Part shown: positions 1-64,000 of the stretch, in pieces
Numbering within the stretch: position 1 is the first letter of the stretch
Layout of the letters: the number at the start of each line of letters is the position of its first letter
Assembly: GCA_002788675.1 (NCBI GenBank)
Contig: PFRS01000005.1
Span: forward strand, 314,635-378,634
DNA length: 64,000 nt
Direction: 5' to 3'
From: Candidatus Pacebacteria bacterium CG_4_9_14_0_2_um_filter_40_15
GTDB taxonomy: Bacteria > Patescibacteriota > Microgenomatia > UBA1400 > PJMF01
Program-made: the position numbers and the translations under genes
The notes under the pieces: generated by a model
Database searches by the model: none
The model's input: only the letters and a program-made list of their open reading frames with translations
What the model was told of the DNA's origin: nothing

Positions 1-2
1 CT

Positions 3-326
3 ATAAATAGAGTAATCGGTTTGAAAAAACGACAAGTAGGGTTACTCAGCGGTCTATGGCATGCCCTTAAACCAGGTGGTACACTTGTGTATTCTACCTG
101 TGCAGTTACTCCCGAAGAAGATGAGTGGGTGGTTGGCAAATTTCTGAAGAAAAGAAAAGGTGAGGCAACTCTGGTACCCTTTACAACCCCACAACAAGTT
201 CCTGGAAATCCTGGCATTCCAGGTGAATACGCTGTTGAGTATGACACAAGCCTAGTCCGCAGAGTGTTACCTCATACCTCAGGACTTGACCCTATGTTTG
301 TGGCGGTTTTTAAGAAAGCTTTGTAA
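3..326 (+). CDS. RsmB/RsmF (NOL1/NOP2/Sun) RNA m5C methyltransferase, C-terminal part (5'-partial)
   Basis: LKPGGTLVYSTC...PEEDEWVV motif with catalytic TC; the frame is open back to the window edge. Confidence 0.85.
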   Translation: MNRVIGLKKRQVGLLSGLWHALKPGGTLVYSTCAVTPEEDEWVVGKFLKKRKGEATLVPFTTPQQVPGNPGIPGEYAVEYDTSLVRRVLPHTSGLDPMFVAVFKKAL

Positions 327-927
327 ACAACTCAGACTCTGGAAATCTAAATTTAGGTCGTGCTGGACCTTCTTTTCGGTACCCAAGTGCAAGCACAACT
401 ACTGGTATTTGATCTTCAGGAACTGAAAGAATTTTAGCGTACTCATTAGGTAAAAATCCCTCCATAGGACAGGAATCGATTTCTAACTCAGCAGCTGCCG
501 CAAGACCAAAACCTAGTGCAATGTATGCTTGTCGGGACGCCCAGGTTTCTTGTTGCTGATCAGACTTATTTGAGAGTGCCCCGGTCATCATGTTTTTCAT
601 TCCAGACAGTTTTTCTTTTGCCGCGCTATCTCCACCAGATAATTCTTCAACATATGCCGATACACGACCAACGGCATCGTTAAGTGCTGAGAAAACCAAA
701 ATATGAGAAGATTCAGTCAATTGAGCCTGATCATAAGAAGCAGCTCTTAGTTTTTCCTGAACAGATTTGTCTGAAATAATATGGACATGAAATGGTTGCA
801 AACCATAGGATGTTGGTGCTAAACGAACTGCTTCGAGAACTTTTGCTAAATCAGCATCTGATACCTTCTTTGTAGTATCAAACGACTTGGTGGCAAAACG
901 CCATGAGAGTTGAGATAAAAATGACAC
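310..927 (-). CDS. NAD(P)H-dependent nitroreductase (NfsB-like)
   Basis: WRFATKSF, LAPTSYGLQP and IDSCPMEGF motifs. Confidence 0.9.
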   Translation of the reverse strand: MSFLSQLSWRFATKSFDTTKKVSDADLAKVLEAVRLAPTSYGLQPFHVHIISDKSVQEKLRAASYDQAQLTESSHILVFSALNDAVGRVSAYVEELSGGDSAAKEKLSGMKNMMTGALSNKSDQQQETWASRQAYIALGFGLAAAAELEIDSCPMEGFLPNEYAKILSVPEDQIPVVVLALGYRKEGPARPKFRFPESELFTKLS

Positions 928-1051
928 ATGGTCCTTCCTTTTTATTGGAATAGTACTGTAGCATGTCTACTCAACTTTACAAAGGGTTGAAACTAGATAT
1001 AAGTCGAGCAATGTCTTTAGTCTAAGAGAAGGAAATTATATAACCTATAAC

Positions 1052-1079
1052 TTGCAATCTAGGCTCTTTTTGGTATAAT
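1052..1079 (+). promoter_or_regulatory. sigma70 promoter (TTGCAA-16-TATAAT, extended TG)
   Basis: TTGCAA at 1052-1057, TGgTATAAT at 1071-1079. Confidence 0.55.
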
Positions 1080-1211
1080 TTTCCCCATCTTACATCATGT
1101 GTCGTGTAATCACGATATATGGTTGGGATTATTTCGTTAACATTATCTGTTTTTTATTTTAATAAACCAAAAGAAACACAACCGGGGCTCAGCCCCAAAA
1201 GGTTAGAAACC

Positions 1212-2366
1212 GTGAGATACAGATTGAAAGTTCTAAATATTATTCTGCTTTTTGCTTTATTCTTGAGTGCATGTGGGCCAACTGGCTCTCCAGCACCGGT
1301 TCAAACTGTTGAGGAAACCACTGCTGGGCCAGCAATAAATGCAGTACCAACAGCAACCCTAGCCCCAGTTGCTGCTCCACCTCCCCCGCAACTCTATGAG
1401 CTGTATCCGGATGCAGATCCGGATGAGGTGTCCACTTACGCAGCAATAGCTGCGTGTGTGCCTGATCCCAACCTTACAAGTAAATTAGGTGGAATCTACA
1501 ACCTGCATCCTTGTTTAGACGAGGATTTCATGGCTGTGAGCAGTGTTCTCTCAGTGGTGACCCTGGCAAGCGTGTACTCTCTAAGTTCAGCTGAAGTAGC
1601 TGCAGGGACATTCACAATTGCCGGTGTTGTCACAACCATTGTGGCAGGTGTTGAAACTGTTGTAGCAGTGATAGTGGCTAGTCCTGTGACAGTACCAGCC
1701 GCAATTATAGCTGTAACAGGTCTTACGTTGTACGCATTCATTTCCTCTCCTCCCAGCATAACCGATCCTCGGCTAGCGGACTGGGTAGCAGGGGTCTATC
1801 CCAGTAAGGTAGCAATGATGGCTAATGGCCAATTTGCACTTGGCGGTGGAACTGCTGTCTTTACCGAGGACATGACCCGAATGAGTGAGGTTGATGTAGA
1901 TGCCTTTGTTGAGCGGTGGGATCTTACCCTTCGATTTACCAGCGGCCCAACAGCCGTAATTATCGAGGACCATCCGGTCCATGCGGCAAACGCCTACTTG
2001 GCGTTGTCAGCCTTGGGCTTTAAAGTCCTTGGCGTCTACCCAAGCTGCAGCTCATTTATGGGCAGCAGTGTAATGGGCTTAATCAGTGGAGGAATGTTTA
2101 TCAACCTCTACTTAATAGACGAACAGCTGTTGGGCGGCGAAAATGGCTCTGCCTGCGCAGTGTCCATCCGCAGCATTAGCCCGGCATCTTTTATTTTGCA
2201 TTACTCGTCTCTGGGGGGACGAGATATATTCGGTAACCAAATCCGTGCAACGAATCAGTTGAACGGTGCGACTGGCGTTACCGATGCCGTCCAAAAGAAG
2301 CAATCCATGTTCCGCTTTATCGAGTACATTCTCGAAAATGCGGACAAAATTGTTCCTCCTGGATAA
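1212..2366 (+). CDS. Hypothetical lipoprotein with Pro-rich linker and long central hydrophobic segment
   Basis: GTG at 1212 gives MRYRLKVLNIILLFALFLSAC (lipobox LSAC); the ORF-track start is 1119. Confidence 0.65.
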   Translation: MRYRLKVLNIILLFALFLSACGPTGSPAPVQTVEETTAGPAINAVPTATLAPVAAPPPPQLYELYPDADPDEVSTYAAIAACVPDPNLTSKLGGIYNLHPCLDEDFMAVSSVLSVVTLASVYSLSSAEVAAGTFTIAGVVTTIVAGVETVVAVIVASPVTVPAAIIAVTGLTLYAFISSPPSITDPRLADWVAGVYPSKVAMMANGQFALGGGTAVFTEDMTRMSEVDVDAFVERWDLTLRFTSGPTAVIIEDHPVHAANAYLALSALGFKVLGVYPSCSSFMGSSVMGLISGGMFINLYLIDEQLLGGENGSACAVSIRSISPASFILHYSSLGGRDIFGNQIRATNQLNGATGVTDAVQKKQSMFRFIEYILENADKIVPPG

Positions 2367-2394
2367 TTATATTAAAAACAGATGAATGTTATTC

Positions 2395-2423
2395 ATAAGG
2401 CCAGGTATCACACCTGGCCTTAT
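2395..2423. terminator. Intrinsic terminator hairpin
   Basis: ATAAGGCCAGGT-atcac-ACCTGGCCTTAT, a 12-bp stem between convergent genes. Confidence 0.7.
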
Positions 2424-2554
2424 TTCGTATAACGATAATAAATGCGCGAGCCCTCTTGGCCCGCGCATTAAAATTGTGTCTGACCGACACCACATTTGAG
2501 TCTGAGAAAGCACAAATGTGTTTTGAACTAACAAAGAGGTACTACGCTCCTCAG

Positions 2555-3070
2555 TTAGTTACCGTGCATGCCCATTCCGCGGCCGGCACCTGAGCCATCT
2601 CCGCGACCTGCACCGGGGCCACCTTTCCCTTCACCAAGTCCCATGGGACCTACTAAAGAGATATCAATGCCTTGCTCTGATGCCCATGCTTCCATTTCGG
2701 AGCGGTGGGCGTCGCGGTAGGCGTCGCGTTCTTCAGGTGATGCGCTCAATAAAGCCTCGTGGTCTGCCTGCATTTCTTCATGCTTTTGTATTATGGCATC
2801 TGCCTGTTCTTGAGTAAGAGAACCATCTTCAACTTGAGTAGCTAAATGCTCTTCAAACCGTGATTGCATCGCGAGTTGATGCTCAACACGATATTGTGAA
2901 AATACTTCTTCTACTTCGCTCTCATTCAACCCAAACCGATCAGCGATTCGCTGGATGAGGGGAAGTCCGCGCTCGTTTTCCATAGCTTGAACCGTTGTAG
3001 CGGAAAAAGATCCGACTGCTAACAGTCCTGCTAAGGCAAGAGCTGGAAGAATGATTTTTTTGCTGTGCAT
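2555..3070 (-). CDS. Secreted helical protein (Spy/CpxP-like LTxxQ motif, Gly/Met-rich tail)
   Basis: Signal peptide from MHSKKIILPALALAG; LTQEQ motif; lies downstream of a two-component system. Confidence 0.65.
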   Translation of the reverse strand: MHSKKIILPALALAGLLAVGSFSATTVQAMENERGLPLIQRIADRFGLNESEVEEVFSQYRVEHQLAMQSRFEEHLATQVEDGSLTQEQADAIIQKHEEMQADHEALLSASPEERDAYRDAHRSEMEAWASEQGIDISLVGPMGLGEGKGGPGAGRGDGSGAGRGMGMHGN

Positions 3071-3109
3071 AGATATTCCTTTCAGCAAAACTATTTACTA
3101 CTAAGATGA

Positions 3110-3141
3110 AGTATAAGCAACTAAACTGAGAAAGAGCTTAA
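3110..3141 (-). promoter_or_regulatory. Putative OmpR-family tandem box plus -10 element
   Basis: Minus strand reads TTAAG-ctct-TTCTCAG...TATACT; the same layout occurs at 4921-4950. Confidence 0.45.
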
Positions 3142-3152
3142 AACACAACAAA

Positions 3153-4220
3153 TTACTTTTGAGTAAGTGGCAATGAGACAGTAAAGGTGCTACCAGTACC
3201 GAGAGTACTTGAGACGGAAATAGAGCCTCCATGAGTCTCAACAATTTCCTTTGCGACTGCTAAACCAAGACCAAAACCTGCCTTATATTGTTGTGTTCTG
3301 GCAGTATCTACCCTATAAAATCGATTAAAGATGCAAGGTAATTCCGATGAACTGATACCTTCTCCTGTATCCTTAATCATCAATATGCATCGTCGACGTG
3401 ATGTTTTTAAAATAACATGTACTGAACCAGAAGCTGTATATTTTATTGCATTCTCAACTAAAATAGTAAGTAACTCTTGAATTTTTTCTTTATCAGCCTG
3501 AAGCTGCACACCTGCGCCCAACACTTCCAGATCTAATTCTTTTTCATCCGCAAGAGGTTTGAGCAAAGTCACCACTTTTTGCACTAATGGCTTAACCTCA
3601 AAAGTGCTAAAAGTAATTCTATGCCTGTTTCCTTGATACATTGTTAGTCGAAGCAGCTTATCAACAAGATACTGCAAGTTATCTACCTGTTCTAAAGAAG
3701 TTTCCACCACTTCTGAAACTTCTGTCTCAGAATGTTTTTTCTTTAATAAAAATACTTCCAATAGTATCTTTAGCGCTGTCACCGGAGTTCTCAGTTCATG
3801 AGAAGCATCAGCCACAAATTTCTTTTGATCTTCAAGTGCCTTTTGTATTGGTCCCAAGGTTTTACCTGCCAATAACCAACCTGCAAAAATAGCAAAAAGG
3901 GCTAAGATCGCGTTAATAGAAAATAATTGCCAAATAACAGACTCTTTTGCAACTTGAAGATCTTCAGTAAGTAACTGACTTTTTACAATGTGCTGTAAAC
4001 GAGGATCATCAAGCGTATCTAGTTGCTGACGCCAATGTGGAGGTAAGGCAATTCCATGTTCTTCAGCAAGCACACGTACTTTTGCTCGAGCAAAACTTCG
4101 TTCAAGCTCAACAGTAAATGAAAAATAGAGGGCTGTACTAAATAAAAGACTAATTGCCATTATGGTAAAGAGATACCAAATGGTCAATTTCATTCGAGCA
4201 GAATGGAACATTCCAAACAT
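3153..4220 (-). CDS. Sensor histidine kinase
   Basis: Two TM segments, H-box ASHELRTP, N-box ENAIKY, DTGEGI and GFGLGLA. Confidence 0.95.
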   Translation of the reverse strand: MFGMFHSARMKLTIWYLFTIMAISLLFSTALYFSFTVELERSFARAKVRVLAEEHGIALPPHWRQQLDTLDDPRLQHIVKSQLLTEDLQVAKESVIWQLFSINAILALFAIFAGWLLAGKTLGPIQKALEDQKKFVADASHELRTPVTALKILLEVFLLKKKHSETEVSEVVETSLEQVDNLQYLVDKLLRLTMYQGNRHRITFSTFEVKPLVQKVVTLLKPLADEKELDLEVLGAGVQLQADKEKIQELLTILVENAIKYTASGSVHVILKTSRRRCILMIKDTGEGISSSELPCIFNRFYRVDTARTQQYKAGFGLGLAVAKEIVETHGGSISVSSTLGTGSTFTVSLPLTQK

Positions 4221-4222
4221 TG

Positions 4223-4909
4223 TTATTCTTTCTGGTCTTCTTGTATTGTATATCCAAAACCGCGCACCGTTTTTATAAAGGTAGGTTTACTGGAAAAAGG
4301 CTTCTCAAGTTTCGCTCGCAAGTAACCAACATACACTTCAACCGTATTTGGTAACACATCAGCATCAAATTCCCAAACTGCTTCAAGTATCTGATCTTTT
4401 GAAAGCACTCTACCCGCATTTTTAAGCAAATACACAAGCAATGAGAACTCTCTTTTTGAAAGGCTAATCGGGACATCATCCCGCAACACTGTCATAGCGG
4501 CAGTATCTACCCGTACATCATCATATTCTAGCACTTCATGTTGAAATGCCTTTTGTCTTCTAGCCAATGCCTGAACACGAGCTACTAACTCTGCAAATTG
4601 AAAAGGCTTCACAAGATAATCATCAGCCCCCGTCTGTAAACCACCCACCTTATCTTCAAGCGATCCTCGTGCTGTTAACATGAGAATTGGAGTGGTATTC
4701 CCTTCAGACCGTAATTCTGAACAAATCTCCATACCATTTTTTCCAGGAAGCATAAGATCTAAAAGTATCACATCATACGTTTCATTTATGGCTAAATCAA
4801 ACCCATCTAAACCATCGTAAGCTACATCCACAGCATACCCATGCGTCTGTAAACCTTTCTGAATTGACTCAGCAATAGTGTGATTGTCTTCGACAATAAG
4901 CAGTTTCAT
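4223..4909 (-). CDS. OmpR/PhoB-family response regulator
   Basis: MKLLIVEDN, DLMLP, GADDYLVKPF and wHTH TVRGFGY; likely start is ATG 4909. Confidence 0.95.
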   Translation of the reverse strand: MKLLIVEDNHTIAESIQKGLQTHGYAVDVAYDGLDGFDLAINETYDVILLDLMLPGKNGMEICSELRSEGNTTPILMLTARGSLEDKVGGLQTGADDYLVKPFQFAELVARVQALARRQKAFQHEVLEYDDVRVDTAAMTVLRDDVPISLSKREFSLLVYLLKNAGRVLSKDQILEAVWEFDADVLPNTVEVYVGYLRAKLEKPFSSKPTFIKTVRGFGYTIQEDQKE

Positions 4910-4920
4910 ATGTGTACTAT

Positions 4921-4950
4921 AGTATACCGGATTACTGAGAAAAACCTGAA
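4921..4950 (-). promoter_or_regulatory. Putative autoregulatory OmpR-family box plus -10 element
   Basis: TTCAG-gttt-TTCTCAG, half-sites 11 bp apart, followed by TATACT. Confidence 0.45.
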
Positions 4951-5085
4951 TGAGCTTTTTTTGACTGATGTATAGGTGTGTTTTACACACAGATTGCAGT
5001 GGTAATTTAAAAGTAAAAGTGATATACTACGTTTCTGCCTAAAACCAGGCTTCGTCTTGGTTTTTTTAGTTCTAGGAAGACATTT

Positions 5086-6918
5086 ATGCAAATGCTAAAA
5101 ATTCGAAACATTGCCGTTATAGCTCACGTTGACCATGGAAAAACAACTCTTGTGGACGCTCTCTTAAAGCAAACACACGTATTCCGTGATAATCAAAAGG
5201 AAATGAGTGAAGATCGTATTCTGGATAGTAATGACCTCGAGCGAGAACGCGGAATTACAATTTTGGCAAAAAACTGTGCAATCGATTACAAAGACTACAA
5301 AATCAACATCATTGATACTCCAGGTCACGCAGACTTTTCAGGTGAAGTTGAGCGAACCCTTTCAATGGCAGATGGAGCCCTGCTCATTATCGATGCGCAA
5401 GAAGGCCCAATGCCACAATCACGCTTTGTGCTTAAAAAAGCATTAGCTCTTGGATTAAAAATTATAGTTGTTGTTAATAAAATTGATAAACCTTTTGCCC
5501 GAACTGAGAAAGTTCTTGCAAAGGTAGAGGATCTATTCTTAGAGCTTGCTCAAGATGAAGATCAACTCCACTTTACTACCCTGTATGCAATTGCCCGAGA
5601 AGGTAGTGTTTTTACAGAAGTTCCTGAAGATTTAACACAAAAAGGAGATGTTACCCCACTTCTTGAGAGAATCGTCTCAGAAATTCCTGCTCCTCAAGTA
5701 AATCAAGACGGCCCATTCAAGATGGTTGTCTCAACTATCGATTACGATAAACATCTTGGTCGTATCAGTATTGGCCGTATCTCTCAAGGAACTATCCATC
5801 GTAGAGATACAATTATTGTGACTGATACTCCAACCAAAACTCACTCTGTAGAGCATCTTATGCTCTCTCGAGGTCTTGGACGTTATGAAACTGAAGAAGC
5901 TCAGGCTGGTGACATCGTCGCACTGACTGGTGTTTCAAATATCACCATTGGTCAGACACTTTCTGATCCAAGTGATACCACTTCACTCCACACTATTGAA
6001 ATTTCAGAACCAACGCTACATATGCAAATGGGTTCAAACTCATCTCCATTTTCTGCTCAAGAAGGTGACTTCACAACAAGTCGTCAACTTGAAGAGCGAC
6101 TAGAGCGAGAACTTGAAAGTAATCTTTCACTTCGTGTTGAAAAACTCGACGGGGGTCAGTTTAAACTTTCTGGTCGAGGTGAATTACACCTTTCTATTCT
6201 TCTTGAAAACATGCGCCGTGAAGGCTATGAAATGGAAGTAAGTAAACCTGAGGTTATTACCAAAAGGATTGATGGCATTCTTCACGAACCTATAGAAGAA
6301 GTAAGTATCATTGTTCCAGAGGAATTTAGTGGTGCAATTAATCAAGAACTCGGTAAACGATACGGTGAAATGCAAAAAATGGAATCAGTTACTGATACAG
6401 AAGTTGAATTTACCTATAAAATGGCAAGTCGAGCTTTAATTGGTCTGCGAAGTACGCTGCTAACACTCACAAAAGGCACTGCCTTAGTAAGTAGTCAATT
6501 TATCGCCTTTGAGCCAATGGGAAAACAAATTCCACAGCTGCGAAATGGTGTCCTTATCTCATCAGAAACTGGTGATGTAACTGCGTATGGACTCAATGCT
6601 GCCCAAGGCAGAGGTGTAACCTTTGTTAAACCAGGTGATACTATTTATGAAGGTCTTATTGTTGGTGTAAATGCTAAAAAAGAAGACATTGAAGTTAATG
6701 TCTGTAAGGGTAAAAAACTTACTAACATGAGAACTTCTGGTAGTGATGGTATTATCTCAATTATTCCACCACTTGAAATGAGTCTCGAGCAGGCGCTCGA
6801 ATTTATTGAAGACGATGAATTACTTGAAGTTACTCCTAAATCTATTCGTGTTCGTAAGAAAAATCTTACAGCAGTAGACAGAAAAAGACAAAAACGCAAA
6901 GAGCGAGAAACTAACTAA
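5086..6918 (+). CDS. typA: Translational GTPase TypA/BipA
   Basis: AHVDHGKTTL, ERERGITI, DTPGHADF, GRGELHL and KKLTNMR. Confidence 0.97.
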   Translation: MQMLKIRNIAVIAHVDHGKTTLVDALLKQTHVFRDNQKEMSEDRILDSNDLERERGITILAKNCAIDYKDYKINIIDTPGHADFSGEVERTLSMADGALLIIDAQEGPMPQSRFVLKKALALGLKIIVVVNKIDKPFARTEKVLAKVEDLFLELAQDEDQLHFTTLYAIAREGSVFTEVPEDLTQKGDVTPLLERIVSEIPAPQVNQDGPFKMVVSTIDYDKHLGRISIGRISQGTIHRRDTIIVTDTPTKTHSVEHLMLSRGLGRYETEEAQAGDIVALTGVSNITIGQTLSDPSDTTSLHTIEISEPTLHMQMGSNSSPFSAQEGDFTTSRQLEERLERELESNLSLRVEKLDGGQFKLSGRGELHLSILLENMRREGYEMEVSKPEVITKRIDGILHEPIEEVSIIVPEEFSGAINQELGKRYGEMQKMESVTDTEVEFTYKMASRALIGLRSTLLTLTKGTALVSSQFIAFEPMGKQIPQLRNGVLISSETGDVTAYGLNAAQGRGVTFVKPGDTIYEGLIVGVNAKKEDIEVNVCKGKKLTNMRTSGSDGIISIIPPLEMSLEQALEFIEDDELLEVTPKSIRVRKKNLTAVDRKRQKRKERETN

Positions 6919-7129
6919 CTTTCACTTTAATTGGTACTTCATCTAACTCTATACCGTCATACTTAGCTATCGCTTGGTATGCTGCCATTGGTGGCATCTG
7001 AAATTCTACACAATGTTGGGCATGAGCCCCTGAATATTTAAATTGGGTGACTTCACCCAATTCTTCAAACATTTCAATTATGTCATTTTTAGACATGCTA
7101 TTAGGTAGTGCACAGACATGGACTCTCAT
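6911..7129 (-). CDS. Small RRM-like RNA-binding protein
   Basis: Degenerate RNP2/RNP1 pattern (VHVCALP...MFEELGEV...VEF...AIAKYDG). Confidence 0.6.
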   Translation of the reverse strand: MRVHVCALPNSMSKNDIIEMFEELGEVTQFKYSGAHAQHCVEFQMPPMAAYQAIAKYDGIELDEVPIKVKVS

Positions 7130-7186
7130 AATGCTCGATTTTATACTTATTTTTTCTCCATAAAAAGTAGGAATATCTAGTATCTG

Positions 7187-8194
7187 TTACTTGGTCGGCG
7201 GGACCTCAACAGGATGTGCATTAACCCATTCATAGATATGTTTTGAGAGTTGTTCAAGCTGTGGTATTGCAGATCTTAGTTCTGGCAATGATTCAGATGC
7301 GGAGCTTACACATAACAGATACGGATTTTCAGGATGAAATACAATCTGACACTGATTAAAACGAAACTTCTCATGTGCCTCTGGTGGTGGATCATAATAA
7401 CCAAATTTGCTTGCTACTTCAATTTCATTGGGTATGCCAGCTACCAGCCCCATTTTGTACTGTGACTGAGTAAGTAATGACAATGCCTTTTCAGAGTTCA
7501 CCCTATTTAAATAACTAGCATTGTATAACATTCTAAACATATTAGAATAATCTTTAAGTGAAATTTCACCATCAAATTCCATGTGAGTCTGTTGCTCAAA
7601 TGATTGTAAAAAATCTGGATAATGCTTGTTAAGAATGTACTGTAATGAAGAAGCTGACTCATTATCAGAATACTTGATCATACGAGCGACCAGATCAGAT
7701 ACTGTATATTTTTTGCCATTTTCTAAAACCATATCTTTATATTCTTCAGTATCTAGATTGCGAGCAAAAAGAAACTGATTAGCATATAAAAATTCTTCAT
7801 CTAATAATGCTGGATACTCTTCTGATTTTTTATACACTGCTAATAGTATCAATACTTTACTAAGACTTGCCGGTGCAATTTTTTCGTTTTCGTTTATACC
7901 AAGCCATAATCCAGTACGCAAATTTCTATAATAAACATTAGTGGCATCACGCAGATGCAGTTGTTCCATTTTTGTAGTGATTTCTGTATCTAGTGCTTGT
8001 AACCTTGGCGACATGATATCAGCGTCACATTCAAGTAACGGCTCAATGTATCTATGACCAGTTTCTCTAATTTCCCGATAATCAGATAAAACAGTCTTTG
8101 ATGATTCAGATTGGTTCTTCCTTCCAAAATACAGTAACAAAGGAACTGATCCAAAAAGTACACCAACTAAAAATAAGATGAGATTTTTTTTCAT
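7187..8194 (-). CDS. Membrane-anchored class A beta-lactamase-like serine hydrolase
   Basis: SxxK (ASLSK), SDN and KFG motifs; N-terminal TM. Confidence 0.8.
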   Translation of the reverse strand: MKKNLILFLVGVLFGSVPLLLYFGRKNQSESSKTVLSDYREIRETGHRYIEPLLECDADIMSPRLQALDTEITTKMEQLHLRDATNVYYRNLRTGLWLGINENEKIAPASLSKVLILLAVYKKSEEYPALLDEEFLYANQFLFARNLDTEEYKDMVLENGKKYTVSDLVARMIKYSDNESASSLQYILNKHYPDFLQSFEQQTHMEFDGEISLKDYSNMFRMLYNASYLNRVNSEKALSLLTQSQYKMGLVAGIPNEIEVASKFGYYDPPPEAHEKFRFNQCQIVFHPENPYLLCVSSASESLPELRSAIPQLEQLSKHIYEWVNAHPVEVPPTK

Positions 8195-8361
8195 GATCTA
8201 TAACAATTATTATCTTAACGAAGAATATGCTACACTCAGCATTTATGCAACGTACAAAATCCCTGTGTACAAGCCAAATATAGTTTCTTGAGTTTTGAAT
8301 AATAAACCCATAACTTATTTTTCTAAAACCCTCGGCTTTTACAGAACTCATGTGTTAGGGT

Positions 8362-8859
8362 ATGATATGGAGTATGTATCTTCACGATGTTTTAAAAAAA
8401 TACTTGCCAATACTTTTGATAAAAATAAGGTACCCCGGCACTCAGGTGGGATCACACTTTCAATGCTCAAAAAACTTCACTATTTTTCATGGTCAGAAAT
8501 CAGTACGTATCGGAAACCATTGCAATCTTGTTGATGCGCTCATTAACGCAGGCGACTCGTCAACAGTTTCCATCGGCGATTATGTTTTCTTTGGTCATGG
8601 AGTAAAACTTCTTGGCAGAGGCCATGATCTCAGATATAAGAATCAAAAACGTCAAACAACTATAACTGAAAAACCCATAACCATTGGAAATGGTGTTTGG
8701 ATCGCAACTGGTTCGACTATCTTAGGAGGAATAACTATAGGTGACCATGCAGTAATTGCAGCAGGAAGTATTGTGACTAAGAACGTTCCTCCAAACACAC
8801 TTGTAGCAGGTATCCCAGCTAAAGTCGTTAAAAAAATAGAGTTTAAAACAAATACATAG
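8362..8859 (+). CDS. Hexapeptide-repeat (LbH) acyltransferase
   Basis: PITIGNGVWIATGSTILGGITIGDHAVIAAGSIVTKNVP...AGIPAK. Confidence 0.9.
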   Translation: MIWSMYLHDVLKKYLPILLIKIRYPGTQVGSHFQCSKNFTIFHGQKSVRIGNHCNLVDALINAGDSSTVSIGDYVFFGHGVKLLGRGHDLRYKNQKRQTTITEKPITIGNGVWIATGSTILGGITIGDHAVIAAGSIVTKNVPPNTLVAGIPAKVVKKIEFKTNT

Positions 8860-9096
8860 TTACTTAACTGTATACCCCAACTTTGTTATCACGCCCTTAA
8901 GTTCATCTTCAGAAACCTTGGTCTTATCAAACTCAATCTCTGTTACTCCAGTCGCATAGCTAGTTGTAGCACTTGATACACCTGCAGTATCCTCAAGCTC
9001 TCCATCGATATTCATACTACAACTGGTGCAATGCATACCATCAACTTTCAACCTAATCTTTTCTCCACTTTGCTTTTTGTTTAAAAATGAAAACAT
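8860..9096 (-). CDS. Heavy-metal-associated (CopZ-like) chaperone
   Basis: GMHCTSC motif; likely start is ATG 9096. Confidence 0.85.
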   Translation of the reverse strand: MFSFLNKKQSGEKIRLKVDGMHCTSCSMNIDGELEDTAGVSSATTSYATGVTEIEFDKTKVSEDELKGVITKLGYTVK

Positions 9097-9107
9097 AGTT
9101 GCCTTTC

Positions 9108-10238
9108 TTATTTTACTTCCATTACTCCAGTATACATTCCCATTGAACAAGTAAAGGTAAATTTGCCTTTTGAAGTTGGTGTAAAAGTAAATGTCTGTGC
9201 ATCAGTGGCCTTAAGATTTGCAGAAATATTAAATTCTTTAAATATAAATGAAAGCGCACACGAATACGTTCCATTACTCTGCACTGTCAGTTCAACTGGA
9301 ACCCCTTGCTTTACTGTCACGTAATTTGGACTGTATCCCTGATTCACTGCGTTGATGGTAACCTTTTGCACTCCATTTACTACTTGTGCCATGCCACTTC
9401 CAGCTCCATTTGATTCTGCAAATCGGTCACTAGAAAAGAAATAGGTAACTGGGCGAACTATCTTGCTCAGCGTAATCGGTGCATCAGTAACAATCAGGAC
9501 CCCGTTCACAGAGTACAGCGCCATACCAATCAGAACAACAGAAGCAATCTTCGTAAATTTTTGATACCAACCTTCAGAGAGTTTTGCTGTAGCTACACCA
9601 ATTACAGCAAAAAGTGGAACGGTACCAAGCACAAAGGTACCTAAAATAAGTGCTCCACTGATTGGATTACCCGAGTTTATCGCAAGCACTTCCATTGCCT
9701 GAGTGACTCCACAAGGAATAAACACAGTGAGTAACCCGAGCAGCGCTGGGGCAAATAAGGCCTTGCTCTTACTAGAATTGCGAATATATCGCTGCAAAAA
9801 TTTAGGTGGCTGAAATGCAACATATCTAAAAATAGGATGGACATCAAGCAAATTCATTGCCGTCGCAAACATGAAAAATGCTGTGAAAATTTGGAAAAAT
9901 AACCGCACTTCTAAAGATAAAGTAATTGCGGATCCAAGCAGACCTAACATAAATCCTAAAATCACATGAGCCACAAATTTACTCAGTAGGAACATGCCCA
10001 CTGGCATCCAATCTAGCTCGTCGAATGAATCAAGACTAAATAGCGCCGATCGCTTTTGAAGAGCTTTTACATATGCAGCCTTCTTTTTTTCTTTTAGCTG
10101 TTTTTTGTCATTCACAATAGCTTCGTGCTCTTGATCCTTTTGGTTAGCAATTACACTTGCTAATAGTCCACCCTGCATTGCAGCACATGCGATTCCACCT
10201 GTAGTTAAACCAGTAATAAATATCAAAAATAAATTCAT
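9108..10238 (-). CDS. DsbD_2/TauE-like membrane protein with C-terminal cupredoxin domain
   Basis: GGIACAAMQGG, FIPCG and FTCSMGMYTG. Confidence 0.85.
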   Translation of the reverse strand: MNLFLIFITGLTTGGIACAAMQGGLLASVIANQKDQEHEAIVNDKKQLKEKKKAAYVKALQKRSALFSLDSFDELDWMPVGMFLLSKFVAHVILGFMLGLLGSAITLSLEVRLFFQIFTAFFMFATAMNLLDVHPIFRYVAFQPPKFLQRYIRNSSKSKALFAPALLGLLTVFIPCGVTQAMEVLAINSGNPISGALILGTFVLGTVPLFAVIGVATAKLSEGWYQKFTKIASVVLIGMALYSVNGVLIVTDAPITLSKIVRPVTYFFSSDRFAESNGAGSGMAQVVNGVQKVTINAVNQGYSPNYVTVKQGVPVELTVQSNGTYSCALSFIFKEFNISANLKATDAQTFTFTPTSKGKFTFTCSMGMYTGVMEVK

Positions 10239-10250
10239 AGAGACTGTTCC

Positions 10251-12497
10251 TTATACTAATCTTGTTCTTTTAAGTCTGAGTGCATTTGCCACCACACTTA
10301 CACTTGAAAATGCCATTGCTGCTCCAGCCAACATAGGATTAAGTACTACTCCAAAAATCGGATACAATGCCCCCATCGCAACTGGTATTAACACAATGTT
10401 ATATCCAAAGGCCCAAAATAAATTTTGTCGAATGTTACTCATCGTTGCTTTTGAAAGCTTAATAGACGTCGGGACTAAATTCACATCACTACGCAGCAAC
10501 GTGATGCCAGCAGACTCAATTGCCACATCGGTACCACCACCCATGGCGATGCCAACATCTGCAGTTGCCAAAGCAGGGGCATCATTTATGCCATCACCGA
10601 CCATAGCTACATATTCATATTCTGTTCTTAGGTTACGAATTGCTTCCTCTTTTTGATGGGGAAGTACTTCTGAAAGTACTTGTGATATCCCAGCTTGTTT
10701 TGCAATAGCTTGAGCTGTTTTTTCACTATCCCCCGTTATCATTACACTTGCTATACCCATCTCTGATAGTTCTAAAATCATAGCAGCTACATTTTCTTTA
10801 AGCGTATCTGCAATGCTAAATACTGCCGAGAGCTGCCCATCGATTGCCATGAAGACAACCGTATGTCCTTTTGCGGAATACTCAGCAAAGAAATCCTTTG
10901 CATCTTCGGAAACCGCAACCATATTTTCATGTAGATGTTTCATGTTTCCAATAAGAACTGAAGCCTTACCCACAAATGCTTCCACACCTTTCCCACTCAC
11001 ATCTTTAAATGCTGATATTTTCAATGCAGTTTTATTCTCCATTTTTTTAGCTGCATAATCTGCTAAGGCACTAGCCAAAGGATGGTGTGATTTTTCTTCA
11101 ACCCCGTGAAGGATACTCATAAGTTTTTTCTCTTCAGAATAGACTTTTTCAGCAACAACTATGGGTTTACCTTGGGTCAGTGTACCAGTCTTATCAAACA
11201 CTATGGCTTTAACTTTATTTGCAACCTCAAGAGCATTGGCATCTTTAATAAGAATGCCAAGTGAAGCACCTCTGCCCATCCCCACCATAAGTGATGTTGG
11301 CGTAGCCAAACCCAATGCACAAGGACAAGCAATAATGAGCACATTAATCATACTAACGAGTGCTCGAATAAATCTAGGCTCCGGCCCAACAACCAACCAA
11401 GTAACAAACGTTAGTACAGATAAGATGATAACAACAGGTACAAAATATGCAGCAATGACATCAACCAGTGCTTGAATTGGTGGACGTGATCCTTGTGCCT
11501 GCTTAACCAAGGTGATAATTGATGCCAACATGGTGTCACTCCCAACCTTTGTGGCCTGCATCTCTATACTGCCTGATTCATTTATGGTTGCACCAACAAC
11601 AGTGTCACCAATTTTCTTCGTAACTGGGAAGCTTTCACCCGTTATCATACTTTCATCTATAGAAGTTTCACCAGACATAACGACACCATCTACTGGCACT
11701 TTTTGGCCTGGTTTAACCAGAATAATATCACCCACAATAACCTCTGTAATTGCTGTTTCAATCCAAGTGCCACTTTGCTTCACGAGCGCAGTTTTGGGTT
11801 GTAATCCGAGTAACTTCTTAATTGCTGATGACGTTTGTGCCTTCGCCCTAATCTCTAAATATTTACCAAGTAAAATAAAGGAAATAATTGCGGCGGAAGC
11901 CTCAAAGTACACATGCGTTTCTATGCCACTGAGCACAAACCAATCGGAGAAAAGCGTCACAACAGTTGAGTAAGTAAATGCGACAAATGTTCCAAGAGTA
12001 ACAAGTGTATCCATGTTGGCTGTTTTGTTTTTTAGACCTGACCATGCACCCTTGAAGAAGCGTCTGCCTGCCCAGAATTGCACAATCGCAGACAAAAACA
12101 TGGCGAAGTATGGGTTATGTAGCTGAGAGGGTATAAATGGCATCATAAGACTCATGAGCACGATTGTGATACCAAGACTAACCAATAATTGTTGTTTTAA
12201 TTGCTTAAGTTCGATTGTGCGTTCTTTTTCGGCTAAATCACCTGCCGCATCATCATCCATATGTGCTGTATATCCTGCTTTTTTAACTGCCTCAGAAATT
12301 CTTTGTGTATTTATTTTTTCACCTGCAAATACTACCGTCGCTTGCTCATTTGCATAATTAACATTGGCGTCAGAAACTCCCGGTGTTTTTTTAAGTGAAC
12401 GTTGAATAAGGCTGGCACAACTTGCACAGTGCATTCCAGATACGTGAAATGACAGTGACTCTCCTTTTTGTGTGTTGTTTGGTTTACTTTTGGACAT
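10251..12497 (-). CDS. copA: Cu(I)-translocating P1B-type ATPase
   Basis: [36 protein letters not shown] and MAFSS. Confidence 0.95.
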
Positions 12498-12969
12498 ATT
12501 TTGAGGGGCCTTTCTTAAATGCAGTTAGACAACCACTGGCGCAAAAAAAGTAGTCATGGCCTTCATGTTCACACTGAAATGCAGCAGTCTTTGGTGATAC
12601 GCGCATTCCACAAACGGGATCCTGAACAATGGGGACAAGTTCTTTCATTTTATATTTCAACTCTTCAGCGAATGAGGTGTCATCCGAAGTATCAATTAAT
12701 AATTCTCTAAGCAAGTCACTGACTGCAATAATATTTGGGTGAGTCAAAGAGTAATACACCTGTTTTCCCTGTTTTTTGGTTTTAACCACACCCGCATCTC
12801 TAAGAACCATAAGGTGTTGACTAATATTTGCTTGAGGCAAATCTAACATCGTGTAAATGTCAGTAACAGGTAACTGCTGATCACGCAAAAGATGAATTAT
12901 TTCTAATCTGCGTGAATTTGAAAGCGCCTTAAGTAAGTCAGCTTGTTTTGTAAAAAGAATTTCATACAT
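12484..12969 (-). CDS. ArsR/SmtB repressor fused to a YHS domain
   Basis: ArsR wHTH ([13 protein letters not shown]) plus DPVCGM...YFFCASGC. Confidence 0.9.
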
Positions 12970-12989
12970 ATTCTAATAATAGAATATGT
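12966..12989. promoter_or_regulatory. Putative ArsR operator of the cop operon
   Basis: ACATATTCTA-ataa-TAGAATATGT, a perfect 10-4-10 inverted repeat overlapping the start codon. Confidence 0.7.
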
Positions 12990-13164
12990 TATGTGAATAT
13001 ACAACTGGCTAGTTTGATAATTATTTGATGACTAAAGAATTGGTTCATCACTTGGTACAGCTTTTGCTTGCTATCTTTTCTGTTCAACACAAAAGAGTAT
13101 TCAATAATTAAACTTTTATTGATACACTAGGATAAACAAACCACATAAGTGGAAAAGGAGTTGT

Positions 13165-13599
13165 ATGGCAAAAAAAATTCATGCCGATACCGGCATCATG
13201 GTACCAGTAACATTTATGAGTCTCTTTGTAGTAAGTAGTGCTGTTATCTTTGTTGCGAACAGTTTATTTCCGAGCCAAGTAGTATTAGGTACCCACTCAA
13301 TTACAGCTGGCTGGTCAATTTTGCTGAGTATAAGTGCTCTCTCTTTATTTAATACTCTTGCCGTACCCTTTATTAGAGAATATGAAAATAAAAAAGAAAA
13401 AATGTTTAGTGATAGAGATTGGATGCTTGCATACTTAGCCCTAAATTTTGCTGGGCTTTGGATACTCTCACGATTTGCAGAGCAGCTTGGCCTAGGATTG
13501 AGTTCATGGATCGTTGCTGCTGTCCTCGCAGCTATTCTTGATGTAACTCAAGGATTGGCAATTATGACCATACACAAGTATCGCGCGCGCATAAAGTAA
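13165..13599 (+). CDS. Hypothetical 4-TM membrane protein
   Basis: Four hydrophobic helices; AAGGAG SD upstream. Confidence 0.75.
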   Translation: MAKKIHADTGIMVPVTFMSLFVVSSAVIFVANSLFPSQVVLGTHSITAGWSILLSISALSLFNTLAVPFIREYENKKEKMFSDRDWMLAYLALNFAGLWILSRFAEQLGLGLSSWIVAAVLAAILDVTQGLAIMTIHKYRARIK

Positions 13600-13658
13600 G
13601 CAGGTTATGCCTGAATCTATGGTATCATTACACTATTGATATACCTATCGAAAGAACT

Positions 13659-13820
13659 ATGTCTAAACCAAAGAAAAAAAGAGATAAAAAATATTCTGCA
13701 AAAAGTGCTGCATCAACTCCCGGTAGTAATTTTCTAAAGACCCTTGGCCAGTTTAGCCAGCAACGAGCCCAAAAGAATACCCGAGCGGTTTCTATTCATA
13801 TTCCTAGAAAACCGAAATAA
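13659..13820 (+). CDS. Small basic protein, 53 aa (not in the ORF track)
   Basis: MSKPKKKRDKKYSAKSAASTPGSNFLKTLGQFSQQRAQKNTRAVSIHIPRKPK; followed by hairpin tcagcctaacttaggctga. Confidence 0.55.
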   Translation: MSKPKKKRDKKYSAKSAASTPGSNFLKTLGQFSQQRAQKNTRAVSIHIPRKPK

Positions 13821-13932
13821 TTTTTCAGCCTAACTTAGGCTGATTTGTCGGTGAGCAGCTGAACATCACACTTGTGGTTAGTATAAAACATACAATACCT
13901 ACATACTGTTTAAAAAATGGTATGATTCGATT

Positions 13933-15090
13933 ATGATACCGACAACTTCTTCTCGATTACCCAAATTTCTTATTGTTCAAGTAATTCCCAAAACCACTAA
14001 ACAAGAAGAAATCACTACCGAATTAGCTGAAACTAAACAGTTAATAGATACCTTTGGTGGTACAGTTGTTTCAGAAATAATACAACGACTTGATCATCCT
14101 AGTCCAAATTTTTATATTGGAGCAGGAAAAGTTGAAGAACTCAAACTGCTTTGCGATTCAAACGGCATAGATGTTGTTGTTGTAAATGGTTTAGTAAAAA
14201 GCAGTCAACTTTTCAGAATTGAAAAAGAGCTCTGGACTGTTTCGCCTAAAATTATGGTGTGGGACCGCATTGATCTTATTCTTAATATTTTTGATCAGCA
14301 TGCAACTACACTCGAATCAAAACTTCAAATTAAATTAGCTCGCGCTACCCACATGGGGCCACGTATTTATGGATTAGGTAAGACTGAACTCTCACGGCAA
14401 GGAGGCGGTGTTGGAACCCGCGGCAAAGGTGAAACAAATATTGAGTTCGAACGTAGACAAATAAAAGTAGATCAACAAAAGATTAAAAAGGAGCTGAAGA
14501 AACTCATTAAACAAAAACAAAATAGACTTACTAAACGTACCGAGATGGGCATCGGACCAGTTGCACTTGTTGGCTACACAAGTGCTGGAAAAACTACTTT
14601 GTTTAATACTCTTACAGGTAAACAAAAAGAAATGAACAAAGGACTCTTCACAACACTGGATACTGTTGTTGGAAAATTAAAATCTCCCAACTTTGAACAA
14701 CCCATTTTAGTTTCAGATACTATTGGTTTTATTAGTAACCTGCCGCCCGTCTTAATCGATTCATTTAAATCCACACTACTTGAGTCTCTTGAAGCAAAAC
14801 TGTTATTACATGTTGTAGATGCTCATGATCCACAAGTTTTAGAAAAGATTAGTGTAGTAGATGAAATATTACTAAGTTTGAAAGCAAATCAGCCAGTCAT
14901 CCTAGTCCTTAATAAATGTGACATTATTGATGAAGCTGCACTCCAAAGTATCCAAGAAAAAATTGAAAAATATATTTCATCTAGAGAAAGTGACGTACGC
15001 ACTGTGCAACTAATTTCAGCGCATACTGGAGCACACATTGAAGAATTAGTTTCACATATTGAAACTTTTTTTGAATCAAAAATGAGATGA
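13933..15090 (+). CDS. hflX: Ribosome-splitting GTPase HflX
   Basis: GAGK, DRIDLILNIF, GxGE, GYTSAGKT, FTTLD, DTIGF and NKCD. Confidence 0.93.
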   Translation: MIPTTSSRLPKFLIVQVIPKTTKQEEITTELAETKQLIDTFGGTVVSEIIQRLDHPSPNFYIGAGKVEELKLLCDSNGIDVVVVNGLVKSSQLFRIEKELWTVSPKIMVWDRIDLILNIFDQHATTLESKLQIKLARATHMGPRIYGLGKTELSRQGGGVGTRGKGETNIEFERRQIKVDQQKIKKELKKLIKQKQNRLTKRTEMGIGPVALVGYTSAGKTTLFNTLTGKQKEMNKGLFTTLDTVVGKLKSPNFEQPILVSDTIGFISNLPPVLIDSFKSTLLESLEAKLLLHVVDAHDPQVLEKISVVDEILLSLKANQPVILVLNKCDIIDEAALQSIQEKIEKYISSRESDVRTVQLISAHTGAHIEELVSHIETFFESKMR

Positions 15091-15139
15091 GTTCAATATA
15101 TGAACTACTCCTCGATAAGAATGATATACTATCCTGGCT

Positions 15140-16036
15140 ATGACACAAACATTAATTGCCAAAAATGCTAACTGGGAAGACTACGAACTACTTGATTCTG
15201 GTGAAGGCGAAAAGCTTGAACTATTTGGAGATGTGCTCTTAATCCGACCATATCCAGAAATAGAGTGGCCCAAATCACAACCGCCTGAACTATGGAAACG
15301 AGCAGATGCAGTCTTTATTAGAACCCAGGGCGATAAGGGGCACTGGCTAACAAATAAAAAACTGCCAGAATCCTGGCAAATGCATTGGCAAGATGCTATA
15401 GCTACTATTTACCTTTCACCCTTTAAACACACTGGCGTATTTCCAGAACAAAGCGCACATTGGGATTGGATGAAACAGATTTTGCTTGCAGATAAAAAAC
15501 AACGACCTGAGTATCAGCCACACGTACTTAATTTATTTGCCTACACTGGTATGGCAAGTGTCGTATGTGCTATGACTGGAGCAAAAGTGACTCATGTCGA
15601 CTCATCACGGGCAGCAATTGGTTGGGCAAAAGAAAATCAGGCCGCATCAGGACTCGATCAAAGATCGATTCGTTGGATTCTAGATGATGTTATGAAATTT
15701 GTGACTCGAGAAATAAAACGTGGTGTTAAATATGATGGCATCATACTGGATCCACCAGCATATGGCCATGGAGCAACTGGTGAAGTTTGGAATTTTAAAT
15801 CATCTTTTCCACGGTTACTTGCTCTGTGCAAAGAAATTCTTGTTGAAGATCCATTGTTTATGTTAATAAATGCTTATGCTGTAGCAATTTCTCCAGAAGA
15901 TCTAGAAAAAAAACTAGCTGAAGTAATGCTAAAAAAGGGACCAGGAACACTTGAGTCTGGCGAGTTAGTGCTACAGGAATCAAAGTCAGATCGGTTACTT
16001 TCCACTGGGATATTTGCTCGATATACCAAATCATAA
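15140..16036 (+). CDS. SAM-dependent methyltransferase (RlmI/RlmK-like)
   Basis: DYELLDSG, HTGVFPEQ, VLNLFAYTG and ILDPP. Confidence 0.85.
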   Translation: MTQTLIAKNANWEDYELLDSGEGEKLELFGDVLLIRPYPEIEWPKSQPPELWKRADAVFIRTQGDKGHWLTNKKLPESWQMHWQDAIATIYLSPFKHTGVFPEQSAHWDWMKQILLADKKQRPEYQPHVLNLFAYTGMASVVCAMTGAKVTHVDSSRAAIGWAKENQAASGLDQRSIRWILDDVMKFVTREIKRGVKYDGIILDPPAYGHGATGEVWNFKSSFPRLLALCKEILVEDPLFMLINAYAVAISPEDLEKKLAEVMLKKGPGTLESGELVLQESKSDRLLSTGIFARYTKS

Positions 16037-16051
16037 CAATGTTTAAAAGGT

Positions 16052-16726
16052 ATGCGTAAAAATATTACACTCCTCATTCCGTTTTACAATGAAGCAAACA
16101 GAATTTTGACGGTGCTTACTGTACTTTCAAAAGTGAAACATATTGAAAAGATTGTGTGTATAAATGATGGCTCAACAGATGGGACCAGTGATCAAATACG
16201 AATACAATTTCCACAGGTGGCTCTCTATGGATATCCAGAAAATAAAGGAAAGTCTGCAGCAATTAAGTTTGGTTTATCTCATATCAATACAGAATTTATT
16301 TTATTATTTGATGCCGATTTACGTAACTTTTCTGTTCAAAATGTACAACAAGCAATTGATAGCATCCAAAATTCAAAAAATAAAATTGATGCTCTGTTTT
16401 TTAGACAAACCAATGACCCTGTACTGTCAAGACTACTCAGACAAGATATCCTTATTACCGGTGAGCGAATTGTGCGAACTAAAGATTTAAAAACTGTTTT
16501 AAAAAATAAAATTAATAACTATGAACTAGAACTGGCAATTAATGCATTTCTTTATAAAAATAATAAAAGAGTGTATTGGATTCCTTTTGCTTCAACTAAT
16601 CACTTTAAATTTGAAAAGTGGGCCATACAAACTGCAATAAAAAAAACATTTCAGTTTCAACACAAACTTATTTCAGCGAGCTATTTAAAACAACTCTTTT
16701 TCTTTAAACCCACAAAACTCTCTTAG
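16052..16726 (+). CDS. Glycosyltransferase family 2
   Basis: IPFYNE, NDGSTD, NKGK and DAD. Confidence 0.85.
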   Translation: MRKNITLLIPFYNEANRILTVLTVLSKVKHIEKIVCINDGSTDGTSDQIRIQFPQVALYGYPENKGKSAAIKFGLSHINTEFILLFDADLRNFSVQNVQQAIDSIQNSKNKIDALFFRQTNDPVLSRLLRQDILITGERIVRTKDLKTVLKNKINNYELELAINAFLYKNNKRVYWIPFASTNHFKFEKWAIQTAIKKTFQFQHKLISASYLKQLFFFKPTKLS

Positions 16727-16765
16727 GTGTCATTAATACTCATTTTTAAGGTATAATAACTCTTC

Positions 16766-18391
16766 ATGTTAATTGGTACAAAGAACTTATCAAAATCTAT
16801 TGGTGCAAGGAATCTTTTTAAAGATTTAACCTTTACCGTTACCGACGGTAAAAAAATTGCTCTCGTCGGAAGAAATGGGTATGGCAAAACCACACTCCTA
16901 AAAATTCTTAGTGGTGAAGACCAACAATTTGATGGTCAAATTGATAGTCGAAAAGGCTTGCGTATTACTCTCACAAAACAGGAACACATTCATGAAACTG
17001 AACAGTCTCCATTAGCATACATTTTAAATAGTGTTCCAAATTTCTATGAATATAAAAAAATCATTGAAGATTATGAAGAAGGCAGAAGCACGAATCTTAA
17101 TCACTACTTACAAATTCTGGAATACTATACAGAACACCGTTACTTTAATATCGAAGCAGCTATCGAAAGCACCCTTCGAGATTTTAATCTTTCGGAAGAA
17201 GCAATTTTACAGCCTCTTGGGAATCTTTCTGGTGGTGAAAAAAGATATGTCGAGATGACTCGAATGATGTTCTCGCAATCAGATTTACTGTTGGTAGATG
17301 AGCCTACCAATCACATGGACTATCTTGGCAAGCAACGTTTTATAACTTGGATGAAAGCACTTCCCCAAACAGTAGTTGTTGTAACACACGATCGCGATGT
17401 ACTTAGAAATGTAACTAGAATTATTGAACTCAAAGAACAAAAAATTGATATCTTTAAAGGAAATTATGATCACTATATTTCCCAGAACGCTAATCAAACT
17501 TTGACTTCAGTTAAGCTGTACTCAGACCAATTGAACCGACTTCAGGAAGCAAAGAAAAAAGTCGACTGGGGTCTAAAAATGCGCGCCAAAAGCAAAGCCT
17601 GGAAAATTCGCTACGACCACTGGCTCCGTGACTACGAAAAAATAAAAGCTGAAACAGTCAAACCATCTTTTTGGATTGATCAAGATTCTGTGGATGCCAT
17701 GGATAAAAAGGTGGTTGATTCATACGAAAAATTTAAACAAAAAAATATTAAAATATCTGCTAATACTGAAGTTAAACGCGGCTCAGAATTAATCCGTGTT
17801 AAAGACTTAACGCTTGGGTACGGTGATGAACCAGTTTTTAGTAACCTGAATTTTTCAGTGGGTGCTACTGACAGAGTTTTTGTTAAGGGCAAAAATGGTG
17901 CGGGTAAAAGTACGTTAGTACGAACAATCATGGCCCTCTCTAAAGATCAAAAGCCAAAATCTACACTACTAAATGGCGAAATCGTTATCGACCCCGACCT
18001 TCAAATTGGCGAATACGAACAAGAGATTAGTCAGCGCTACCTAAATCTTGCACTTGAAGATGCCGTAATTCTTAGTTACCAAGAAAAAAATGTTCCCATC
18101 GACCTTCAGACTGTCAAAAAATTATTAGCTCAATATTTATTTGATCCAAAACAAGATGGCAGACAAAAAATAATGAGTTTATCAGGTGGTCAAAAAGCAC
18201 GTTTCCAACTTATAAAAATGTTTGTTGGTGATCCTAATTTACTAATCTTGGATGAACCTACCAATCACCTAGACTTACCGTCAATCGAAGAACTAGAAAA
18301 TGCGCTTGAAAAGTTTGCTGGCGGTATCCTGTACATCACGCACGATACCTACTTTATAAAACGTATGGGTGGAAAAGTGATTGAGATTTAA
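16766..18391 (+). CDS. ABC-F family ATPase
   Basis: Two ABC domains (GRNGYGKT/LSGGE/DEPTNH and GKNGAGKS/LSGGQ/DEPTNH); no TM segments. Confidence 0.92.
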   Translation: MLIGTKNLSKSIGARNLFKDLTFTVTDGKKIALVGRNGYGKTTLLKILSGEDQQFDGQIDSRKGLRITLTKQEHIHETEQSPLAYILNSVPNFYEYKKIIEDYEEGRSTNLNHYLQILEYYTEHRYFNIEAAIESTLRDFNLSEEAILQPLGNLSGGEKRYVEMTRMMFSQSDLLLVDEPTNHMDYLGKQRFITWMKALPQTVVVVTHDRDVLRNVTRIIELKEQKIDIFKGNYDHYISQNANQTLTSVKLYSDQLNRLQEAKKKVDWGLKMRAKSKAWKIRYDHWLRDYEKIKAETVKPSFWIDQDSVDAMDKKVVDSYEKFKQKNIKISANTEVKRGSELIRVKDLTLGYGDEPVFSNLNFSVGATDRVFVKGKNGAGKSTLVRTIMALSKDQKPKSTLLNGEIVIDPDLQIGEYEQEISQRYLNLALEDAVILSYQEKNVPIDLQTVKKLLAQYLFDPKQDGRQKIMSLSGGQKARFQLIKMFVGDPNLLILDEPTNHLDLPSIEELENALEKFAGGILYITHDTYFIKRMGGKVIEI

Positions 18392-18398
18392 TTTTACA

Positions 18399-18953
18399 TT
18401 AGACTCGTACTGAGCCCCTAAATCCACGAGCTGCATAATACGATATCGCACCATTGTGATAGATAAAAACAGTGTCATATCTTCGGTCAGCAAAAAGTGC
18501 TCCACCTAGCTTTCTAATTTCTGGAGGTGTCACAATCCAACTTGAAGTTTTAAGATCAAATTTTCCTAACTCTTGTAGCTGTTTATATTCTGCCTCTGTT
18601 AACAACTTGATACCCATTTCAGCTGCCATATCTTGAGCGCTACTTTTAGGTTTATGTTCTTTTCGCTCATCCAGAGCCTTGCTATCGTAACAAAGACTAC
18701 GACGGCCTTTTGGACTTTCCTCACTGCAATCAAAAAAGATGAACTCACCGGACTTGGTGTCAAAACCTACTACATCTGGTTCACCACCGGTGCGTTCCAT
18801 TTCACTCAGTGTCCAGAGCTTCTTTTCATTTGCTTCTAACTTTGCTTGGACATCTGCCCACTTGATAGTTGCATGGCGAGGCATATGTTTTTTAAAACGA
18901 ACTTCTAGCGTTCTTAGTAATTCAGTTTTTTGTTCAGAAGATACATTTTTCAT
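18399..18953 (-). CDS. DUF4256 family protein
   Basis: MERTGGEPDVV, SPKGRRSLCYD and YYAARGFRG; likely start is 18953. Confidence 0.85.
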   Translation of the reverse strand: MKNVSSEQKTELLRTLEVRFKKHMPRHATIKWADVQAKLEANEKKLWTLSEMERTGGEPDVVGFDTKSGEFIFFDCSEESPKGRRSLCYDSKALDERKEHKPKSSAQDMAAEMGIKLLTEAEYKQLQELGKFDLKTSSWIVTPPEIRKLGGALFADRRYDTVFIYHNGAISYYAARGFRGSVRV

Positions 18954-18963
18954 GTTTAGTTTC

Positions 18964-19395
18964 CTAATTGTTACTACTATTCTGAGAGTTTTCATCTACT
19001 GCAACCTCTGGAGAAAAAGGGTTGAATGCGACCTCCCACACGTATCCATCGATATCTTTAAAATAGCCTGAATAGCCACCCCATGCACGAGCTACAGGTT
19101 CTGCAGTAATTTCTGCACCAACAGCTCTAGCCTCCTCAATAACAGAGTCAACTTGTTCTGTTGAGATGACATTATGTGCAAGCGTCATTCCAGAAAACTG
19201 TCCTCTTTGTGGAGACACGCCAGCCTCAGCTGCCAGTGACTCAAAACTAAAGAGCGAGAGCATCATAGTCTGTGAAGTTGAAATAAAGGTAATCCCGTCA
19301 CTACGTTTTACAAGAAAACCTAACTTTTCATAAAAGAGTGTAGCTTTTTCTACATCTTTGACGCCTAGTGTTATGAGTGAAATATGTGAGTTCAT
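18964..19395 (-). CDS. VOC/glyoxalase family protein
   Basis: ITLGVKD...FYEKLG and WGGYSGYFKDIDGYVWEVA. Confidence 0.9.
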   Translation of the reverse strand: MNSHISLITLGVKDVEKATLFYEKLGFLVKRSDGITFISTSQTMMLSLFSFESLAAEAGVSPQRGQFSGMTLAHNVISTEQVDSVIEEARAVGAEITAEPVARAWGGYSGYFKDIDGYVWEVAFNPFSPEVAVDENSQNSSNN

Positions 19396-19430
19396 AGAGT
19401 AAGTATATCAGACCTGATAGATGTATCGTT

Positions 19431-19928
19431 TCAGCTGGTAATAGAATCCTCAGGCCCAACTTTTTCAATGTATTGCACTTCTGATAGTTCGCTCATTAGG
19501 CTTTCATTTTCAGCCTGCATTTTGTCAAAATTACTATATTGATCATCGGTTATTCTCTTAACAACAAGTTCCAGATCTAGATGGTACTTTGGCTTGTTCA
19601 TCGCCATTGCTCGCTGCAATAGCAGTTTTTCTAATGAAATAACTCGATAATTGCTTTCTTCAATTGCATTCTGGGACAAAAATGCATAATCAAAATAATC
19701 AATTGTTTTCCATATCTCAAACCCATGCACAGCTACGCCCAAGTCTCCCCAAAGATCTTTTAGATTTTTAGGATACAGCCGCACTAAGCTTTCAAAGTCA
19801 GATTTTGTAACAATAAAGTCACTATCATCACCTGCTTTTCTTAAATCATAGTACTCCATAGCTTTTCCACCAATGAGCAATGGTTTTTGTGAGAATGTCA
19901 TTTTTAATTGGGAGAAATCAATGTTCAT
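19431..19928 (-). CDS. Hypothetical protein, nucleotidyltransferase-like
   Basis: LLIGGKAM...DDSDF resembles the pol-beta-type GG/DxD motif. Confidence 0.55.
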   Translation of the reverse strand: MNIDFSQLKMTFSQKPLLIGGKAMEYYDLRKAGDDSDFIVTKSDFESLVRLYPKNLKDLWGDLGVAVHGFEIWKTIDYFDYAFLSQNAIEESNYRVISLEKLLLQRAMAMNKPKYHLDLELVVKRITDDQYSNFDKMQAENESLMSELSEVQYIEKVGPEDSITS

Positions 19929-20027
19929 AGAAGAATTGCAAATTAATCTAACGGTTTATTACTTAACTCTATCAGACCTATTCCAACACTTCGAGAGGTA
20001 AAATGAGCAATGATATACAGGTGATTC

Positions 20028-20486
20028 TTATTTTCGCTGCTTTAAAGCTCGATCAATCAAAACCAGTTGATTAGTTCTTAAATGGGGTAAGTTTTCTTGA
20101 GAGAAAAATCCATACTCCGTTACCTCATGCGTTGGCTTAAACTCGCCACCAATATACTTCCCCACACAGCAAAAGTCGAGCCGAGCAGAGCTTCGATCTG
20201 TTCTGGTTTTAACTAAAGAGTCTGCACTTACAACTAAGCCAGACTCTTCAAAAATTTCGCGTTCAATCCCTTCAAGTGGATGCTCACCTGATTTTATGTA
20301 GCCACCGGGCAAACTCCATGAATGCGCTCGATAGACATGTTTAAAAACCAAGACTTCATTCTTGTCATTGAAGATAACTCCTGTGACTCCAACCAAAAAG
20401 ACATCTTGAAATAATCGCATAATAAAAAGCTGCACACTTTTGGGAAAGCGCAGATACTTCCAAAGTTTTGCTAATGTGAGTTTCAT
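20028..20486 (-). CDS. NUDIX hydrolase
   Basis: LPGGYIKSGEHPLEGIEREIFEESGL Nudix box. Confidence 0.9.
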   Translation of the reverse strand: MKLTLAKLWKYLRFPKSVQLFIMRLFQDVFLVGVTGVIFNDKNEVLVFKHVYRAHSWSLPGGYIKSGEHPLEGIEREIFEESGLVVSADSLVKTRTDRSSARLDFCCVGKYIGGEFKPTHEVTEYGFFSQENLPHLRTNQLVLIDRALKQRK

Positions 20487-20833
20487 AGTGAATTTTTGTC
20501 TGAACTGTCTGGGTCGTTCTCATTTTTTAGACCGACATTTTCTAATTCAAGCTGGTGCACTTTTCTTGTTAGCTCAACCACTTCTTTTTTTTCTTCTGTA
20601 ATCTGTTTGTGTTGTCCCCTAATTTTAAGATTCGTAGAAATTGAATTTATAAAACTAATACAATATGATAAAACAGCACCAAGAAGAATGGAACCGATTA
20701 TCACGTAGTTTATAGGAAGATCGGGAAATACGTAATTCAAAAAAGTCAGCGTAATCACTTCAGTGTTTTGCATCGACAAAAAAGTAATACCTGCCCCTAA
20801 AATTAAAAGAAAAATAAATATTAGCATAGGCAC
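20483..20833 (-). CDS. LapA/DUF1049-like membrane protein
   Basis: TM-QNT-TM followed by a coiled coil. Confidence 0.7.
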   Translation of the reverse strand: MPMLIFIFLLILGAGITFLSMQNTEVITLTFLNYVFPDLPINYVIIGSILLGAVLSYCISFINSISTNLKIRGQHKQITEEKKEVVELTRKVHQLELENVGLKNENDPDSSDKNSL

Positions 20834-20840
20834 CTAGTTG

Positions 20841-21086
20841 TTATTTCTTACGAAGAATTCTGCCAATAAAGATAACAACAGCAGCTCCAAGTGTCGCTAC
20901 AAGTACACTGTAAAAATTAAAGCCTGTTACACCCGGTTGACCAAAGAAATTCATAACAAATCCGCCTACAAATGCACCAATAACGCCCAGAACTATGTCT
21001 TCAAGGGTGCTATTATTACTCTTCATAAACAAGCTTGCTAACCAGCCAGCAAGTGCTCCAAATATAATCCATAGTAGTATGTTCAT
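20841..21086 (-). CDS. GlsB/YeaQ/YmgE stress-response membrane protein
   Basis: WIIFGALAGWLAS...LGVIGAFVGG. Confidence 0.85.
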   Translation of the reverse strand: MNILLWIIFGALAGWLASLFMKSNNSTLEDIVLGVIGAFVGGFVMNFFGQPGVTGFNFYSVLVATLGAAVVIFIGRILRKK

Positions 21087-21126
21087 ACAATTCTCTTTCT
21101 GTAACATTTGTTACAAAGGTATACGC

Positions 21127-21522
21127 TTATAAAACAATTTCAGTCGTGCTCAGCTGTTGCAGCTTTTGGAGCAACTCTTCTTTTGAGTATGAGGATGTGG
21201 ATATCTTTTGGTTCTCAAAAGTTCTGAGCCCTTCAATAATTCTGCGAGCATAAATTGCTTCACTTTGGCGCAGATTTCTAATTTCAATTTCGTTCTCTTC
21301 ATAGGTTTTCGAAATAATAACCAGCTGTGAAAAAAAGAGTGAGGTATTGATAAGCACGTTTGAAATATTTCGTATATCAACGCTATACACTTGTGAAGTA
21401 AAAAGTTCTCTAGTAACAATATTGACTCTACCTTCTTCGATCACCAAGGTGTCTGGAAAGAGGTCGATGGGAAACGCGTGAGAGGAAATACTGTATAAAA
21501 TACGATTCGATTTTTTCACCAA
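21127..21522 (-). CDS. Hypothetical protein (bacterial PH-like); start uncertain
   Basis: Frame stays open for about 27 more codons upstream without ATG; beta-rich PH-like pattern. Confidence 0.6.
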   Translation of the reverse strand: MVKKSNRILYSISSHAFPIDLFPDTLVIEEGRVNIVTRELFTSQVYSVDIRNISNVLINTSLFFSQLVIISKTYEENEIEIRNLRQSEAIYARRIIEGLRTFENQKISTSSYSKEELLQKLQQLSTTEIVL

Positions 21523-21637
21523 ATTAGCAACAAGGATGTTATCAGCTATCTTTTTTTGTAAAATTTGGTCTGCTTTTGATGGTATTTTTTTTGGTATAGA
21601 TCCTTAGTAGAGTGATACGATGTTAGGTAGTAATTAA

Positions 21638-22042
21638 TTATTCTGTAGTGACATCACTTGGTGATATTGGATAGACAAGATCTAGCAATCGAACGAGACC
21701 CCATGCAGCGCAGAAATAAACAACACCTGCTATAAGCGTTGGCCATTCGAACACATAGTTTCCTGATACAAATATTCCTAAGATTCCTCTAAAGGGGAGT
21801 GCTAATGGATCTGTAATTCCATATATAAAACTGGTAAATGTCGAAGATTGATAGGCACCAATCATTTTTAGAACAACTCTAAATGCAAGTAGCACTTCGA
21901 ATATTCCTAGCACATACCAAATAACTTGATTAATTCTAAGAATAGTTTTTTTCTTTTCAAAGGTTTTTTGTGGAGATTGCCCTCTGGCAGGTTGTTGTGA
22001 TTTCTTAATTGTTACTTCTCGATTTGTAATTGATTCACTCAT
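21638..22042 (-). CDS. YggT-like membrane protein
   Basis: LLAFRVVLKMIGA...FIYGITDPLALPF. Confidence 0.7.
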   Translation of the reverse strand: MSESITNREVTIKKSQQPARGQSPQKTFEKKKTILRINQVIWYVLGIFEVLLAFRVVLKMIGAYQSSTFTSFIYGITDPLALPFRGILGIFVSGNYVFEWPTLIAGVVYFCAAWGLVRLLDLVYPISPSDVTTE

Positions 22043-22211
22043 CTAAGATGGTTACTTTCTTGATTATCGTTTCTTTAGGAAGGTACTGCAATAAGGCTTT
22101 TTCAACTAAGGCCGTTAAGGTCATCTCCTCGAAAATTGCTTCGGCCTTGGCATGCTTTAATATCGCCTTATTTAAAAAAAGTGTCACTCTTTGAGTGTCA
22201 TTTGTTGCCAT
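22035..22211 (-). CDS. Small ribbon-helix-helix-like protein
   Basis: RVTLFLNKAILKHAKAEA...LTALVEKAL; likely start is MATND. Confidence 0.6.
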   Translation of the reverse strand: MATNDTQRVTLFLNKAILKHAKAEAIFEEMTLTALVEKALLQYLPKETIIKKVTILDE

Positions 22212-22356
22212 ACTTGTAATAGTACAGGTATTTGAAGTAGTTGTCAACATGACACCACTTCAGAGACATGGCAATTAACTAACAACTCATTTTTTAAAAA
22301 AAAACCAGATACACACCGTTATAGTAAGAACAGCTACATACTTGTATACTGGCAGT

Positions 22357-22719
22357 ATGCAAGAACAAGAGAGACAACCCTCACTACCATTTTTCATGAC
22401 TGAACCTATTGCTGCTCAACAAGCTAAACAAGACCTACTAACAGTGGCTGCTCAGCAAAATGAAACTCAAATTATTGAAGCAGCCACAAGATTTGTAACT
22501 GAACTACAAGCTGAGGCAGAACAAAAATGGCCATCTGCATCAGAAAGAGACGTTTGGTTTTTCTACCAGTTAACTAAAACATACATACAAGCAGGCTTAT
22601 GGGATGCAGCTGTTGAAGCTGTTAATGATTTGCAAATGCTTGCTGCTAATACCACTCTCGGCCCAGCAGATTATAATTCTTTGGAAGATTTTATCATGCA
22701 GAAAACCACGGAAGTGTAA
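22357..22719 (+). CDS. Hypothetical helical protein
   Basis: ORF; TATACT lies 6 nt before ATG 22357. Confidence 0.6.
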   Translation: MQEQERQPSLPFFMTEPIAAQQAKQDLLTVAAQQNETQIIEAATRFVTELQAEAEQKWPSASERDVWFFYQLTKTYIQAGLWDAAVEAVNDLQMLAANTTLGPADYNSLEDFIMQKTTEV

Positions 22720-22723
22720 AAAA

Positions 22724-22751
22724 AAGACCTTCTTGTTACCAAGAAGGTCTT
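22724..22751. terminator. Terminator hairpin between convergent genes
   Basis: AAGACCTTCTTG-ttac-CAAGAAGGTCTT with an A-run on the left. Confidence 0.7.
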
Positions 22752-22776
22752 CTGGTCAAAGTTTGGTAAAATGGCG

Positions 22777-23106
22777 CTAACGAGTCAATAGACCCTCAGC
22801 ACCACCCCACTTTCCTTTAACCCTTTGCCACCAGCATTCTACTGACTGGTCTTGATATGCCAATTTCTGCATAGTGGCTAATATTTCGGCCTGAGCAAAA
22901 ACAACCTTTTGTTGTAATTTGTCCTCATTATCTGTGACCCACCCGGTCACACAAAAAGTCGAGAGTCCTGAGTTTTTACCAAGGACTTTTGTCTCAAAGA
23001 CAACTTCCATACCAAAGGCTTTAGCTGCTTCGGCCTGAACAGCTAGTGCGATTTGATCGGCCTGAGCCGCACAACCACGCTTGTACCGCAACACAAATTC
23101 GGGCAT
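22777..23106 (-). CDS. Hypothetical protein
   Basis: ORF with strong SD GGAGGTG. Confidence 0.65.
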   Translation of the reverse strand: MPEFVLRYKRGCAAQADQIALAVQAEAAKAFGMEVVFETKVLGKNSGLSTFCVTGWVTDNEDKLQQKVVFAQAEILATMQKLAYQDQSVECWWQRVKGKWGGAEGLLTR

Positions 23107-23210
23107 AGTTTCACCTCCAAAGTGAAAAAATTTATGCGGATAAACTTGAGAGATTATATCAATAATATTGATAATTGCAAATACTATGGGTTTTTTTGAT
23201 AAAATTTTTT

Positions 23211-24191
23211 TTAACCAATAACATTAAAAAGTAATCCAATTATTACAATCCCCACAATCGTAATTCCAAAAAATACTGCAAGTAACTGAAAACGCATAAC
23301 CTTTTTAAGGATCAGCGCTTCAGGAATAGAGAGAGTAACCGTAGCCGTCATAAACGCTAACGCGGTTCCTAGTGGAATACCCTTTCCCACTAATGCCTCA
23401 ACAATAGGAATAACCGAAACAGAGTTAGCGTACAGTGGCACACCTAGCAAGACTGCAACTGGAACGCTCCACCAAGTGTTCATACCTAGATACTGTTCAA
23501 TCAGCGTCTGCGGAACATACCCATGAATGATAGCTCCTAAGGCAACTCCTAAAATAATGTAGGGGTACACTTTTTTTGTAATTCCCCAACCATCCTGCCA
23601 CCACAGTTTAATTTTTTGCGATAATTTTAGTTCTTCTCCTTCATTTTCTACTAACATTTGTGCGTTATTCTTGAACTTCAATACTGCGGGGTCTACATAT
23701 TTTTCCATCTTCAACTTTTCAATGAGCATTCCACCTACAATACTTACTACAATTCCCACCAAGTTATACAGGATAGTCATTTTTAAGCCAAAAATTGCAG
23801 GAAATAAAAATAAAGAAGCCTCATTCACCAATGGTGAACTAATCAAGAAGGTAAACGTAACACCCATAGGAATTCCAGCTGAGAGAAACCCAATAAATAA
23901 CGGAATCGACGAGCAAGAACAGAAAGGAGTAACGACTCCTAGCAAAGCTGCAAATAGGTAATCAATGCCGTACCAACGTCTTTTTGTAAGTAAGTCTCGA
24001 ACTTTTTCTATGGGAAAGTAGTAGCGGGTGATTGCCATCAAGTAATTAATGGCTACTAACAGAATGCCAATTTTTAGTACATCATAAATAAAAAAATTAC
24101 TCGCATTCCCCAAGTAACTATCTGGAGCAATTTTAAGCCAATTAAAAGTAACAGTATCGGCAAAAACCTGAATTGGACTAAATATGTCCAT
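23211..24191 (-). CDS. ArsP/DUF318 permease
   Basis: TPFCSCSSIP, SPLVNE, GVPLY and LSIPE. Confidence 0.9.
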   Translation of the reverse strand: MDIFSPIQVFADTVTFNWLKIAPDSYLGNASNFFIYDVLKIGILLVAINYLMAITRYYFPIEKVRDLLTKRRWYGIDYLFAALLGVVTPFCSCSSIPLFIGFLSAGIPMGVTFTFLISSPLVNEASLFLFPAIFGLKMTILYNLVGIVVSIVGGMLIEKLKMEKYVDPAVLKFKNNAQMLVENEGEELKLSQKIKLWWQDGWGITKKVYPYIILGVALGAIIHGYVPQTLIEQYLGMNTWWSVPVAVLLGVPLYANSVSVIPIVEALVGKGIPLGTALAFMTATVTLSIPEALILKKVMRFQLLAVFFGITIVGIVIIGLLFNVIG

Positions 24192-24426
24192 AGATTTTTT
24201 CCTTGACTATATCTTTATTAGCGTTGAAACCCACCATAACTACTTTGCCATCGACTACCAAAATTGGACTACTCATTGCCCCCATGCTGATAATTTTTTG
24301 TATTCCCTCTGGACCTGACAGATACTCGACCTCGTCATCTGAATGTAATTCAAAAACAATAGTCTTAACCATCTGATGTAACTTCTGACAGGTATGACAC
24401 CCTGAACCAACAACTTGAATTTTCAA
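24178..24426 (-). CDS. Small redox-active disulfide protein (thioredoxin-like)
   Basis: IQVVGSGCHTC...MSSPILVVDG. Confidence 0.85.
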   Translation of the reverse strand: MKIQVVGSGCHTCQKLHQMVKTIVFELHSDDEVEYLSGPEGIQKIISMGAMSSPILVVDGKVVMVGFNANKDIVKEKIYGHI

Positions 24427-24437
24427 ACTATTTCTTT

Positions 24438-24746
24438 CTAAATACTAAATACTTGTGCAACTATTTGCTTGCCGTTTTGAGTAAGGGAATAATGCACGTT
24501 TAATCCTGATTTTTTTCCTATAATGAGGCCTGCTTTTCGCAGATCTGCTAGGTGATGAGATAGTAAACTTTGTGATAATTGAATATGTTCAGAAAACTCA
24601 CACACACAGTGCGAGCCACTGCTTAGGATACATAAGATTTTTAGCCTGTTTGGCTCGGCGACTAATTTTAGGAGAGATGTTATCTTTTCAATATGCTCAA
24701 ACTTTGAGTCACTTGACTGGCAGCAACTATATGAAATCATATTCAT
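24438..24746 (-). CDS. arsR: ArsR family repressor
   Basis: HCVCE motif and SQSLLSHHLADLRKAGL. Confidence 0.85.
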   Translation of the reverse strand: MNMISYSCCQSSDSKFEHIEKITSLLKLVAEPNRLKILCILSSGSHCVCEFSEHIQLSQSLLSHHLADLRKAGLIIGKKSGLNVHYSLTQNGKQIVAQVFSI

Positions 24747-24749
24747 ATA
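24728..24749. promoter_or_regulatory. Putative ArsR operator
   Basis: TATATGAA-atcata-TTCATATA, an 8-6-8 inverted repeat over the start codon. Confidence 0.6.
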
Positions 24750-24803
24750 CTATCATTATTTCTATGAAATTAAAGCATACAAAGTCATTTGAAGTTTCAA
24801 CAA

Positions 24804-25247
24804 TTACAATAAGTTAAACAATTCATCAATAGTCCATATACCAGTAGGAACATCCTTCTCCAGAACTATTCGACCTTCTTTTAGAGCAGTATTAATATCA
24901 CCCCAATTTATCTCTAAGCTACCAAAGGAATCATCACCCTCACTATCCATCGTCCAAGCAGTGCCATCAAATGAAACATTCCATTTAGCAAACAAATCTC
25001 TAAGTTGTTGAAGTTGATCTTCATCAACCATCACATCGTATATAGTTTCAGAATAATCTAACTCATCACCATAAGCATCTGTGATAGCAATAAGATTTCC
25101 AGTCATGTCATCAATCTTAGCATTTAACTGAAGTATTTTCCCTGGGATGAGTTCAAAATCAATTCTTTTTTTTGAAATTGTTTCGTTTCCCGCCAAATCT
25201 TCTTGCATTCTTAGTCTCCTCTGTTTTTTATTACTTTTTACAGTCAA
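24804..25247 (-). CDS. Hypothetical acidic protein
   Basis: ORF coupled to the upstream lipoprotein gene. Confidence 0.6.
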   Translation of the reverse strand: MTVKSNKKQRRLRMQEDLAGNETISKKRIDFELIPGKILQLNAKIDDMTGNLIAITDAYGDELDYSETIYDVMVDEDQLQQLRDLFAKWNVSFDGTAWTMDSEGDDSFGSLEINWGDINTALKEGRIVLEKDVPTGIWTIDELFNLL

Positions 25248-25249
25248 TG

Positions 25250-25873
25250 TTATTGGCCGTCTTTAAACTGCTCCATCATTTTTTGCAACTGCTCTTGGTC
25301 TCCAACATTCATTTCCTGTTTTTGCTGTGTGAAGGCGCTCAAATCAGTGAATGTTACATCTGCTGGAGGGGTGAAGACAGCATCATCAACAGATGTTACT
25401 TCACACACAATTGTGTACCCTTGGTTCTGATATTGATCCCAAGCATCCTTGCTGGAAAAGTCGGGAGCTTCTTGTTCTGGAGCATCTGCCTCATCAGCCA
25501 TATTTTCAGGTGCATTTACCGCAAATTTCATCCCTTTTTTTGTATCTTCACTCCAAGAGTAACCATACTCTCCATCGGATATGAACGAACCATTTGTAGT
25601 AGTAGCATCATCAGAGCTAACCGTCTCAAAACGAACTTTTTGTTCTTTCATGAAGTATCTACTTGAAATACCGTTTTCTGTATCTGTCATTTCGCAGCTT
25701 ACAGCTTGCCCATTTTCTAGTGCTTTACCAACTTTTTGCCACTCAGAAATACTTTCTTCAACGGGTTGATCAGCAGAGATTACTGCCTTTTCTGTTGGCT
25801 GTTCTTTGGTGGTGCAACCTGCAATGCCAACTGCGCTCATTAGTACTAGTGCTAAAAAGATACTTTTTTTCAT
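25250..25873 (-). CDS. Hypothetical lipoprotein
   Basis: Lipobox IAGC; GGAG SD. Confidence 0.75.
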   Translation of the reverse strand: MKKSIFLALVLMSAVGIAGCTTKEQPTEKAVISADQPVEESISEWQKVGKALENGQAVSCEMTDTENGISSRYFMKEQKVRFETVSSDDATTTNGSFISDGEYGYSWSEDTKKGMKFAVNAPENMADEADAPEQEAPDFSSKDAWDQYQNQGYTIVCEVTSVDDAVFTPPADVTFTDLSAFTQQKQEMNVGDQEQLQKMMEQFKDGQ

Positions 25874-25884
25874 ATGTCTCCTTA

Positions 25885-26466
25885 CTAAGCAGTATACATA
25901 ACTACATGCTCAAATTCATTAAGAACTAAAACCGGCAAATCAGATCTTTCATGCAGTAGCTTTAGTTTTATTTCTTTATGATCTTCTTTATCCCAATGAC
26001 ACAACGCTTGAATGGGCAGTAGTCCCAAGCCATCGTGCACTGTCTTTGAATCTTGGCTATCAAAGGATAATACATAGTGCTCAGCTGCAAAAAACATTCC
26101 CATTGAACTACCTGCAAAAACTTTTCCAACTAGCTTTTCCTTAATCGGGGCTAAATCAACATAGAGCGGCTCAATGTACTCAGCTTCCCCTCCAGCTATG
26201 TAGAGAACATCTGATCTGTCCAATTTGCTAAGTAAGTCTTCAGGAGTTTGCGCAACAAGAATCGTGACCTCTTTACTTGAATGTTTTACGATACTTTCAG
26301 AATCTCTTTGCACAAGTGCATCCCACTCGCCTTTTTCTCGAGAAAAATAACACAGAAGAACGGTTACCCTTTTACTAGCAACAAGTTGAGTGAACTGAGC
26401 AAAAAACGCATTGTTTTGTGCGTTTTGTGTTGAAGTCTTACCACCATGTAAAAGGTATGTAGTCAT
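25885..26466 (-). CDS. Peptidase S51 / type 1 glutamine amidotransferase-like protein
   Basis: LYIAGG, AGSSMG and GLGLLP...CHW. Confidence 0.8.
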   Translation of the reverse strand: MTTYLLHGGKTSTQNAQNNAFFAQFTQLVASKRVTVLLCYFSREKGEWDALVQRDSESIVKHSSKEVTILVAQTPEDLLSKLDRSDVLYIAGGEAEYIEPLYVDLAPIKEKLVGKVFAGSSMGMFFAAEHYVLSFDSQDSKTVHDGLGLLPIQALCHWDKEDHKEIKLKLLHERSDLPVLVLNEFEHVVMYTA

Positions 26467-26515
26467 ACTGTGAGTATATCAGATGAACTATTATCAGCTT
26501 GATCCCAGTAGAGTC

Positions 26516-26806
26516 TTAGTAATCTAGCTCAGGATCATCAGTTGGCTTACTGCCCCAGCGCCATTTGGGAGGAGGACCCATTTTGTATGATGTACCCACT
26601 AAAACACTTACTGAAATGATTGTGAGTAGTATAAAATTTCTTACTTCAGGTGTCAGGGTATTATTTTCAACATCTTTCAAGAATATCAAGCCATAAAAGA
26701 TTGGCAACATACATACTATAACTGTTACATGACCCTGCCAGGAACTCGGCATCCAACCATACCCATAGCGTCGTCTTTTAAACCAATATCTTTGCTTTTT
26801 TATCAT
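26516..26806 (-). CDS. Hypothetical 2-TM protein
   Basis: WFKRRRYGYGWMPSSWQG...PKWRWG. Confidence 0.7.
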   Translation of the reverse strand: MIKKQRYWFKRRRYGYGWMPSSWQGHVTVIVCMLPIFYGLIFLKDVENNTLTPEVRNFILLTIISVSVLVGTSYKMGPPPKWRWGSKPTDDPELDY

Positions 26807-26813
26807 TTCTTAA

Positions 26814-27299
26814 CTAATTTTCAATTTCGTATATATCAATTTCAGATTTTTCCTCCGATGAAAAACGGATAACTGCAGTTTTCTTAAACCCAAATGAAGT
26901 TCTTTCTACTTTTATGTTTTTAGGCTGAGCATCTGATTTTTTTACATCCTTAAAAAGTTCTTCGAACTCGGCAGTCAGTCTAGCTAAAAATCTGGGTTTG
27001 GTATCACCACCTGGCATTAATTGATATCCCACTTCCTGAATTTGCCCTAACATTTCATCAGTAAGAAACGTCTTCGCACCAGAGTTAGATGGAATATGGA
27101 CAATCATCATAAGAAATGAATTATCTGCTTTGCTTTTACCCCAAATAGGCACCGCAATACAATCAATAATTTCTTTTGTTGATACTCCCTCATATCTTTC
27201 ATCAGCTGCAAACACTATCTCCACTCCACCTGCTCTTGAAACTTCCTTAGTTTTTTCCAAAGCTATAGCCATATGTTCATATCTTGAAACTGTTTCCAT
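26814..27299 (-). CDS. Hypothetical protein
   Basis: ORF only. Confidence 0.55.
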   Translation of the reverse strand: METVSRYEHMAIALEKTKEVSRAGGVEIVFAADERYEGVSTKEIIDCIAVPIWGKSKADNSFLMMIVHIPSNSGAKTFLTDEMLGQIQEVGYQLMPGGDTKPRFLARLTAEFEELFKDVKKSDAQPKNIKVERTSFGFKKTAVIRFSSEEKSEIDIYEIEN

Positions 27300-27501
27300 A
27301 GAATCGTTCTATCCTGTTTTATTTGTAGTGCCCATTTGACGAGCATTCTGTAACACATCATCGTCTGACACAGGGCTTTGGCTAGATCCTACCGTAGAAT
27401 CTACGCTCATTTGGTGTCTCAATCAAGGTGTTAAATAGAGTATTATCTGTAGACATTGTAATCAGAATTGCACCAGGTTCCATGTTCCCATATGTGTGTT
27501 T

Positions 27502-28263
27502 TTATATTGGATCAGGCTCAAATTCCCCACCCATTCCGGAACATTGCATGTTTGAATATTCTTTTGTACGTATATTCAAGTCCATCTCACAACCAGCCTC
27601 CTGGTGAAAACCAGTAAGTACCTTACAATCTTCATCAGTGCATTGTATTGCCCCGACTATACCGACATTAAATCTAGGCAAGTCGATAGACTCTAAATAG
27701 AAGAAGTGACTGAGTGCCTCAGTAACATTTCCCTCTTTTTTTTCTACCTGATAACGATACCTGTCAATTTTATTCGTTTGACCATTCACTACCCAAACTT
27801 CATTACCAACTATTTCAAAAAGGCGATCCTCAGCATAAATTGGACTTGAAACAGAAAAAATGTGAGGGCGAAACTCACCTGCATCCAACTCAAGAGCAAA
27901 TACACCACTATTTGAATCCTCTGATAAATAATCACTCAACCTAAAAGCTCTTATTTTTCCACCATCGATATCTTTTTCCAGTAACAACCTTTGTTCGTCT
28001 TCTTTTTCAGCTTCACGATTCTGGGGTGACACTACGGGTGTTGCTAAAGGTGTCATATTAGGTAACACCACCATTTGTTGGCTTTGTTCTTGTGATGCTG
28101 TAAAAGTACTTAAAAAATAACCACCAACTACACCTATCACTAAAGTCAGAGCTATCAGAAATACTGGTACTGCTCTACTTGAAGGATAATTTTTGGATGC
28201 ATGCAGACCTAAATCCGATAGTTCTTCAGAAACGGGTAGTTGGGAATTTGTATGCATATTCAT
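27502..28263 (-). CDS. Hypothetical single-TM protein with Cys-containing extracellular domain
   Basis: TM VFLIALTLVIGVVGGYFL; start uncertain. Confidence 0.6.
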   Translation of the reverse strand: MNMHTNSQLPVSEELSDLGLHASKNYPSSRAVPVFLIALTLVIGVVGGYFLSTFTASQEQSQQMVVLPNMTPLATPVVSPQNREAEKEDEQRLLLEKDIDGGKIRAFRLSDYLSEDSNSGVFALELDAGEFRPHIFSVSSPIYAEDRLFEIVGNEVWVVNGQTNKIDRYRYQVEKKEGNVTEALSHFFYLESIDLPRFNVGIVGAIQCTDEDCKVLTGFHQEAGCEMDLNIRTKEYSNMQCSGMGGEFEPDPI

Positions 28264-28356
28264 GAGTGTAACAAAAATGAATGTAGAAAAACACCAGAAC
28301 ATACGCTCAGAAATTAGAACGAGTCTAGAAACTATTTCAAAATAAAACTAAAAAAA

Positions 28357-28545
28357 TTAGTAAGCTTTTGTCGCGCCGTCTGCAATTGCTTTTTCAGCAT
28401 TTGCTTTAGACATCATTGCACAAACTGTTGTTCCACACGTGTGCTTTCCTTTAGCCATGAAACCACCTTTTGCAGTTTGGTGAATAGCTGGTGCTGACAA
28501 TTCAACGCCTTTTTCTTTACATTTAACGCAGTATCCTGTGACCAT
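28357..28545 (-). CDS. DUF5679-like zinc-ribbon protein
   Basis: YCVKCK...KGKHTCGT. Confidence 0.75.
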   Translation of the reverse strand: MVTGYCVKCKEKGVELSAPAIHQTAKGGFMAKGKHTCGTTVCAMMSKANAEKAIADGATKAY

Positions 28546-28702
28546 GACTGTCTCCCTATAAATTATATCTTGGTACATTGTACAGCCATTTTATGATGAT
28601 GCATACCTTAAAGATAAAAGCAGACCAATCTACTGTTTTTTTCGGTGGCAAATTCAAAATTTTGTATCAGAAAATATAAAACGTAAGCTCATAATTCGCA
28701 TC

Positions 28703-29155
28703 TTACAAATAATCATCGATCTTAATTTTCTTTTGCTGCATCAATATCTGAAATGAGTTTGGTCTCTGCATGAGTTCTTCTATATTTTCAGGAACAATTT
28801 GCCAACTCAAACCGTATGTATCTTTACACCAACCACACTGCTCAGAATCAGGATGTGCAGAAAGTTTACTCCAATAGTAATCTATCTCTGATTGGTCTTT
28901 ACAAAACACAGCAAAAGATACCGCTTCAGTAAATTTGAATTCGTCACCTGCATTTATAGCGGTAAAGGCCTGACCATTTAATTCAAAATCGATTGTTAAC
29001 ACCTTACCCGCAAATTCCTTTTGAAAATCTGCTAGGCCTTCTTCAGGATAGTAAACAGTACTAATAACTTTACTATCCTTAAAAACTGATGTGTAAAATT
29101 CTACGGCTTCTTGAGCATTTCTTGAAAACCACAAGTTGGGAATAATTTTTTTCAT
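28703..29155 (-). CDS. VOC family PhnB-like protein
   Basis: IIPNLWF, EIDYYW and CGWCKDTYGLSWQIVP. Confidence 0.9.
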   Translation of the reverse strand: MKKIIPNLWFSRNAQEAVEFYTSVFKDSKVISTVYYPEEGLADFQKEFAGKVLTIDFELNGQAFTAINAGDEFKFTEAVSFAVFCKDQSEIDYYWSKLSAHPDSEQCGWCKDTYGLSWQIVPENIEELMQRPNSFQILMQQKKIKIDDYL

Positions 29156-29177
29156 ACTTTTAACCCTTTCAATGGAT

Positions 29178-29528
29178 TTATTTTCTTAAAATTTTTTCAA
29201 TTGTTTTACCTTTTGCCAACTCATCTATCAACTTATCCAAGAAACGGATCTCTTTCATTAGTGGTTCTTTAATTTCTTGTATTTTTACACCACATATACT
29301 ACCTGTAATCAAAAACCTAGAAGGATTTAATTTTGTTGCTTGTTTAAAAAAAGTCTCGAAGTCTGTTTGTTTTTTTATGTGAGCATCCAGATCATGTTGA
29401 GAGTAACCTGTTAACCAGGTAATAATCTCATCTACTTCTGATTTAGTTCTTCCTTTTTTCTCAACTTTTGCAATATAAAGTGGATACACACTGGCAAAAC
29501 TCATTGTATAAATTCTTTGTGAAGTCAT
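29178..29528 (-). CDS. DUF2200 family protein
   Basis: [18 protein letters not shown]...[11 protein letters not shown]. Confidence 0.88.
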
Positions 29529-29588
29529 AGTATGGTATATCCTTTTTTTGAATTATCAGTTTATAAATAGTTATTCGGCTAGAGCTAT

Positions 29589-29969
29589 TTATGCTTCAAC
29601 TTCAACAACAAAACCACCATATGCCATTTTTTTCATATCAAATGGCATTTGAAAATCTTTGTATTCTGAGGCATTTTCACCCATCTCTTCCATGACTTTA
29701 GCATTAACTTGATCCCGATGTTCTTTTGACTTAAACACTATAAATGAAAACCAAACCGATTCACTGTTTTTTGCGCCTGCCATTTCTGTAAATGAGCGTG
29801 ATTTTTCCTCACCCATTTCTTGTGCAGCCATGTCATCTCCACGACACTCATAATATTCTAATGCACCATGCTTCATCCAGGAATCTCTGCCATCTTCGGC
29901 CATTTTTTTATATTCTTCAGATTTGTCTTTTGGGACTACTAATACGAATCCATCAATATATTTTGACAT
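29589..29969 (-). CDS. DUF1428 family protein
   Basis: YIDGFVLVVP...HRDQVNAKVM...PFDMKKMAYGGF. Confidence 0.88.
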   Translation of the reverse strand: MSKYIDGFVLVVPKDKSEEYKKMAEDGRDSWMKHGALEYYECRGDDMAAQEMGEEKSRSFTEMAGAKNSESVWFSFIVFKSKEHRDQVNAKVMEEMGENASEYKDFQMPFDMKKMAYGGFVVEVEA

Positions 29970-30146
29970 ATTTGCCTTCCGAATAGTTTACTTTTATGAA
30001 AGTATATCAGAAGTTTAAGCGTCCACTGCGTGGTATTACACCTACTTGAAGAAAAAAGTATTGCTGAGTATCTGGAACAATTGTGGTATTATTGGCTCAC
30101 AGCTATAGAGGAAATTAGAAACTGTTTTACCTGAAAAAATTGAAAA

Positions 30147-30428
30147 CTATGATTTGTTTTTCCCAGTGAGAATAAGTGTGTCTGAGGCGTCGTTGTGAAC
30201 TTTTCCACTACCGACATGTTTACTGCTGATTTTTGAACCGTTCTTAATGACATGAAACAATGCCATGCCATGTCCACGACCCAGCTCATACTCATCTTTT
30301 AGCCAAGTAAGTACTTCGCTTGCTTTAGTACTTTTACCAAAACCTTTCAGTTTAGCTTCATCTAAAAGCTGTTGTGGAGTTTTACCTGTTTTTTCTTCAA
30401 TTTTATCTAGGTATGCTTGAAACGACAT
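30147..30428 (-). CDS. DUF4287 family protein
   Basis: MSFQAYLDKIEEKTGKT...WLKDEYELGRGHGMAL. Confidence 0.85.
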   Translation of the reverse strand: MSFQAYLDKIEEKTGKTPQQLLDEAKLKGFGKSTKASEVLTWLKDEYELGRGHGMALFHVIKNGSKISSKHVGSGKVHNDASDTLILTGKNKS

Positions 30429-30530
30429 AGCTCTATTATACGTTAAAAATCTATATTTTCCAAAAAAAAGGTTCTAACCTCTACTTCTGGGTATTATGTT
30501 ATTAAGATATTCTTCTTGAAGTAAAATAAA

Positions 30531-30628
30531 GGGCTCCCCAGAAAGGTTGTACTCGAACTAGGAGGTGGGTTGAAGGTTATTTATTCAAAAATAACAAACT
30601 CATCTTAAAATCTGCGTGTCAATTTTAA
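30531..30628 (+). repeat. Decayed att scar / orphan recombinase C-terminal tail
   Basis: GCTCCCC matches the tRNA-Asn 3' end; ACTCGAAC lies 15 bp after the GCTC core; frameshifted tail LPRKVV/RTRRWVEGYLF...*. Confidence 0.5.
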
Positions 30629-30861
30629 TTCTATAGATTAGTTCGAGACCCATCGGGATCAATAAAAATTACTTGAGATAAAAAATTAAAGGTATTAAAC
30701 CCCAGGGCAAGCCCAGGACCAAATTCCGAGGCAAGCCTCGGGGTATTAACCGCATAAGGAAAAATTAAACTAGGAAAGACCCTTAATATAATATTTAGTA
30801 TTTGATCCCCCCCCACAATAGATCAATCACTCTAAAAGCGTAGGTATTGCTAGTAAAAATT

Positions 30862-31008
30862 TTATAATTTAAACCCTAATAAGCGGGCGATAAATACTAT
30901 TACTGCGATAACCAACAGCAGATGAATCATACCTCCCCCCATTTTTAAACCAAATCCACCTATCCACGAAATGACTAAAATTGCGATAATGATGTCTATT
31001 ATCCCCAT
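30862..31008 (-). CDS. lmo0937/DUF5670-like small membrane protein, 48 aa (not in the ORF track)
   Basis: MGIIDIIIAILVISWIGGFGLKMGGGMIHLLLVIAVIVFIARLLGFKL; AAGGAG SD. Confidence 0.8.
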   Translation of the reverse strand: MGIIDIIIAILVISWIGGFGLKMGGGMIHLLLVIAVIVFIARLLGFKL

Positions 31009-31047
31009 ATTTCTCCTTTTTTTAATTAACTACTAGTTCTAAATAAA

Positions 31048-31344
31048 CTATTTCTTCCAGATCTTTTTTACTTCTTTATTAGATTTTTTTGCAGCATCAG
31101 CTGTTTGTTCTAATTTTGATTTACTATCAGCGACTTGATCATTAGCTGTCTTCATATAAGTTGAAGCCTTTGCTTTTACGTCATCGACAATTTCTTTAAC
31201 CTTTTCTTGATTTTTATTATTTCTCATTGCCACTACTCCTGCAGCAACCACACTAGCGCCGACAACGGCTCCAGTGACAGCAGCGACGACTGTATTTGAA
31301 ACATTCTTTAGGTCATCCGATTTTTTTTGTTTAGTATTAGTCAT
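31048..31344 (-). CDS. YtxH-like general stress protein
   Basis: Hydrophobic AAVTGAVVGA segment plus a Lys/Ala-rich coiled tail. Confidence 0.6.
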   Translation of the reverse strand: MTNTKQKKSDDLKNVSNTVVAAVTGAVVGASVVAAGVVAMRNNKNQEKVKEIVDDVKAKASTYMKTANDQVADSKSKLEQTADAAKKSNKEVKKIWKK

Positions 31345-31376
31345 AATTTTTAACTTTCTTTTCTAATTTATAGTAA

Positions 31377-31598
31377 TTATTCTATAGGGTTAGCTGGAGC
31401 ATCAACATTTACCTGTGGAGCCTCGACATTTATTTCTGGGGTTGGTACATTTACCTGGATTACTCTCCTGCTTTGCAATGCAGGAATCCCATACGTAACT
31501 AGTAAACCCAAGGAAACTATCAAGAAAACTACTACAATGATGAAGCCAAATCCACCAGAGTTTTGCTGTGGTGCTGGGTTATTTACAACTGTTGCCAT
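31377..31598 (-). CDS. Small single-TM protein
   Basis: TM plus repeated (I/V)NV.AP tail; AAGGAG SD. Confidence 0.7.
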   Translation of the reverse strand: MATVVNNPAPQQNSGGFGFIIVVVFLIVSLGLLVTYGIPALQSRRVIQVNVPTPEINVEAPQVNVDAPANPIE

Positions 31599-31715
31599 AT
31601 CACTCCTTTTATTTCAATTAATTATCTTCAAAGATAAGTATGCGCCGATTAATCACTAGATTCAGTGACTTGACACAGAAAAGGTTTGTGAGGGAAATTA
31701 CAAGTTAGCTGTGAG

Positions 31716-32375
31716 TTAAAGATTTTTTGTGCTAATGAGTTCTTGCTCTAACTTGGCAATATTACTAAAAATCATGTTATGATCGACAAATTCAACTAAT
31801 TTTTTTTGGGCTAATTTACCTAACTCAATACTAACTGTTTCTCTAGCGACCCCAACTAACGAGGCAATATCTTGATGAGTGAAACGATGCTGTACAATTA
31901 TTTTAGTCCCATTTTTATTACCAAAATAGGTAGCCAGGTAGAGTAGAACGGAAATAACTCTCCTGTACGCATCACTAAAAACTAAGTGTTCGATTCTTGC
32001 GAGTGATTCTTCATAGCGTCTGAGTAGTTCACACATTAGCTCAGAAATTAAATCTGGCTTGTTTTTAATAAACTCCAAGACCTGATTCTTTGGAGCTCTA
32101 CCAATCTCAACAGGTGTAAGTGCCTCATAAAAATATACGTTTGGCGTATTGTTGAAAGCCCATACCATGGGGAAATAGGAAATAGGTTGCAGAATATGTA
32201 AAGTTAATTCTTCACCAGTATGCGAAATAATATATTGGCGAACATATCCTTTAGTGAGGCAAAAAATACCTTGAGGGTCATCATCCGCCCTGATCAGCAT
32301 TTCTCCTTGTTTATACAATCGCAGTTGAAACTGAGAAAAAAATTCTTCAAATACTTTGGTTTTACTTTTATTCAC
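31716..32375 (-). CDS. Crp/Fnr family transcriptional regulator
   Basis: cNMP-fold N-terminal domain; HTH THQDIASLVGVARETVS. Confidence 0.92.
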   Translation of the reverse strand: MNKSKTKVFEEFFSQFQLRLYKQGEMLIRADDDPQGIFCLTKGYVRQYIISHTGEELTLHILQPISYFPMVWAFNNTPNVYFYEALTPVEIGRAPKNQVLEFIKNKPDLISELMCELLRRYEESLARIEHLVFSDAYRRVISVLLYLATYFGNKNGTKIIVQHRFTHQDIASLVGVARETVSIELGKLAQKKLVEFVDHNMIFSNIAKLEQELISTKNL

Positions 32376-32426
32376 TATCTTGATTATAGCCTATGCATAG
32401 CAAAATTTGTGAGCAATAGAGGTTAA

Positions 32427-32525
32427 TGGCTCGCCGTGATGGACGATATTCGAACTGAGCTATTCAAAAAATCATTTCCATATTTGTCATATTCAGAAAT
32501 AGAAAACTTGCTAAATACAATTTAA
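32427..32525 (+). repeat. Left attachment junction carrying the displaced recombinase C-terminus
   Basis: TGGCTC equals the tRNA 3' GAGCCA on the minus strand; GCTC core shared with 41768-41771; in-frame tail AVMDDIRTELFKKSFPYLSYSEIENLLNTI*. Confidence 0.7.
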
Positions 32526-32529
32526 AAAG

Positions 32530-33426
32530 CTAATCTTTCAAAGATGATATATCAATGCTTTCGGAAATATCACCTGGGTTTAAATCTAATTGAAAATATT
32601 GACTTCCGTCACTGCCTTTTGAATTTATTTCTATTTCTAAATTAACTGGCTTCTCATTAATAGTGATAAAAAGATAGTCATTGAAAAAAAATGCACCTTG
32701 CTCAGGCTTGATTTCAGAAATATCACAGCTTGCAAGTCTGTCAGAACATTGAATGTTTGTTCTGTAATTTCTAGTAATGTCAATATTAGGTAAAAATGAA
32801 GACAATCCCATTAAATAATTGTCACAAGTCGGCGTAGGTTTTTCTGGTAAATTTAAATCATAAATAGAGTCCTTAATATATCCCTCTGAAAGCCTTGCAT
32901 TTATTGATATACGTTCATCGTACCTATCTGAGTTAACCTTTAGCATAAAACAAATAGTATTTTTACCACTCTTGAAATATGAGTCCAATCTTTCAATATA
33001 ATCTTGAAGCAATTCGATGTAATCGGCTACATCTTGCCTTGATTTAATTCCATCAAAAGGAAATCTGATTAATGGATTAACTAAATTTGGTAGTTCTTCT
33101 TCCAATTCTTGAATCTCATCTTTAATTGCCCGCACTGTCTCTTCGGCTGTTAACTTATAAAAACTTGCATCTATTTCAAACTTTGTAGTTGAGTTTTTAC
33201 TCTTTTCATTTGCAATATATTCTTTTCTCCACACATTATATATGGATATAAAAACAATGATTATTAAATAATAATTAGTCAGACTTTTGGGTAAAGTATA
33301 TGCGTCACCATTGCTGATATAAACAGAAATAAAATCATAAACAGATGGGAGCAACAATGCCAAATTTGACCACTGCAAAAAAACTCTACTGATAAATATG
33401 TAAATTTTAATAATTTCTTTCTTCAT
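32530..33426 (-). CDS. Hypothetical protein with two N-terminal hydrophobic helices and a coiled coil
   Basis: ATGA overlap with the CHAT gene at 33423-33426. Confidence 0.75.
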   Translation of the reverse strand: MKKEIIKIYIFISRVFLQWSNLALLLPSVYDFISVYISNGDAYTLPKSLTNYYLIIIVFISIYNVWRKEYIANEKSKNSTTKFEIDASFYKLTAEETVRAIKDEIQELEEELPNLVNPLIRFPFDGIKSRQDVADYIELLQDYIERLDSYFKSGKNTICFMLKVNSDRYDERISINARLSEGYIKDSIYDLNLPEKPTPTCDNYLMGLSSFLPNIDITRNYRTNIQCSDRLASCDISEIKPEQGAFFFNDYLFITINEKPVNLEIEINSKGSDGSQYFQLDLNPGDISESIDISSLKD

Positions 33427-35249
33427 AATTTCTCAAGTTCATTTTTCAAAAAATAGGCAGCAGACATGTGGTTTTTTGCAATGCTTTTATCTAAATCTCT
33501 ACTTAGCACTCTCTTACTTCTTCTTTCTATATCTCTGCTCAATCTATGTTTTAGTTCAATTAAATTTTCATTTTCTGTTCCTTCAAACTTAAACTTTAAA
33601 AAATGACATCCAGTGATTACATATACCTTTTCATCCAATCCTGCTTCCTCTTGGCTTTCCCACAAAGCTTTTGGGAAAGGTGCGCTCATATTTATTGTCT
33701 TATTAAAAAATAACTTAGCTACATTTACAGCATCAGTATTTTTTACAGATTTAACTGTTCCAATATAAGTTGATGCGCCCCCGTAAATGAAATTACTTGA
33801 AAGCACATGATTTGAGATGCAAGCATTATTAAAAACAAAAGGAAAGGACTCTGGGTCAGACAAACTTGAAAATGATGGAATAAAGTTCTTTGAAACTCCT
33901 TTTGTAACTATTACATTACAATAATTTACGTTTTTCACTTTTCTCTGTTTTAAAACTTTCCAATCTTTTCTCTTCAACTTTGAGAACTCTGACACTATTT
34001 TTTTCGATGAACCCGGTTTATAAGTTTTCTCATACCATGGGCTTCCATCTAACTCTACAAATTCATAGAAGCTTTTAACATTAATTATGGCATCTTCACC
34101 TGTCCCAAAACCTGTGGGTTCGAAGGAATCTATAGCATCAACCACTATGACATGCTCACAGCCTCTACTATCAACAAACTGTATATCAAACCTTTGACCT
34201 TCTGGAAGTCCTCCATGACTACATATAAACAATAAATCGTAGGGATAAAACTGAATAGAATTGCTTAATTCGTAGTTTGTAAATTGATTATCCCAAAACT
34301 CTTTGGTAATAACTTCTTTTTGAGCCAACAAGTCACTCACATCATCTGTTTCAGAATCAGAAAAGAATCCAGTATCTACGAGAAGCGCTGATTTCACGAT
34401 TATTTCAGGGTTTGCTATTGATTCAGCGATAAAGTAGCCAGGCATTATTCGTCCTAAAATATGAGTTGATGCAATATTAGGATAGAAATAACCATAAGGA
34501 ATTTCATCAGTATAAAATGTCACAAAATCATAAGCTTCGATTTCACCAAAGTCCGCATCTAGCTCTGATTTTATACTTGCATTAATTTCTCTAGCTACAT
34601 CGCCTCTCGCTTCATTTGAATCATTATCAAAAATCAAAGCGGCAATTTCTTTAGAGGAATATTCTAAATCTGTTTGTATGAATTTAATATCAGCGTTAAT
34701 GGAAAACGCATAGTTAGCAACTATGACAGGAGACAACTCATCATCAATATCGTAATAAACACAATGCTTACTTGTTTGTTTAAATGAATATTTATAATTA
34801 GCTTTATTCGTAATTACCAATCTTTGTTTGTTCTTTTTTGCTATTAAAAGTGCTTGAGCAACTTTCTGTTTTTCTGGCTCACATTCTAAATTCCCCTCAA
34901 ACACAATATTCATTGGTTCTGCGATTTCCGACTTTATTTGAGATTTTTTTGTTACTGTTATGTATCTTTCTTCTGGAATTCGCAATTGGTCTTTGATGAT
35001 TTTAATGTATTTAGGATTAACACCCGCAAAAATACATATCTCAGGCCTAATCTTAGCCAAAATATTGTTTAGCTTTATTAATTCGTTACTCCAGTCATCT
35101 CTCAAAAACCTTGGTAATTCAAAAACACAAAAATAATCATTTGGTTCATAAAAACAACTTGATATTTGAGCAGCTAATATATGGTTCCCACTTATACATA
35201 TAACTTTATTTTTTATTGTCGGTGCGTTATCTGAATAGCTATGCATCAA
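33423..35249 (-). CDS. CHAT/caspase-like cysteine protease
   Basis: YDLLFICSHGG (His), PFVFNNAC (Cys) and GASTYIGT...AKLFF...KALW, matching the CHAT pattern. Confidence 0.7.
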   Translation of the reverse strand: MMHSYSDNAPTIKNKVICISGNHILAAQISSCFYEPNDYFCVFELPRFLRDDWSNELIKLNNILAKIRPEICIFAGVNPKYIKIIKDQLRIPEERYITVTKKSQIKSEIAEPMNIVFEGNLECEPEKQKVAQALLIAKKNKQRLVITNKANYKYSFKQTSKHCVYYDIDDELSPVIVANYAFSINADIKFIQTDLEYSSKEIAALIFDNDSNEARGDVAREINASIKSELDADFGEIEAYDFVTFYTDEIPYGYFYPNIASTHILGRIMPGYFIAESIANPEIIVKSALLVDTGFFSDSETDDVSDLLAQKEVITKEFWDNQFTNYELSNSIQFYPYDLLFICSHGGLPEGQRFDIQFVDSRGCEHVIVVDAIDSFEPTGFGTGEDAIINVKSFYEFVELDGSPWYEKTYKPGSSKKIVSEFSKLKRKDWKVLKQRKVKNVNYCNVIVTKGVSKNFIPSFSSLSDPESFPFVFNNACISNHVLSSNFIYGGASTYIGTVKSVKNTDAVNVAKLFFNKTINMSAPFPKALWESQEEAGLDEKVYVITGCHFLKFKFEGTENENLIELKHRLSRDIERRSKRVLSRDLDKSIAKNHMSAAYFLKNELEKL

Positions 35250-35252
35250 TTT

Positions 35253-35924
35253 TTAATCCTGTCTCTCTTGCCAAGGGGCTATATTGCTCTCCCCAGTTTC
35301 TTCTGTTCTTACTTCTCTAGGACTAATGACCTCTTTACTAAAAACAATATCTGGTAAATCATATTTCTTATCGTATTCAAATGCCTCTTTTCCAACGTTA
35401 ATTTCAAAAACAGATGTTGTGGGGTTTACTACAACCAACTCAGCAATTGTATCCGGGTGGTTTCTCACATTCCTAACTGCCCATATTGGATAATCTATTA
35501 ACTTCTCATTTGCATACTTCTTTATCTCTTCATAATCAACACCATCTGTAGTAAATAAATGTACAAGCATCAAATATTCTGAAGAATAAGCTCCGCTCAA
35601 TTTCCTAGTCCTAATGAGCTGTTCAAGCAAAGACTCTTTAGATTTACGATAGCTAGTTAATTCAATAGTGGTTATATCCATTGACACACCATTTGGCTGC
35701 ATGAGATATGCATCTGGCGGGTCTTGCAGCGGCATTCGTAGATAAGTTGGCAAACCTCTAATTTTACTCAACACAAACGCTGCTATTGCAGCAATTCTAG
35801 ACTCTCTGACTACCTTATTCTCAGGTTTTATTAAAGCCCCAACACCTTGCTCCTGTTCAAATTTTTGAATATGCATGAATGTGTTTGTCGGAGAATGCCA
35901 TCTTTTATTAAATTGTCTTTTCAT
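35253..35924 (-). CDS. Hypothetical protein, PD-(D/E)xK nuclease-like
   Basis: DPPDAYL...IELT motif; stop codon 3 nt before the CHAT start. Confidence 0.5.
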   Translation of the reverse strand: MKRQFNKRWHSPTNTFMHIQKFEQEQGVGALIKPENKVVRESRIAAIAAFVLSKIRGLPTYLRMPLQDPPDAYLMQPNGVSMDITTIELTSYRKSKESLLEQLIRTRKLSGAYSSEYLMLVHLFTTDGVDYEEIKKYANEKLIDYPIWAVRNVRNHPDTIAELVVVNPTTSVFEINVGKEAFEYDKKYDLPDIVFSKEVISPREVRTEETGESNIAPWQERQD

Positions 35925-36023
35925 CTTGATTTTATTGTATCAAAATAAAACATTTATAATAAAATGGATTTATGATATTGACTGGCGATTTATTAATTCT
36001 GATTTAAGGTAGTGCTTCTAACA

Positions 36024-36836
36024 CTATCCCTTAGCAATTGCGTCAGCCCAACTGTATTTATCATCTTTGTAAATCTTTTTCATTTTTCTATCAAAATCTC
36101 TCCAATTTTTTACCAACTCTGGCATCTCAATCTTTTGTTCGTGAGGAAGTCCTATATCTGCATTGAAATTTAGCGGATTAATTTGAAAACCATTTTTTGT
36201 AACTAGTGCAATCTGCAAATGTTTGCTCACACCCGGATGAGGATTTCTAAAAACATCGTATGACAATACAACTCCCAATACCTGTGCGTAACCAAATTGA
36301 TTTCCTACCTCCATCTGCATAAGCTTCTCAGGCTCACTATGAATTCTTTCCAAATCATCTAGATAGACTTGCTTATTGTTACCACTTCCAATCGATAAAG
36401 GACTATGCACCCTTGAAGCTTCATACTCAAAACTGGGTGCTTTTAACTTCGCTACAAAAGACTTTGGTTGTCCTTTACTCCCATTATCTGCTATAGGGTC
36501 TACTGCAACTATAATCATGGAGAACGGTCTTTTCTTTTCTTCAGGAAGCTTTGAGTATAGTTCTTTCGCCCTTTTACCCCACTCTCTGGCTAATTGGTCA
36601 GGAATCCATCCTCCTTTACTCCTGGATGACATAAAGTCCCTTAAGGCTTGAGTAAACATAAACCCTGTTTCTATATCACCACTAAAACCAGACATAGCAA
36701 ACTCACCTACTGGATATATTTTTTGAACAACATCATGGAAATCTTCTTTACCATCAGGGAAAGATACAGTAGCTTGAACATCAGAGATTAAAACACCATA
36801 GCCAAACATTGTAGGAATACCAATAACCCAAGTCAT
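36024..36836 (-). CDS. Proteasome beta-subunit-like Ntn hydrolase
   Basis: N-terminal Thr (M-TWVIG), ISD, QKI, GFSG and IGSG in the order seen in beta subunits and HslV. Confidence 0.7.
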   Translation of the reverse strand: MTWVIGIPTMFGYGVLISDVQATVSFPDGKEDFHDVVQKIYPVGEFAMSGFSGDIETGFMFTQALRDFMSSRSKGGWIPDQLAREWGKRAKELYSKLPEEKKRPFSMIIVAVDPIADNGSKGQPKSFVAKLKAPSFEYEASRVHSPLSIGSGNNKQVYLDDLERIHSEPEKLMQMEVGNQFGYAQVLGVVLSYDVFRNPHPGVSKHLQIALVTKNGFQINPLNFNADIGLPHEQKIEMPELVKNWRDFDRKMKKIYKDDKYSWADAIAKG

Positions 36837-36870
36837 ATACCAATTATAACCCGAAAATAATTATTGCGAT

Positions 36871-37179
36871 TTAAGAACTTAAGTATTGCTCTTTACACTC
36901 TTTGCGAAGATTATCTCTGCCGTTTGATGTTGCATCATATAATCTTGTGCAATCTTCTCCCTCAAGTCCATTATTCTCACAAGCTCTAGGAAGTGCTTCT
37001 ATGTTGTTAGAGTACCATTCTTCAGCTTTACCTAAGCAGGATTCATATTGTTCCTGTCTGTCTTTTAGAGCCTCTTCCTCTTTAATTTTATCCTGTCTCC
37101 ACATAATGAATATTCCTAATATCGTGAACGAAATTATTAATGCTGCGATTACAAGTGAATTTATTTTTTTCATATTCAT
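36871..37179 (-). CDS. Small single-TM protein with four Cys
   Basis: N-terminal TM; helical domain with Cys pairs. Confidence 0.65.
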   Translation of the reverse strand: MNMKKINSLVIAALIISFTILGIFIMWRQDKIKEEEALKDRQEQYESCLGKAEEWYSNNIEALPRACENNGLEGEDCTRLYDATSNGRDNLRKECKEQYLSS

Positions 37180-37236
37180 ATTTTACTATGAATACTGCGT
37201 TGTTGCATACTGCGGAATAGTCAAGAATTACTCTTG

Positions 37237-37455
37237 ATGGAAGAAAAGCAAAAAGTAACAGAACTAGTGGGAGATGAAATTCGAAAACACAGAGAAGAAT
37301 CTGGTCTTTCGCAGGAAGAACTTTCAGCAAAAGCTGGTTTATATAGAACCTATGTTGGTCATGTAGAAGTAGGTCGTTACACACCTTCAATCTATACTCT
37401 CTTCAAGATAGCCAGAGCTCTCAAAGTTAAAGTCTCAGAAATAATACCCTTTTAG
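37237..37455 (+). CDS. XRE/HTH_3 regulator (controller-protein-like)
   Basis: GLSQEELSAKAGLYRTYVGHVEVG...SIYTLFKIARAL. Confidence 0.9.
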   Translation: MEEKQKVTELVGDEIRKHREESGLSQEELSAKAGLYRTYVGHVEVGRYTPSIYTLFKIARALKVKVSEIIPF

Positions 37456-37633
37456 TGGGAAAAGACCCCTTATTCCCATATATGGAAAAAACTTTCTCTT
37501 TAATGAGAGAAGGTTAATAGCCTATGGGGGGGCTGGACATGGTAAAAACCCACCAAATAATTTCTGATATTGCAGTCTCAGCTCAAAAATTCGCACTAAA
37601 TTTTGTACTCGTATCTTATACAATATAGTTAAT

Positions 37634-38323
37634 ATGAGTATGATTATGGATAATGAAGAACTACATGAAGCTATTGCAGACTTTAGCATGAGTGAGCTTA
37701 GTGAAGTGAAAGACTTACTGGTTGAAATTATCTCAAGTTACAAAAACTTTCATAAGGATGAACTGGCATTTAGTATTCAAGTTGATACTAAAAAAAAGAG
37801 AACTATTTACCTTTTAGAAGGTTTACTATCACATGCTGATATCTACTACACTCCAAGCACATTACGATGGTCTAAAGATGGTGAATACTTAGTTGATTTT
37901 GGTGCAAAGGATGGTGATTGGCTTGAATACTCAGCAGTATCTACACTAGAGCAAATACGAAAAGCAATTAATGACAGACTTGTAAATCAAGCTGATTCAA
38001 AATTGAAGCTATCAACCAAAAACAACTTGATTCATATTGTGCATTACAGAAAAGATGGCTCAATAGTTACAGCAAAAATTTTAGGAAATTCTAATAGTGG
38101 AAAAATTTTAAGTTCTTTGAGAAAGAATTCAGCGATGACTCTAAGTGAATTATCTAAAGTCATGAATGAACCAAGAAAACATGCCGATAGTCCTCTTCCA
38201 GAAAAGAGAGTCCACGATGCCATCAAATACATTAGAGATAAACTCAAAATTGAAGCTAACTCACCAAATGACATTTTCAATATCGTTGGCAAAGAATGCC
38301 AGCTAATCATTCCTACTGAATAA
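37634..38323 (+). CDS. Hypothetical protein with C-terminal winged-helix
   Basis: MTLSELSKVM...RVHDAIKYIRDKL resembles an OmpR-type wHTH. Confidence 0.55.
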   Translation: MSMIMDNEELHEAIADFSMSELSEVKDLLVEIISSYKNFHKDELAFSIQVDTKKKRTIYLLEGLLSHADIYYTPSTLRWSKDGEYLVDFGAKDGDWLEYSAVSTLEQIRKAINDRLVNQADSKLKLSTKNNLIHIVHYRKDGSIVTAKILGNSNSGKILSSLRKNSAMTLSELSKVMNEPRKHADSPLPEKRVHDAIKYIRDKLKIEANSPNDIFNIVGKECQLIIPTE

Positions 38324-38351
38324 ACTTCCATAACTTCCGAAAAAATCCGAC

Positions 38352-38388
38352 AAACTCTTGGCTAAATTGCTAAGAGTTTTTTGTTTTT
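38352..38388 (+). terminator. Intrinsic terminator
   Basis: AAACTCTTGGC-taaatt-GCTAAGAGTTT followed by a T-tract. Confidence 0.65.
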
Positions 38389-38421
38389 AACCGAAGTAAA
38401 TTACTAGAGAATATATCTAGT

Positions 38422-38670
38422 ATGAAGAACAAAACGAATTATTATAGCTCTGATTTATCACTGGTCACTACTCTTTCTTTAGACTTTCCAATCATTGGAA
38501 TAGATAGAAGAAATCCATCTAGGATTATCTTTGAATTTGAAAGCTCTAGAGAATTATCCGCCCGAATAAAAGAATACTGGAATGCTGAATTATTTATTGA
38601 GCCACAACGATTTTTTACACAACTAAAGTATATAAAAGCACAAGTATTTGGGAGGCCTAATGCTGAGTAA
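38422..38670 (+). CDS. DUF5659-like protein
   Basis: SSDLSL...IIFEFE...YWNAELFIEPQRFF...LK. Confidence 0.7.
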   Translation: MKNKTNYYSSDLSLVTTLSLDFPIIGIDRRNPSRIIFEFESSRELSARIKEYWNAELFIEPQRFFTQLKYIKAQVFGRPNAE

Positions 38671-38836
38671 TAAATCAGTAATCAGCCTCCAGCAAGTCAT
38701 GAACGAAGATGGTTTACATCTAAACCAAGAAGAGACAAGGTCTCTTGGTGAGTTGTTAGTCAGTATAGGACTTCAATTAAAAATGAGTATTAAAAATAAT
38801 AATGAATATGAAAATAAAAACACAAAGCGTAGTTGA
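38660..38836 (+). CDS. Small hypothetical protein
   Basis: GGAGG SD before ATG; overlaps both neighbours. Confidence 0.5.
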   Translation: MLSNKSVISLQQVMNEDGLHLNQEETRSLGELLVSIGLQLKMSIKNNNEYENKNTKRS

Positions 38837-39644
38837 TACTGCACACTATTTTCTATCACAACGAGTAAGCATTATTCCTGTCACAAAAGACAAGAAGCCG
38901 TATGCAGGGTTTAGTTGGGATGCATATAAAAAACGCTTTCCCACTCAGGATGAAATAGATATCTGGTTTAGATATGTATATCCAAATGCAAATTTAGCCA
39001 TAGTAACTGGAGCGCTTTCAAAACTAATAATACTAGATATAGACCCCAGAAATGGTGGTGATATATCTTTGTTAAAAAACAATAAAAGCCCATCAGTTTC
39101 AACACCAAACAATGGAAAACACATATATTTCAGACCAACTAACCTTGTAAAATCTGCCAAGCATAGTGCACTAGGATATGACCTACTCTATGAAGCTTTA
39201 GCTCTTGTCCCGCCCTCCCTTACAGTAAATGGTGCATATGAATGGATAAACTCATTTAATAGAAATAACATAGAAGAGTTTCCAAAATATTTACTTAGCA
39301 AGCTAGAACTCATTCAACCTAAACAGAATGAAGCTTCTGCCAAACCACTTAGTCAAAAAAAAGGCAATCAAAAAACTCAGTTAAGAGGTATTGAGGTTAG
39401 GCACGCACGAGATTATCCCCTAGATAGATTGCTATTAAGTGATGGTGTAAATCTCATCCAACGAACAAATAGCTACCACCTTACCTGCCCATTTCATAGT
39501 GATAGGAAGTCTTCAGCTGTTTACTATCCATCCACCAACTTGGTTTATTGCTTCAAATGTTCAAGAGCATTTAATCCAATTGATTACCTAACGATAGCAA
39601 AAGGTTATTCATTCAGGGAAGCCTTAAAGGAATTAACAGAATGA
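38802..39644 (+). CDS. Bifunctional primase-polymerase (PrimPol) with CHC2 zinc finger
   Basis: KKP, NLAIVTG, ILDID, TPNNGKHIYF, VPPS and CPFH...YCFKC. Confidence 0.85.
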   Translation: MNMKIKTQSVVDTAHYFLSQRVSIIPVTKDKKPYAGFSWDAYKKRFPTQDEIDIWFRYVYPNANLAIVTGALSKLIILDIDPRNGGDISLLKNNKSPSVSTPNNGKHIYFRPTNLVKSAKHSALGYDLLYEALALVPPSLTVNGAYEWINSFNRNNIEEFPKYLLSKLELIQPKQNEASAKPLSQKKGNQKTQLRGIEVRHARDYPLDRLLLSDGVNLIQRTNSYHLTCPFHSDRKSSAVYYPSTNLVYCFKCSRAFNPIDYLTIAKGYSFREALKELTE

Positions 39645-40051
39645 AAAGCAAGGCATTAAGAATAAAAGAAAAGAGAACAAAAGGTTTTCTTAAATTTCCA
39701 AGAAAACTTATTGAGCTTGTTCTCAGTGGAGATGTATCTGATAGAGCTTTCAGTCTATACCTGGTTATTATCAACCTTGCTGTTTATTCTGAAAATAGTT
39801 CCTACTATGGATGCCTTGAACTTAATCCTCATAACCTTTCAGAAATTTTCTCTAAATCTTCAAATACAGTTAGCAAAAACTTTAATGAACTTCTCTCACT
39901 TGGTCTCATTAACAAAGTAGACAAAGATTTGATTGAGGTTATCAACTTCAAAAAACTGTTTGATGATACTCAATATATGGAGGAAGCTTCCTCAGATTTA
40001 GTTAATAAAGTTTCAAAAATGAGAGGAGAAATATCACATATGAAAAGCTAA
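39641..40051 (+). CDS. HTH replication-associated protein
   Basis: FLKFPR...LYL...LSEIFSKSSNTVSKNFNELLSLGLI; ATGA overlap with PrimPol. Confidence 0.6.
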   Translation: MKSKALRIKEKRTKGFLKFPRKLIELVLSGDVSDRAFSLYLVIINLAVYSENSSYYGCLELNPHNLSEIFSKSSNTVSKNFNELLSLGLINKVDKDLIEVINFKKLFDDTQYMEEASSDLVNKVSKMRGEISHMKS

Positions 40052-40175
40052 GCAGCACTTTTCACCTATGTACTGGTGAATTTAAATGCTTATTAAGGTT
40101 CTTAATGTTATTAGGTTTCTTAGTAAGAAATACATAAACAATAAAGTATATATACCTGTGAATACGTAGGTTAGA

Positions 40176-41780
40176 ATGAAAGATAATATGAACAATAAAA
40201 ACATAGCTGCACTCTGGTGCAGAGTAAGCAGTCCAGACCAAGAAACTTCTGGGTATTCACTACCTGCTCAGGAAGAACTTTTAAGAGAGTACGCTACACG
40301 AAAAGGAATTCAAAAGGTTGATTTTTTCTCTGTTTCAGAAAGTGCTAAATCTAGTCAAGTAAGAGCAAGTTTTAAAGAGCTGTTCAGCCATGTAAAAAAA
40401 CATAACATCAATATAGTAATTTGCGAAAAAGTTGACAGATTAACCAGAAACTTTTACGACATGATAATGATTGATGAATGGCTTGAGAAAGACCATGAAA
40501 GAGAAATACACCTCGTAAAAGATTCGCTAGTTCTTCACGCTGGCTCTCGTTCTCAGGATAAATTAAATTGGAACTTAAAAGTTTTATTAGCAAAAAATTA
40601 CATTGATAATCTCAGAGAGGAAGTTAAAAAGGGTCAACTGATGAAACTCAAGCATGGCTGGCTACCAACTAGACCTCCATATGGTTATAAAACTGAAGGA
40701 AACAAGGGGCACAAAATTCACGTCATAGATAATGAAACTGCACCAATTGTAAAGAAACTCTTTCAACTCTACTCAACTGGCAACTACTCACTTAAAGCCA
40801 TTACAGAAAAAGCAAATGAGCTTGGTTTAAGAAGTTCAAAGGGTAATCCAGTTGTTAAAAGTAGAATACACAAACTGCTTCAGGATAAGTTCTACATTGG
40901 CATTAATATTTGGAATGATACTGAGTATCCTGGTAAACAAGAAACATTCATCGAGGAAGAATTATTCTACCTGGTGAAGAGGGTTATGAAAGGTGGCTTT
41001 AACAATACACGCACTTACTCAAAGCATAACTATCTTTTTAGAGGAATGTTTAAGTGTGAACACTGTAAAGGCACAATCACCTGGGAAGAACAGAAAGGTA
41101 TTGTGTATGGTCACTGCAACCACTACAAACCATGCCCCTCAAAAGATTGGGCTCGTGAAGATTCTGTCGAAAAGCAAGTTAAAAAGTCATTAAAGTCACT
41201 GGTAATAAAAAACAAGCGAGTATTAAACTGGCTAAGAGATGAACTGAGCACACGCATTCATGAAGAAACTGATGTATATGTAGCTTCAATAGAACAACTT
41301 AAAAAAGACTTAGTGCTCACTGAAAGGGCTCAAGAGCGACTCTATGATGACAAGCTTTATGAACGTATCCCTGAGTCAATGTATGACCGAAAGGCAAATG
41401 AGTTTAAGAATAAGACTAAGAAGCTAGAGAAACAAATAAAGGAGCTCTCTGGTGGCACTGATAAAGCTAGACAGGTCGGACTAAGTATCTTTGACCTTGC
41501 ACAAGGTGGTCATATCATTTATGAAAAAGCTGATATTGAGAAACGTCAGCTACTTTTAAAACTGGTATATAAAACAAGAGAAATTTTCGAGGATACTTGT
41601 AGCTTAGAGTATACGGAAGAAATGGCATTACTATTGAAAGCAGTCAACCAGACTAATCGTTCGAAACTGGTGAAAAAAGTTGAGAAAATGGAAGCTACTT
41701 TCGAACCATCTGAAAAGATTGATTTAGCAAGAAAAAGTGACTCTTTTATGTCCTTGCGGACTGGTTTGCTCCCCCGGTAG
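40176..41780 (+). CDS. Large serine recombinase (integrase)
   Basis: RVSS catalytic Ser, DRLTR, PPYGY, zinc ribbon CEHC...C...C and coiled coil; stop codon lies inside the tRNA. Confidence 0.95.
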   Translation: MKDNMNNKNIAALWCRVSSPDQETSGYSLPAQEELLREYATRKGIQKVDFFSVSESAKSSQVRASFKELFSHVKKHNINIVICEKVDRLTRNFYDMIMIDEWLEKDHEREIHLVKDSLVLHAGSRSQDKLNWNLKVLLAKNYIDNLREEVKKGQLMKLKHGWLPTRPPYGYKTEGNKGHKIHVIDNETAPIVKKLFQLYSTGNYSLKAITEKANELGLRSSKGNPVVKSRIHKLLQDKFYIGINIWNDTEYPGKQETFIEEELFYLVKRVMKGGFNNTRTYSKHNYLFRGMFKCEHCKGTITWEEQKGIVYGHCNHYKPCPSKDWAREDSVEKQVKKSLKSLVIKNKRVLNWLRDELSTRIHEETDVYVASIEQLKKDLVLTERAQERLYDDKLYERIPESMYDRKANEFKNKTKKLEKQIKELSGGTDKARQVGLSIFDLAQGGHIIYEKADIEKRQLLLKLVYKTREIFEDTCSLEYTEEMALLLKAVNQTNRSKLVKKVEKMEATFEPSEKIDLARKSDSFMSLRTGLLPR

Positions 41781-41840
41781 GATTCGAACCTACAACCTAC
41801 CGGTTAACAGCCGGGCGCTCTGCCATTGAGCTACAGGGGA
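41769..41840 (-). tRNA. tRNA-Asn (GTT), CCA not encoded in the current state
   Basis: TCCCCTGTAGCTCAATGGCAGAGCGCCCGGCTGTTAACCGGTAGGTTGTAGGTTCGAATCCTACCGGGGGAG folds as a cloverleaf. Confidence 0.95.
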
Positions 41841-41985
41841 TTGTGTTGAATATATTTTCAGTAAAAAAATACTGCAAATAGAAATAAAAGAACGTAGTTA
41901 TTTTACCATAACCAGGCATCAAGTAAACAGGAAGCCGAGCTTCCTCTGACTAGCTTCTGCTGTTGAGCAGATAATTGTGAACTTG

Positions 41986-43185
41986 TTAGTGTCCATGCCC
42001 AGCATGTGTAAATTTTTTACTGTTTTTGGCAGCATCTTCAGCCGAAAGCAGGTACACTGCAAGAAATGTTGTGAGTGGCACTGCTAACACCAGGCCTATT
42101 GAGCCAGTAAGAGTACGTACAATTTCTTCTGCAATAACTTGATTATTCACCTTCACCCACCAAGGCACACCGCTGTCGACAAACACGAGCAGAAAAAGCG
42201 GCAGACTGGTACCGGCATAGGCTAAAAAGAGTGTGTTCACCAGTGAAGCCACATGATCTTTACCAACTTCTAAAGCTCTAAAATATATCTCTTGTTTTGA
42301 AAGGCTGCTATTTGCTCCAAGAAGCTGTTCAACCACAGAAACTTGTGCTACCACAATATCATCCAAGACACCAAGTGCCCCAATAATTATGCCCGCAAGG
42401 AAAAGTCCTTGTAAATTAATAGAACCATACTCTGCAAACTGCAAAAAGTACGCCTGTTCATCACCCAATCCTAATAATCTTGCAAGCTGGACAACATAGG
42501 TTGAAAGTAAAATTACCACTACAAGCACCGCAACAATCGAACCAAAGGCCACATGTGATTTTCTGTTAAAACCATGAGCTAAATAAATAGTCACTGCTCC
42601 AGCTGTGATTGAGGCAATGACACTTACCAACACTGGACTCGTGCCCTGCAGAATCGCCGGCAACATGTACCAACCCAAAATAAAGAATGTGGAGAGCATG
42701 CCAATAATTGAAAGCATACCTCTAGTGCCACCCACAACAGCCACCAACACCAAAAACACCATAGCTAAAAAGAGTAAGATTGGAATACGATACATGTCGG
42801 CAAGCACAGTAAATTCATTATTCTCTGCATCCGCTTGAGTAGTCAATATAACTTGATCTCCAACAGTAAATCGTTGTGCTTCAAGAACAGGTTGAAATTC
42901 ACTTCCAACCATAACTTCAGATATTTCATCAGTTTTCTGATTCTGGACTCGTAACTTCTGTATAAATGCTCTGTTACCATCAACTTCGAATTCCTCCTCT
43001 TCTATCACCGCAGTGACCTTACCAATATCATAGGCTTGCTGAGCAGGAACGGGGAGTACGTTTGCTGCTTCAGATGCAACAGGCGACTCCTCTTGAGCAA
43101 AAGTTTGAATACCACTTGCAAAAAAGATACATGCGAGTAACCCAAAGACAAAAAAACGTAGGTGTAGTGTAAAAGAAACATTCAT
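41986..43185 (-). CDS. YibE/F family membrane protein
   Basis: IIGALGVLDD, VNTLFLAYAG and EEIVRTLTGSIGL. Confidence 0.88.
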   Translation of the reverse strand: MNVSFTLHLRFFVFGLLACIFFASGIQTFAQEESPVASEAANVLPVPAQQAYDIGKVTAVIEEEEFEVDGNRAFIQKLRVQNQKTDEISEVMVGSEFQPVLEAQRFTVGDQVILTTQADAENNEFTVLADMYRIPILLFLAMVFLVLVAVVGGTRGMLSIIGMLSTFFILGWYMLPAILQGTSPVLVSVIASITAGAVTIYLAHGFNRKSHVAFGSIVAVLVVVILLSTYVVQLARLLGLGDEQAYFLQFAEYGSINLQGLFLAGIIIGALGVLDDIVVAQVSVVEQLLGANSSLSKQEIYFRALEVGKDHVASLVNTLFLAYAGTSLPLFLLVFVDSGVPWWVKVNNQVIAEEIVRTLTGSIGLVLAVPLTTFLAVYLLSAEDAAKNSKKFTHAGHGH

Positions 43186-43253
43186 CACAGTAGGTCACAT
43201 TATATCGAGGTCTGTCCAAAAGGTCACTGTACAAACAGTCTCAGATCGGTAGA

Positions 43254-44381
43254 ATGGTCACAATGAGCAAACGCATTCTCCTTGTCACCGACACGTACCT
43301 CCCAACAATTAGTGGTGTAACCACTGTAGTCTCAGAATATAAAAAAGAATTAGAACTGCTCGGTCACTCAGTTGCTGTCGCAGTTCCTGAAACTGAGGAA
43401 ACAACCAAAATGGAAAATGTTCTCACTGTTCCAGGTCTTCCAAGTATTTTACGATCTGATACTGTTCTTCCATTGTATTTTGTTGGACTGGAAAATAAGA
43501 TAGATGCTTTTAATCCTGATGTCATCCATATTCATAGCCCAGGTCCATTGGGTCTTTGGGCACGCAAATGGGCAAAAAAAAATAACGTCAGAGTAGTCAC
43601 AACTGTCCACGCTACTCCGACTTTTTCTGCTAGCTATCTACCCTTTAGCTTTCTGTACGAAGATTTCATTAAAGAAAGTGGTTGGAAGTTTTGGGAATGG
43701 TTTCTGGAAACGAGCGACGTGGTCATAGCCCCTTCCTACTTCATAGTTGAAAAATTAAAAAAAATTGGCATTAAAAATACTATTTTTAGAGCTCCTTTCT
43801 GGATTGAACCTTACCAGCTCACAAAGAAAACTCAAAAGAAAAAAACAACCGACTTCCTCTTTTTTGGACGACTTGACCCTGATAAAAACCTACCTTTTTT
43901 ATTAGAGAGTTGGTCAAAAGTAAGTGTTCCAAATGCTCACCTAACTATTGCTGGCAGAGACCTCAAAGATCAAAGGAAAGATTTACAAACACTGGCAAAA
44001 ACACTTGGTTGCGAAAGCACTGTAACAGTTTTTGGGAAAGTCAGCGAAAAAAAGAAACTCGAACTTTTCTCCAAAACCGATTTCTTTGTCATGCCTTCAA
44101 AAGTTGAAGTGCAGAGTATTGTTACGTATCAGGCTGCTCTGTCCGGTATCCCAGTGGTGGTTGCGCGCGCCAGCGCGCTTCCTGAGATTGTAGCTCACTC
44201 CACTGCCCCTGATCTCATCTTCGATCCTGATGATCCAACCTCACTCACCAGAGTCCTGGAGAAGTGCTGTACGAAAAAAGCTTCCTACACCAAAAACTAT
44301 ACACTCTCAAAAGACTTCAGAAAATCTTTTACCAAAGAGACTATTCTTAATAATTTAGTGAAAAAGATATACTCAATCTAA
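43254..44381 (+). CDS. Glycosyltransferase family 4
   Basis: TDTYLPTISGV, GRLDPDKN and PSKVEVQSIV...A. Confidence 0.88.
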   Translation: MVTMSKRILLVTDTYLPTISGVTTVVSEYKKELELLGHSVAVAVPETEETTKMENVLTVPGLPSILRSDTVLPLYFVGLENKIDAFNPDVIHIHSPGPLGLWARKWAKKNNVRVVTTVHATPTFSASYLPFSFLYEDFIKESGWKFWEWFLETSDVVIAPSYFIVEKLKKIGIKNTIFRAPFWIEPYQLTKKTQKKKTTDFLFFGRLDPDKNLPFLLESWSKVSVPNAHLTIAGRDLKDQRKDLQTLAKTLGCESTVTVFGKVSEKKKLELFSKTDFFVMPSKVEVQSIVTYQAALSGIPVVVARASALPEIVAHSTAPDLIFDPDDPTSLTRVLEKCCTKKASYTKNYTLSKDFRKSFTKETILNNLVKKIYSI

Positions 44382-44649
44382 CTTCTATCCCAGTCATAAA
44401 ATAAAAAAGTGTTACTGACTATAAAAAAAGATCTGGTGTATGTGCATTTTTGTGGTTTCATAAAAAGAATGATGTGCTATAATTCAAACTCTTGTGTTCG
44501 TTACTGCAACGAATAACAGGAACGCACTTTACTACATGCATACAACTTTAGTCAGATACCTGTGTTTCTTTTTTATGAAAGGAAATAGTGGTATCTGGCT
44601 AAAACCCAAATGGCCAGAGAAAATACATTTCAAGGAGAAAAGATTTTCC

Positions 44650-44769
44650 ATGAGCAAAAAAATGATGTCCATTTTGGCAGGCACATTTCTTTTGGTTGCC
44701 GGCGTAGCCGGGGCGTACTGGTATTTTCTGCAAAATCCTGACGCAGAAGTCCAGTACTTCGAACTTTAA
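44650..44769 (+). CDS. Small membrane protein, 39 aa
   Basis: AAGGAG SD; MSKKMMSILAGTFLLVAGVAGAYWYF...; followed by a terminator. Confidence 0.55.
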   Translation: MSKKMMSILAGTFLLVAGVAGAYWYFLQNPDAEVQYFEL

Positions 44770-44794
44770 GAAAACGGCCGTAAGCATGTAACAA

Positions 44795-44827
44795 AAAAAC
44801 CCGCACCATGTACTGGAGCGGGTTTTT
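44795..44827. terminator. Bidirectional terminator
   Basis: AAAAACCCGC...GCGGGTTTTT between convergent genes. Confidence 0.7.
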
Positions 44828-44850
44828 ACTTTTTATTTCAATTATTTGTA

Positions 44851-45942
44851 TTACTCTAAGAAATCCTGTAACTTCTTACGTCTACTAGGATGTTTCAGCT
44901 TGCGTAGAGCCTTAGCCTCAATTTGACGAATACGCTCGCGTGTTACACCAAACTGTTTACCTACTTCTTCGAGTGTCATCATTTTGTTGCCGCTTAAGCC
45001 AAAGCGCATCTTAAGCACTTTTGCTTCACGGTCGCTCAGAGCCCCAAGGACTTCTTCAACATTTTCGCGCAACATCTGCATACTGGTTGCTTCGTACGGT
45101 GAAACTTGACCATCATCTGAGATGAAGTCGCCCAACACACTATCATCATCTCCATCACCCACTGGGGATTCAAGCGATGTCGTGTTTTGAGAAATCTTAA
45201 GAATTTCGCGAACTTTTTCTGGATCCATCTCCATGGCCTTACCAATTTCTTCTGGTGAAGGCTCACGGCCCAAATCTTGCATAAGTCGGCGAGAAGTTCG
45301 CATTAACTTATTGATGGTTTCAACCATATGAACAGGAATACGAATAGTACGAGCTTGGTCGGCAATTGAACGAGTAATAGCTTGGCGAATCCACCATGTT
45401 GCGTAAGTAGAAAATTTAAATCCTTTAGTCCAATCAAATTTTTCAACTGCACGAATTAAACCTTTATTACCTTCTTGAATTAAGTCGAGGAAAGTCATTC
45501 CACGGCCAATATATTTTTTTGCAATAGACACCACCAAACGAAGGTTAGCATCAATTAAATCTTGTTTTGCTTTTGGATCGCCGGCCTCAACCTTTTGAGC
45601 TAAACGTATTTCTTCTTCTCTATTAAGAAGCGGAATACGGCCAATCTCTTTGAGGTACATACGCACAGGATCTGCAACAGTTCTGTCTTTAAGTGTAGAA
45701 AGTGTAGCAAGTTCTTGGGTAAGATCATCGTCACCGGTTTCTTCTTTTTTCTCGGCAACAGACTCAAAAATGTCTGTTCCCATTTTGACGAGTTCATAAT
45801 AAAAATCATCAAGTTCTTCAAGGTATTCTTCTGGTTCAACAAAAGCTTGAAGAATATCATCTTGAGTAAGGTATCCTTGTTTCTTTGCAAGTGAGAGTAA
45901 CTTATCAATATCTTTCTGAATGGCTGCGGGAAGTTTAGGCAT
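44851..45942 (-). CDS. rpoD: RNA polymerase primary sigma factor
   Basis: [34 protein letters not shown] and TRERIRQIE; likely start is MPKLP. Confidence 0.97.
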
Positions 45943-46154
45943 AAGAATAAAAAAAGAGGGCTGGCAATTACCAGCAATCATCTACTACTTTCTGTTCTGT
46001 ATAATTATACACCCGAATGTCAAGTTATCAAGCGCTGTCTGGTGAGAAGGTGACGCAAGTATATGTCTCACTTTCACAACTCCACATTCTAAGGAACTTG
46101 TGTGTTCAATTTTGAATTATTTATCGTATGTATACATATTTATTCTTCCGCTAC

Positions 46155-46700
46155 AGAAAACCCCAGGCTTTCAAGCCTGGGGATGAATGGCAGTTGAGGC
46201 GAAAGCCGAAACTGCTATCTTGTATACTTGATGCATGACTAGAAAATACTGGACGGGAGCTCATACAACACATCGGTTGAGATTTCATATAGTTCTTTTA
46301 CCAAAATACCGCAGGAGAGTGCTCAAAGGCAAAATAGCTACTAGAATAAAGCAATTGTTCTATCAGGCGTGCCAGATGAATAAGTGGTGGATAGATGAAA
46401 TAAATCTCCAGCCAGATCACCTACACATGTTAATCCAGATAAAACCAAGGGAATCAGTGTCAAGTGTGGTGCAGTTACTCAAGGGAGGGAGTAGTAAGGT
46501 GATCAGGGTAGAGTTTCCAGATTTGGAAGAATATTTATGGGGAGATAGTTTTTGGTCAGATGGCTATTTTGCCGAAAGTGTGGGAACAGTAAACGAAGAA
46601 ATAATTAAGCAGTATATTAAAAACCAACATGCAGCAAGTATTGAGGGCGATTAGCCCTCATGCATGAAGCTCCGGCTTTTAAGCCGGAGAGACTGTTCAC
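46155..46700 (+). mobile_element. IS200/IS605-family element, tnpA only
   Basis: Left-end hairpin CCCCAGGCTTTCAAGCCTGGGG (46161-46182); right-end hairpin CTCCGGCTTTTAAGCCGGAG (46670-46689) followed by ...TTCAC; left boundary approximate. Confidence 0.85.
46235..46654 (+). CDS. tnpA: Y1 HUH transposase TnpA
   Basis: HIVLLPKYRR, DHLH, KGGSS, FWSDGYF and YIKNQ. Confidence 0.95.
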   Translation: MTRKYWTGAHTTHRLRFHIVLLPKYRRRVLKGKIATRIKQLFYQACQMNKWWIDEINLQPDHLHMLIQIKPRESVSSVVQLLKGGSSKVIRVEFPDLEEYLWGDSFWSDGYFAESVGTVNEEIIKQYIKNQHAASIEGD

Positions 46701-46740
46701 TTTATATGCATCTAACATACTCAATGAAGTGCTGGTACCA

Positions 46741-46769
46741 TTTGCGCCAGGCATTCTGCCTGGCGCAAA
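46741..46769. terminator. GC-rich hairpin, probable terminator downstream of gdh
   Basis: TTTGCGCCAGGCA-ttc-TGCCTGGCGCAAA, a perfect 13-bp stem. Confidence 0.55.
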
Positions 46770-46805
46770 CTCAAACTCAACTCAAATCTTACAACAAAAA
46801 ACGAA

Positions 46806-48104
46806 CTACACTCGCCCTCGCAGAATAAGTGTATCAACCACACTCTTTACAGCCTTAAGATAGGTCGCCATTCGAAGTGAAACCTGTTTCAACTCTTGCA
46901 TATCCCAAGCATCTGTCATTGCTTGCTTCATCAAAGGCTCCAACTTACTCAGCACTTCTGCGTGTGACCAATAGTAGCCTTGAAGGTTTTGCACCCATTC
47001 GAAGTATGAAGTGGTTACGCCACCAGCATTTGCCAGCACATCAGGCACAACCAAGATACCTTTATTTTCAAGAACAATGTCAGCTTCAGGTGTTGTTGGA
47101 CCATTTGCCATTTCAATAACTACTTTTGCATTAATTGTCGAAGCATTCTCAAGCGTAATAGCATTCTCAAGCGCCGCTGGCACCAACACATCAACATCAA
47201 GAGCAAGTAATTCTTCTGCAGAAATAACTTGGCTCGAATCCTCTGTTAATGACCCAGTTCTCTTTTTTGTTGCAAGAACGTCACGTGGACTCAGACCAGT
47301 CGCATCATACAAAACCTGCTTAGAATCAGAGACAGCCACAACTTTAAAACCACGCTCTGCTGCATGCAATGCAAACCAATAGCCAACATTACCAAAACCT
47401 TGAATAGCTATGGTCACATCATTGGGTTTCTTCCAGCCCATTTTTTTACATAAGATTTCGAGCACATATACTCCGCCCAAACCAGTAGCTTCTTCGCGGC
47501 CCTGTGAGCCGCCCAGTTCTAGTGGTTTACCAGTGAAGGTTGCCAAAGGATTTTCTGAAAAAGTTCCCATTGTCTCTTGTTGATACTGCTCGTACTCATC
47601 AACCATCCAAGCCATAATTTGACCAGTGGTGTTTACATCAGGAGCTGGGACATCAACCCAAGGACCCACAAATGGAGCGACAAACCGTGCGTACGCTCGG
47701 CTGAGACGTTGCAGTTCGGCCATACTTAGGTCACGAGGATCAACAATTATGCCACCCTTACTTCCACCATAAGGAATACCAGTAACGGCAGATTTCCAAG
47801 TCATCCAAGTAGACAGTGCCATTACTTCATCTTTACTTACATTTGGGTGAAAACGGATACCACCTTTGTACGGACCTCGAGCATTATCATGCTGTGAACG
47901 GTACGCAGTAAATGACTTTTCTGTGCCATCATCCATGGTAATCTGGAGTTCTGTCTCGTGAACTTGATCAGGTTCACGAAGTTTATTAATGGCAGCATCA
48001 AACTGAACCTCTTTGTCTCCAACATACGAATCACGAAGCAGTGCAGCAACTTGTAACAGTTGTTCAACTGCATGTGCGTGCGCAGAACTTTGTTTTTTTT
48101 TCAT
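46806..48104 (-). CDS. gdhA: Glu/Leu/Phe/Val (glutamate) dehydrogenase
   Basis: GPYKGGIRF, GGSKGG, DVPAPD, GFGNVG and ANAGGV. Confidence 0.92.
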   Translation of the reverse strand: MKKKQSSAHAHAVEQLLQVAALLRDSYVGDKEVQFDAAINKLREPDQVHETELQITMDDGTEKSFTAYRSQHDNARGPYKGGIRFHPNVSKDEVMALSTWMTWKSAVTGIPYGGSKGGIIVDPRDLSMAELQRLSRAYARFVAPFVGPWVDVPAPDVNTTGQIMAWMVDEYEQYQQETMGTFSENPLATFTGKPLELGGSQGREEATGLGGVYVLEILCKKMGWKKPNDVTIAIQGFGNVGYWFALHAAERGFKVVAVSDSKQVLYDATGLSPRDVLATKKRTGSLTEDSSQVISAEELLALDVDVLVPAALENAITLENASTINAKVVIEMANGPTTPEADIVLENKGILVVPDVLANAGGVTTSYFEWVQNLQGYYWSHAEVLSKLEPLMKQAMTDAWDMQELKQVSLRMATYLKAVKSVVDTLILRGRV

Positions 48105-48193
48105 AATGCATCCTTTTTAAACTTATAATGGTCAAAAAGCTAACCATACGTTATTACGGCCAATATCTCTCTTATTTTACTCGGGGTCCTATA

Positions 48194-49261
48194 TTAGGAT
48201 TCTTGTCGCTCAAGCCATCGTTCAGCGTCTAGCGCCGCTGCACAACCTTGACCAGCTGCAGTAATTGCTTGCTTATAGCGCACATCGACATTATCACCAG
48301 CTGCAAACACTCCTTCAACAGAAGTCATGCTTGGGTACTGAACCAATCCTTCAGACAAAGCAGCTTGAGCCTTGGTAACACCAACTTCTGTTGCACTCTG
48401 ACGAGTAACAACATAGCCATGACCATCAAGTTCAACTTGATCAACAAATACACTTGTTTGTGGTCTGTGCCCAATGGCGATAAACACACCATCTGCTGAC
48501 AATACCTTTTCTTCGCCATTCTCTTTAACACGAACCCCAGTCACTTTTTGGTCACCAATAATTTCTTCAAGCGTTGTATTCCACAGCACCGAAATCTTTT
48601 CATTTCCCAACACGCGTTCTTGCATAATCTTACTTGCTTTAAATGAATCGCGACGGTGAATAACGGTAACATGCTTTGAAAATTTGGCCAAAGCCAGTGC
48701 ATCTTCCATAGCACTATCACCACCACCAACTACATAGGTTTCTTTATCTCTAAAGAAAGCAGCATCGCACACAGCACAGTAGCTTACGCCTTTGGCTGAA
48801 AACTCAGCTTCACCAGTAACGCCAGGCTTGATGGGACTTGCTCCTGTTGAGATAATAATTGAGTTAGCTACATACTCAGGCTCAGATGCCTTAATACTTG
48901 CTGCTAATTCTTTTTGCTGTTCTGGAGTGTAGTCATTGAGTTTTTGAGGATCGGTGCCTTCTGGCAACGTGGTCCAAATTTTAAATGGACGATGTGACAA
49001 ATCAACTGCTGTCACATGCATATCTACGATAGACGTCCCAAATCGTTCAGCCTGAGTTCGAAACTGCATCATCATTTTCGGCCCCATGATTCCTTCTGGG
49101 AATCCTGGGAAATTCTCCACATCTGTAGTGAACATAAGTTGTCCACCAGATTGGTATCCCGCAAATACTGTTGTTTCTAACTGTGCCCGACTGGTATAGA
49201 TCGCTGCGGTGTACCCAGCAGGACCAGAACCAATGACGGCTACTTGAACTTTCTTTGACAC
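48194..49261 (-). CDS. trxB: Thioredoxin-disulfide reductase
   Basis: GSGPAG, CAVCD, GGGDSA, HRRD and QAITAAG. Confidence 0.95.
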   Translation of the reverse strand: MSKKVQVAVIGSGPAGYTAAIYTSRAQLETTVFAGYQSGGQLMFTTDVENFPGFPEGIMGPKMMMQFRTQAERFGTSIVDMHVTAVDLSHRPFKIWTTLPEGTDPQKLNDYTPEQQKELAASIKASEPEYVANSIIISTGASPIKPGVTGEAEFSAKGVSYCAVCDAAFFRDKETYVVGGGDSAMEDALALAKFSKHVTVIHRRDSFKASKIMQERVLGNEKISVLWNTTLEEIIGDQKVTGVRVKENGEEKVLSADGVFIAIGHRPQTSVFVDQVELDGHGYVVTRQSATEVGVTKAQAALSEGLVQYPSMTSVEGVFAAGDNVDVRYKQAITAAGQGCAAALDAERWLERQES

Positions 49262-49302
49262 GCCTATCCTTTCATTTCTCTTATTTTTTTGCTGAACGTA
49301 CT

Positions 49303-49656
49303 TTATTCAAGTACTTTTTCAATCATATCGCGGTATCCCTGTTCTCCAGGAAAACCAACTTTTTGAGCCGCCAATTCGCCATCTTTAATGATAACTACTG
49401 TTGGAATACTCATAACACCAAAACTTGCTGGAACTTGATTGTTTTCGTCAACATTAACTTTAACGATATGAACTTTACCTTCGTACTCGCCAGCTAATTT
49501 ATCAACAATTGGAGCTGCCATTTGACATGGGCCACACCATTCAGCGTAAAAATCAACAAATACAGGCATACCTGCTTCTTTTGCGTCTTCTACATTTTTC
49601 TTAAAATCGGCATCTGTCCAGTGAGCTGCCTGTGCAGTTTTTTTATCGTCTGCCAT
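49303..49656 (-). CDS. trxA: Thioredoxin
   Basis: WCGPC; AGGAGG SD before MADDKK. Confidence 0.95.
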   Translation of the reverse strand: MADDKKTAQAAHWTDADFKKNVEDAKEAGMPVFVDFYAEWCGPCQMAAPIVDKLAGEYEGKVHIVKVNVDENNQVPASFGVMSIPTVVIIKDGELAAQKVGFPGEQGYRDMIEKVLE

Positions 49657-49742
49657 ACGTCCTCCTTTGTGAGTACTTCGTACTACTATTACTTTATATC
49701 TAATACCTACTACTATACATGAGCGCAACTACTTAGGTTCCG

Positions 49743-49982
49743 CTATTCATACTTAAAAAGTTCTTTAAGCACTTGGTCTAAATCATCAGTTCTGGCTTCT
49801 TTTGAGCATTTACATGCTTCACCAGTGAGTAAATCACGGGCTGTGCGACCCAAAGAGCCGCGAACTGCAATAATTTGACGACAAATATCAATACAGGCAC
49901 GTTCTTCTTCGTACATTTTAACGATGCCTTCAATTTGGCCGCTGATGCGTTTAAGTTGTGCTAACTTTTTGTCTGTTTGCAT
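49743..49982 (-). CDS. CsoR/RcnR-family repressor (CstR-like, lacks the Cu-ligand His)
   Basis: LKRISGQIEGI...C.D...Q..AV...LLTGEACKC; likely leaderless start MQTDKK. Confidence 0.85.
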   Translation of the reverse strand: MQTDKKLAQLKRISGQIEGIVKMYEEERACIDICRQIIAVRGSLGRTARDLLTGEACKCSKEARTDDLDQVLKELFKYE

Positions 49983-49988
49983 ACACAT

Positions 49989-50017
49989 AATATACCCCCG
50001 GGGGGTATATGGGTCAA
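49989..50017 (-). promoter_or_regulatory. Promoter TTGACC-17-TATATT containing a CsoR-type operator
   Basis: ATATACCCCC-G-GGGGGTATAT perfect inverted repeat at 49990-50010. Confidence 0.85.
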
Positions 50018-50045
50018 GCACTAAAAATTGATCGATAAAAAGAAT

Positions 50046-51827
50046 TTATATGTTTTTTCGCAGCAACACAATTTCTTTGAGGAGCTGGTTTTGCTTCTCT
50101 TCTTCAGCTTCGGTTTTGTCTGGTTTATCATCGAGTAGAGCTAGTTTATAGGTAATTTGATTTATCCGCTCAGTGATACTGAGTTTCTGCAGTTTTGCCA
50201 GCGCTGTTTTCCATTCTTCGTCGCTTCCGTCTGAGGTTGCCGATGAGAATGAACGATACTCTGCCATAAGATCAAAAATCGTTTGCTTAAGATCTTCTGG
50301 TAAATGCATTGAAAAGGTCTTCACCGTTACGGTTCCTTCCTGAGAAGCTAATGAACGAATAATTTGATTGAGCCCTGCAGTCTCAAAATTAAACTCAGCC
50401 AACTCTTGTGCGCGATCAACCAGTCTCCGTTCATCACCGCTAAACAATAAATACACACAGTATTGTTCTTGCTTTTCTTTTGGTGAAAGTTTTTTGGCCT
50501 CAATCTTTTGTGCTTCAGTTTTTTCCTTCTTTTCTTCTGGAAGCTTCTTATGTTTCTTATATGACTGAATGTCATCCTTGACTGTCTGCTGCTGCACACC
50601 TAATTTTTCTGAAACTGATTTTATGTAGTGCTCAAGCTCGACTGCATGAGAAACACTCGAGAGAACCGGTGCCAACTCTTCCATAATTTTTCGTTTGCCA
50701 GATGGAGTAGTGGCATCAAACTGAATAAATGCAGCAGAAATTAAAAAGTCATAGGCTGTTACCGAATGTTTAACAGTTTCACGCCACAATTTAGGATCTT
50801 TGCGAATTAATTCGTCAGGATCTTTTCCTTCTGGCACCTGAAGAACACGAAGCTCAACTTTTGTTGACTTCAACACATCGATCGATTTTTTGGTTGCTTT
50901 CACACCAGCTTCATCACTATCGAGCGCTAACAAAACTGTGTCCGAAACTCGAGCTAACAGCTTTGCATGATCTTCAGTAAGAGCTGAACCTTTAATAGCT
51001 ACAATATTATTCACATGAGCCTGTTGTGAGGTAACTACATCGAACTCACCTTCAACAACAATCACGCTACCTGCTTTACGAATATGTTGGAACAACTCAC
51101 TAAAACCAAACAGCATCTTACTCTTGTGATACAGCAACGTTTCTGGCGAGTTAATATACTTTGCATCTTTAGCGGTGCCTTCCAGGACTCTACCGGAAAA
51201 GCCAACGACCCGACCTCGGCTATCTCGCAGAGGGAACATAACTCGGCCACGGAACCGATCGTAGTAGCGGCCATTTTTCCCTTTAAGTATTAAACCCGCT
51301 TGCTCGAGCAGATCGAGTGAGTACTTCTTTTTCTTATGCAGAAATGTCATCAGACCATCCCAGCCAGGCAGTGAGTACCCTAATTGAAATAACTTAATGG
51401 ATTCATTATTTACGTGGCGATTTTTGAGATACTCGCGGGCAACTTCACCCGTTTTATGTTCAGTAAGAAGATAGTGATAGTACTCTTTTGCTAGGTCAAG
51501 AACCTCAAGTAATTGCTCTTGCAGTTCATCATCACTTGACTTTTTATAGGACTCTAGAGTAATATTAGCCTTATCTGCCAAATGTTGAAGGGCTTCAGCA
51601 AAGCTCATCCCTTCATATTTTTCAAGAAAAGTGAACGCATCACCGCTCTCACCACAGCCAAAACACTTGTACCGCTGGAGGCGTTCATCGACAAAAAAAG
51701 ACGGACTTTTCTCGCCATGAAATGGACAGAGACCCCTAAAATAGGTGCCGCTTCTCTGGATCGAGATTCGCGACCCAATGACATCAACGATGTCGCTGGC
51801 TTCTTTTACTTCTTGGATTTGTGACAT
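50046..51827 (-). CDS. dnaG: DNA primase
   Basis: CPFH...CFGC, FRGRVMFP, KYINSPET, VEGEFD, DSDEAG and KDPD. Confidence 0.97.
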   Translation of the reverse strand: MSQIQEVKEASDIVDVIGSRISIQRSGTYFRGLCPFHGEKSPSFFVDERLQRYKCFGCGESGDAFTFLEKYEGMSFAEALQHLADKANITLESYKKSSDDELQEQLLEVLDLAKEYYHYLLTEHKTGEVAREYLKNRHVNNESIKLFQLGYSLPGWDGLMTFLHKKKKYSLDLLEQAGLILKGKNGRYYDRFRGRVMFPLRDSRGRVVGFSGRVLEGTAKDAKYINSPETLLYHKSKMLFGFSELFQHIRKAGSVIVVEGEFDVVTSQQAHVNNIVAIKGSALTEDHAKLLARVSDTVLLALDSDEAGVKATKKSIDVLKSTKVELRVLQVPEGKDPDELIRKDPKLWRETVKHSVTAYDFLISAAFIQFDATTPSGKRKIMEELAPVLSSVSHAVELEHYIKSVSEKLGVQQQTVKDDIQSYKKHKKLPEEKKEKTEAQKIEAKKLSPKEKQEQYCVYLLFSGDERRLVDRAQELAEFNFETAGLNQIIRSLASQEGTVTVKTFSMHLPEDLKQTIFDLMAEYRSFSSATSDGSDEEWKTALAKLQKLSITERINQITYKLALLDDKPDKTEAEEEKQNQLLKEIVLLRKNI

Positions 51828-51896
51828 AGTGTAGATTCATTTTATACTGTATCAAAGCAGATCGCTAGCACTAGCTAGCAGAAAGACAAATAAAAT

Positions 51897-52277
51897 ATGA
51901 CAAATAACGATACATCAGACAAAAAAAATAAAAAAACAGAGACCTCTGTGTCGCACCACAGCACGCCATTTGCAAAATACTTTAATATCTTAAGTGATAT
52001 TGATAAAAACAAGCGTTATTCACAAGAGTATGGTTCTATACTTATCCTGAGTTTAGTTGAAGAAATTGGAGAAATGTCTCGTGCATACTTGGCTGAACAT
52101 GGCCGTAAAAAAAGCAACCTTAGTGCTCAAGCTGATGAAACATATGAGCAAGAGCTTGGTGACATTTTACTGGTTATCTTACGTTTTGCCCGCATAAAAC
52201 ATATTGATCTTGATGAACGCCTCATGTACTCACTCAATAAAATCCTTGCCCGCAAGGACAAACCAAAAGGCGCCTAA
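51897..52277 (+). CDS. MazG-like nucleotide pyrophosphohydrolase
   Basis: LVEEIGE...ELGD. Confidence 0.75.
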   Translation: MTNNDTSDKKNKKTETSVSHHSTPFAKYFNILSDIDKNKRYSQEYGSILILSLVEEIGEMSRAYLAEHGRKKSNLSAQADETYEQELGDILLVILRFARIKHIDLDERLMYSLNKILARKDKPKGA

Positions 52278-52322
52278 TCCTACGTTCTACCAGCCACACG
52301 TATCTAGTGTTACACTAGGTAC

Positions 52323-53900
52323 GTGCAAGATTTACTCGATTCAATAACCAAAAATAAAAAGGCTGTGCTAATTCTTTCGGCACTCATTTTTTTCTTTTCT
52401 CTCTTCTTCTTTCGATCTATCATGCTGCAAACCGCAGACCTGGGTAGATACTTAGTTAATGGCCGTGAAATCCTGTCTGGAAACTGGCAAGCTTTAGTTA
52501 CCACAAACTTCTACTCCTACACCTATCCCGACTATCCTTTTATTAATCATCATTGGTTTTTTGGTGTAATTGCCTACAGCATCCAACAAGCTTTTGGCTT
52601 TGCTGGGCTTTCGCTCTTTGGTGTAGTTACAACTACAACTGCTTTTGGGGCTCTAGTCTACTGGAGTTATAAACGATATGGCTTGGTTCCTGCAGTAACC
52701 GCTGGCTTCCTCATGATCCCACTCATAACCACACGACATGAAATTAGACCTGAATTGATTAGTTTACTGGGAGTTACCATATACTTTATTGTGCTTGAAA
52801 GATTCACACATTCACGTCTGAAGTGGTACTGGCTTTGGATACCGTTGTTCCTGACTCAACTTGTCTGGCAAAATACCCATTTATTTTTTATTCTAGGATT
52901 GTTTGAACTGTTTGTGTTCTGGCTCTACGCAGTAGCAAGCAAAAACTGGCACGCGAGCAAGCACCTTGGGGCACTCGGTGTCGTCTCTGCCGGCCTAACC
53001 CTACTTAATCCTAATACAGTAACTGGTGCACTCATGCCCTTCACTATTTTTAAAGAATATGGCTATCGTGTGGCTGAAAATCAGTCTTGGCTGTTTATGT
53101 TGAACTACTTTCACTATCATATTCAAATGTATGAACTTTTTATTGCGGTGCTCCTTGTACTGGTAGGAGGCTTCGTGCTTATAAAAACAGCACAAAAAAA
53201 ACGTCTCTTCCTTCTTACTCTTGCTACTATTTCTTTGACCTTTGGCATCGTCACTTTTAAAGTAAATAGACTTGCTTCGTTTTGGGGAGTTTTGAGTATT
53301 CCACTTGTTGCTGAACTTGTTGCATATTTCGCTCATACCTACAATAAAAAGTTTCGTGCCCTCTTCGACGACTCACTGGGGATGATGTTTCTATCATCAG
53401 TGGGATTTATCGCCCTAATAGCACTGGCTTGGACGGGGTTATTCATGCCATTTGCTGCCAACACAGGTATTGGACTTGCTCCTGGAGTAAACCAAGTTGC
53501 TGAATTCATAAAAAAACAACACCTTCAGGGGCCCGTTTTTAACAATTATGATATTGGCGGCTACTTGATCTATCATTTGTATCCCGAAGAAAAAGTTTTC
53601 GTTGATAATCGCCCCGAAGCGTATCCTACAGAGTTCTTTGAAAATGAGTATATTGGACCTCAAAATGATTCCAAGCAGTGGCGTGAGTTAGATAAAAAAT
53701 ATGATTTCAACCTTATCGTGTTCTACCGACATGACTTAACTGAGTGGGCTCAAAAATTTATGATTGATCGTGTTTCTGATGAAAACTGGGTTCCCATTTA
53801 TGTTGACAACTACAGCATCATATTTATAAAAAATGTGCCTGAAAATGCTGATGTTATTAGCATTTTTGAGCTACCGCAAAGCATGTTCGGCATCAAATAG
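52323..53900 (+). CDS. Polytopic membrane protein (GT-C glycosyltransferase-like)
   Basis: Many TMs; DLGRYL..G, RPE, FNNYDIGGYL and FVDNR. Confidence 0.7.
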   Translation: MQDLLDSITKNKKAVLILSALIFFFSLFFFRSIMLQTADLGRYLVNGREILSGNWQALVTTNFYSYTYPDYPFINHHWFFGVIAYSIQQAFGFAGLSLFGVVTTTTAFGALVYWSYKRYGLVPAVTAGFLMIPLITTRHEIRPELISLLGVTIYFIVLERFTHSRLKWYWLWIPLFLTQLVWQNTHLFFILGLFELFVFWLYAVASKNWHASKHLGALGVVSAGLTLLNPNTVTGALMPFTIFKEYGYRVAENQSWLFMLNYFHYHIQMYELFIAVLLVLVGGFVLIKTAQKKRLFLLTLATISLTFGIVTFKVNRLASFWGVLSIPLVAELVAYFAHTYNKKFRALFDDSLGMMFLSSVGFIALIALAWTGLFMPFAANTGIGLAPGVNQVAEFIKKQHLQGPVFNNYDIGGYLIYHLYPEEKVFVDNRPEAYPTEFFENEYIGPQNDSKQWRELDKKYDFNLIVFYRHDLTEWAQKFMIDRVSDENWVPIYVDNYSIIFIKNVPENADVISIFELPQSMFGIK

Positions 53901-53938
53901 TTTTTGCACCCCTTCCTCGAGCATAATATCCTATAACA

Positions 53939-53967
53939 TTGACTTTTGGGTGTTTTTCTGCTATACT
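53939..53967 (+). promoter_or_regulatory. sigma70 promoter TTGACT-17-TATACT
   Basis: Near-consensus hexamers with extended TG. Confidence 0.6.
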
Positions 53968-54134
53968 GGAAGATAGTATCCCAAGGTGCATCACTACGAT
54001 TCACCAATTGGGCTGCTCGCACATTAATATAACGAATTTTTATTTCTCCCACTTTGATGGGCTTAGTAAGCTTTTAAATTTTATTAAAATTTAGGGCTTT
54101 CGGGCCCATTAACTATCCTGGAGGATATTTTAAA

Positions 54135-54884
54135 ATGAAGACAATAGCTCTGTTAGTTTTGACTTTAATTGCCAACTTGCAATCATGCTTAGGTTTAGAT
54201 CAAGACGTGAAAGATTTGAATGCAATCATCTACAAAGAGGTAGCAGCAGAAATTACATCTGAAGCTTATCTTGATGATCAAATCATTATCGATATCACCG
54301 AAAATTCTGGTGAAATTACGATTAGTGATGGGAATGTGTCCCACACTATTGAGGTCATGCTCAGCGTTCTAGCTGAACAGGACTTTGATGCTGCCCATCC
54401 GACAATTTTAACAATTGTCAAAGTGGACAACAATGTAGCCTGCATGACCCAACAAAAAGACGGCCGGTTGCTTGAGGGCACCAACTATTCAATTGAAAAA
54501 TTTCAATGTGATCCCTTGTTCCATAACCTCTTAGCTAGCGGAAAGTGGGACATTGTTGAAAACGTTGATGGTCTTGCTTTTACAGAAGACTATAACTTGG
54601 TGCTACTCATTGATGAGGCACCAAACAATGATCAATTTTCTTATACTGGAAAGGACGGCTCTCCTCAGATTTTTGAAGTTAAACTTTTGAGCATGACGCC
54701 AAAGGAAAATACCTATCAATATACATACCTCGTTACCCATAATGGGACGAAGGTATGTACAATTAAAGAAATGACCGACGGCGGCATGTCTGAAACCTCA
54801 ATTTCAGGCTATGATAATTGTGGCCGGCAAACGTTTCTTGATGGGTATACCATCACTGTTGCTGGTCACTTTTTGGAAAAATAA
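54135..54884 (+). CDS. Hypothetical secreted protein or lipoprotein
   Basis: Signal MKTIALLVLTLIANLQSC; GGAGG SD. Confidence 0.7.
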   Translation: MKTIALLVLTLIANLQSCLGLDQDVKDLNAIIYKEVAAEITSEAYLDDQIIIDITENSGEITISDGNVSHTIEVMLSVLAEQDFDAAHPTILTIVKVDNNVACMTQQKDGRLLEGTNYSIEKFQCDPLFHNLLASGKWDIVENVDGLAFTEDYNLVLLIDEAPNNDQFSYTGKDGSPQIFEVKLLSMTPKENTYQYTYLVTHNGTKVCTIKEMTDGGMSETSISGYDNCGRQTFLDGYTITVAGHFLEK

Positions 54885-54903
54885 AAAATATTCGTTATAT
54901 ATC

Positions 54904-54978
54904 AAACGCTCCTCATCCCGAGGGGCGTTTTTTGTGGCTAAAAACAGAATTGGCGCACCTTGCGGTGCGCCAAATTCT
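54904..54978. terminator. Two back-to-back terminators
   Basis: AAACGCTCCTC...GAGGGGCGTTTTTT and TTGGCGCACC-ttgc-GGTGCGCCAA. Confidence 0.7.
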
Positions 54979-54989
54979 TACTACTTTAA

Positions 54990-55583
54990 CTATTTTGGCT
55001 TGTTGTTCTCTTGAAAAATGCGCACAACTTCTGAAGTGCTCATGAACAAGAAAATGATGGCAATGGTGAAATACAACTCATTGCCAAAATATGCAACGAG
55101 CACACTTGTACAAACAATCACTGCCGTGCTGACCTTGTACCAGACCCAAAACTGTTTGTCTTCGACAAGCTTGATACGTGTAACCACGTAGGCTATGCCA
55201 TATTCAACAAACATAAATAATGCTATGGGAAACACAGCCAAAATGTCACCCAGAAGGACATACACTAACATGGCACCAAAACCCAAAGGGGTACTGATAA
55301 AAAGCATCCATTTGTATATTGGAATAATCCAAAGCATATCTGCATCACCCATTTGAGCGATGCTGCTTGTCATTGCCACAGCAAAAGCAACAATTGGCAA
55401 CAAACAAACTGCCACAACTGTTGCTATCTCAAGCCAACGGACATCAAAAAGCAAATGGACATAAAAACCACTGGCCAACGGGATAATCACTAAAAGCAAA
55501 AGAATTATGCTCAAGTAATACCCATGACCTTCACTAAAAAATGAAACTACTTTGTTTTTCATCTTTTTTTTCTGAACCTCCAT
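54990..55583 (-). CDS. Hypothetical multi-TM protein
   Basis: About six hydrophobic segments. Confidence 0.65.
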   Translation of the reverse strand: MEVQKKKMKNKVVSFFSEGHGYYLSIILLLLVIIPLASGFYVHLLFDVRWLEIATVVAVCLLPIVAFAVAMTSSIAQMGDADMLWIIPIYKWMLFISTPLGFGAMLVYVLLGDILAVFPIALFMFVEYGIAYVVTRIKLVEDKQFWVWYKVSTAVIVCTSVLVAYFGNELYFTIAIIFLFMSTSEVVRIFQENNKPK

Positions 55584-55670
55584 TAAAGAACGTTTCTACT
55601 GCAAATATGTAATTAGCAGCAGAAAAATAGTAAGATCCTAGAATTATACTATAGAGACGTAGTAAAAGCA

Positions 55671-55937
55671 AAAAAAGAGCTCAGACTATGGGGGGGCCTG
55701 AGCTCAGATACAAACTGTTTTTCAATCCAAGTTACTATTTGTTTAAATTAAAATCACATCATAGAAGATAGGTCCTCCTTTTTTTAGCTCAGCCATTCCG
55801 ACTGGAGAAAGTTAGATCACCCCCTCTGTGTTGATTTTTAGTTTAATCATAGTTGCTTGCTCCTTGTTTGAAACAGGTTGTTAAGATTCAGCTTCAACTC
55901 CTTTGTGCGCCTTGCACGCTCGAGCTGAAGCAGTAAT
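55671..55937 (-). ncRNA. Candidate structured small RNA with multiple SD motifs and mini-ORFs
   Basis: TGgTAACAT -10 at 55943-55951; 5' stem GCTTCAGCTC/GAGTTGAAGC; 3' terminator GAGCTCAG...CTGAGCTC-TTTTTT. Confidence 0.45.
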
Positions 55938-55989
55938 GTAGTATGTTACCACAGATACTCGAGATTACAATACGTCACAAATGCGTAAG

Positions 55990-57675
55990 CTATAAGATGC
56001 GCTTAAATAAACGATGCAAATCTTGCATTTCAAAATCAATGTACACCGGTCTGCCATGCGGACAGGTAAACTGTGTTTTGGTTGAAAATAATTTTTCAAG
56101 GAGTCTTCTCCGTTCATCTTGTGAAAGCGCTTCACCTGCCTTAATAGCCGTACGACAAGCCAAAAAAGCCAGAGTTCTATGCGTAGTGCTATCTAACTCT
56201 GAAATGGGTCTATCTTCCAATAAATCAGCAGCAAACTCCTGTAACAGCACTTCAAAGTTACGACCATGAAAAACTTTGGGCGCAGCTTTGACTGTGATCA
56301 ACGTATCTGCAAAAGTTAACACAAAACCCATTTTTGCTAAAACTGCATGATGCTCTTCAAGTGTCATATGCTCTGTTTTGGAAAGCACTACTTTAATAGG
56401 CTTAGAGAATTTTTGACTTTCCTGACTTTTTTTGGCTTCAAATGCTTCAAGAAATTGTTGATACAAAATGCGCTCATGGGCGGCATGCTGATCGATAATC
56501 ACAATCCCATGAGATGTCTGTGCAATTAAGTACAAATTGTGTACCTGCAGTATTTCAGCATTTTCCTTAAGTGAAAAATCTTTTACAGTCCACGGATCAA
56601 CATCTGCGCGCAACACTTGGGCAGTGATTTCTTCCATTGTGTTGTCTCGAAGCACTGAATCAACTCCCGTGCCATGACTGGCATAGTGCAAGTCCTCACG
56701 CTCAAGCACGCCGCGAACAGCATCTTGCACGAGCACACGGACTGCTTTCTCATTTATAAAGCTAACGGTATCTTTTTTTGGGGTAATATTTACATCGACC
56801 ATTTGTGATGGAATAGCCAAGTGCAACACAAACACAGGATAGGTGCGCGGTTCTAAAAGCGTTCCATAGACTTCCTTTATTGCTGCAGCAAGGTCAGGAC
56901 GCTGGACAGGTCGACCATTCACGAATAATAACTGTCGATGCTTTCCCTTATGTGCTAGCTGTGGAGCTCCTAAGTACCCAGAAATCGAGTAATGGTCACT
57001 GGAATGCGCCAACTCAAAGAGTAATTGCTGCCTAATCTGCAATACTGATTGAATTCGCTCTGCAGGCTTTTGGGCAGGTAAATCAAATAGATTCTTAGTG
57101 TTGTGTGTAACCGAAAAACGAATAGCAGCATTTGATACAAAGGTTGGCAACAAGACTCCTAAGTTTTTTTTAAGTTCGGTACTGTCCGACTTCAAAAATT
57201 TTCTACGTGCGGGAGTTTGTGCAAATAACTCAGTCACTGAAATCTGAGTCCCTACCGACATTCCAATCGCTGAAACTGAACTCAAGTTTCCATGCGAGAC
57301 TATAAGTTGTGCTCCAATTTTTTCCGAAGCTACTCTGCTCGCTATTTCGATTTTTGCAATTGTGGCCATGCTCGAAAGGGCCTCTCCTCTAAATCCAAAT
57401 GAACCTAAACTGAGCAAATCATCTAAAGAGGAGATTTTACTGGTACTATGCGCAGCCACAGCCAGTGGCAACTCATCAGGATACATACCGCCACCATCAT
57501 CAACAACAGTAATACGCTTAGTGCCACCTTCTTCGAGCATAATATCAATAGTCTGAGCACCAGCATCGAGTGCATTTTCAACCAGCTCTTTTATTACTGA
57601 TGCAGGATTTTCAATGACCTGACCGGCTGCTATCCGAGCGCGTACATCAGCTGAAAGTTCCTTTATTCTAAGCAT
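55990..57675 (-). CDS. mutL: DNA mismatch repair endonuclease MutL
   Basis: IKELVENALDAG, GFRGEAL, DQHAAHER, ACR and CPHGRP. Confidence 0.97.
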   Translation of the reverse strand: MLRIKELSADVRARIAAGQVIENPASVIKELVENALDAGAQTIDIMLEEGGTKRITVVDDGGGMYPDELPLAVAAHSTSKISSLDDLLSLGSFGFRGEALSSMATIAKIEIASRVASEKIGAQLIVSHGNLSSVSAIGMSVGTQISVTELFAQTPARRKFLKSDSTELKKNLGVLLPTFVSNAAIRFSVTHNTKNLFDLPAQKPAERIQSVLQIRQQLLFELAHSSDHYSISGYLGAPQLAHKGKHRQLLFVNGRPVQRPDLAAAIKEVYGTLLEPRTYPVFVLHLAIPSQMVDVNITPKKDTVSFINEKAVRVLVQDAVRGVLEREDLHYASHGTGVDSVLRDNTMEEITAQVLRADVDPWTVKDFSLKENAEILQVHNLYLIAQTSHGIVIIDQHAAHERILYQQFLEAFEAKKSQESQKFSKPIKVVLSKTEHMTLEEHHAVLAKMGFVLTFADTLITVKAAPKVFHGRNFEVLLQEFAADLLEDRPISELDSTTHRTLAFLACRTAIKAGEALSQDERRRLLEKLFSTKTQFTCPHGRPVYIDFEMQDLHRLFKRIL

Positions 57676-57676
57676 A

Positions 57677-60265
57677 CTATTTTAACTTCTTTTGTAATTT
57701 TTCGAGCGTCTTAAAAGCTTCTATTGGAGTGAGTGTATTCAAATTAACTGCTGCCAACTCTCTCAAAAGAGTAGCCTCAGAGGCATTTTTATTTGGTGAT
57801 ACATTTCCAATCTGAGCACCCTGCACGGACTGTGCTTCTAACTCAATTAAAATATGTTCAGCTCTTAGGGTGACTTTTGCGGGCACGCCTGCCATCTTAG
57901 CAACTGCCACACCAAAGCTGTGGGAGGCCCCACCAGCTAACACTGTGTGTAAAAAGGTTGGAGGTTCAGTTGTATCATCAATTGCCATGTGCACATTTTT
58001 AATACTTTTGGGGAAAAGTTCTTCAAGCTGCTGAAGTTCATGATAGTGTGTTGCAAATAATGTTTTAGGTCGACTCTTGGTATCTGAAACTAAAAACTCA
58101 GCAATTGCCCAAGCCAAACTAATACCATCGTAGGTACTCGTGCCTCGACCAATTTCATCCATAATAATTAAGCTCTTGCTGGTGGCATGATTTAAGATTG
58201 ATGCGGCTTCAACCATCTCCACCATAAAAGTTGACATGCCTGACGTAATAAAATCAGAGGCACCGCTTCTTACAAAAATTCTATCAACTAGGCTAATATG
58301 TGCATCCCTAGCTGGAACAAAGCTACCCATGTGTGCCATCAGCACAATCAAGGCAACCTGCCGCATGTACACAGACTTTCCGGCCATATTCGGACCAGTT
58401 ATCAGGAGTAGTTGATGTTCAGAGCCATCAAGCAGTGCATCATTGGGTACAAATCTACCTCGTTCGTGAATACTCTCAACTACTGCGTGCCGGCCTTCTG
58501 TTATGCGAATTTCATCACTTAAACCTACTACTGGCTTACAGTACCTTTTTTCAATGGCAGTTTGTGCAAAACTTGCCAAACAATCTACTTGCGCTGCGGC
58601 AGTTGCTGCCTCTTGTAGCTGTGCTAAGTAGGTCATTGTTGTAGTAACTATAGTTGCAAACAAGCCAACCTCAATTTTTTCAATCTGTTCTTCAGCCGTG
58701 AGAATTTTTTCTTCGTACTCTTTAAGTTCAGGCGTAATAAATCGTTCTGCGTTTACCAAGGTTTGTTTGCGATCATACTCTTTGGGTACCTGAGCCAGAT
58801 ACGATTTACTAATCTCAATATAATAGCCAAACACTTTATTGCTCTTAACCTTAAGCGTGATTATACCTGTCTTCTTTCGCTGAGCTGCTTCATACTCAAC
58901 AAGCCAAGCTTTGTCTCCTGACTGAAGTTTTCTGAGCTCATCAAGTTCCACATCAACACCAGCCGCAATCACCCCACCCTTTTTAACGTCTACTCTAGGA
59001 TCCTCTAAAAGGTTGTCATCCAAGTACTTCACAAGTTTCTCTATATCTTCAGGCATATGTCTCATCACCTCTGAAAGCAGTGGAGAACTGCATTTTTGCA
59101 ATGTCAGTTTACAGTTCAAAACTTCAAGTAGTGAATGTTTAAGTCTAATTAACTCTGGAGGCACCCCTAAACCAACTGAAAAGCGAGCCAAAATTCTTTC
59201 AATATCGTACATTCTAGACAGATTCTGTTGCAGCTCTTCGCGCAAATATTGGTTCGAAGCCAACTCATCCACCGCATCTAACCTCTGCTGAATACTCTTT
59301 TTTTGTGTGAGTGGCTCAACAAGCCACCTACGGAGCAAACGTGCGCCCACAGCACTTTTTGTGGCATCAATGGTATCAAGGAGCGAGCCTTTTTTATTTC
59401 CTTCACGAATGGTAGAAAATAACTCTAAATTTGAAATGGTTGATCGATCTAAAATTACAGCTTGAGCTTGCGAAAGTGCGTGAGGTGCCTGCAAATGTTG
59501 TACATCCATCTTTTGTGTGGTGCTCACATAAGCAAGAATAGCAGAACAAGCACGTTGCGCTTCAACCTTGTTCTCAATTCCAAATCCTGAAAGAGTGGTG
59601 ACTTTAAAGAACGAAGTTAATTGTTTTTTTGCATCCGAAGTTGCACTTTCCCACTCATGAAACACCGTCACGTTACAGTTTTCATACTCCGACAGAGTAG
59701 AAATAATCTCGTAGTTTGCATACTCAGTGGGTGAAACTAAAACTTCTCGAGGTTCATAGGTAACTAGAATGCCATCAAGCTCTTTTTGCCAGCCATCACG
59801 AGCTATCTCACAAGTGAAGAAGCTTCCAGTAGAGATATCAGCTAAAGCACAACCAACTTTTTTTGCTCCAAAAGAAATCGCACATAAATAATTATTCTTT
59901 CTTGAATGCAAAGAAGCGTCACTCATCACAGTGCCCGGAGTCACTATGCGAATAACTTCACGCTCCACAATACCTTTTTTGTCTGGCTCTGACATCTGTT
60001 CACAAATTGCTACTTTGTACCCTGCTCCAACCAGTTTGGCTAAATATGAATCTGCTGCATGAAAAGGAACACCTGCCATCGGAACGTGACCATCCTTACC
60101 TCGTGGCCGAGCGGTAAGAGTAATGCCCAAAACTCGAGCACCGACTTCAGCATCGTCTAAAAACAATTCGTAAAAGTCACCTAATCTGAAAAACAGCATA
60201 CAGTCGGGGTACTGGGCCTTTATATCCATGTACTGCTGCATCATTGGTGTCTGAAAATCTCGCAT
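57677..60265 (-). CDS. mutS: DNA mismatch repair protein MutS
   Basis: TPMMQQY, GDFYELF, GPNMAGKS, STFMVEM and DEIGRG. Confidence 0.97.
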   Translation of the reverse strand: MRDFQTPMMQQYMDIKAQYPDCMLFFRLGDFYELFLDDAEVGARVLGITLTARPRGKDGHVPMAGVPFHAADSYLAKLVGAGYKVAICEQMSEPDKKGIVEREVIRIVTPGTVMSDASLHSRKNNYLCAISFGAKKVGCALADISTGSFFTCEIARDGWQKELDGILVTYEPREVLVSPTEYANYEIISTLSEYENCNVTVFHEWESATSDAKKQLTSFFKVTTLSGFGIENKVEAQRACSAILAYVSTTQKMDVQHLQAPHALSQAQAVILDRSTISNLELFSTIREGNKKGSLLDTIDATKSAVGARLLRRWLVEPLTQKKSIQQRLDAVDELASNQYLREELQQNLSRMYDIERILARFSVGLGVPPELIRLKHSLLEVLNCKLTLQKCSSPLLSEVMRHMPEDIEKLVKYLDDNLLEDPRVDVKKGGVIAAGVDVELDELRKLQSGDKAWLVEYEAAQRKKTGIITLKVKSNKVFGYYIEISKSYLAQVPKEYDRKQTLVNAERFITPELKEYEEKILTAEEQIEKIEVGLFATIVTTTMTYLAQLQEAATAAAQVDCLASFAQTAIEKRYCKPVVGLSDEIRITEGRHAVVESIHERGRFVPNDALLDGSEHQLLLITGPNMAGKSVYMRQVALIVLMAHMGSFVPARDAHISLVDRIFVRSGASDFITSGMSTFMVEMVEAASILNHATSKSLIIMDEIGRGTSTYDGISLAWAIAEFLVSDTKSRPKTLFATHYHELQQLEELFPKSIKNVHMAIDDTTEPPTFLHTVLAGGASHSFGVAVAKMAGVPAKVTLRAEHILIELEAQSVQGAQIGNVSPNKNASEATLLRELAAVNLNTLTPIEAFKTLEKLQKKLK

Positions 60266-60326
60266 ACGTATTTCACTATAGCACGCAGAGATATAATTCA
60301 AAGTGGGTCAATAAGTGAGAATTTTT

Positions 60327-60788
60327 TTACTGTAATTCGGATTTAAGAATTGCGATATCATCTATGGTAACAAGTGCCAGTGGCAACTGTTCAGCCTCTT
60401 CAAGACTAAACCAACCAATTTGATCACATTTTTCTAGCTCACAGTTGCGTGGTGTCCCACTCACAATGCGACACAAAAAAGTTTGTGCTACCCAATGCTG
60501 GTGCTCTTCGGGCAAAATATTGTCGACAATGTTGAATCTTTTTATAACGGAAACAGTCACTCCAAACTCTTCCATCACTTCCCTGTGGAGTGCTTCTTCT
60601 AAAGTTTCTCCAAACTCCACAGCTCCTCCAGGAATTTCCCACTTACCACGTTCATTTTTTGCTTTTTGACTTCGCAGAGCAAGAAACACTTTGTTTTCTT
60701 CGTTTGAAATGAGCGCACCAACACCAACACCGATACAATCTATACCAATTTTGCATACATTATTTGCAAACATTATCAGTCCTTTCAA
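60327..60788 (-). CDS. NUDIX hydrolase
   Basis: PGGAVEFGETLEEALHREVMEEFG; start uncertain. Confidence 0.88.
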   Translation of the reverse strand: MKGLIMFANNVCKIGIDCIGVGVGALISNEENKVFLALRSQKAKNERGKWEIPGGAVEFGETLEEALHREVMEEFGVTVSVIKRFNIVDNILPEEHQHWVAQTFLCRIVSGTPRNCELEKCDQIGWFSLEEAEQLPLALVTIDDIAILKSELQ

Positions 60789-60993
60789 AGACTTTTTCTT
60801 TTGAAGTCAGTCCAGCAGAAAGCGTGAGTTCACTCTTTTTTATTCCCAAGTGCTTAGCTAACAGTGCAATCACTGCTTTATTAGCTTTACCTTTTTCTGG
60901 TGCCGCAGTGGTCCAAACCTTGTAAGAGGCATCAGACACTGTCTCAACTTTTGACTTTTTTGCACCGGGAACTACCCGCACTGATATATACAT
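60760..60993 (-). CDS. DUF167 (YggU) family protein
   Basis: VRVVPGAK...APEKGKAN...G.TSKEK. Confidence 0.88.
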   Translation of the reverse strand: MYISVRVVPGAKKSKVETVSDASYKVWTTAAPEKGKANKAVIALLAKHLGIKKSELTLSAGLTSKEKVFERTDNVCK

Positions 60994-61030
60994 AGTTGGT
61001 TTATATCACACAAACTTGTGTGGTGCAGGT

Positions 61031-61933
61031 TTAGTGTACTGCTTCAACCTCTGCGGCTGGGTGTCCGAATGGAATTAAGTAGGTTACAGATTCATTAGGA
61101 TCTAAACCAAGCTCTGAAACCACTGAGTCAGAACTAAATCCACCGGTCACCACAGTGCCTAAACCAAGGCTTTCTGCCTGCAGATACAGATTTTGACCAA
61201 TATGTCCTGCTTCTAAATCAGCATTCATCTCAGCAGAATCCGGGAATTTTGCTTCAGATTTAGCGTAAGCTGTAGAAAGCACTATCACAACCGGCGCATT
61301 TTGTGAGTTATCTTGCACCTTAGCTGCATTAAGTTTATCACCAGCATCCGCTACACCCATATCTGAGAGTGAATGTGTTGCAGGCTCGTATCTATAAAGT
61401 CCAGGTTCAACACCCTCGACATTTCGCACAACCGCATAAAGTGTATGAGGATATGTTCCTCGACCAGATGGAGCAGCTCTATGGCCACTTTCATCAGTCT
61501 GTCCTTGTCCTGCCCACAGCATTTGTGACAAGTCAGCAATTGAAATAGCATCCTGAGTATATGCGCGCTTACTTCTTCTTATTGCAATTGCTTCTTCGAC
61601 AGGCATGCCTTTGAGCATTTCAGGTTCAGGTAATTCGACAGTCCCAACAGATGGAAGCATCTCTGGCATAACATACTGCAGTGCAGCTACTTCTTCCGTC
61701 TGCTCTGACTCGTCCATCACAACTGGACTCATAACCTCAGTTTTTTGCATTTCAGTAAACCAAAGCGTAAAGAACAATACAGAAATTCCAAGCAAAAAGA
61801 GGGACACAAAAGAGAGAACCTCAGGTCTCATGTGACGTGTATCCTTTACTTCAGTATGTACTGCTGGAGGTGCAATCTTTGGTGTAACAGCACCTGTCCC
61901 TTGTGCTTCAGATTGGATTGGAGTTTCAGACAT
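61031..61933 (-). CDS. SagB/ThcOx-type nitroreductase-family protein with N-terminal TM
   Basis: RRSKR, LSQMLWAGQG, RAAPSG and EAGHIGQNLYL. Confidence 0.85.
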   Translation of the reverse strand: MSETPIQSEAQGTGAVTPKIAPPAVHTEVKDTRHMRPEVLSFVSLFLLGISVLFFTLWFTEMQKTEVMSPVVMDESEQTEEVAALQYVMPEMLPSVGTVELPEPEMLKGMPVEEAIAIRRSKRAYTQDAISIADLSQMLWAGQGQTDESGHRAAPSGRGTYPHTLYAVVRNVEGVEPGLYRYEPATHSLSDMGVADAGDKLNAAKVQDNSQNAPVVIVLSTAYAKSEAKFPDSAEMNADLEAGHIGQNLYLQAESLGLGTVVTGGFSSDSVVSELGLDPNESVTYLIPFGHPAAEVEAVH

Positions 61934-62061
61934 AGTTCCTTCTACTTGATATATTTTATATACAAAATTAACAACACCTATCACAAAGATGTCACTCTCT
62001 ATTAAAGACTTTTTCAAAGCCAGAGTCAAGCAGTACCAAAAGCAAAAATAACTATATGAAG

Positions 62062-63360
<1,299 letters not shown>

Positions 63361-63554
63361 CTATTAACTAATTATGTGCTGCTAGCTACTACTATAGTAT
63401 GAACCTACCATAATCACAATCTTTTTTCTGAAATAGTTGAGTGAAAGTTGCTGCCGGCAGATGTCCTCAATGGGGATCTGTTATAATGAAACAGATTGAT
63501 ATCCCCGTTTACGCTTATTTACGTTACTCTTGCAGATTTCTCTAGGAAGGACTG

Positions 63555-64000
63555 ATGTCACAATTAATCTATCAATTCTATTCCCCAAAAGGGTTACAGA
63601 AAAATAAAAATGTTAGTAACAGTTCTCGGCTGGTACTCGTTGAAGCTGAAAAATATGGAGTCGAATGGAATATCCTTCCCGGCACACAAATAATTACCCT
63701 AACTTACAACGGTAAAACGCAAACGTACTACCATCAGGTTCCCTCTGCTACGACTGCACTTGCAATTTATTCTACCCAAAATAAACGTACAACGTCATAC
63801 TTACTTCAAAATGCAGGTATATCTGTGCCAAAGGGTTATCGCATTAAGAAGTCCGCATCACAAGAGTACCTACACTCACTCTTTGATAATCTTCAAAAAC
63901 CGCTTGTGGTAAAACCTAGTGATGGCACCTGGGGCGAAAACATAACTGTTAACATACAATCATTTGAAGAATTTACTCAGGCCATTCAAGTTGCTTTTCA
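63555..64000 (+). CDS. ATP-grasp protein (cyanophycin synthetase/GshAB-like N-terminal part), 3'-partial
   Basis: Manual translation: MSQLIYQF...NKRTTSYLLQNAGISVPKG...KPLVVKPSDGTWGENITVNI. Confidence 0.75.
   Translation, partial: MSQLIYQFYSPKGLQKNKNVSNSSRLVLVEAEKYGVEWNILPGTQIITLTYNGKTQTYYHQVPSATTALAIYSTQNKRTTSYLLQNAGISVPKGYRIKKSASQEYLHSLFDNLQKPLVVKPSDGTWGENITVNIQSFEEFTQAIQVAF

Follow-up and report, generated by a model that had tools for sequence, protein, structure and literature searches.

The 9339-bp island at positions 32429-41767 of the window (the whole 64,000-nucleotide stretch of DNA analysed here) lies at the end of a tRNA-Asn gene, is flanked by two GCTC cores, and is almost certainly an integrative element that has its attachment site within the gene for its serine integrase. 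Inserted, this gene encodes 534 amino acids, and on the excised circle it would encode 562. We think it somewhat better than an even chance (probability about 0.55) that the exchanged tail acts as an activity switch, with the circle enzyme fully active; the polarity of the switch, with the circle enzyme as the more active form, is close to an even bet. The basic layout is not new, as it has been described for the DsiB integrases of Dehalococcoides (McMurdie et al. 2011, PMC3146451) and for the integrase of phage Mx8.

An element inserted at a tRNA-Asn gene

The left core (attL; 32429..32432, + strand) and the right core (attR; 41768..41771, + strand) are spaced 9339 bp apart and share one integrase reading frame, the right core forming both the discriminator end of the tRNA and codons 531-532 of the integrase. 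The crossover dinucleotide would be the TC at 32431-32432. The tRNA-Asn(GTT) gene (41768..41840, minus strand) is the only Asn tRNA that ARAGORN identifies in the genome containing the window (G000). The integrated gene (40176..41780, + strand) encodes a large serine integrase that ends in LLPR, its final two codons and stop being supplied by the antisense strand of the tRNA. The detached 3' end of the gene (32433..32525, + strand) consists of 30 codons (32433-32522) and a TAA (32523-32525), and stops 4 bp before the stop of a convergent cargo gene. Computed excision at the core adds these 30 residues as the end of the circle form; the inserted integrase lacks them because the recombination site sits inside the last codons of its gene. 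Recomputation returned exactly the GCTC cores, the 9339-bp circle, the two protein lengths and the 5-bp arm offset of the original prediction, and the common frame of the cores supports its claim that attP lies inside the integrase gene and that integration swaps the C-terminus.

The same prediction held that integration removes the encoded CCA of the tRNA. The 3' end does read GAG-CAA now and is predicted to read GAG-CCA upon excision, but the change has no evident meaning. Only 5 of the 43 tRNAs scored in this genome encode CCA, a nucleotidyltransferase gene (PF01743) is present, and insertion in most relatives brings in a CCA from the Trp codon of the integrase itself (about 32 of 43 arms, an approximate count); thus, the removal is incidental.

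The left junction at 32429 is real. In a whole-genome ranking that covers both strands, a matrix built from 55 arms of relatives (other genomes and one metagenome contig) placed 32429 first of 152,648 xCT sites (24.6; second 20.1), with the proviso that such a matrix favours the very motif it then displays. The leave-genome-out score was 27.1, versus 17.2 for the best opposite-strand decoy, and a smaller nine-arm matrix placed the site only sixth of 36,105. The contigs listed for run X11, which may be the source sample of the window, break once within 31000-41767; the overlap ends on the final base of the core, 32432, and a 56-bp contig links 32403-32432 with the arm of another element. This alternative arm is also present in L096, and DNA matches to it in G218, G216 (twice), G158 and G016 each start exactly at its core. 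The branch directly after the core was found in one of the seven runs examined (24 were listed); the island is unbroken in the other six and is the major allele in X11.

The predicted circle and empty-tRNA junctions did not appear among the contig pieces listed for the seven runs, data in which rare variants are dropped and absence cannot be shown. Two contig joints, their sides 20-21 letters long, probably come from other organisms and were discounted. All five members of the integrase cluster end in LLPR, the 562-aa form being unobserved among them. The flank at 31700-32450 matched one of 40 relatives (G014), where the match ends at 32378 and leaves no clean empty site, and a search for related loci across genomes returned one locus.

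The site restored by excision is probably not the ancestral chromosome: further out are an older arm, at 30095, and what is probably a decayed core, at 28687. An older unit without an integrase probably makes up the left flank (30095..32428; DUF4287, two small ORFs and Crp). Its arm, ranked first of 36,105 sites by the nine-arm matrix and tenth of 152,648 by the larger one, reads a 12-residue frame that resembles the outermost arm of G001, a genome of the same genus. A still older unit (28687..30094; VOC-like, DUF2200 and DUF1428) is possible, a weak case that begins at a bare GCTC, near the outermost core position of G001. The DUF5679 gene (28357..28578, minus strand), a likely host-side landmark, stands directly before the outermost arm in G001 and G014. 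An arm-like site at 28305 was rejected: its score is below that of the top decoy, its reading frame closes at codon 4, and it falls outside this landmark.

Within the island, five cargo ORFs of 298, 608, 223, 270 and 102 aa (32530..37179, minus strand) run in the direction of the tRNA; none was matched in Pfam or PADLOC at E 0.01. The + strand encodes an XRE-type HTH regulator (73 aa, 37234..37455; PF01381, E 7.8e-15), matched by tblastn in 18 of 57 related stretches, a 229-aa ORF (37634..38323) and a 62-aa ORF (38648..38836) of no family, and a DUF5659 protein (82 aa, 38422..38670; PF18903). The DUF5659 gene is a conserved partner (tblastn match in 26 of the 57) and a candidate directionality factor; an atlas search returned no function for it. 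A replication module (38802..40051, + strand) comprises a 280-aa Prim-Pol with a CHC2 zinc finger and, below the Pfam cut-off, a 136-aa protein resembling a replisome organiser. A promoter scan yielded 38 sites, fewer than the 55 in shuffles.

A large serine integrase and its attachment sites

The integrase has an N-terminal catalytic domain with the serine nucleophile (PF00239, 64.8 bits), in which R16-V17-S18 is invariant across 92 sequences, a Recombinase domain (PF07508, 56.4 bits), and a zinc ribbon (PF13408, 24.3 bits, slightly under its cut-off of 25.3) whose C294, C297, C314 and C320 are invariant across the same set. With the coiled coil predicted from long helices at 347-394 and 400-451 in a model of the 534-aa form, these are the parts of a large serine recombinase. 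In that model every core domain is complete by residue 493, and the end is of low confidence (pLDDT 42-58). A model of the tailed homologue P0097, a different protein that is 44% identical, has helices at 513-531, 534-537 and 541-555 (pLDDT 61-77), and its crossover falls at residue 523. The best matches to the model of a tailed homologue are serine integrase-DNA complexes (9dxd, E 1.3e-20). The tail module is predicted to be tethered by a flexible linker some 25 residues long. A protein search with residues 400-534 returned only the integrase itself.

In the tRNA (B') arm (41771..41789, + strand), GGA is found at positions 10-12 and the T-loop motif at 13-19 (41783-41789). In the element (P') arm (32432..32455, + strand), GGAC is at 10-13 (32441-32444) and a T-loop-like motif at 18-24 (32449-32455). 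ATTCGAAC begins at the 11th base past the core in the tRNA arm (41782) and at the 16th in the element arm (32448), and sequence comparison puts the motif at 13-19 in 43 tRNA arms and at 18-24 in 56 element arms. Arm symmetry is 0.351 when centred between the T and the C, versus 0.23-0.28 at six other registers. The Listeria LI/A118 integrase has the zinc-domain (ZD) motif at 16-24 in attP and 11-19 in attB (PMC3783163), a published geometry that the 5-bp outward shift in the element arm matches. The idea that the integrase reads tRNA T-loop DNA is favoured by the T-loop lying at the place of the attB zinc motif, on the evidence of sequence.

By analogy with serine-integrase structures, the enzyme would cut at the TC of GCTC, the recombinase domain would read GGA(C) at 10-13, and the zinc domain would read tRNA T-loop DNA, at 13-19 in attB and, as a copy, at 18-24 in attP. 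Across 50 junctions the host arm on the far side of the tRNA end shows no conservation past position 5; it would hardly be read, so that each new element could insert at the tRNA end ahead of older ones.

Large serine recombinases act one way, on attP and attB, and are reversed by a separate directionality factor; genes of the phage type typically lie beside attP and stay whole. In contrast, attP here falls within the gene, the tRNA T-loop provides the attB motif, and conservation is lacking in the host arm past position 5. In other respects the system resembles the integrases of LI/A118 (PMC3783163), SPbeta (PMC11722253), Bxb1 and phiC31: it has their domain order and, as read from the sequence, short attachment sites, a central 2-bp crossover and a zinc motif 5 bp closer in attB than in attP, ending at 19 and 24, respectively.

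The island is also like the Dehalococcoides ssrA islands, where a serine integrase of about 540 aa accompanies tandem islands at a tRNA-like 3' end. As described by McMurdie et al. (PMC3146451), the 3' end of DsiB always overlaps the attachment site and its stop lies outside the island; the same overlap, outside stop and tandem arrays are found here. By that description, DsiB islands insert in the T-loop of tmRNA and have a direct repeat of 20 bp, whereas here the target is the discriminator end of tRNA-Asn, with a 4-bp core. The partners named for DsiB are DsiA, RecF-like, ParB and Mom, none of which a Pfam scan identified among the 12 island ORFs; here they are Prim-Pol and DUF5659. DsiB C-termini are reported as divergent, whereas here the circle-form tails are under selection in relatives.

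The swapped integrase end of the Myxococcus phage Mx8 is longer than the 30 residues here. In Mx8 too, attP lies inside the integrase gene and integration creates a new 3' end, which is reported to change efficiency and not to inactivate the enzyme (PMC6070905); that integrase is a phage tyrosine recombinase, and is treated so in Islander (PMC4383910), whereas ours belongs to the serine family. Archaeal SSV-type tyrosine integrases are likewise split by their own integration, and in the account that describes them self-disrupting recombinases are called exclusively archaeal (PMC8371274); the SSV type loses its catalytic part, but the loss here is confined to 30 residues that follow a complete enzyme. 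The Ralstonia phage RSM integrase is a serine recombinase at a tRNA 3' end, but is described as of the small resolvase/invertase type, with a 13-bp tRNA duplication and attP between two genes (PMC3816273). Islander in 2015 stated that serine integrases were not known to target tRNA genes (PMC4383910). Insertion here, with its 4-bp core, duplicates no tRNA fragment, and therefore finders that rely on such a fragment would miss it.

The exchanged tail and its possible roles

Comparison of relatives indicates that their tails are under purifying selection at the protein level. Codons 11-30 gave a pN/pS of 0.32 in frame versus 1.38-2.01 in the other frames, in pairs chosen by integrase identity only (23 at 70-80%, 12 at over 80%), and tail identity tracks integrase identity (Spearman 0.57; 561 pairs of 34), the tail following the integrase subfamily; pairs and units are kin, so these statistics overstate. 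Tail lengths cluster at 31-38 aa in frame, with no such clustering in other frames. Tails of at least 25 aa occur in 30 of 39 integrase-bearing units versus 7 of 23 without an integrase, in a tally where one false arm splits a G103 unit. Shorter tails, in the remaining nine integrase-bearing units, may be mis-paired in some cases, and a long tail may be dispensable for some elements. Long tails are retained by seven units that have no integrase.

We conclude that in this family the tail very probably functions as protein. The evidence of selection applies to the family and not to the window's own tail, because the nearest relative with known flanks is only 49% identical. By eye, the 30-aa tail of the window has a Pro and then Leu-Leu 10 residues on, as in the family; beyond residue 9 it fell outside the 15 best hits of an HMM built from the tails of 22 relatives. 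The predicted LxxxDxxRT ending found some company, as 19 of the 120 listed homologues carry x-[FIVY]-R-[TK] tails in this register (counted by eye), but the test is weak since D, R and T overlie the DNA-binding motif.

Indeed, DxxRT partly mirrors the DNA motif. The best-kept arm positions are G11-A12 (D), T18, G21 (the middle base of R) and A23 (the first base of T/N), and G is the middle base of arm codon 8 in 54 of 56 arms, even where that codon specifies Gly, Cys or Ser. This would be expected if the attachment site merely overlapped the gene end as a by-product of compact design and the tail were dispensable here, a trivial reading that McMurdie et al. list for DsiB (PMC3146451). Every canonical domain is already in the 534-aa form, nine of 39 units have short tails, and the window's tail matches no relative's past the motif. 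Such a by-product would not account for the low in-frame pN/pS past the motif, the clustering of lengths in frame only, an Arg at codon 8 in 48 of 56 arms through both CGN and AGR, or the family spacing of Pro and Leu-Leu in the window; we consider it distinctly unlikely.

If the tail is an activity switch, crossover would cut a small C-terminal helical module, on its flexible linker, from behind an otherwise complete enzyme, so that the 534-aa form would be damped, not dead, and would keep the island in place. Release would await a directionality factor, possibly DUF5659, or full-length enzyme from a circle or a tandem copy. DsiB, too, was suggested to be perhaps fully functional only on the circle or with a 3' fragment supplied by a neighbour (McMurdie et al., PMC3146451).

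Read from the sequence, the tail was originally proposed as a candidate directionality or stability switch. As a built-in directionality module it would set which sites pair and not the level of activity: the long form could integrate and the short form excise, or, by analogy with archaea, the long form could be needed for excision. A serine integrase fused to a directionality factor has its preference reversed (PMC5737554), and the complete enzyme of archaeal suicidal integrases is described as directionality-factor-like (PMC8371274). The tail, for its part, is predicted to hang on a flexible linker and tracks its integrase subfamily. Yet unaided excision by the short form should make the island unstable, and it is unbroken in six of seven runs and the major allele in the seventh; moreover, a separate candidate factor exists in DUF5659. 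We regard this alternative as unlikely.

The two C-termini might instead differ in protease sensitivity, leaving one state low in integrase. Mycobacteriophage BPs-type repressors, whose C-terminal degradation tag is removed by integration, offer a precedent, and the short form is predicted to end unstructured where the tailed forms end in helices. However, integrated ends vary freely in 90 of the 120 listed homologues, being tRNA-like or at most 3 residues long, and the tails have no common terminal motif, their conservation being internal to the helices. A stability switch therefore seems very unlikely.

Tandem units and the wider family

Insertion of new elements ahead of older ones would build tandem arrays in which the inner integrase borrows the tail of the next element. 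Tandem read-through of an inner integrase into the next unit is found in G010 and G103, and tailed homologues lie mid-contig, with no adjoining tRNA, in the phage contigs L164 and L180, as expected of the free form. None of 34 viral loci had an arm score above 15 or a terminal repeat. On a more far-reaching reading, which we doubt, a tail is on offer at each junction; tandem units, integrase-less cassettes included, would thereby re-arm the integrase upstream of them, and shuffling of units at the tRNA end would go on in living populations, as the branch in X11 suggests.

Integrons use the tyrosine integrase IntI and folded attC sites. The unit ends here are serine-integrase arms, and no IntI family member was identified among the scanned ORFs of the island and flanks. 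It is conceivable, though we doubt it, that this large family of ultra-small bacteria, which would read the near-universal tRNA T-loop as its attB motif and disregard the host arm opposite, with a swappable C-terminal module setting direction without a separate factor, and with tandem units that re-arm the integrase and shuffle at the tRNA end, is a serine-recombinase counterpart of the integron whose enzyme rewrites itself.

The integrase ends on the tRNA arm in register in 42 of 57 related stretches, in addition to the window. At E ≤ 1e-60, it was found in 25 of 286 genomes of the order (counting the unpublished G159) and in 40 of 401 of the class. A literature search of mainly open-access papers returned no description of this family, also under large serine recombinases of Patescibacteria/CPR.

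How direction is controlled is the central question about serine integrases, enzymes in wide use for genome writing, and a natural two-form enzyme offers a direct test of whether a 30-residue tail sets activity or direction. An integrase for which a 4-bp core and a tRNA T-arm suffice could be directed at many bacteria, with no need of a landing pad. A close homologue is present in about 1 in 10 of the genomes searched in the order and class, which makes this family a likely major route by which small-genome bacteria acquire genes.

Integrated and predicted circle forms of the integrase

GCTC cores at 32429 and 41768, spaced 9339 bp apart, share one reading frame with the recombinase ORF (40176-41780). 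In its integrated state the gene encodes 534 aa, and the complement of tRNA-Asn(GTT) (41768-41840) supplies the final two residues and the stop. Excision at the core would append the 30 codons of 32433-32522, yielding a 562-aa protein, and the tRNA, now ending in CAA, is predicted to end in CCA. Counted from the end of the core, a T-loop word begins at base 11 on the tRNA side and at base 16 on the element side. The original prediction gave the same cores, spacing, protein lengths and arm offsets, all of which we reproduced from the sequence.

The enzyme belongs to the large serine recombinases, with Pfam Resolvase and Recombinase domains and a zinc ribbon slightly below the cut-off. Its catalytic serine is invariant, as are four cysteines (n = 92 sequences), and for a tailed homologue the top Foldseek matches are complexes of serine integrases with DNA. 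Close homologues occur in 25 of 286 genomes of the order (including unpublished G159, which enters no other result) and 40 of 401 of the class. An integrase ending in register on a tRNA arm was identified in the window and in 42 of 57 related stretches, mostly at tRNA-Asn and in some at tRNA-Gln. In G106, G108, G038, G501, G574, G461 and other relatives, the target tRNA was called with a 170-230 bp intron, with inconsistent ARAGORN identity calls. ARAGORN identified no tmRNA in the window's 1.22 Mb genome, where a permuted or missed form is possible.

The island also encodes an HTH regulator, DUF5659 (found in 26 of the 57 stretches), a Prim-Pol replication module and, on the same strand as the tRNA, five cargo genes without an assigned family. 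Cargo proteins of 608 and 270 aa (33423-35249 and 36024-36836) have no match in Pfam or PADLOC.

Recombination at the left core and att geometry

Because a 4-bp match by itself is no proof, the left junction was evaluated by two tests. Arms from the 57 stretches were collected with a leave-genome-out matrix, using the opposite strand as decoy. At threshold this gave 81 matches versus 8 decoys (best decoy 17.2; window arm 27.1). With a matrix of the 55 best arms from other genomes, 32429 comes out on top among 152,648 sites of the window's genome; a first, smaller matrix (9 arms) placed it only 6th of 36,105. The second-ranked site, contig C8:42294 (+) with a score of 20.1, is far from tRNA-Asn and is either chance or a stray arm.

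In read run X11, possibly the source sample of the assembly, the listed contigs covering 31000-41767 contain one break, and the overlap ends at 32432. There a 56-bp contig leads to a different arm of like design, not to the tRNA. This alternative arm is present in contig L096, whose DNA has matches in 10 of 286 genomes, several of them starting right where the core starts. Therefore, the left core has undergone recombination in a natural population. The allele that joins the left flank (window 32403-32432) to this different arm is the minority form in X11 (branch contig depth 10.6 versus 32.6 for the island). In L096 two similar arms (92-206 and 871-985), 779 bp apart and each retaining a 38-residue frame, flank a single gene for a 119-aa membrane protein, with no integrase. 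The other six runs (X2, X10, X23, X6, X8, X9) have no break at the left junction, and neither the circle junction nor the empty-tRNA junction was found in the 7 runs examined of 24 listed, searched as contigs, which lose rare forms.

When right arms of the element are set against left arms that encode integrase, symmetry peaks between T and C (0.351 versus 0.23-0.28). Counted from this centre, both element arms have GGAC at positions 10-13, and tRNA arms have GGA at 10-12. The T-loop motif spans 13-19 in the tRNA arms (n = 43) and 18-24 in the element arms (n = 56). The corresponding motif of LI integrase is at 11-19 and 16-24 in the consulted part of Rutherford et al. (PMC3783163). The proposal that the integrase reads the tRNA T-loop through a zinc-domain motif offset by ~5 bp fits the LI spacing to the base. 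Binding to the arms is inferred, because the matrix is biased toward the motif it then shows and the left arm of the element codes for protein as well. Fifty non-integrase left arms have hardly any consensus beyond position 5, which would account for successive elements entering at one and the same tRNA end.

The detached tail

The DxxRT residues of the tail sit on the DNA motif (G11-A12 gives D, G21 gives R, A23 gives T/N; the middle G of codon 8 is kept in 54 of 56 arms), and DxxRT is therefore a weak test of the tail claim. Across codons 11-30, pN/pS is 0.32 in frame versus 1.38-2.01 in the other frames (35 pairs at integrase identity of at least 70%, selected on that identity only) and 0.30 with a frame-blind selection of 64 pairs. 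Tails of at least 25 aa occur in 30 of 39 integrase-bearing units versus 7 of 23 integrase-less ones; pairs and units are kin, so both contrasts are overstated. Judged by these substitution patterns, relatives' tails are selected as protein past the DNA motif. Tailed integrases run into the next element's arm in tandem arrays (G010, G103) and lie mid-contig with no adjoining tRNA in phage contigs L164 and L180. Among 120 listed homologues, 90 ends are tRNA-like or at most 3 residues, and 30 are other.

Against a protein role for the tail of the window's own element, an HMM from 22 relatives' tails did not recover it, the nearest fetched relative is 49% identical, and LLPR is the C-terminus in 5 of 5 cluster members. 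That the tail is dispensable in this element is unlikely. In the model of the 534-aa form, every core domain is in place by residue 493 and the end has low confidence; the natural tailed homologue P0097 is modelled with a disordered linker and then a helical module (513-555), with the crossover at 523. A role in integrase stability, also proposed originally, is improbable.

We favour, at roughly 55%, that tail loss damps the integrated integrase and that the 562-aa form of the circle is the integrating enzyme. The circle would express this form, which would insert the element at the tRNA end; integration would leave a complete, tail-less, damped integrase, and the island would be retained until a directionality factor or full-length integrase acts. 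This presumed polarity, with the long form more active, is carried over from the Mx8 precedent and from the apparent quiescence of the island. The originally proposed alternative, that the tail determines recombination direction, is unlikely.

Integrase-less units of the 57 stretches are mostly 0.3-4.5 kb (21 of 23), and in 15 the frame runs for 10-15 residues and closes shortly after the DNA motif. Such units directly adjoin tRNA-Asn in G004 of the same genus (C7:21575-24907; L018, L191; 1741 and 631 bp) and in G129 (L195; 217 and 648 bp), and some carry long open tails; they may be remnants of islands or cassettes mobilised in trans. An integron-like system built from such units is a bolder and unlikely reading. 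A detached arm (L192:1544, G220) and the fused integrase end of P0063 encode an almost identical 26-residue tail.

The tRNA end and known systems

Integration was also predicted to remove the encoded CCA. The change at the tRNA end is correct but incidental: CCA is encoded by 5 of 43 scored tRNAs (one skipped), and the genome has a PF01743 gene. In most relatives a Trp codon of the integrase writes CCA onto the tRNA after insertion; the window has a Leu codon instead. The CCA that excision would restore is probably part of an older unit, given an arm at 30095 similar to the outermost arm of relative G001 and a DUF5679 gene (28357-28578), which immediately precedes the outermost arm in G001 and G014. 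The ancestral junction is probably near 28687, where the core is weak; the outermost junctions in G001 and G014 yield no CCA. Window 14000-32400 is crowded with small accessory genes on the minus strand, many common to G001 and G014 (70-83% DNA identity, rearranged order); in G014, Crp is on the opposite side of DUF5679.

The island resembles DsiB and Mx8 in working and differs in target, repeat, partner genes or enzyme class. In the consulted part of McMurdie et al. 2011 (PMC3146451), dsiB overlaps its own att site with its stop codon outside the island, islands occur in tandem, and the full gene is suggested to arise only from the circle or a tandem neighbour. Mx8, a tyrosine integrase, is the case actually tested, according to the portion consulted (PMC6070905). 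Integration deprives archaeal suicidal integrases of their catalytic part (PMC8371274, in part), and phage RSM has a small serine recombinase acting at a tRNA end (PMC3816273, in part). No paper describing this integrase family was found in a search that missed most subscription papers and had no supplements. The integrase gene spanning its own att core is real, in an already known DsiB/Mx8-like layout. To this the locus adds a branch in a population located precisely on the core, an arm spacing that agrees base for base with published att geometry when the T-loop serves as motif, and a selection test on relatives' tails that avoids circularity.

Follow-up and report, generated by a model that had tools for sequence, protein, structure and literature searches.

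The window, a 64,000-nucleotide stretch of a Candidatus Pacebacteria genome, contains an integrated element of ~9.4 kb (32427..41840) that extends from a degenerate copy of a tRNA 3' end (about 32427-32455) to a tRNA-Asn gene (41768-41840, minus strand), which marks its boundary. A gene for a large serine recombinase (40176..41780, plus strand) ends inside the tRNA 3' end, and the element backbone (37234..40051, plus strand) encodes an XRE HTH protein, DUF5659, a Prim-Pol/zinc-finger primase and a replisome-organiser-like HTH protein. On the minus strand lie a gene for a 270-aa proteasome-beta-like Ntn protein that starts MTW (36024..36836), the subject of this analysis, and its co-cargo (32530..35924), which consists of a 223-aa ORF (35253-35924), a CHAT/caspase-like protein of 608 aa (33423-35249) and a 298-aa ORF (32530-33426) that overlaps the CHAT stop.

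In this lineage, elements with large serine recombinases have a hotspot at the tRNA-Asn gene, and their cargo varies. Among five long stretches from relatives, four carried a recombinase element at the tRNA-Asn gene and one had none beside the tRNA; the Ntn gene and the CHAT gene were absent from all five, and the site carries other conflict cargo in relatives. The hotspot loci comprised the tRNA-Asn of the window (41768-41840) and loci L048, L049, L057, L071, L120, L121 and L124. At the same tRNA-Asn site of a same-genus genome (L121, 11094-15100) we found Multi_ubiq/Prok-E2_E, JAB/ThiF and DUF6527 genes together with XRE and an IrrE-like peptidase, and this ubiquitin-type operon resembles the operons of PMC11601596. 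The host genome, which is 1.22 Mb in size and 100% complete, also encodes a second large serine recombinase homologue (G000 C3 10209-11087).

The Ntn gene is preceded by a TATAAT sequence (36843..36848, minus strand), a leaderless-type -10 element located 6 nt 5' of the ATG, as the original prediction had pointed out. A two-hexamer scan found no -35 partner for this element, and there is no Shine-Dalgarno sequence before the ATG. Across the host genome, TAnnnT motifs peak at exactly this 6-nt spacer before ATG (89 of 803 ORFs, compared to 18-30 at spacers 12-34), which makes a leaderless promoter for the Ntn gene plausible and suggests that leaderless transcription is widespread in the host. 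Shine-Dalgarno motifs are scarce genome-wide (165/803 ORFs). Among homologues of the Ntn gene, the TAnnnT motif occurred 5-8 nt before the start in 13 of 39 loci, compared to 5 of 39 at a control offset.

The Thr directly after Met and the ordered motifs ISD (D19), QKI (K39), GFSG (G53) and IGSG (S151), from which the protein was originally recognized, are present, and the catalytic positions are almost invariant in the family. In a pooled set of 287 sequences, from which five were dropped for gaps, the 282 remaining relatives conserved T2 in 267 cases (with one Ser and 14 gaps), D19 in 280, and K39 and G53 in all 282, while S151 and S204 were found in 224 and 272, respectively. A separate alignment of 115 relatives showed D19, K39, G53 and G150 to be invariant. 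Family conservation and the structural model together indicate a catalytic set of Thr2 (the putative nucleophile), Asp19, Lys39, Gly53, Ser151 and Ser204; judging from the sequence, Met1 would be removed, leaving Thr2 exposed. Equivalents of Thr1, Asp17, Lys33, Gly47 and Ser129 of the 20S proteasome beta subunit (PF00227) are thus conserved in a protein of the same fold, but position 201 is variable among the 282 relatives, meaning that an Asp166 equivalent is missing. The 20S beta subunit belongs to MEROPS T1.

Similarity to known families was weak at the level of sequence. As a single query, the 270-aa protein had no match in Pfam, PADLOC, NCBIfam, PDB sequences or PHROGs, and only 21 of 115 relatives matched PF00227, weakly. 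When the original suggestion of a profile comparison was followed up, the family profile aligned to HslV (E=2e-5) over residues 12-85 in the same motif register, with a shared GFAGSV.

Structural comparison gave a much clearer picture. The AlphaFold model of the protein (pLDDT 95, pTM 0.91) matched proteasome beta subunits in Foldseek (E about 3e-8) and superimposed on them with Z 20.0 and an rmsd of 3.1 A over 196 residues, followed by Anbu (Z 17.2), PrcB (17.0), HslV (15.3), BPH (13.3) and connectase (10.7); other Ntn hydrolases were lower-ranked matches. A viral structure library yielded distant matches only (TM 0.55 or less by query). All of helices H1-H4 are present in the model, H55-70 and H79-95 corresponding to H1/H2, and an extra helix (169-176) lies between H156-167 (H3) and H182-197 (H4). 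Strands S3 and S4 are linked by a two-residue turn, with no insertion there or after H2. The prediction of a proteasome-beta Ntn fold is borne out by this confident model, and we consider it virtually certain that the protein has such a fold with an intact catalytic set. Beta subunits align over about residues 2-235, leaving ~35-50 residues extra, so that the C-terminal extension proposed at the outset is also real.

The whole host genome, at 100% completeness, contained no match over cut-off to proteasome, HslV or HslU families, extending to the genome an absence of alpha subunit and HslU that had been noted for the window alone. The Ntn protein therefore differs from 20S beta subunits in having neither alpha subunit nor ATPase in its genome, in addition to lacking a propeptide, falling below the Pfam cut-off, and possessing the extra H3/H4 helix, a C-terminal helix and a terminal motif. 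HslV/ClpQ is the best sequence-profile match of the family, yet the Ntn protein is about 90 aa longer, does not match TIGR03692, has no HslU and occurs as sporadic mobile cargo. Anbu resembles it in having Thr right after Met and a C-terminal helical extension; however, the extension of the Ntn protein forms a hairpin, a short helix and a terminal strand, whereas that of Anbu is a long coiled-coil helix. Anbu operons encode ATP-grasp, alphaE and transglutaminase proteins according to the available text of PMC6376114, and Anbu-type operon genes were absent from the window element and from 227 neighbours of 45 loci. BPH is a compact subunit without a C-terminal extension that forms a heptameric double ring, whereas the Ntn protein has the extension 224-270.

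The closest published counterparts are orphan proteasome homologues. The available text of Fuchs, Alva and Lupas 2021 (PMC8665760) describes 22 orphan families that come with neither an ATPase nor an informative context; like the Ntn family, these orphans stand alone, lack a propeptide and are found in many phyla. Matched by description, the protein falls nearest to their group II, closest to PMI-2, which shares with it an insertion between H3 and H4 only. No accession among the Ntn relatives examined equals one of the 22 representatives, and the same text, as far as available, describes no terminal A-x-C/A/G motif, cleft tail or genomic context. On the descriptions given there, the Ntn family is a variant of these orphan homologues. 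The literature we searched, mostly outside subscription papers, contained nothing on the Ntn family or its tail, and nothing on a defence gene resembling the proteasome.

An exhaustive search of 50%-identity representatives returned 470 Ntn relatives at E<=0.001. The best 150 of these 470 were 107-318 aa in length, and hence no long fusion occurs among those 150. Members of the family occur in at least seven phyla and also on prophages and plasmids, and 400 other genomes of the phylum contained 0 true members and one weak match (L003), which we rejected as a family member because it represents a different, short family without the tail. That protein (922-1632 of L003), from another genome of the same class, is a 236-aa proteasome-like protein with Thr2/Asp/Lys and no terminal motif. 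Two prophage copies of the Ntn gene were situated between tail and lysis genes, and truncated ORFs were found in 7 of 39 loci. An annotated phage collection gave no match with one central family member as query. Plasmid members from cultured Gammaproteobacteria (L109, 8001-9041; L108, 8001-8804) lie beside IS3 transposases and toxin-antitoxin genes, and one of this pair has an insertion of about 80 aa. A quick tree built from 42 rows is unrooted and gives no direction of transfer; 16 of the genome loci in it came from related Acidobacteriota.

We examined gene neighbourhoods up to three genes on each side of 45 loci (227/228 ORFs), using 36 regions of the same genomes as controls (148/170 ORFs). 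There was no recurring neighbour family beyond integrases, the largest cluster (5/45 loci), no recurring metabolic neighbour and no conserved partner gene; a tightly coupled upstream gene was present in 8 of 39 loci and did not belong to one family. Integrases, transposases, relaxase, terminase, toxin-antitoxin, restriction and named defence domains, counted as mobile or defence-type categories that were set after the test set had been seen, occurred within three genes in 15 of 40 loci compared to 3 of 36 controls (p=0.003), related loci not being independent. Per protein, such neighbours numbered 25/201 versus 3/148, and enrichment persisted when mobility genes were left out (10/40 versus 2/36 loci, p=0.027), while 25 of the 40 loci had no mobile or defence marker nearby. 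Acidobacteriota are over-represented in these 40 loci, which form a biased sample because the pattern used for the genome scan was built from a 26-sequence subset. PADLOC gave specific matches in 4 of 32 loci in a run, without a control, on 143 of 201 neighbours that were partly hand-picked and came from 32 of the 40 loci; PADLOC 2.0 (2023) had no match at E 0.1 for the Ntn protein or its co-cargo.

The context of the Ntn gene is that of accessory, mobile cargo. In the window it sits in a serine-recombinase element integrated at tRNA-Asn and has no recurring partner, in agreement with its original description as stand-alone mobile cargo. The modest enrichment of Ntn loci beside mobile, toxin-antitoxin and restriction genes suggests a role in anti-phage defence, which we regard as a tentative possibility, at somewhat less than even odds.

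The second putative protease of the element is a defence candidate in its own right. The 608-aa CHAT-like protein, which is missed by Pfam, has invariant His345 and Cys477, and its family is found repeatedly at tRNA-Asn elements as well as next to restriction-modification genes. Nine of 56 homologues are extended at the N-terminus by a further domain of about 240 aa, and CHAT fusions of 840 aa contain neither an Ntn domain nor the 223-aa neighbour. The 223-aa ORF has no library match; its D-P-P-D...I-E-L-T pattern brings to mind a PD-(D/E)XK nuclease, and no homologue of it was found beside CHAT or Ntn homologues in the loci examined. The closest CHAT homologue (L048) keeps the 298-aa neighbour (9829-10734, 35% identity) without an Ntn gene, and the 298-aa ORF is therefore a possible true CHAT partner.

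The original prediction had joined the two proteases in a proteolytic cascade and had called for co-occurrence statistics. We searched for co-occurrence in both directions and found none. The CHAT608 profile had no match among 607 ORFs of 45 loci with Ntn relatives, whose flanks were at most 8 kb and many shorter, nor in 40 genomes holding Ntn relatives, many of which are incomplete MAGs; in another scan the same profile matched 4 of 401 genomes. No viral contig was matched. Conversely, the Ntn profile had no match in 20 CHAT loci (best E 0.37), which include four at tRNA-Asn and some near-duplicates and of which 13 had at least 1.6 kb upstream, where the Ntn gene would lie, and no match in three CHAT-bearing genomes. 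The Ntn gene is thus very probably cargo independent of the CHAT gene. The original prediction had named two outcomes that would count against it, and they came out differently: the homologues are unlinked to CHAT genes, leaving the gene as independent cargo, whereas the structure is predicted to be an Ntn fold.

What sets this family apart is a conserved, probably self-plugging C-terminus. In the predicted model, the extension 224-270 forms a hairpin (224-236), followed by a helix (245-255) and then a strand (267-269), and residues 241-270 (36024..36116, minus strand) end in Ala268-Lys269-Gly270-COOH. An exact A-x-[C/A/G]-COOH end was present in 185 of 282 relatives and absent from the other 97, compared to 10 of 566 background sequences from neighbouring ORFs, and the terminal residue was Cys in 134 of the 282. 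Two plasmid-borne relatives, one of them distant, 346 aa long and with a long insertion, end in A-I-A. When residues 259-270 were deleted in silico, Asp54, which sits between the oxyanion-hole glycine (Gly53) and Ile55, was the sole core residue to change its DSSP state, losing its strand assignment. Proteasome positions 47-49 bind the substrate backbone, and a bound peptide draws residue 48 into the sheet. Proteasome residues Thr21, Ala22, Gly47 and Ala49 line the non-primed cleft, and we take their equivalents to be Thr23, Val24, Gly53 and Ile55. The change at Asp54 fits a tail in which residues 267-270 occupy P4-P1 and the terminal carboxylate lies at Thr2.

The conserved A-x-[C/A/G] end and the confinement of the deletion effect to Asp54 make it rather likely that the tail lies in the substrate cleft of its own enzyme, a predicted placement that amounts to one DSSP letter between models. 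Coevolution links the C-terminal helix to the hairpin through the pairs V24-M252, V24-F248, Q38-K243 and V20-L241. Helix 245-255 is predicted to pack on the Val24 hairpin, on a side that in the proteasome is covered by a neighbouring ring subunit. When 260 sequences were right-justified and analysed for coevolution, no strong tail-to-cleft pair emerged, the best tail ranks being over 120 of 32,640, and pLDDT for tail residues 261-270 was 81, below the overall value of 95. A terminal Gly goes with Ile55 (7/17) and Val37 (8/30), an association that may come from one clade. Bacillus HslV likewise has QVTF and GFAGSV, the motifs that line S1, and small-residue specificity is therefore not proven by them.

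We propose, with a probability of about 0.45, that the Ntn protein is a stand-alone beta-like enzyme, independent of the CHAT gene, with a tail that by prediction occupies the enzyme's own cleft, making it a self-restrained, ATP-independent peptidase with a possible anti-phage function. Following loss of Met1, Thr2 would act as the nucleophile, and in the resting enzyme the cleft would be filled by its own product-like tail under the lid helix 245-255, residues 267-270 taking the P4-P1 positions so that the terminal carboxylate sits at Thr2. Displacement of helix and tail, by a trigger or by a tight substrate, would open the enzyme, which would then cut after a small residue without ATP or a partner; a ring partner of the HslU type would not be needed by the subunit. 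In a more far-reaching version, which we consider unlikely, this would be a widespread single-gene immune enzyme, built on the proteasome subunit but gating itself and hence in need of neither ring nor ATPase, that keeps a product-like C-terminus on the catalytic Thr until a phage protein displaces the tail, followed by target cleavage or by self-ligation via the terminal Cys/Ala/Gly.

Several other functions could be served by the same fold. The protein might form a ring or another oligomer that clears proteins in general without ATP, as BPH or the uncapped proteasome would, and its tail would then be purely structural. The presence of all ring-contact helices (H1-H4) in the model, the fact that its closest folds are ring subunits, and a host that has neither HslUV nor proteasome are consistent with this explanation, but a house-keeping protease is hard to reconcile with so sporadic a family, with 0 true members across the 400 other genomes from the phylum and truncated ORFs in 7 of 39 loci. 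Helix 169-176 also lies between H3 and H4, where insertions could prevent double rings according to the available text of Fuchs 2021 (PMC8665760), and mere packing would not be expected to produce a strictly terminal motif. We judge a ring protease improbable, on the order of one chance in five.

Poorer odds attach to a connectase-like transpeptidase, in which Thr2 would form an acyl or amide intermediate with the enzyme's own tail or an A-x-small target, leading to ligation, self-conjugation or head-to-tail closure. According to the available text of PMC7980362, connectase shows that the proteasome fold can serve as a ligase in monomeric form, its active site flanked by helices, and this stand-alone homologue resembles the Ntn protein in those helices. 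A predicted helix over the cleft, a tail that resembles P3-P1 and the 134 of 282 relatives ending in Cys would also suit ligation. In contrast to connectase, however, the Ntn protein is bacterial, retains H1/H2, lacks the two-helix insertion between S3 and S4 and is structurally more remote (Z 10.7), no activating enzyme is linked to Ntn genes, and ligation would have no leaving group in most members, whose chain stops at the presumed P1.

A small-molecule amidase or a non-catalytic binding protein, whose plugged cleft would exclude peptides, appears to us quite improbable. Other Ntn hydrolases act on small amides, and Anbu keeps the same residues, yet no peptidase activity has been shown for it in the available text of PMC6376114; against an amidase stand the invariant Lys33/Gly47 set of the proteasome type and the lack of a recurring metabolic neighbour. 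That the protein acts in a two-protease cascade, or in some joint system, together with the CHAT operon, as first envisaged from two adjacent genes on the same strand of the same element with both catalytic sets intact, is very improbable and largely refuted by the lack of linkage in either direction (0/45 loci and 0/40 genomes with Ntn relatives; 0/20 CHAT loci and 0/3 CHAT-bearing genomes) and by the 99-bp gap between the Ntn gene and the next gene.

The proposed self-restrained peptidase leads to a plain prediction: if it is correct, the enzyme responds to removal of the tail or to A-x-small substrates, and as a one-gene unit without a partner it is easy to test. Without such results, the Ntn protein is one more uncharacterised orphan proteasome homologue, in a family with hundreds of members and no function assigned. 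The active sites of the proteasome family are usually controlled by ring assembly, propeptides and ATPase caps, according to the available text of PMC8665760. If our reading is true, gating by the enzyme's own C-terminus would add another mode of control for the proteasome fold and could explain the inactivity of orphan homologues on standard peptides, and a role in defence, if true, would give this group of orphans its first function.
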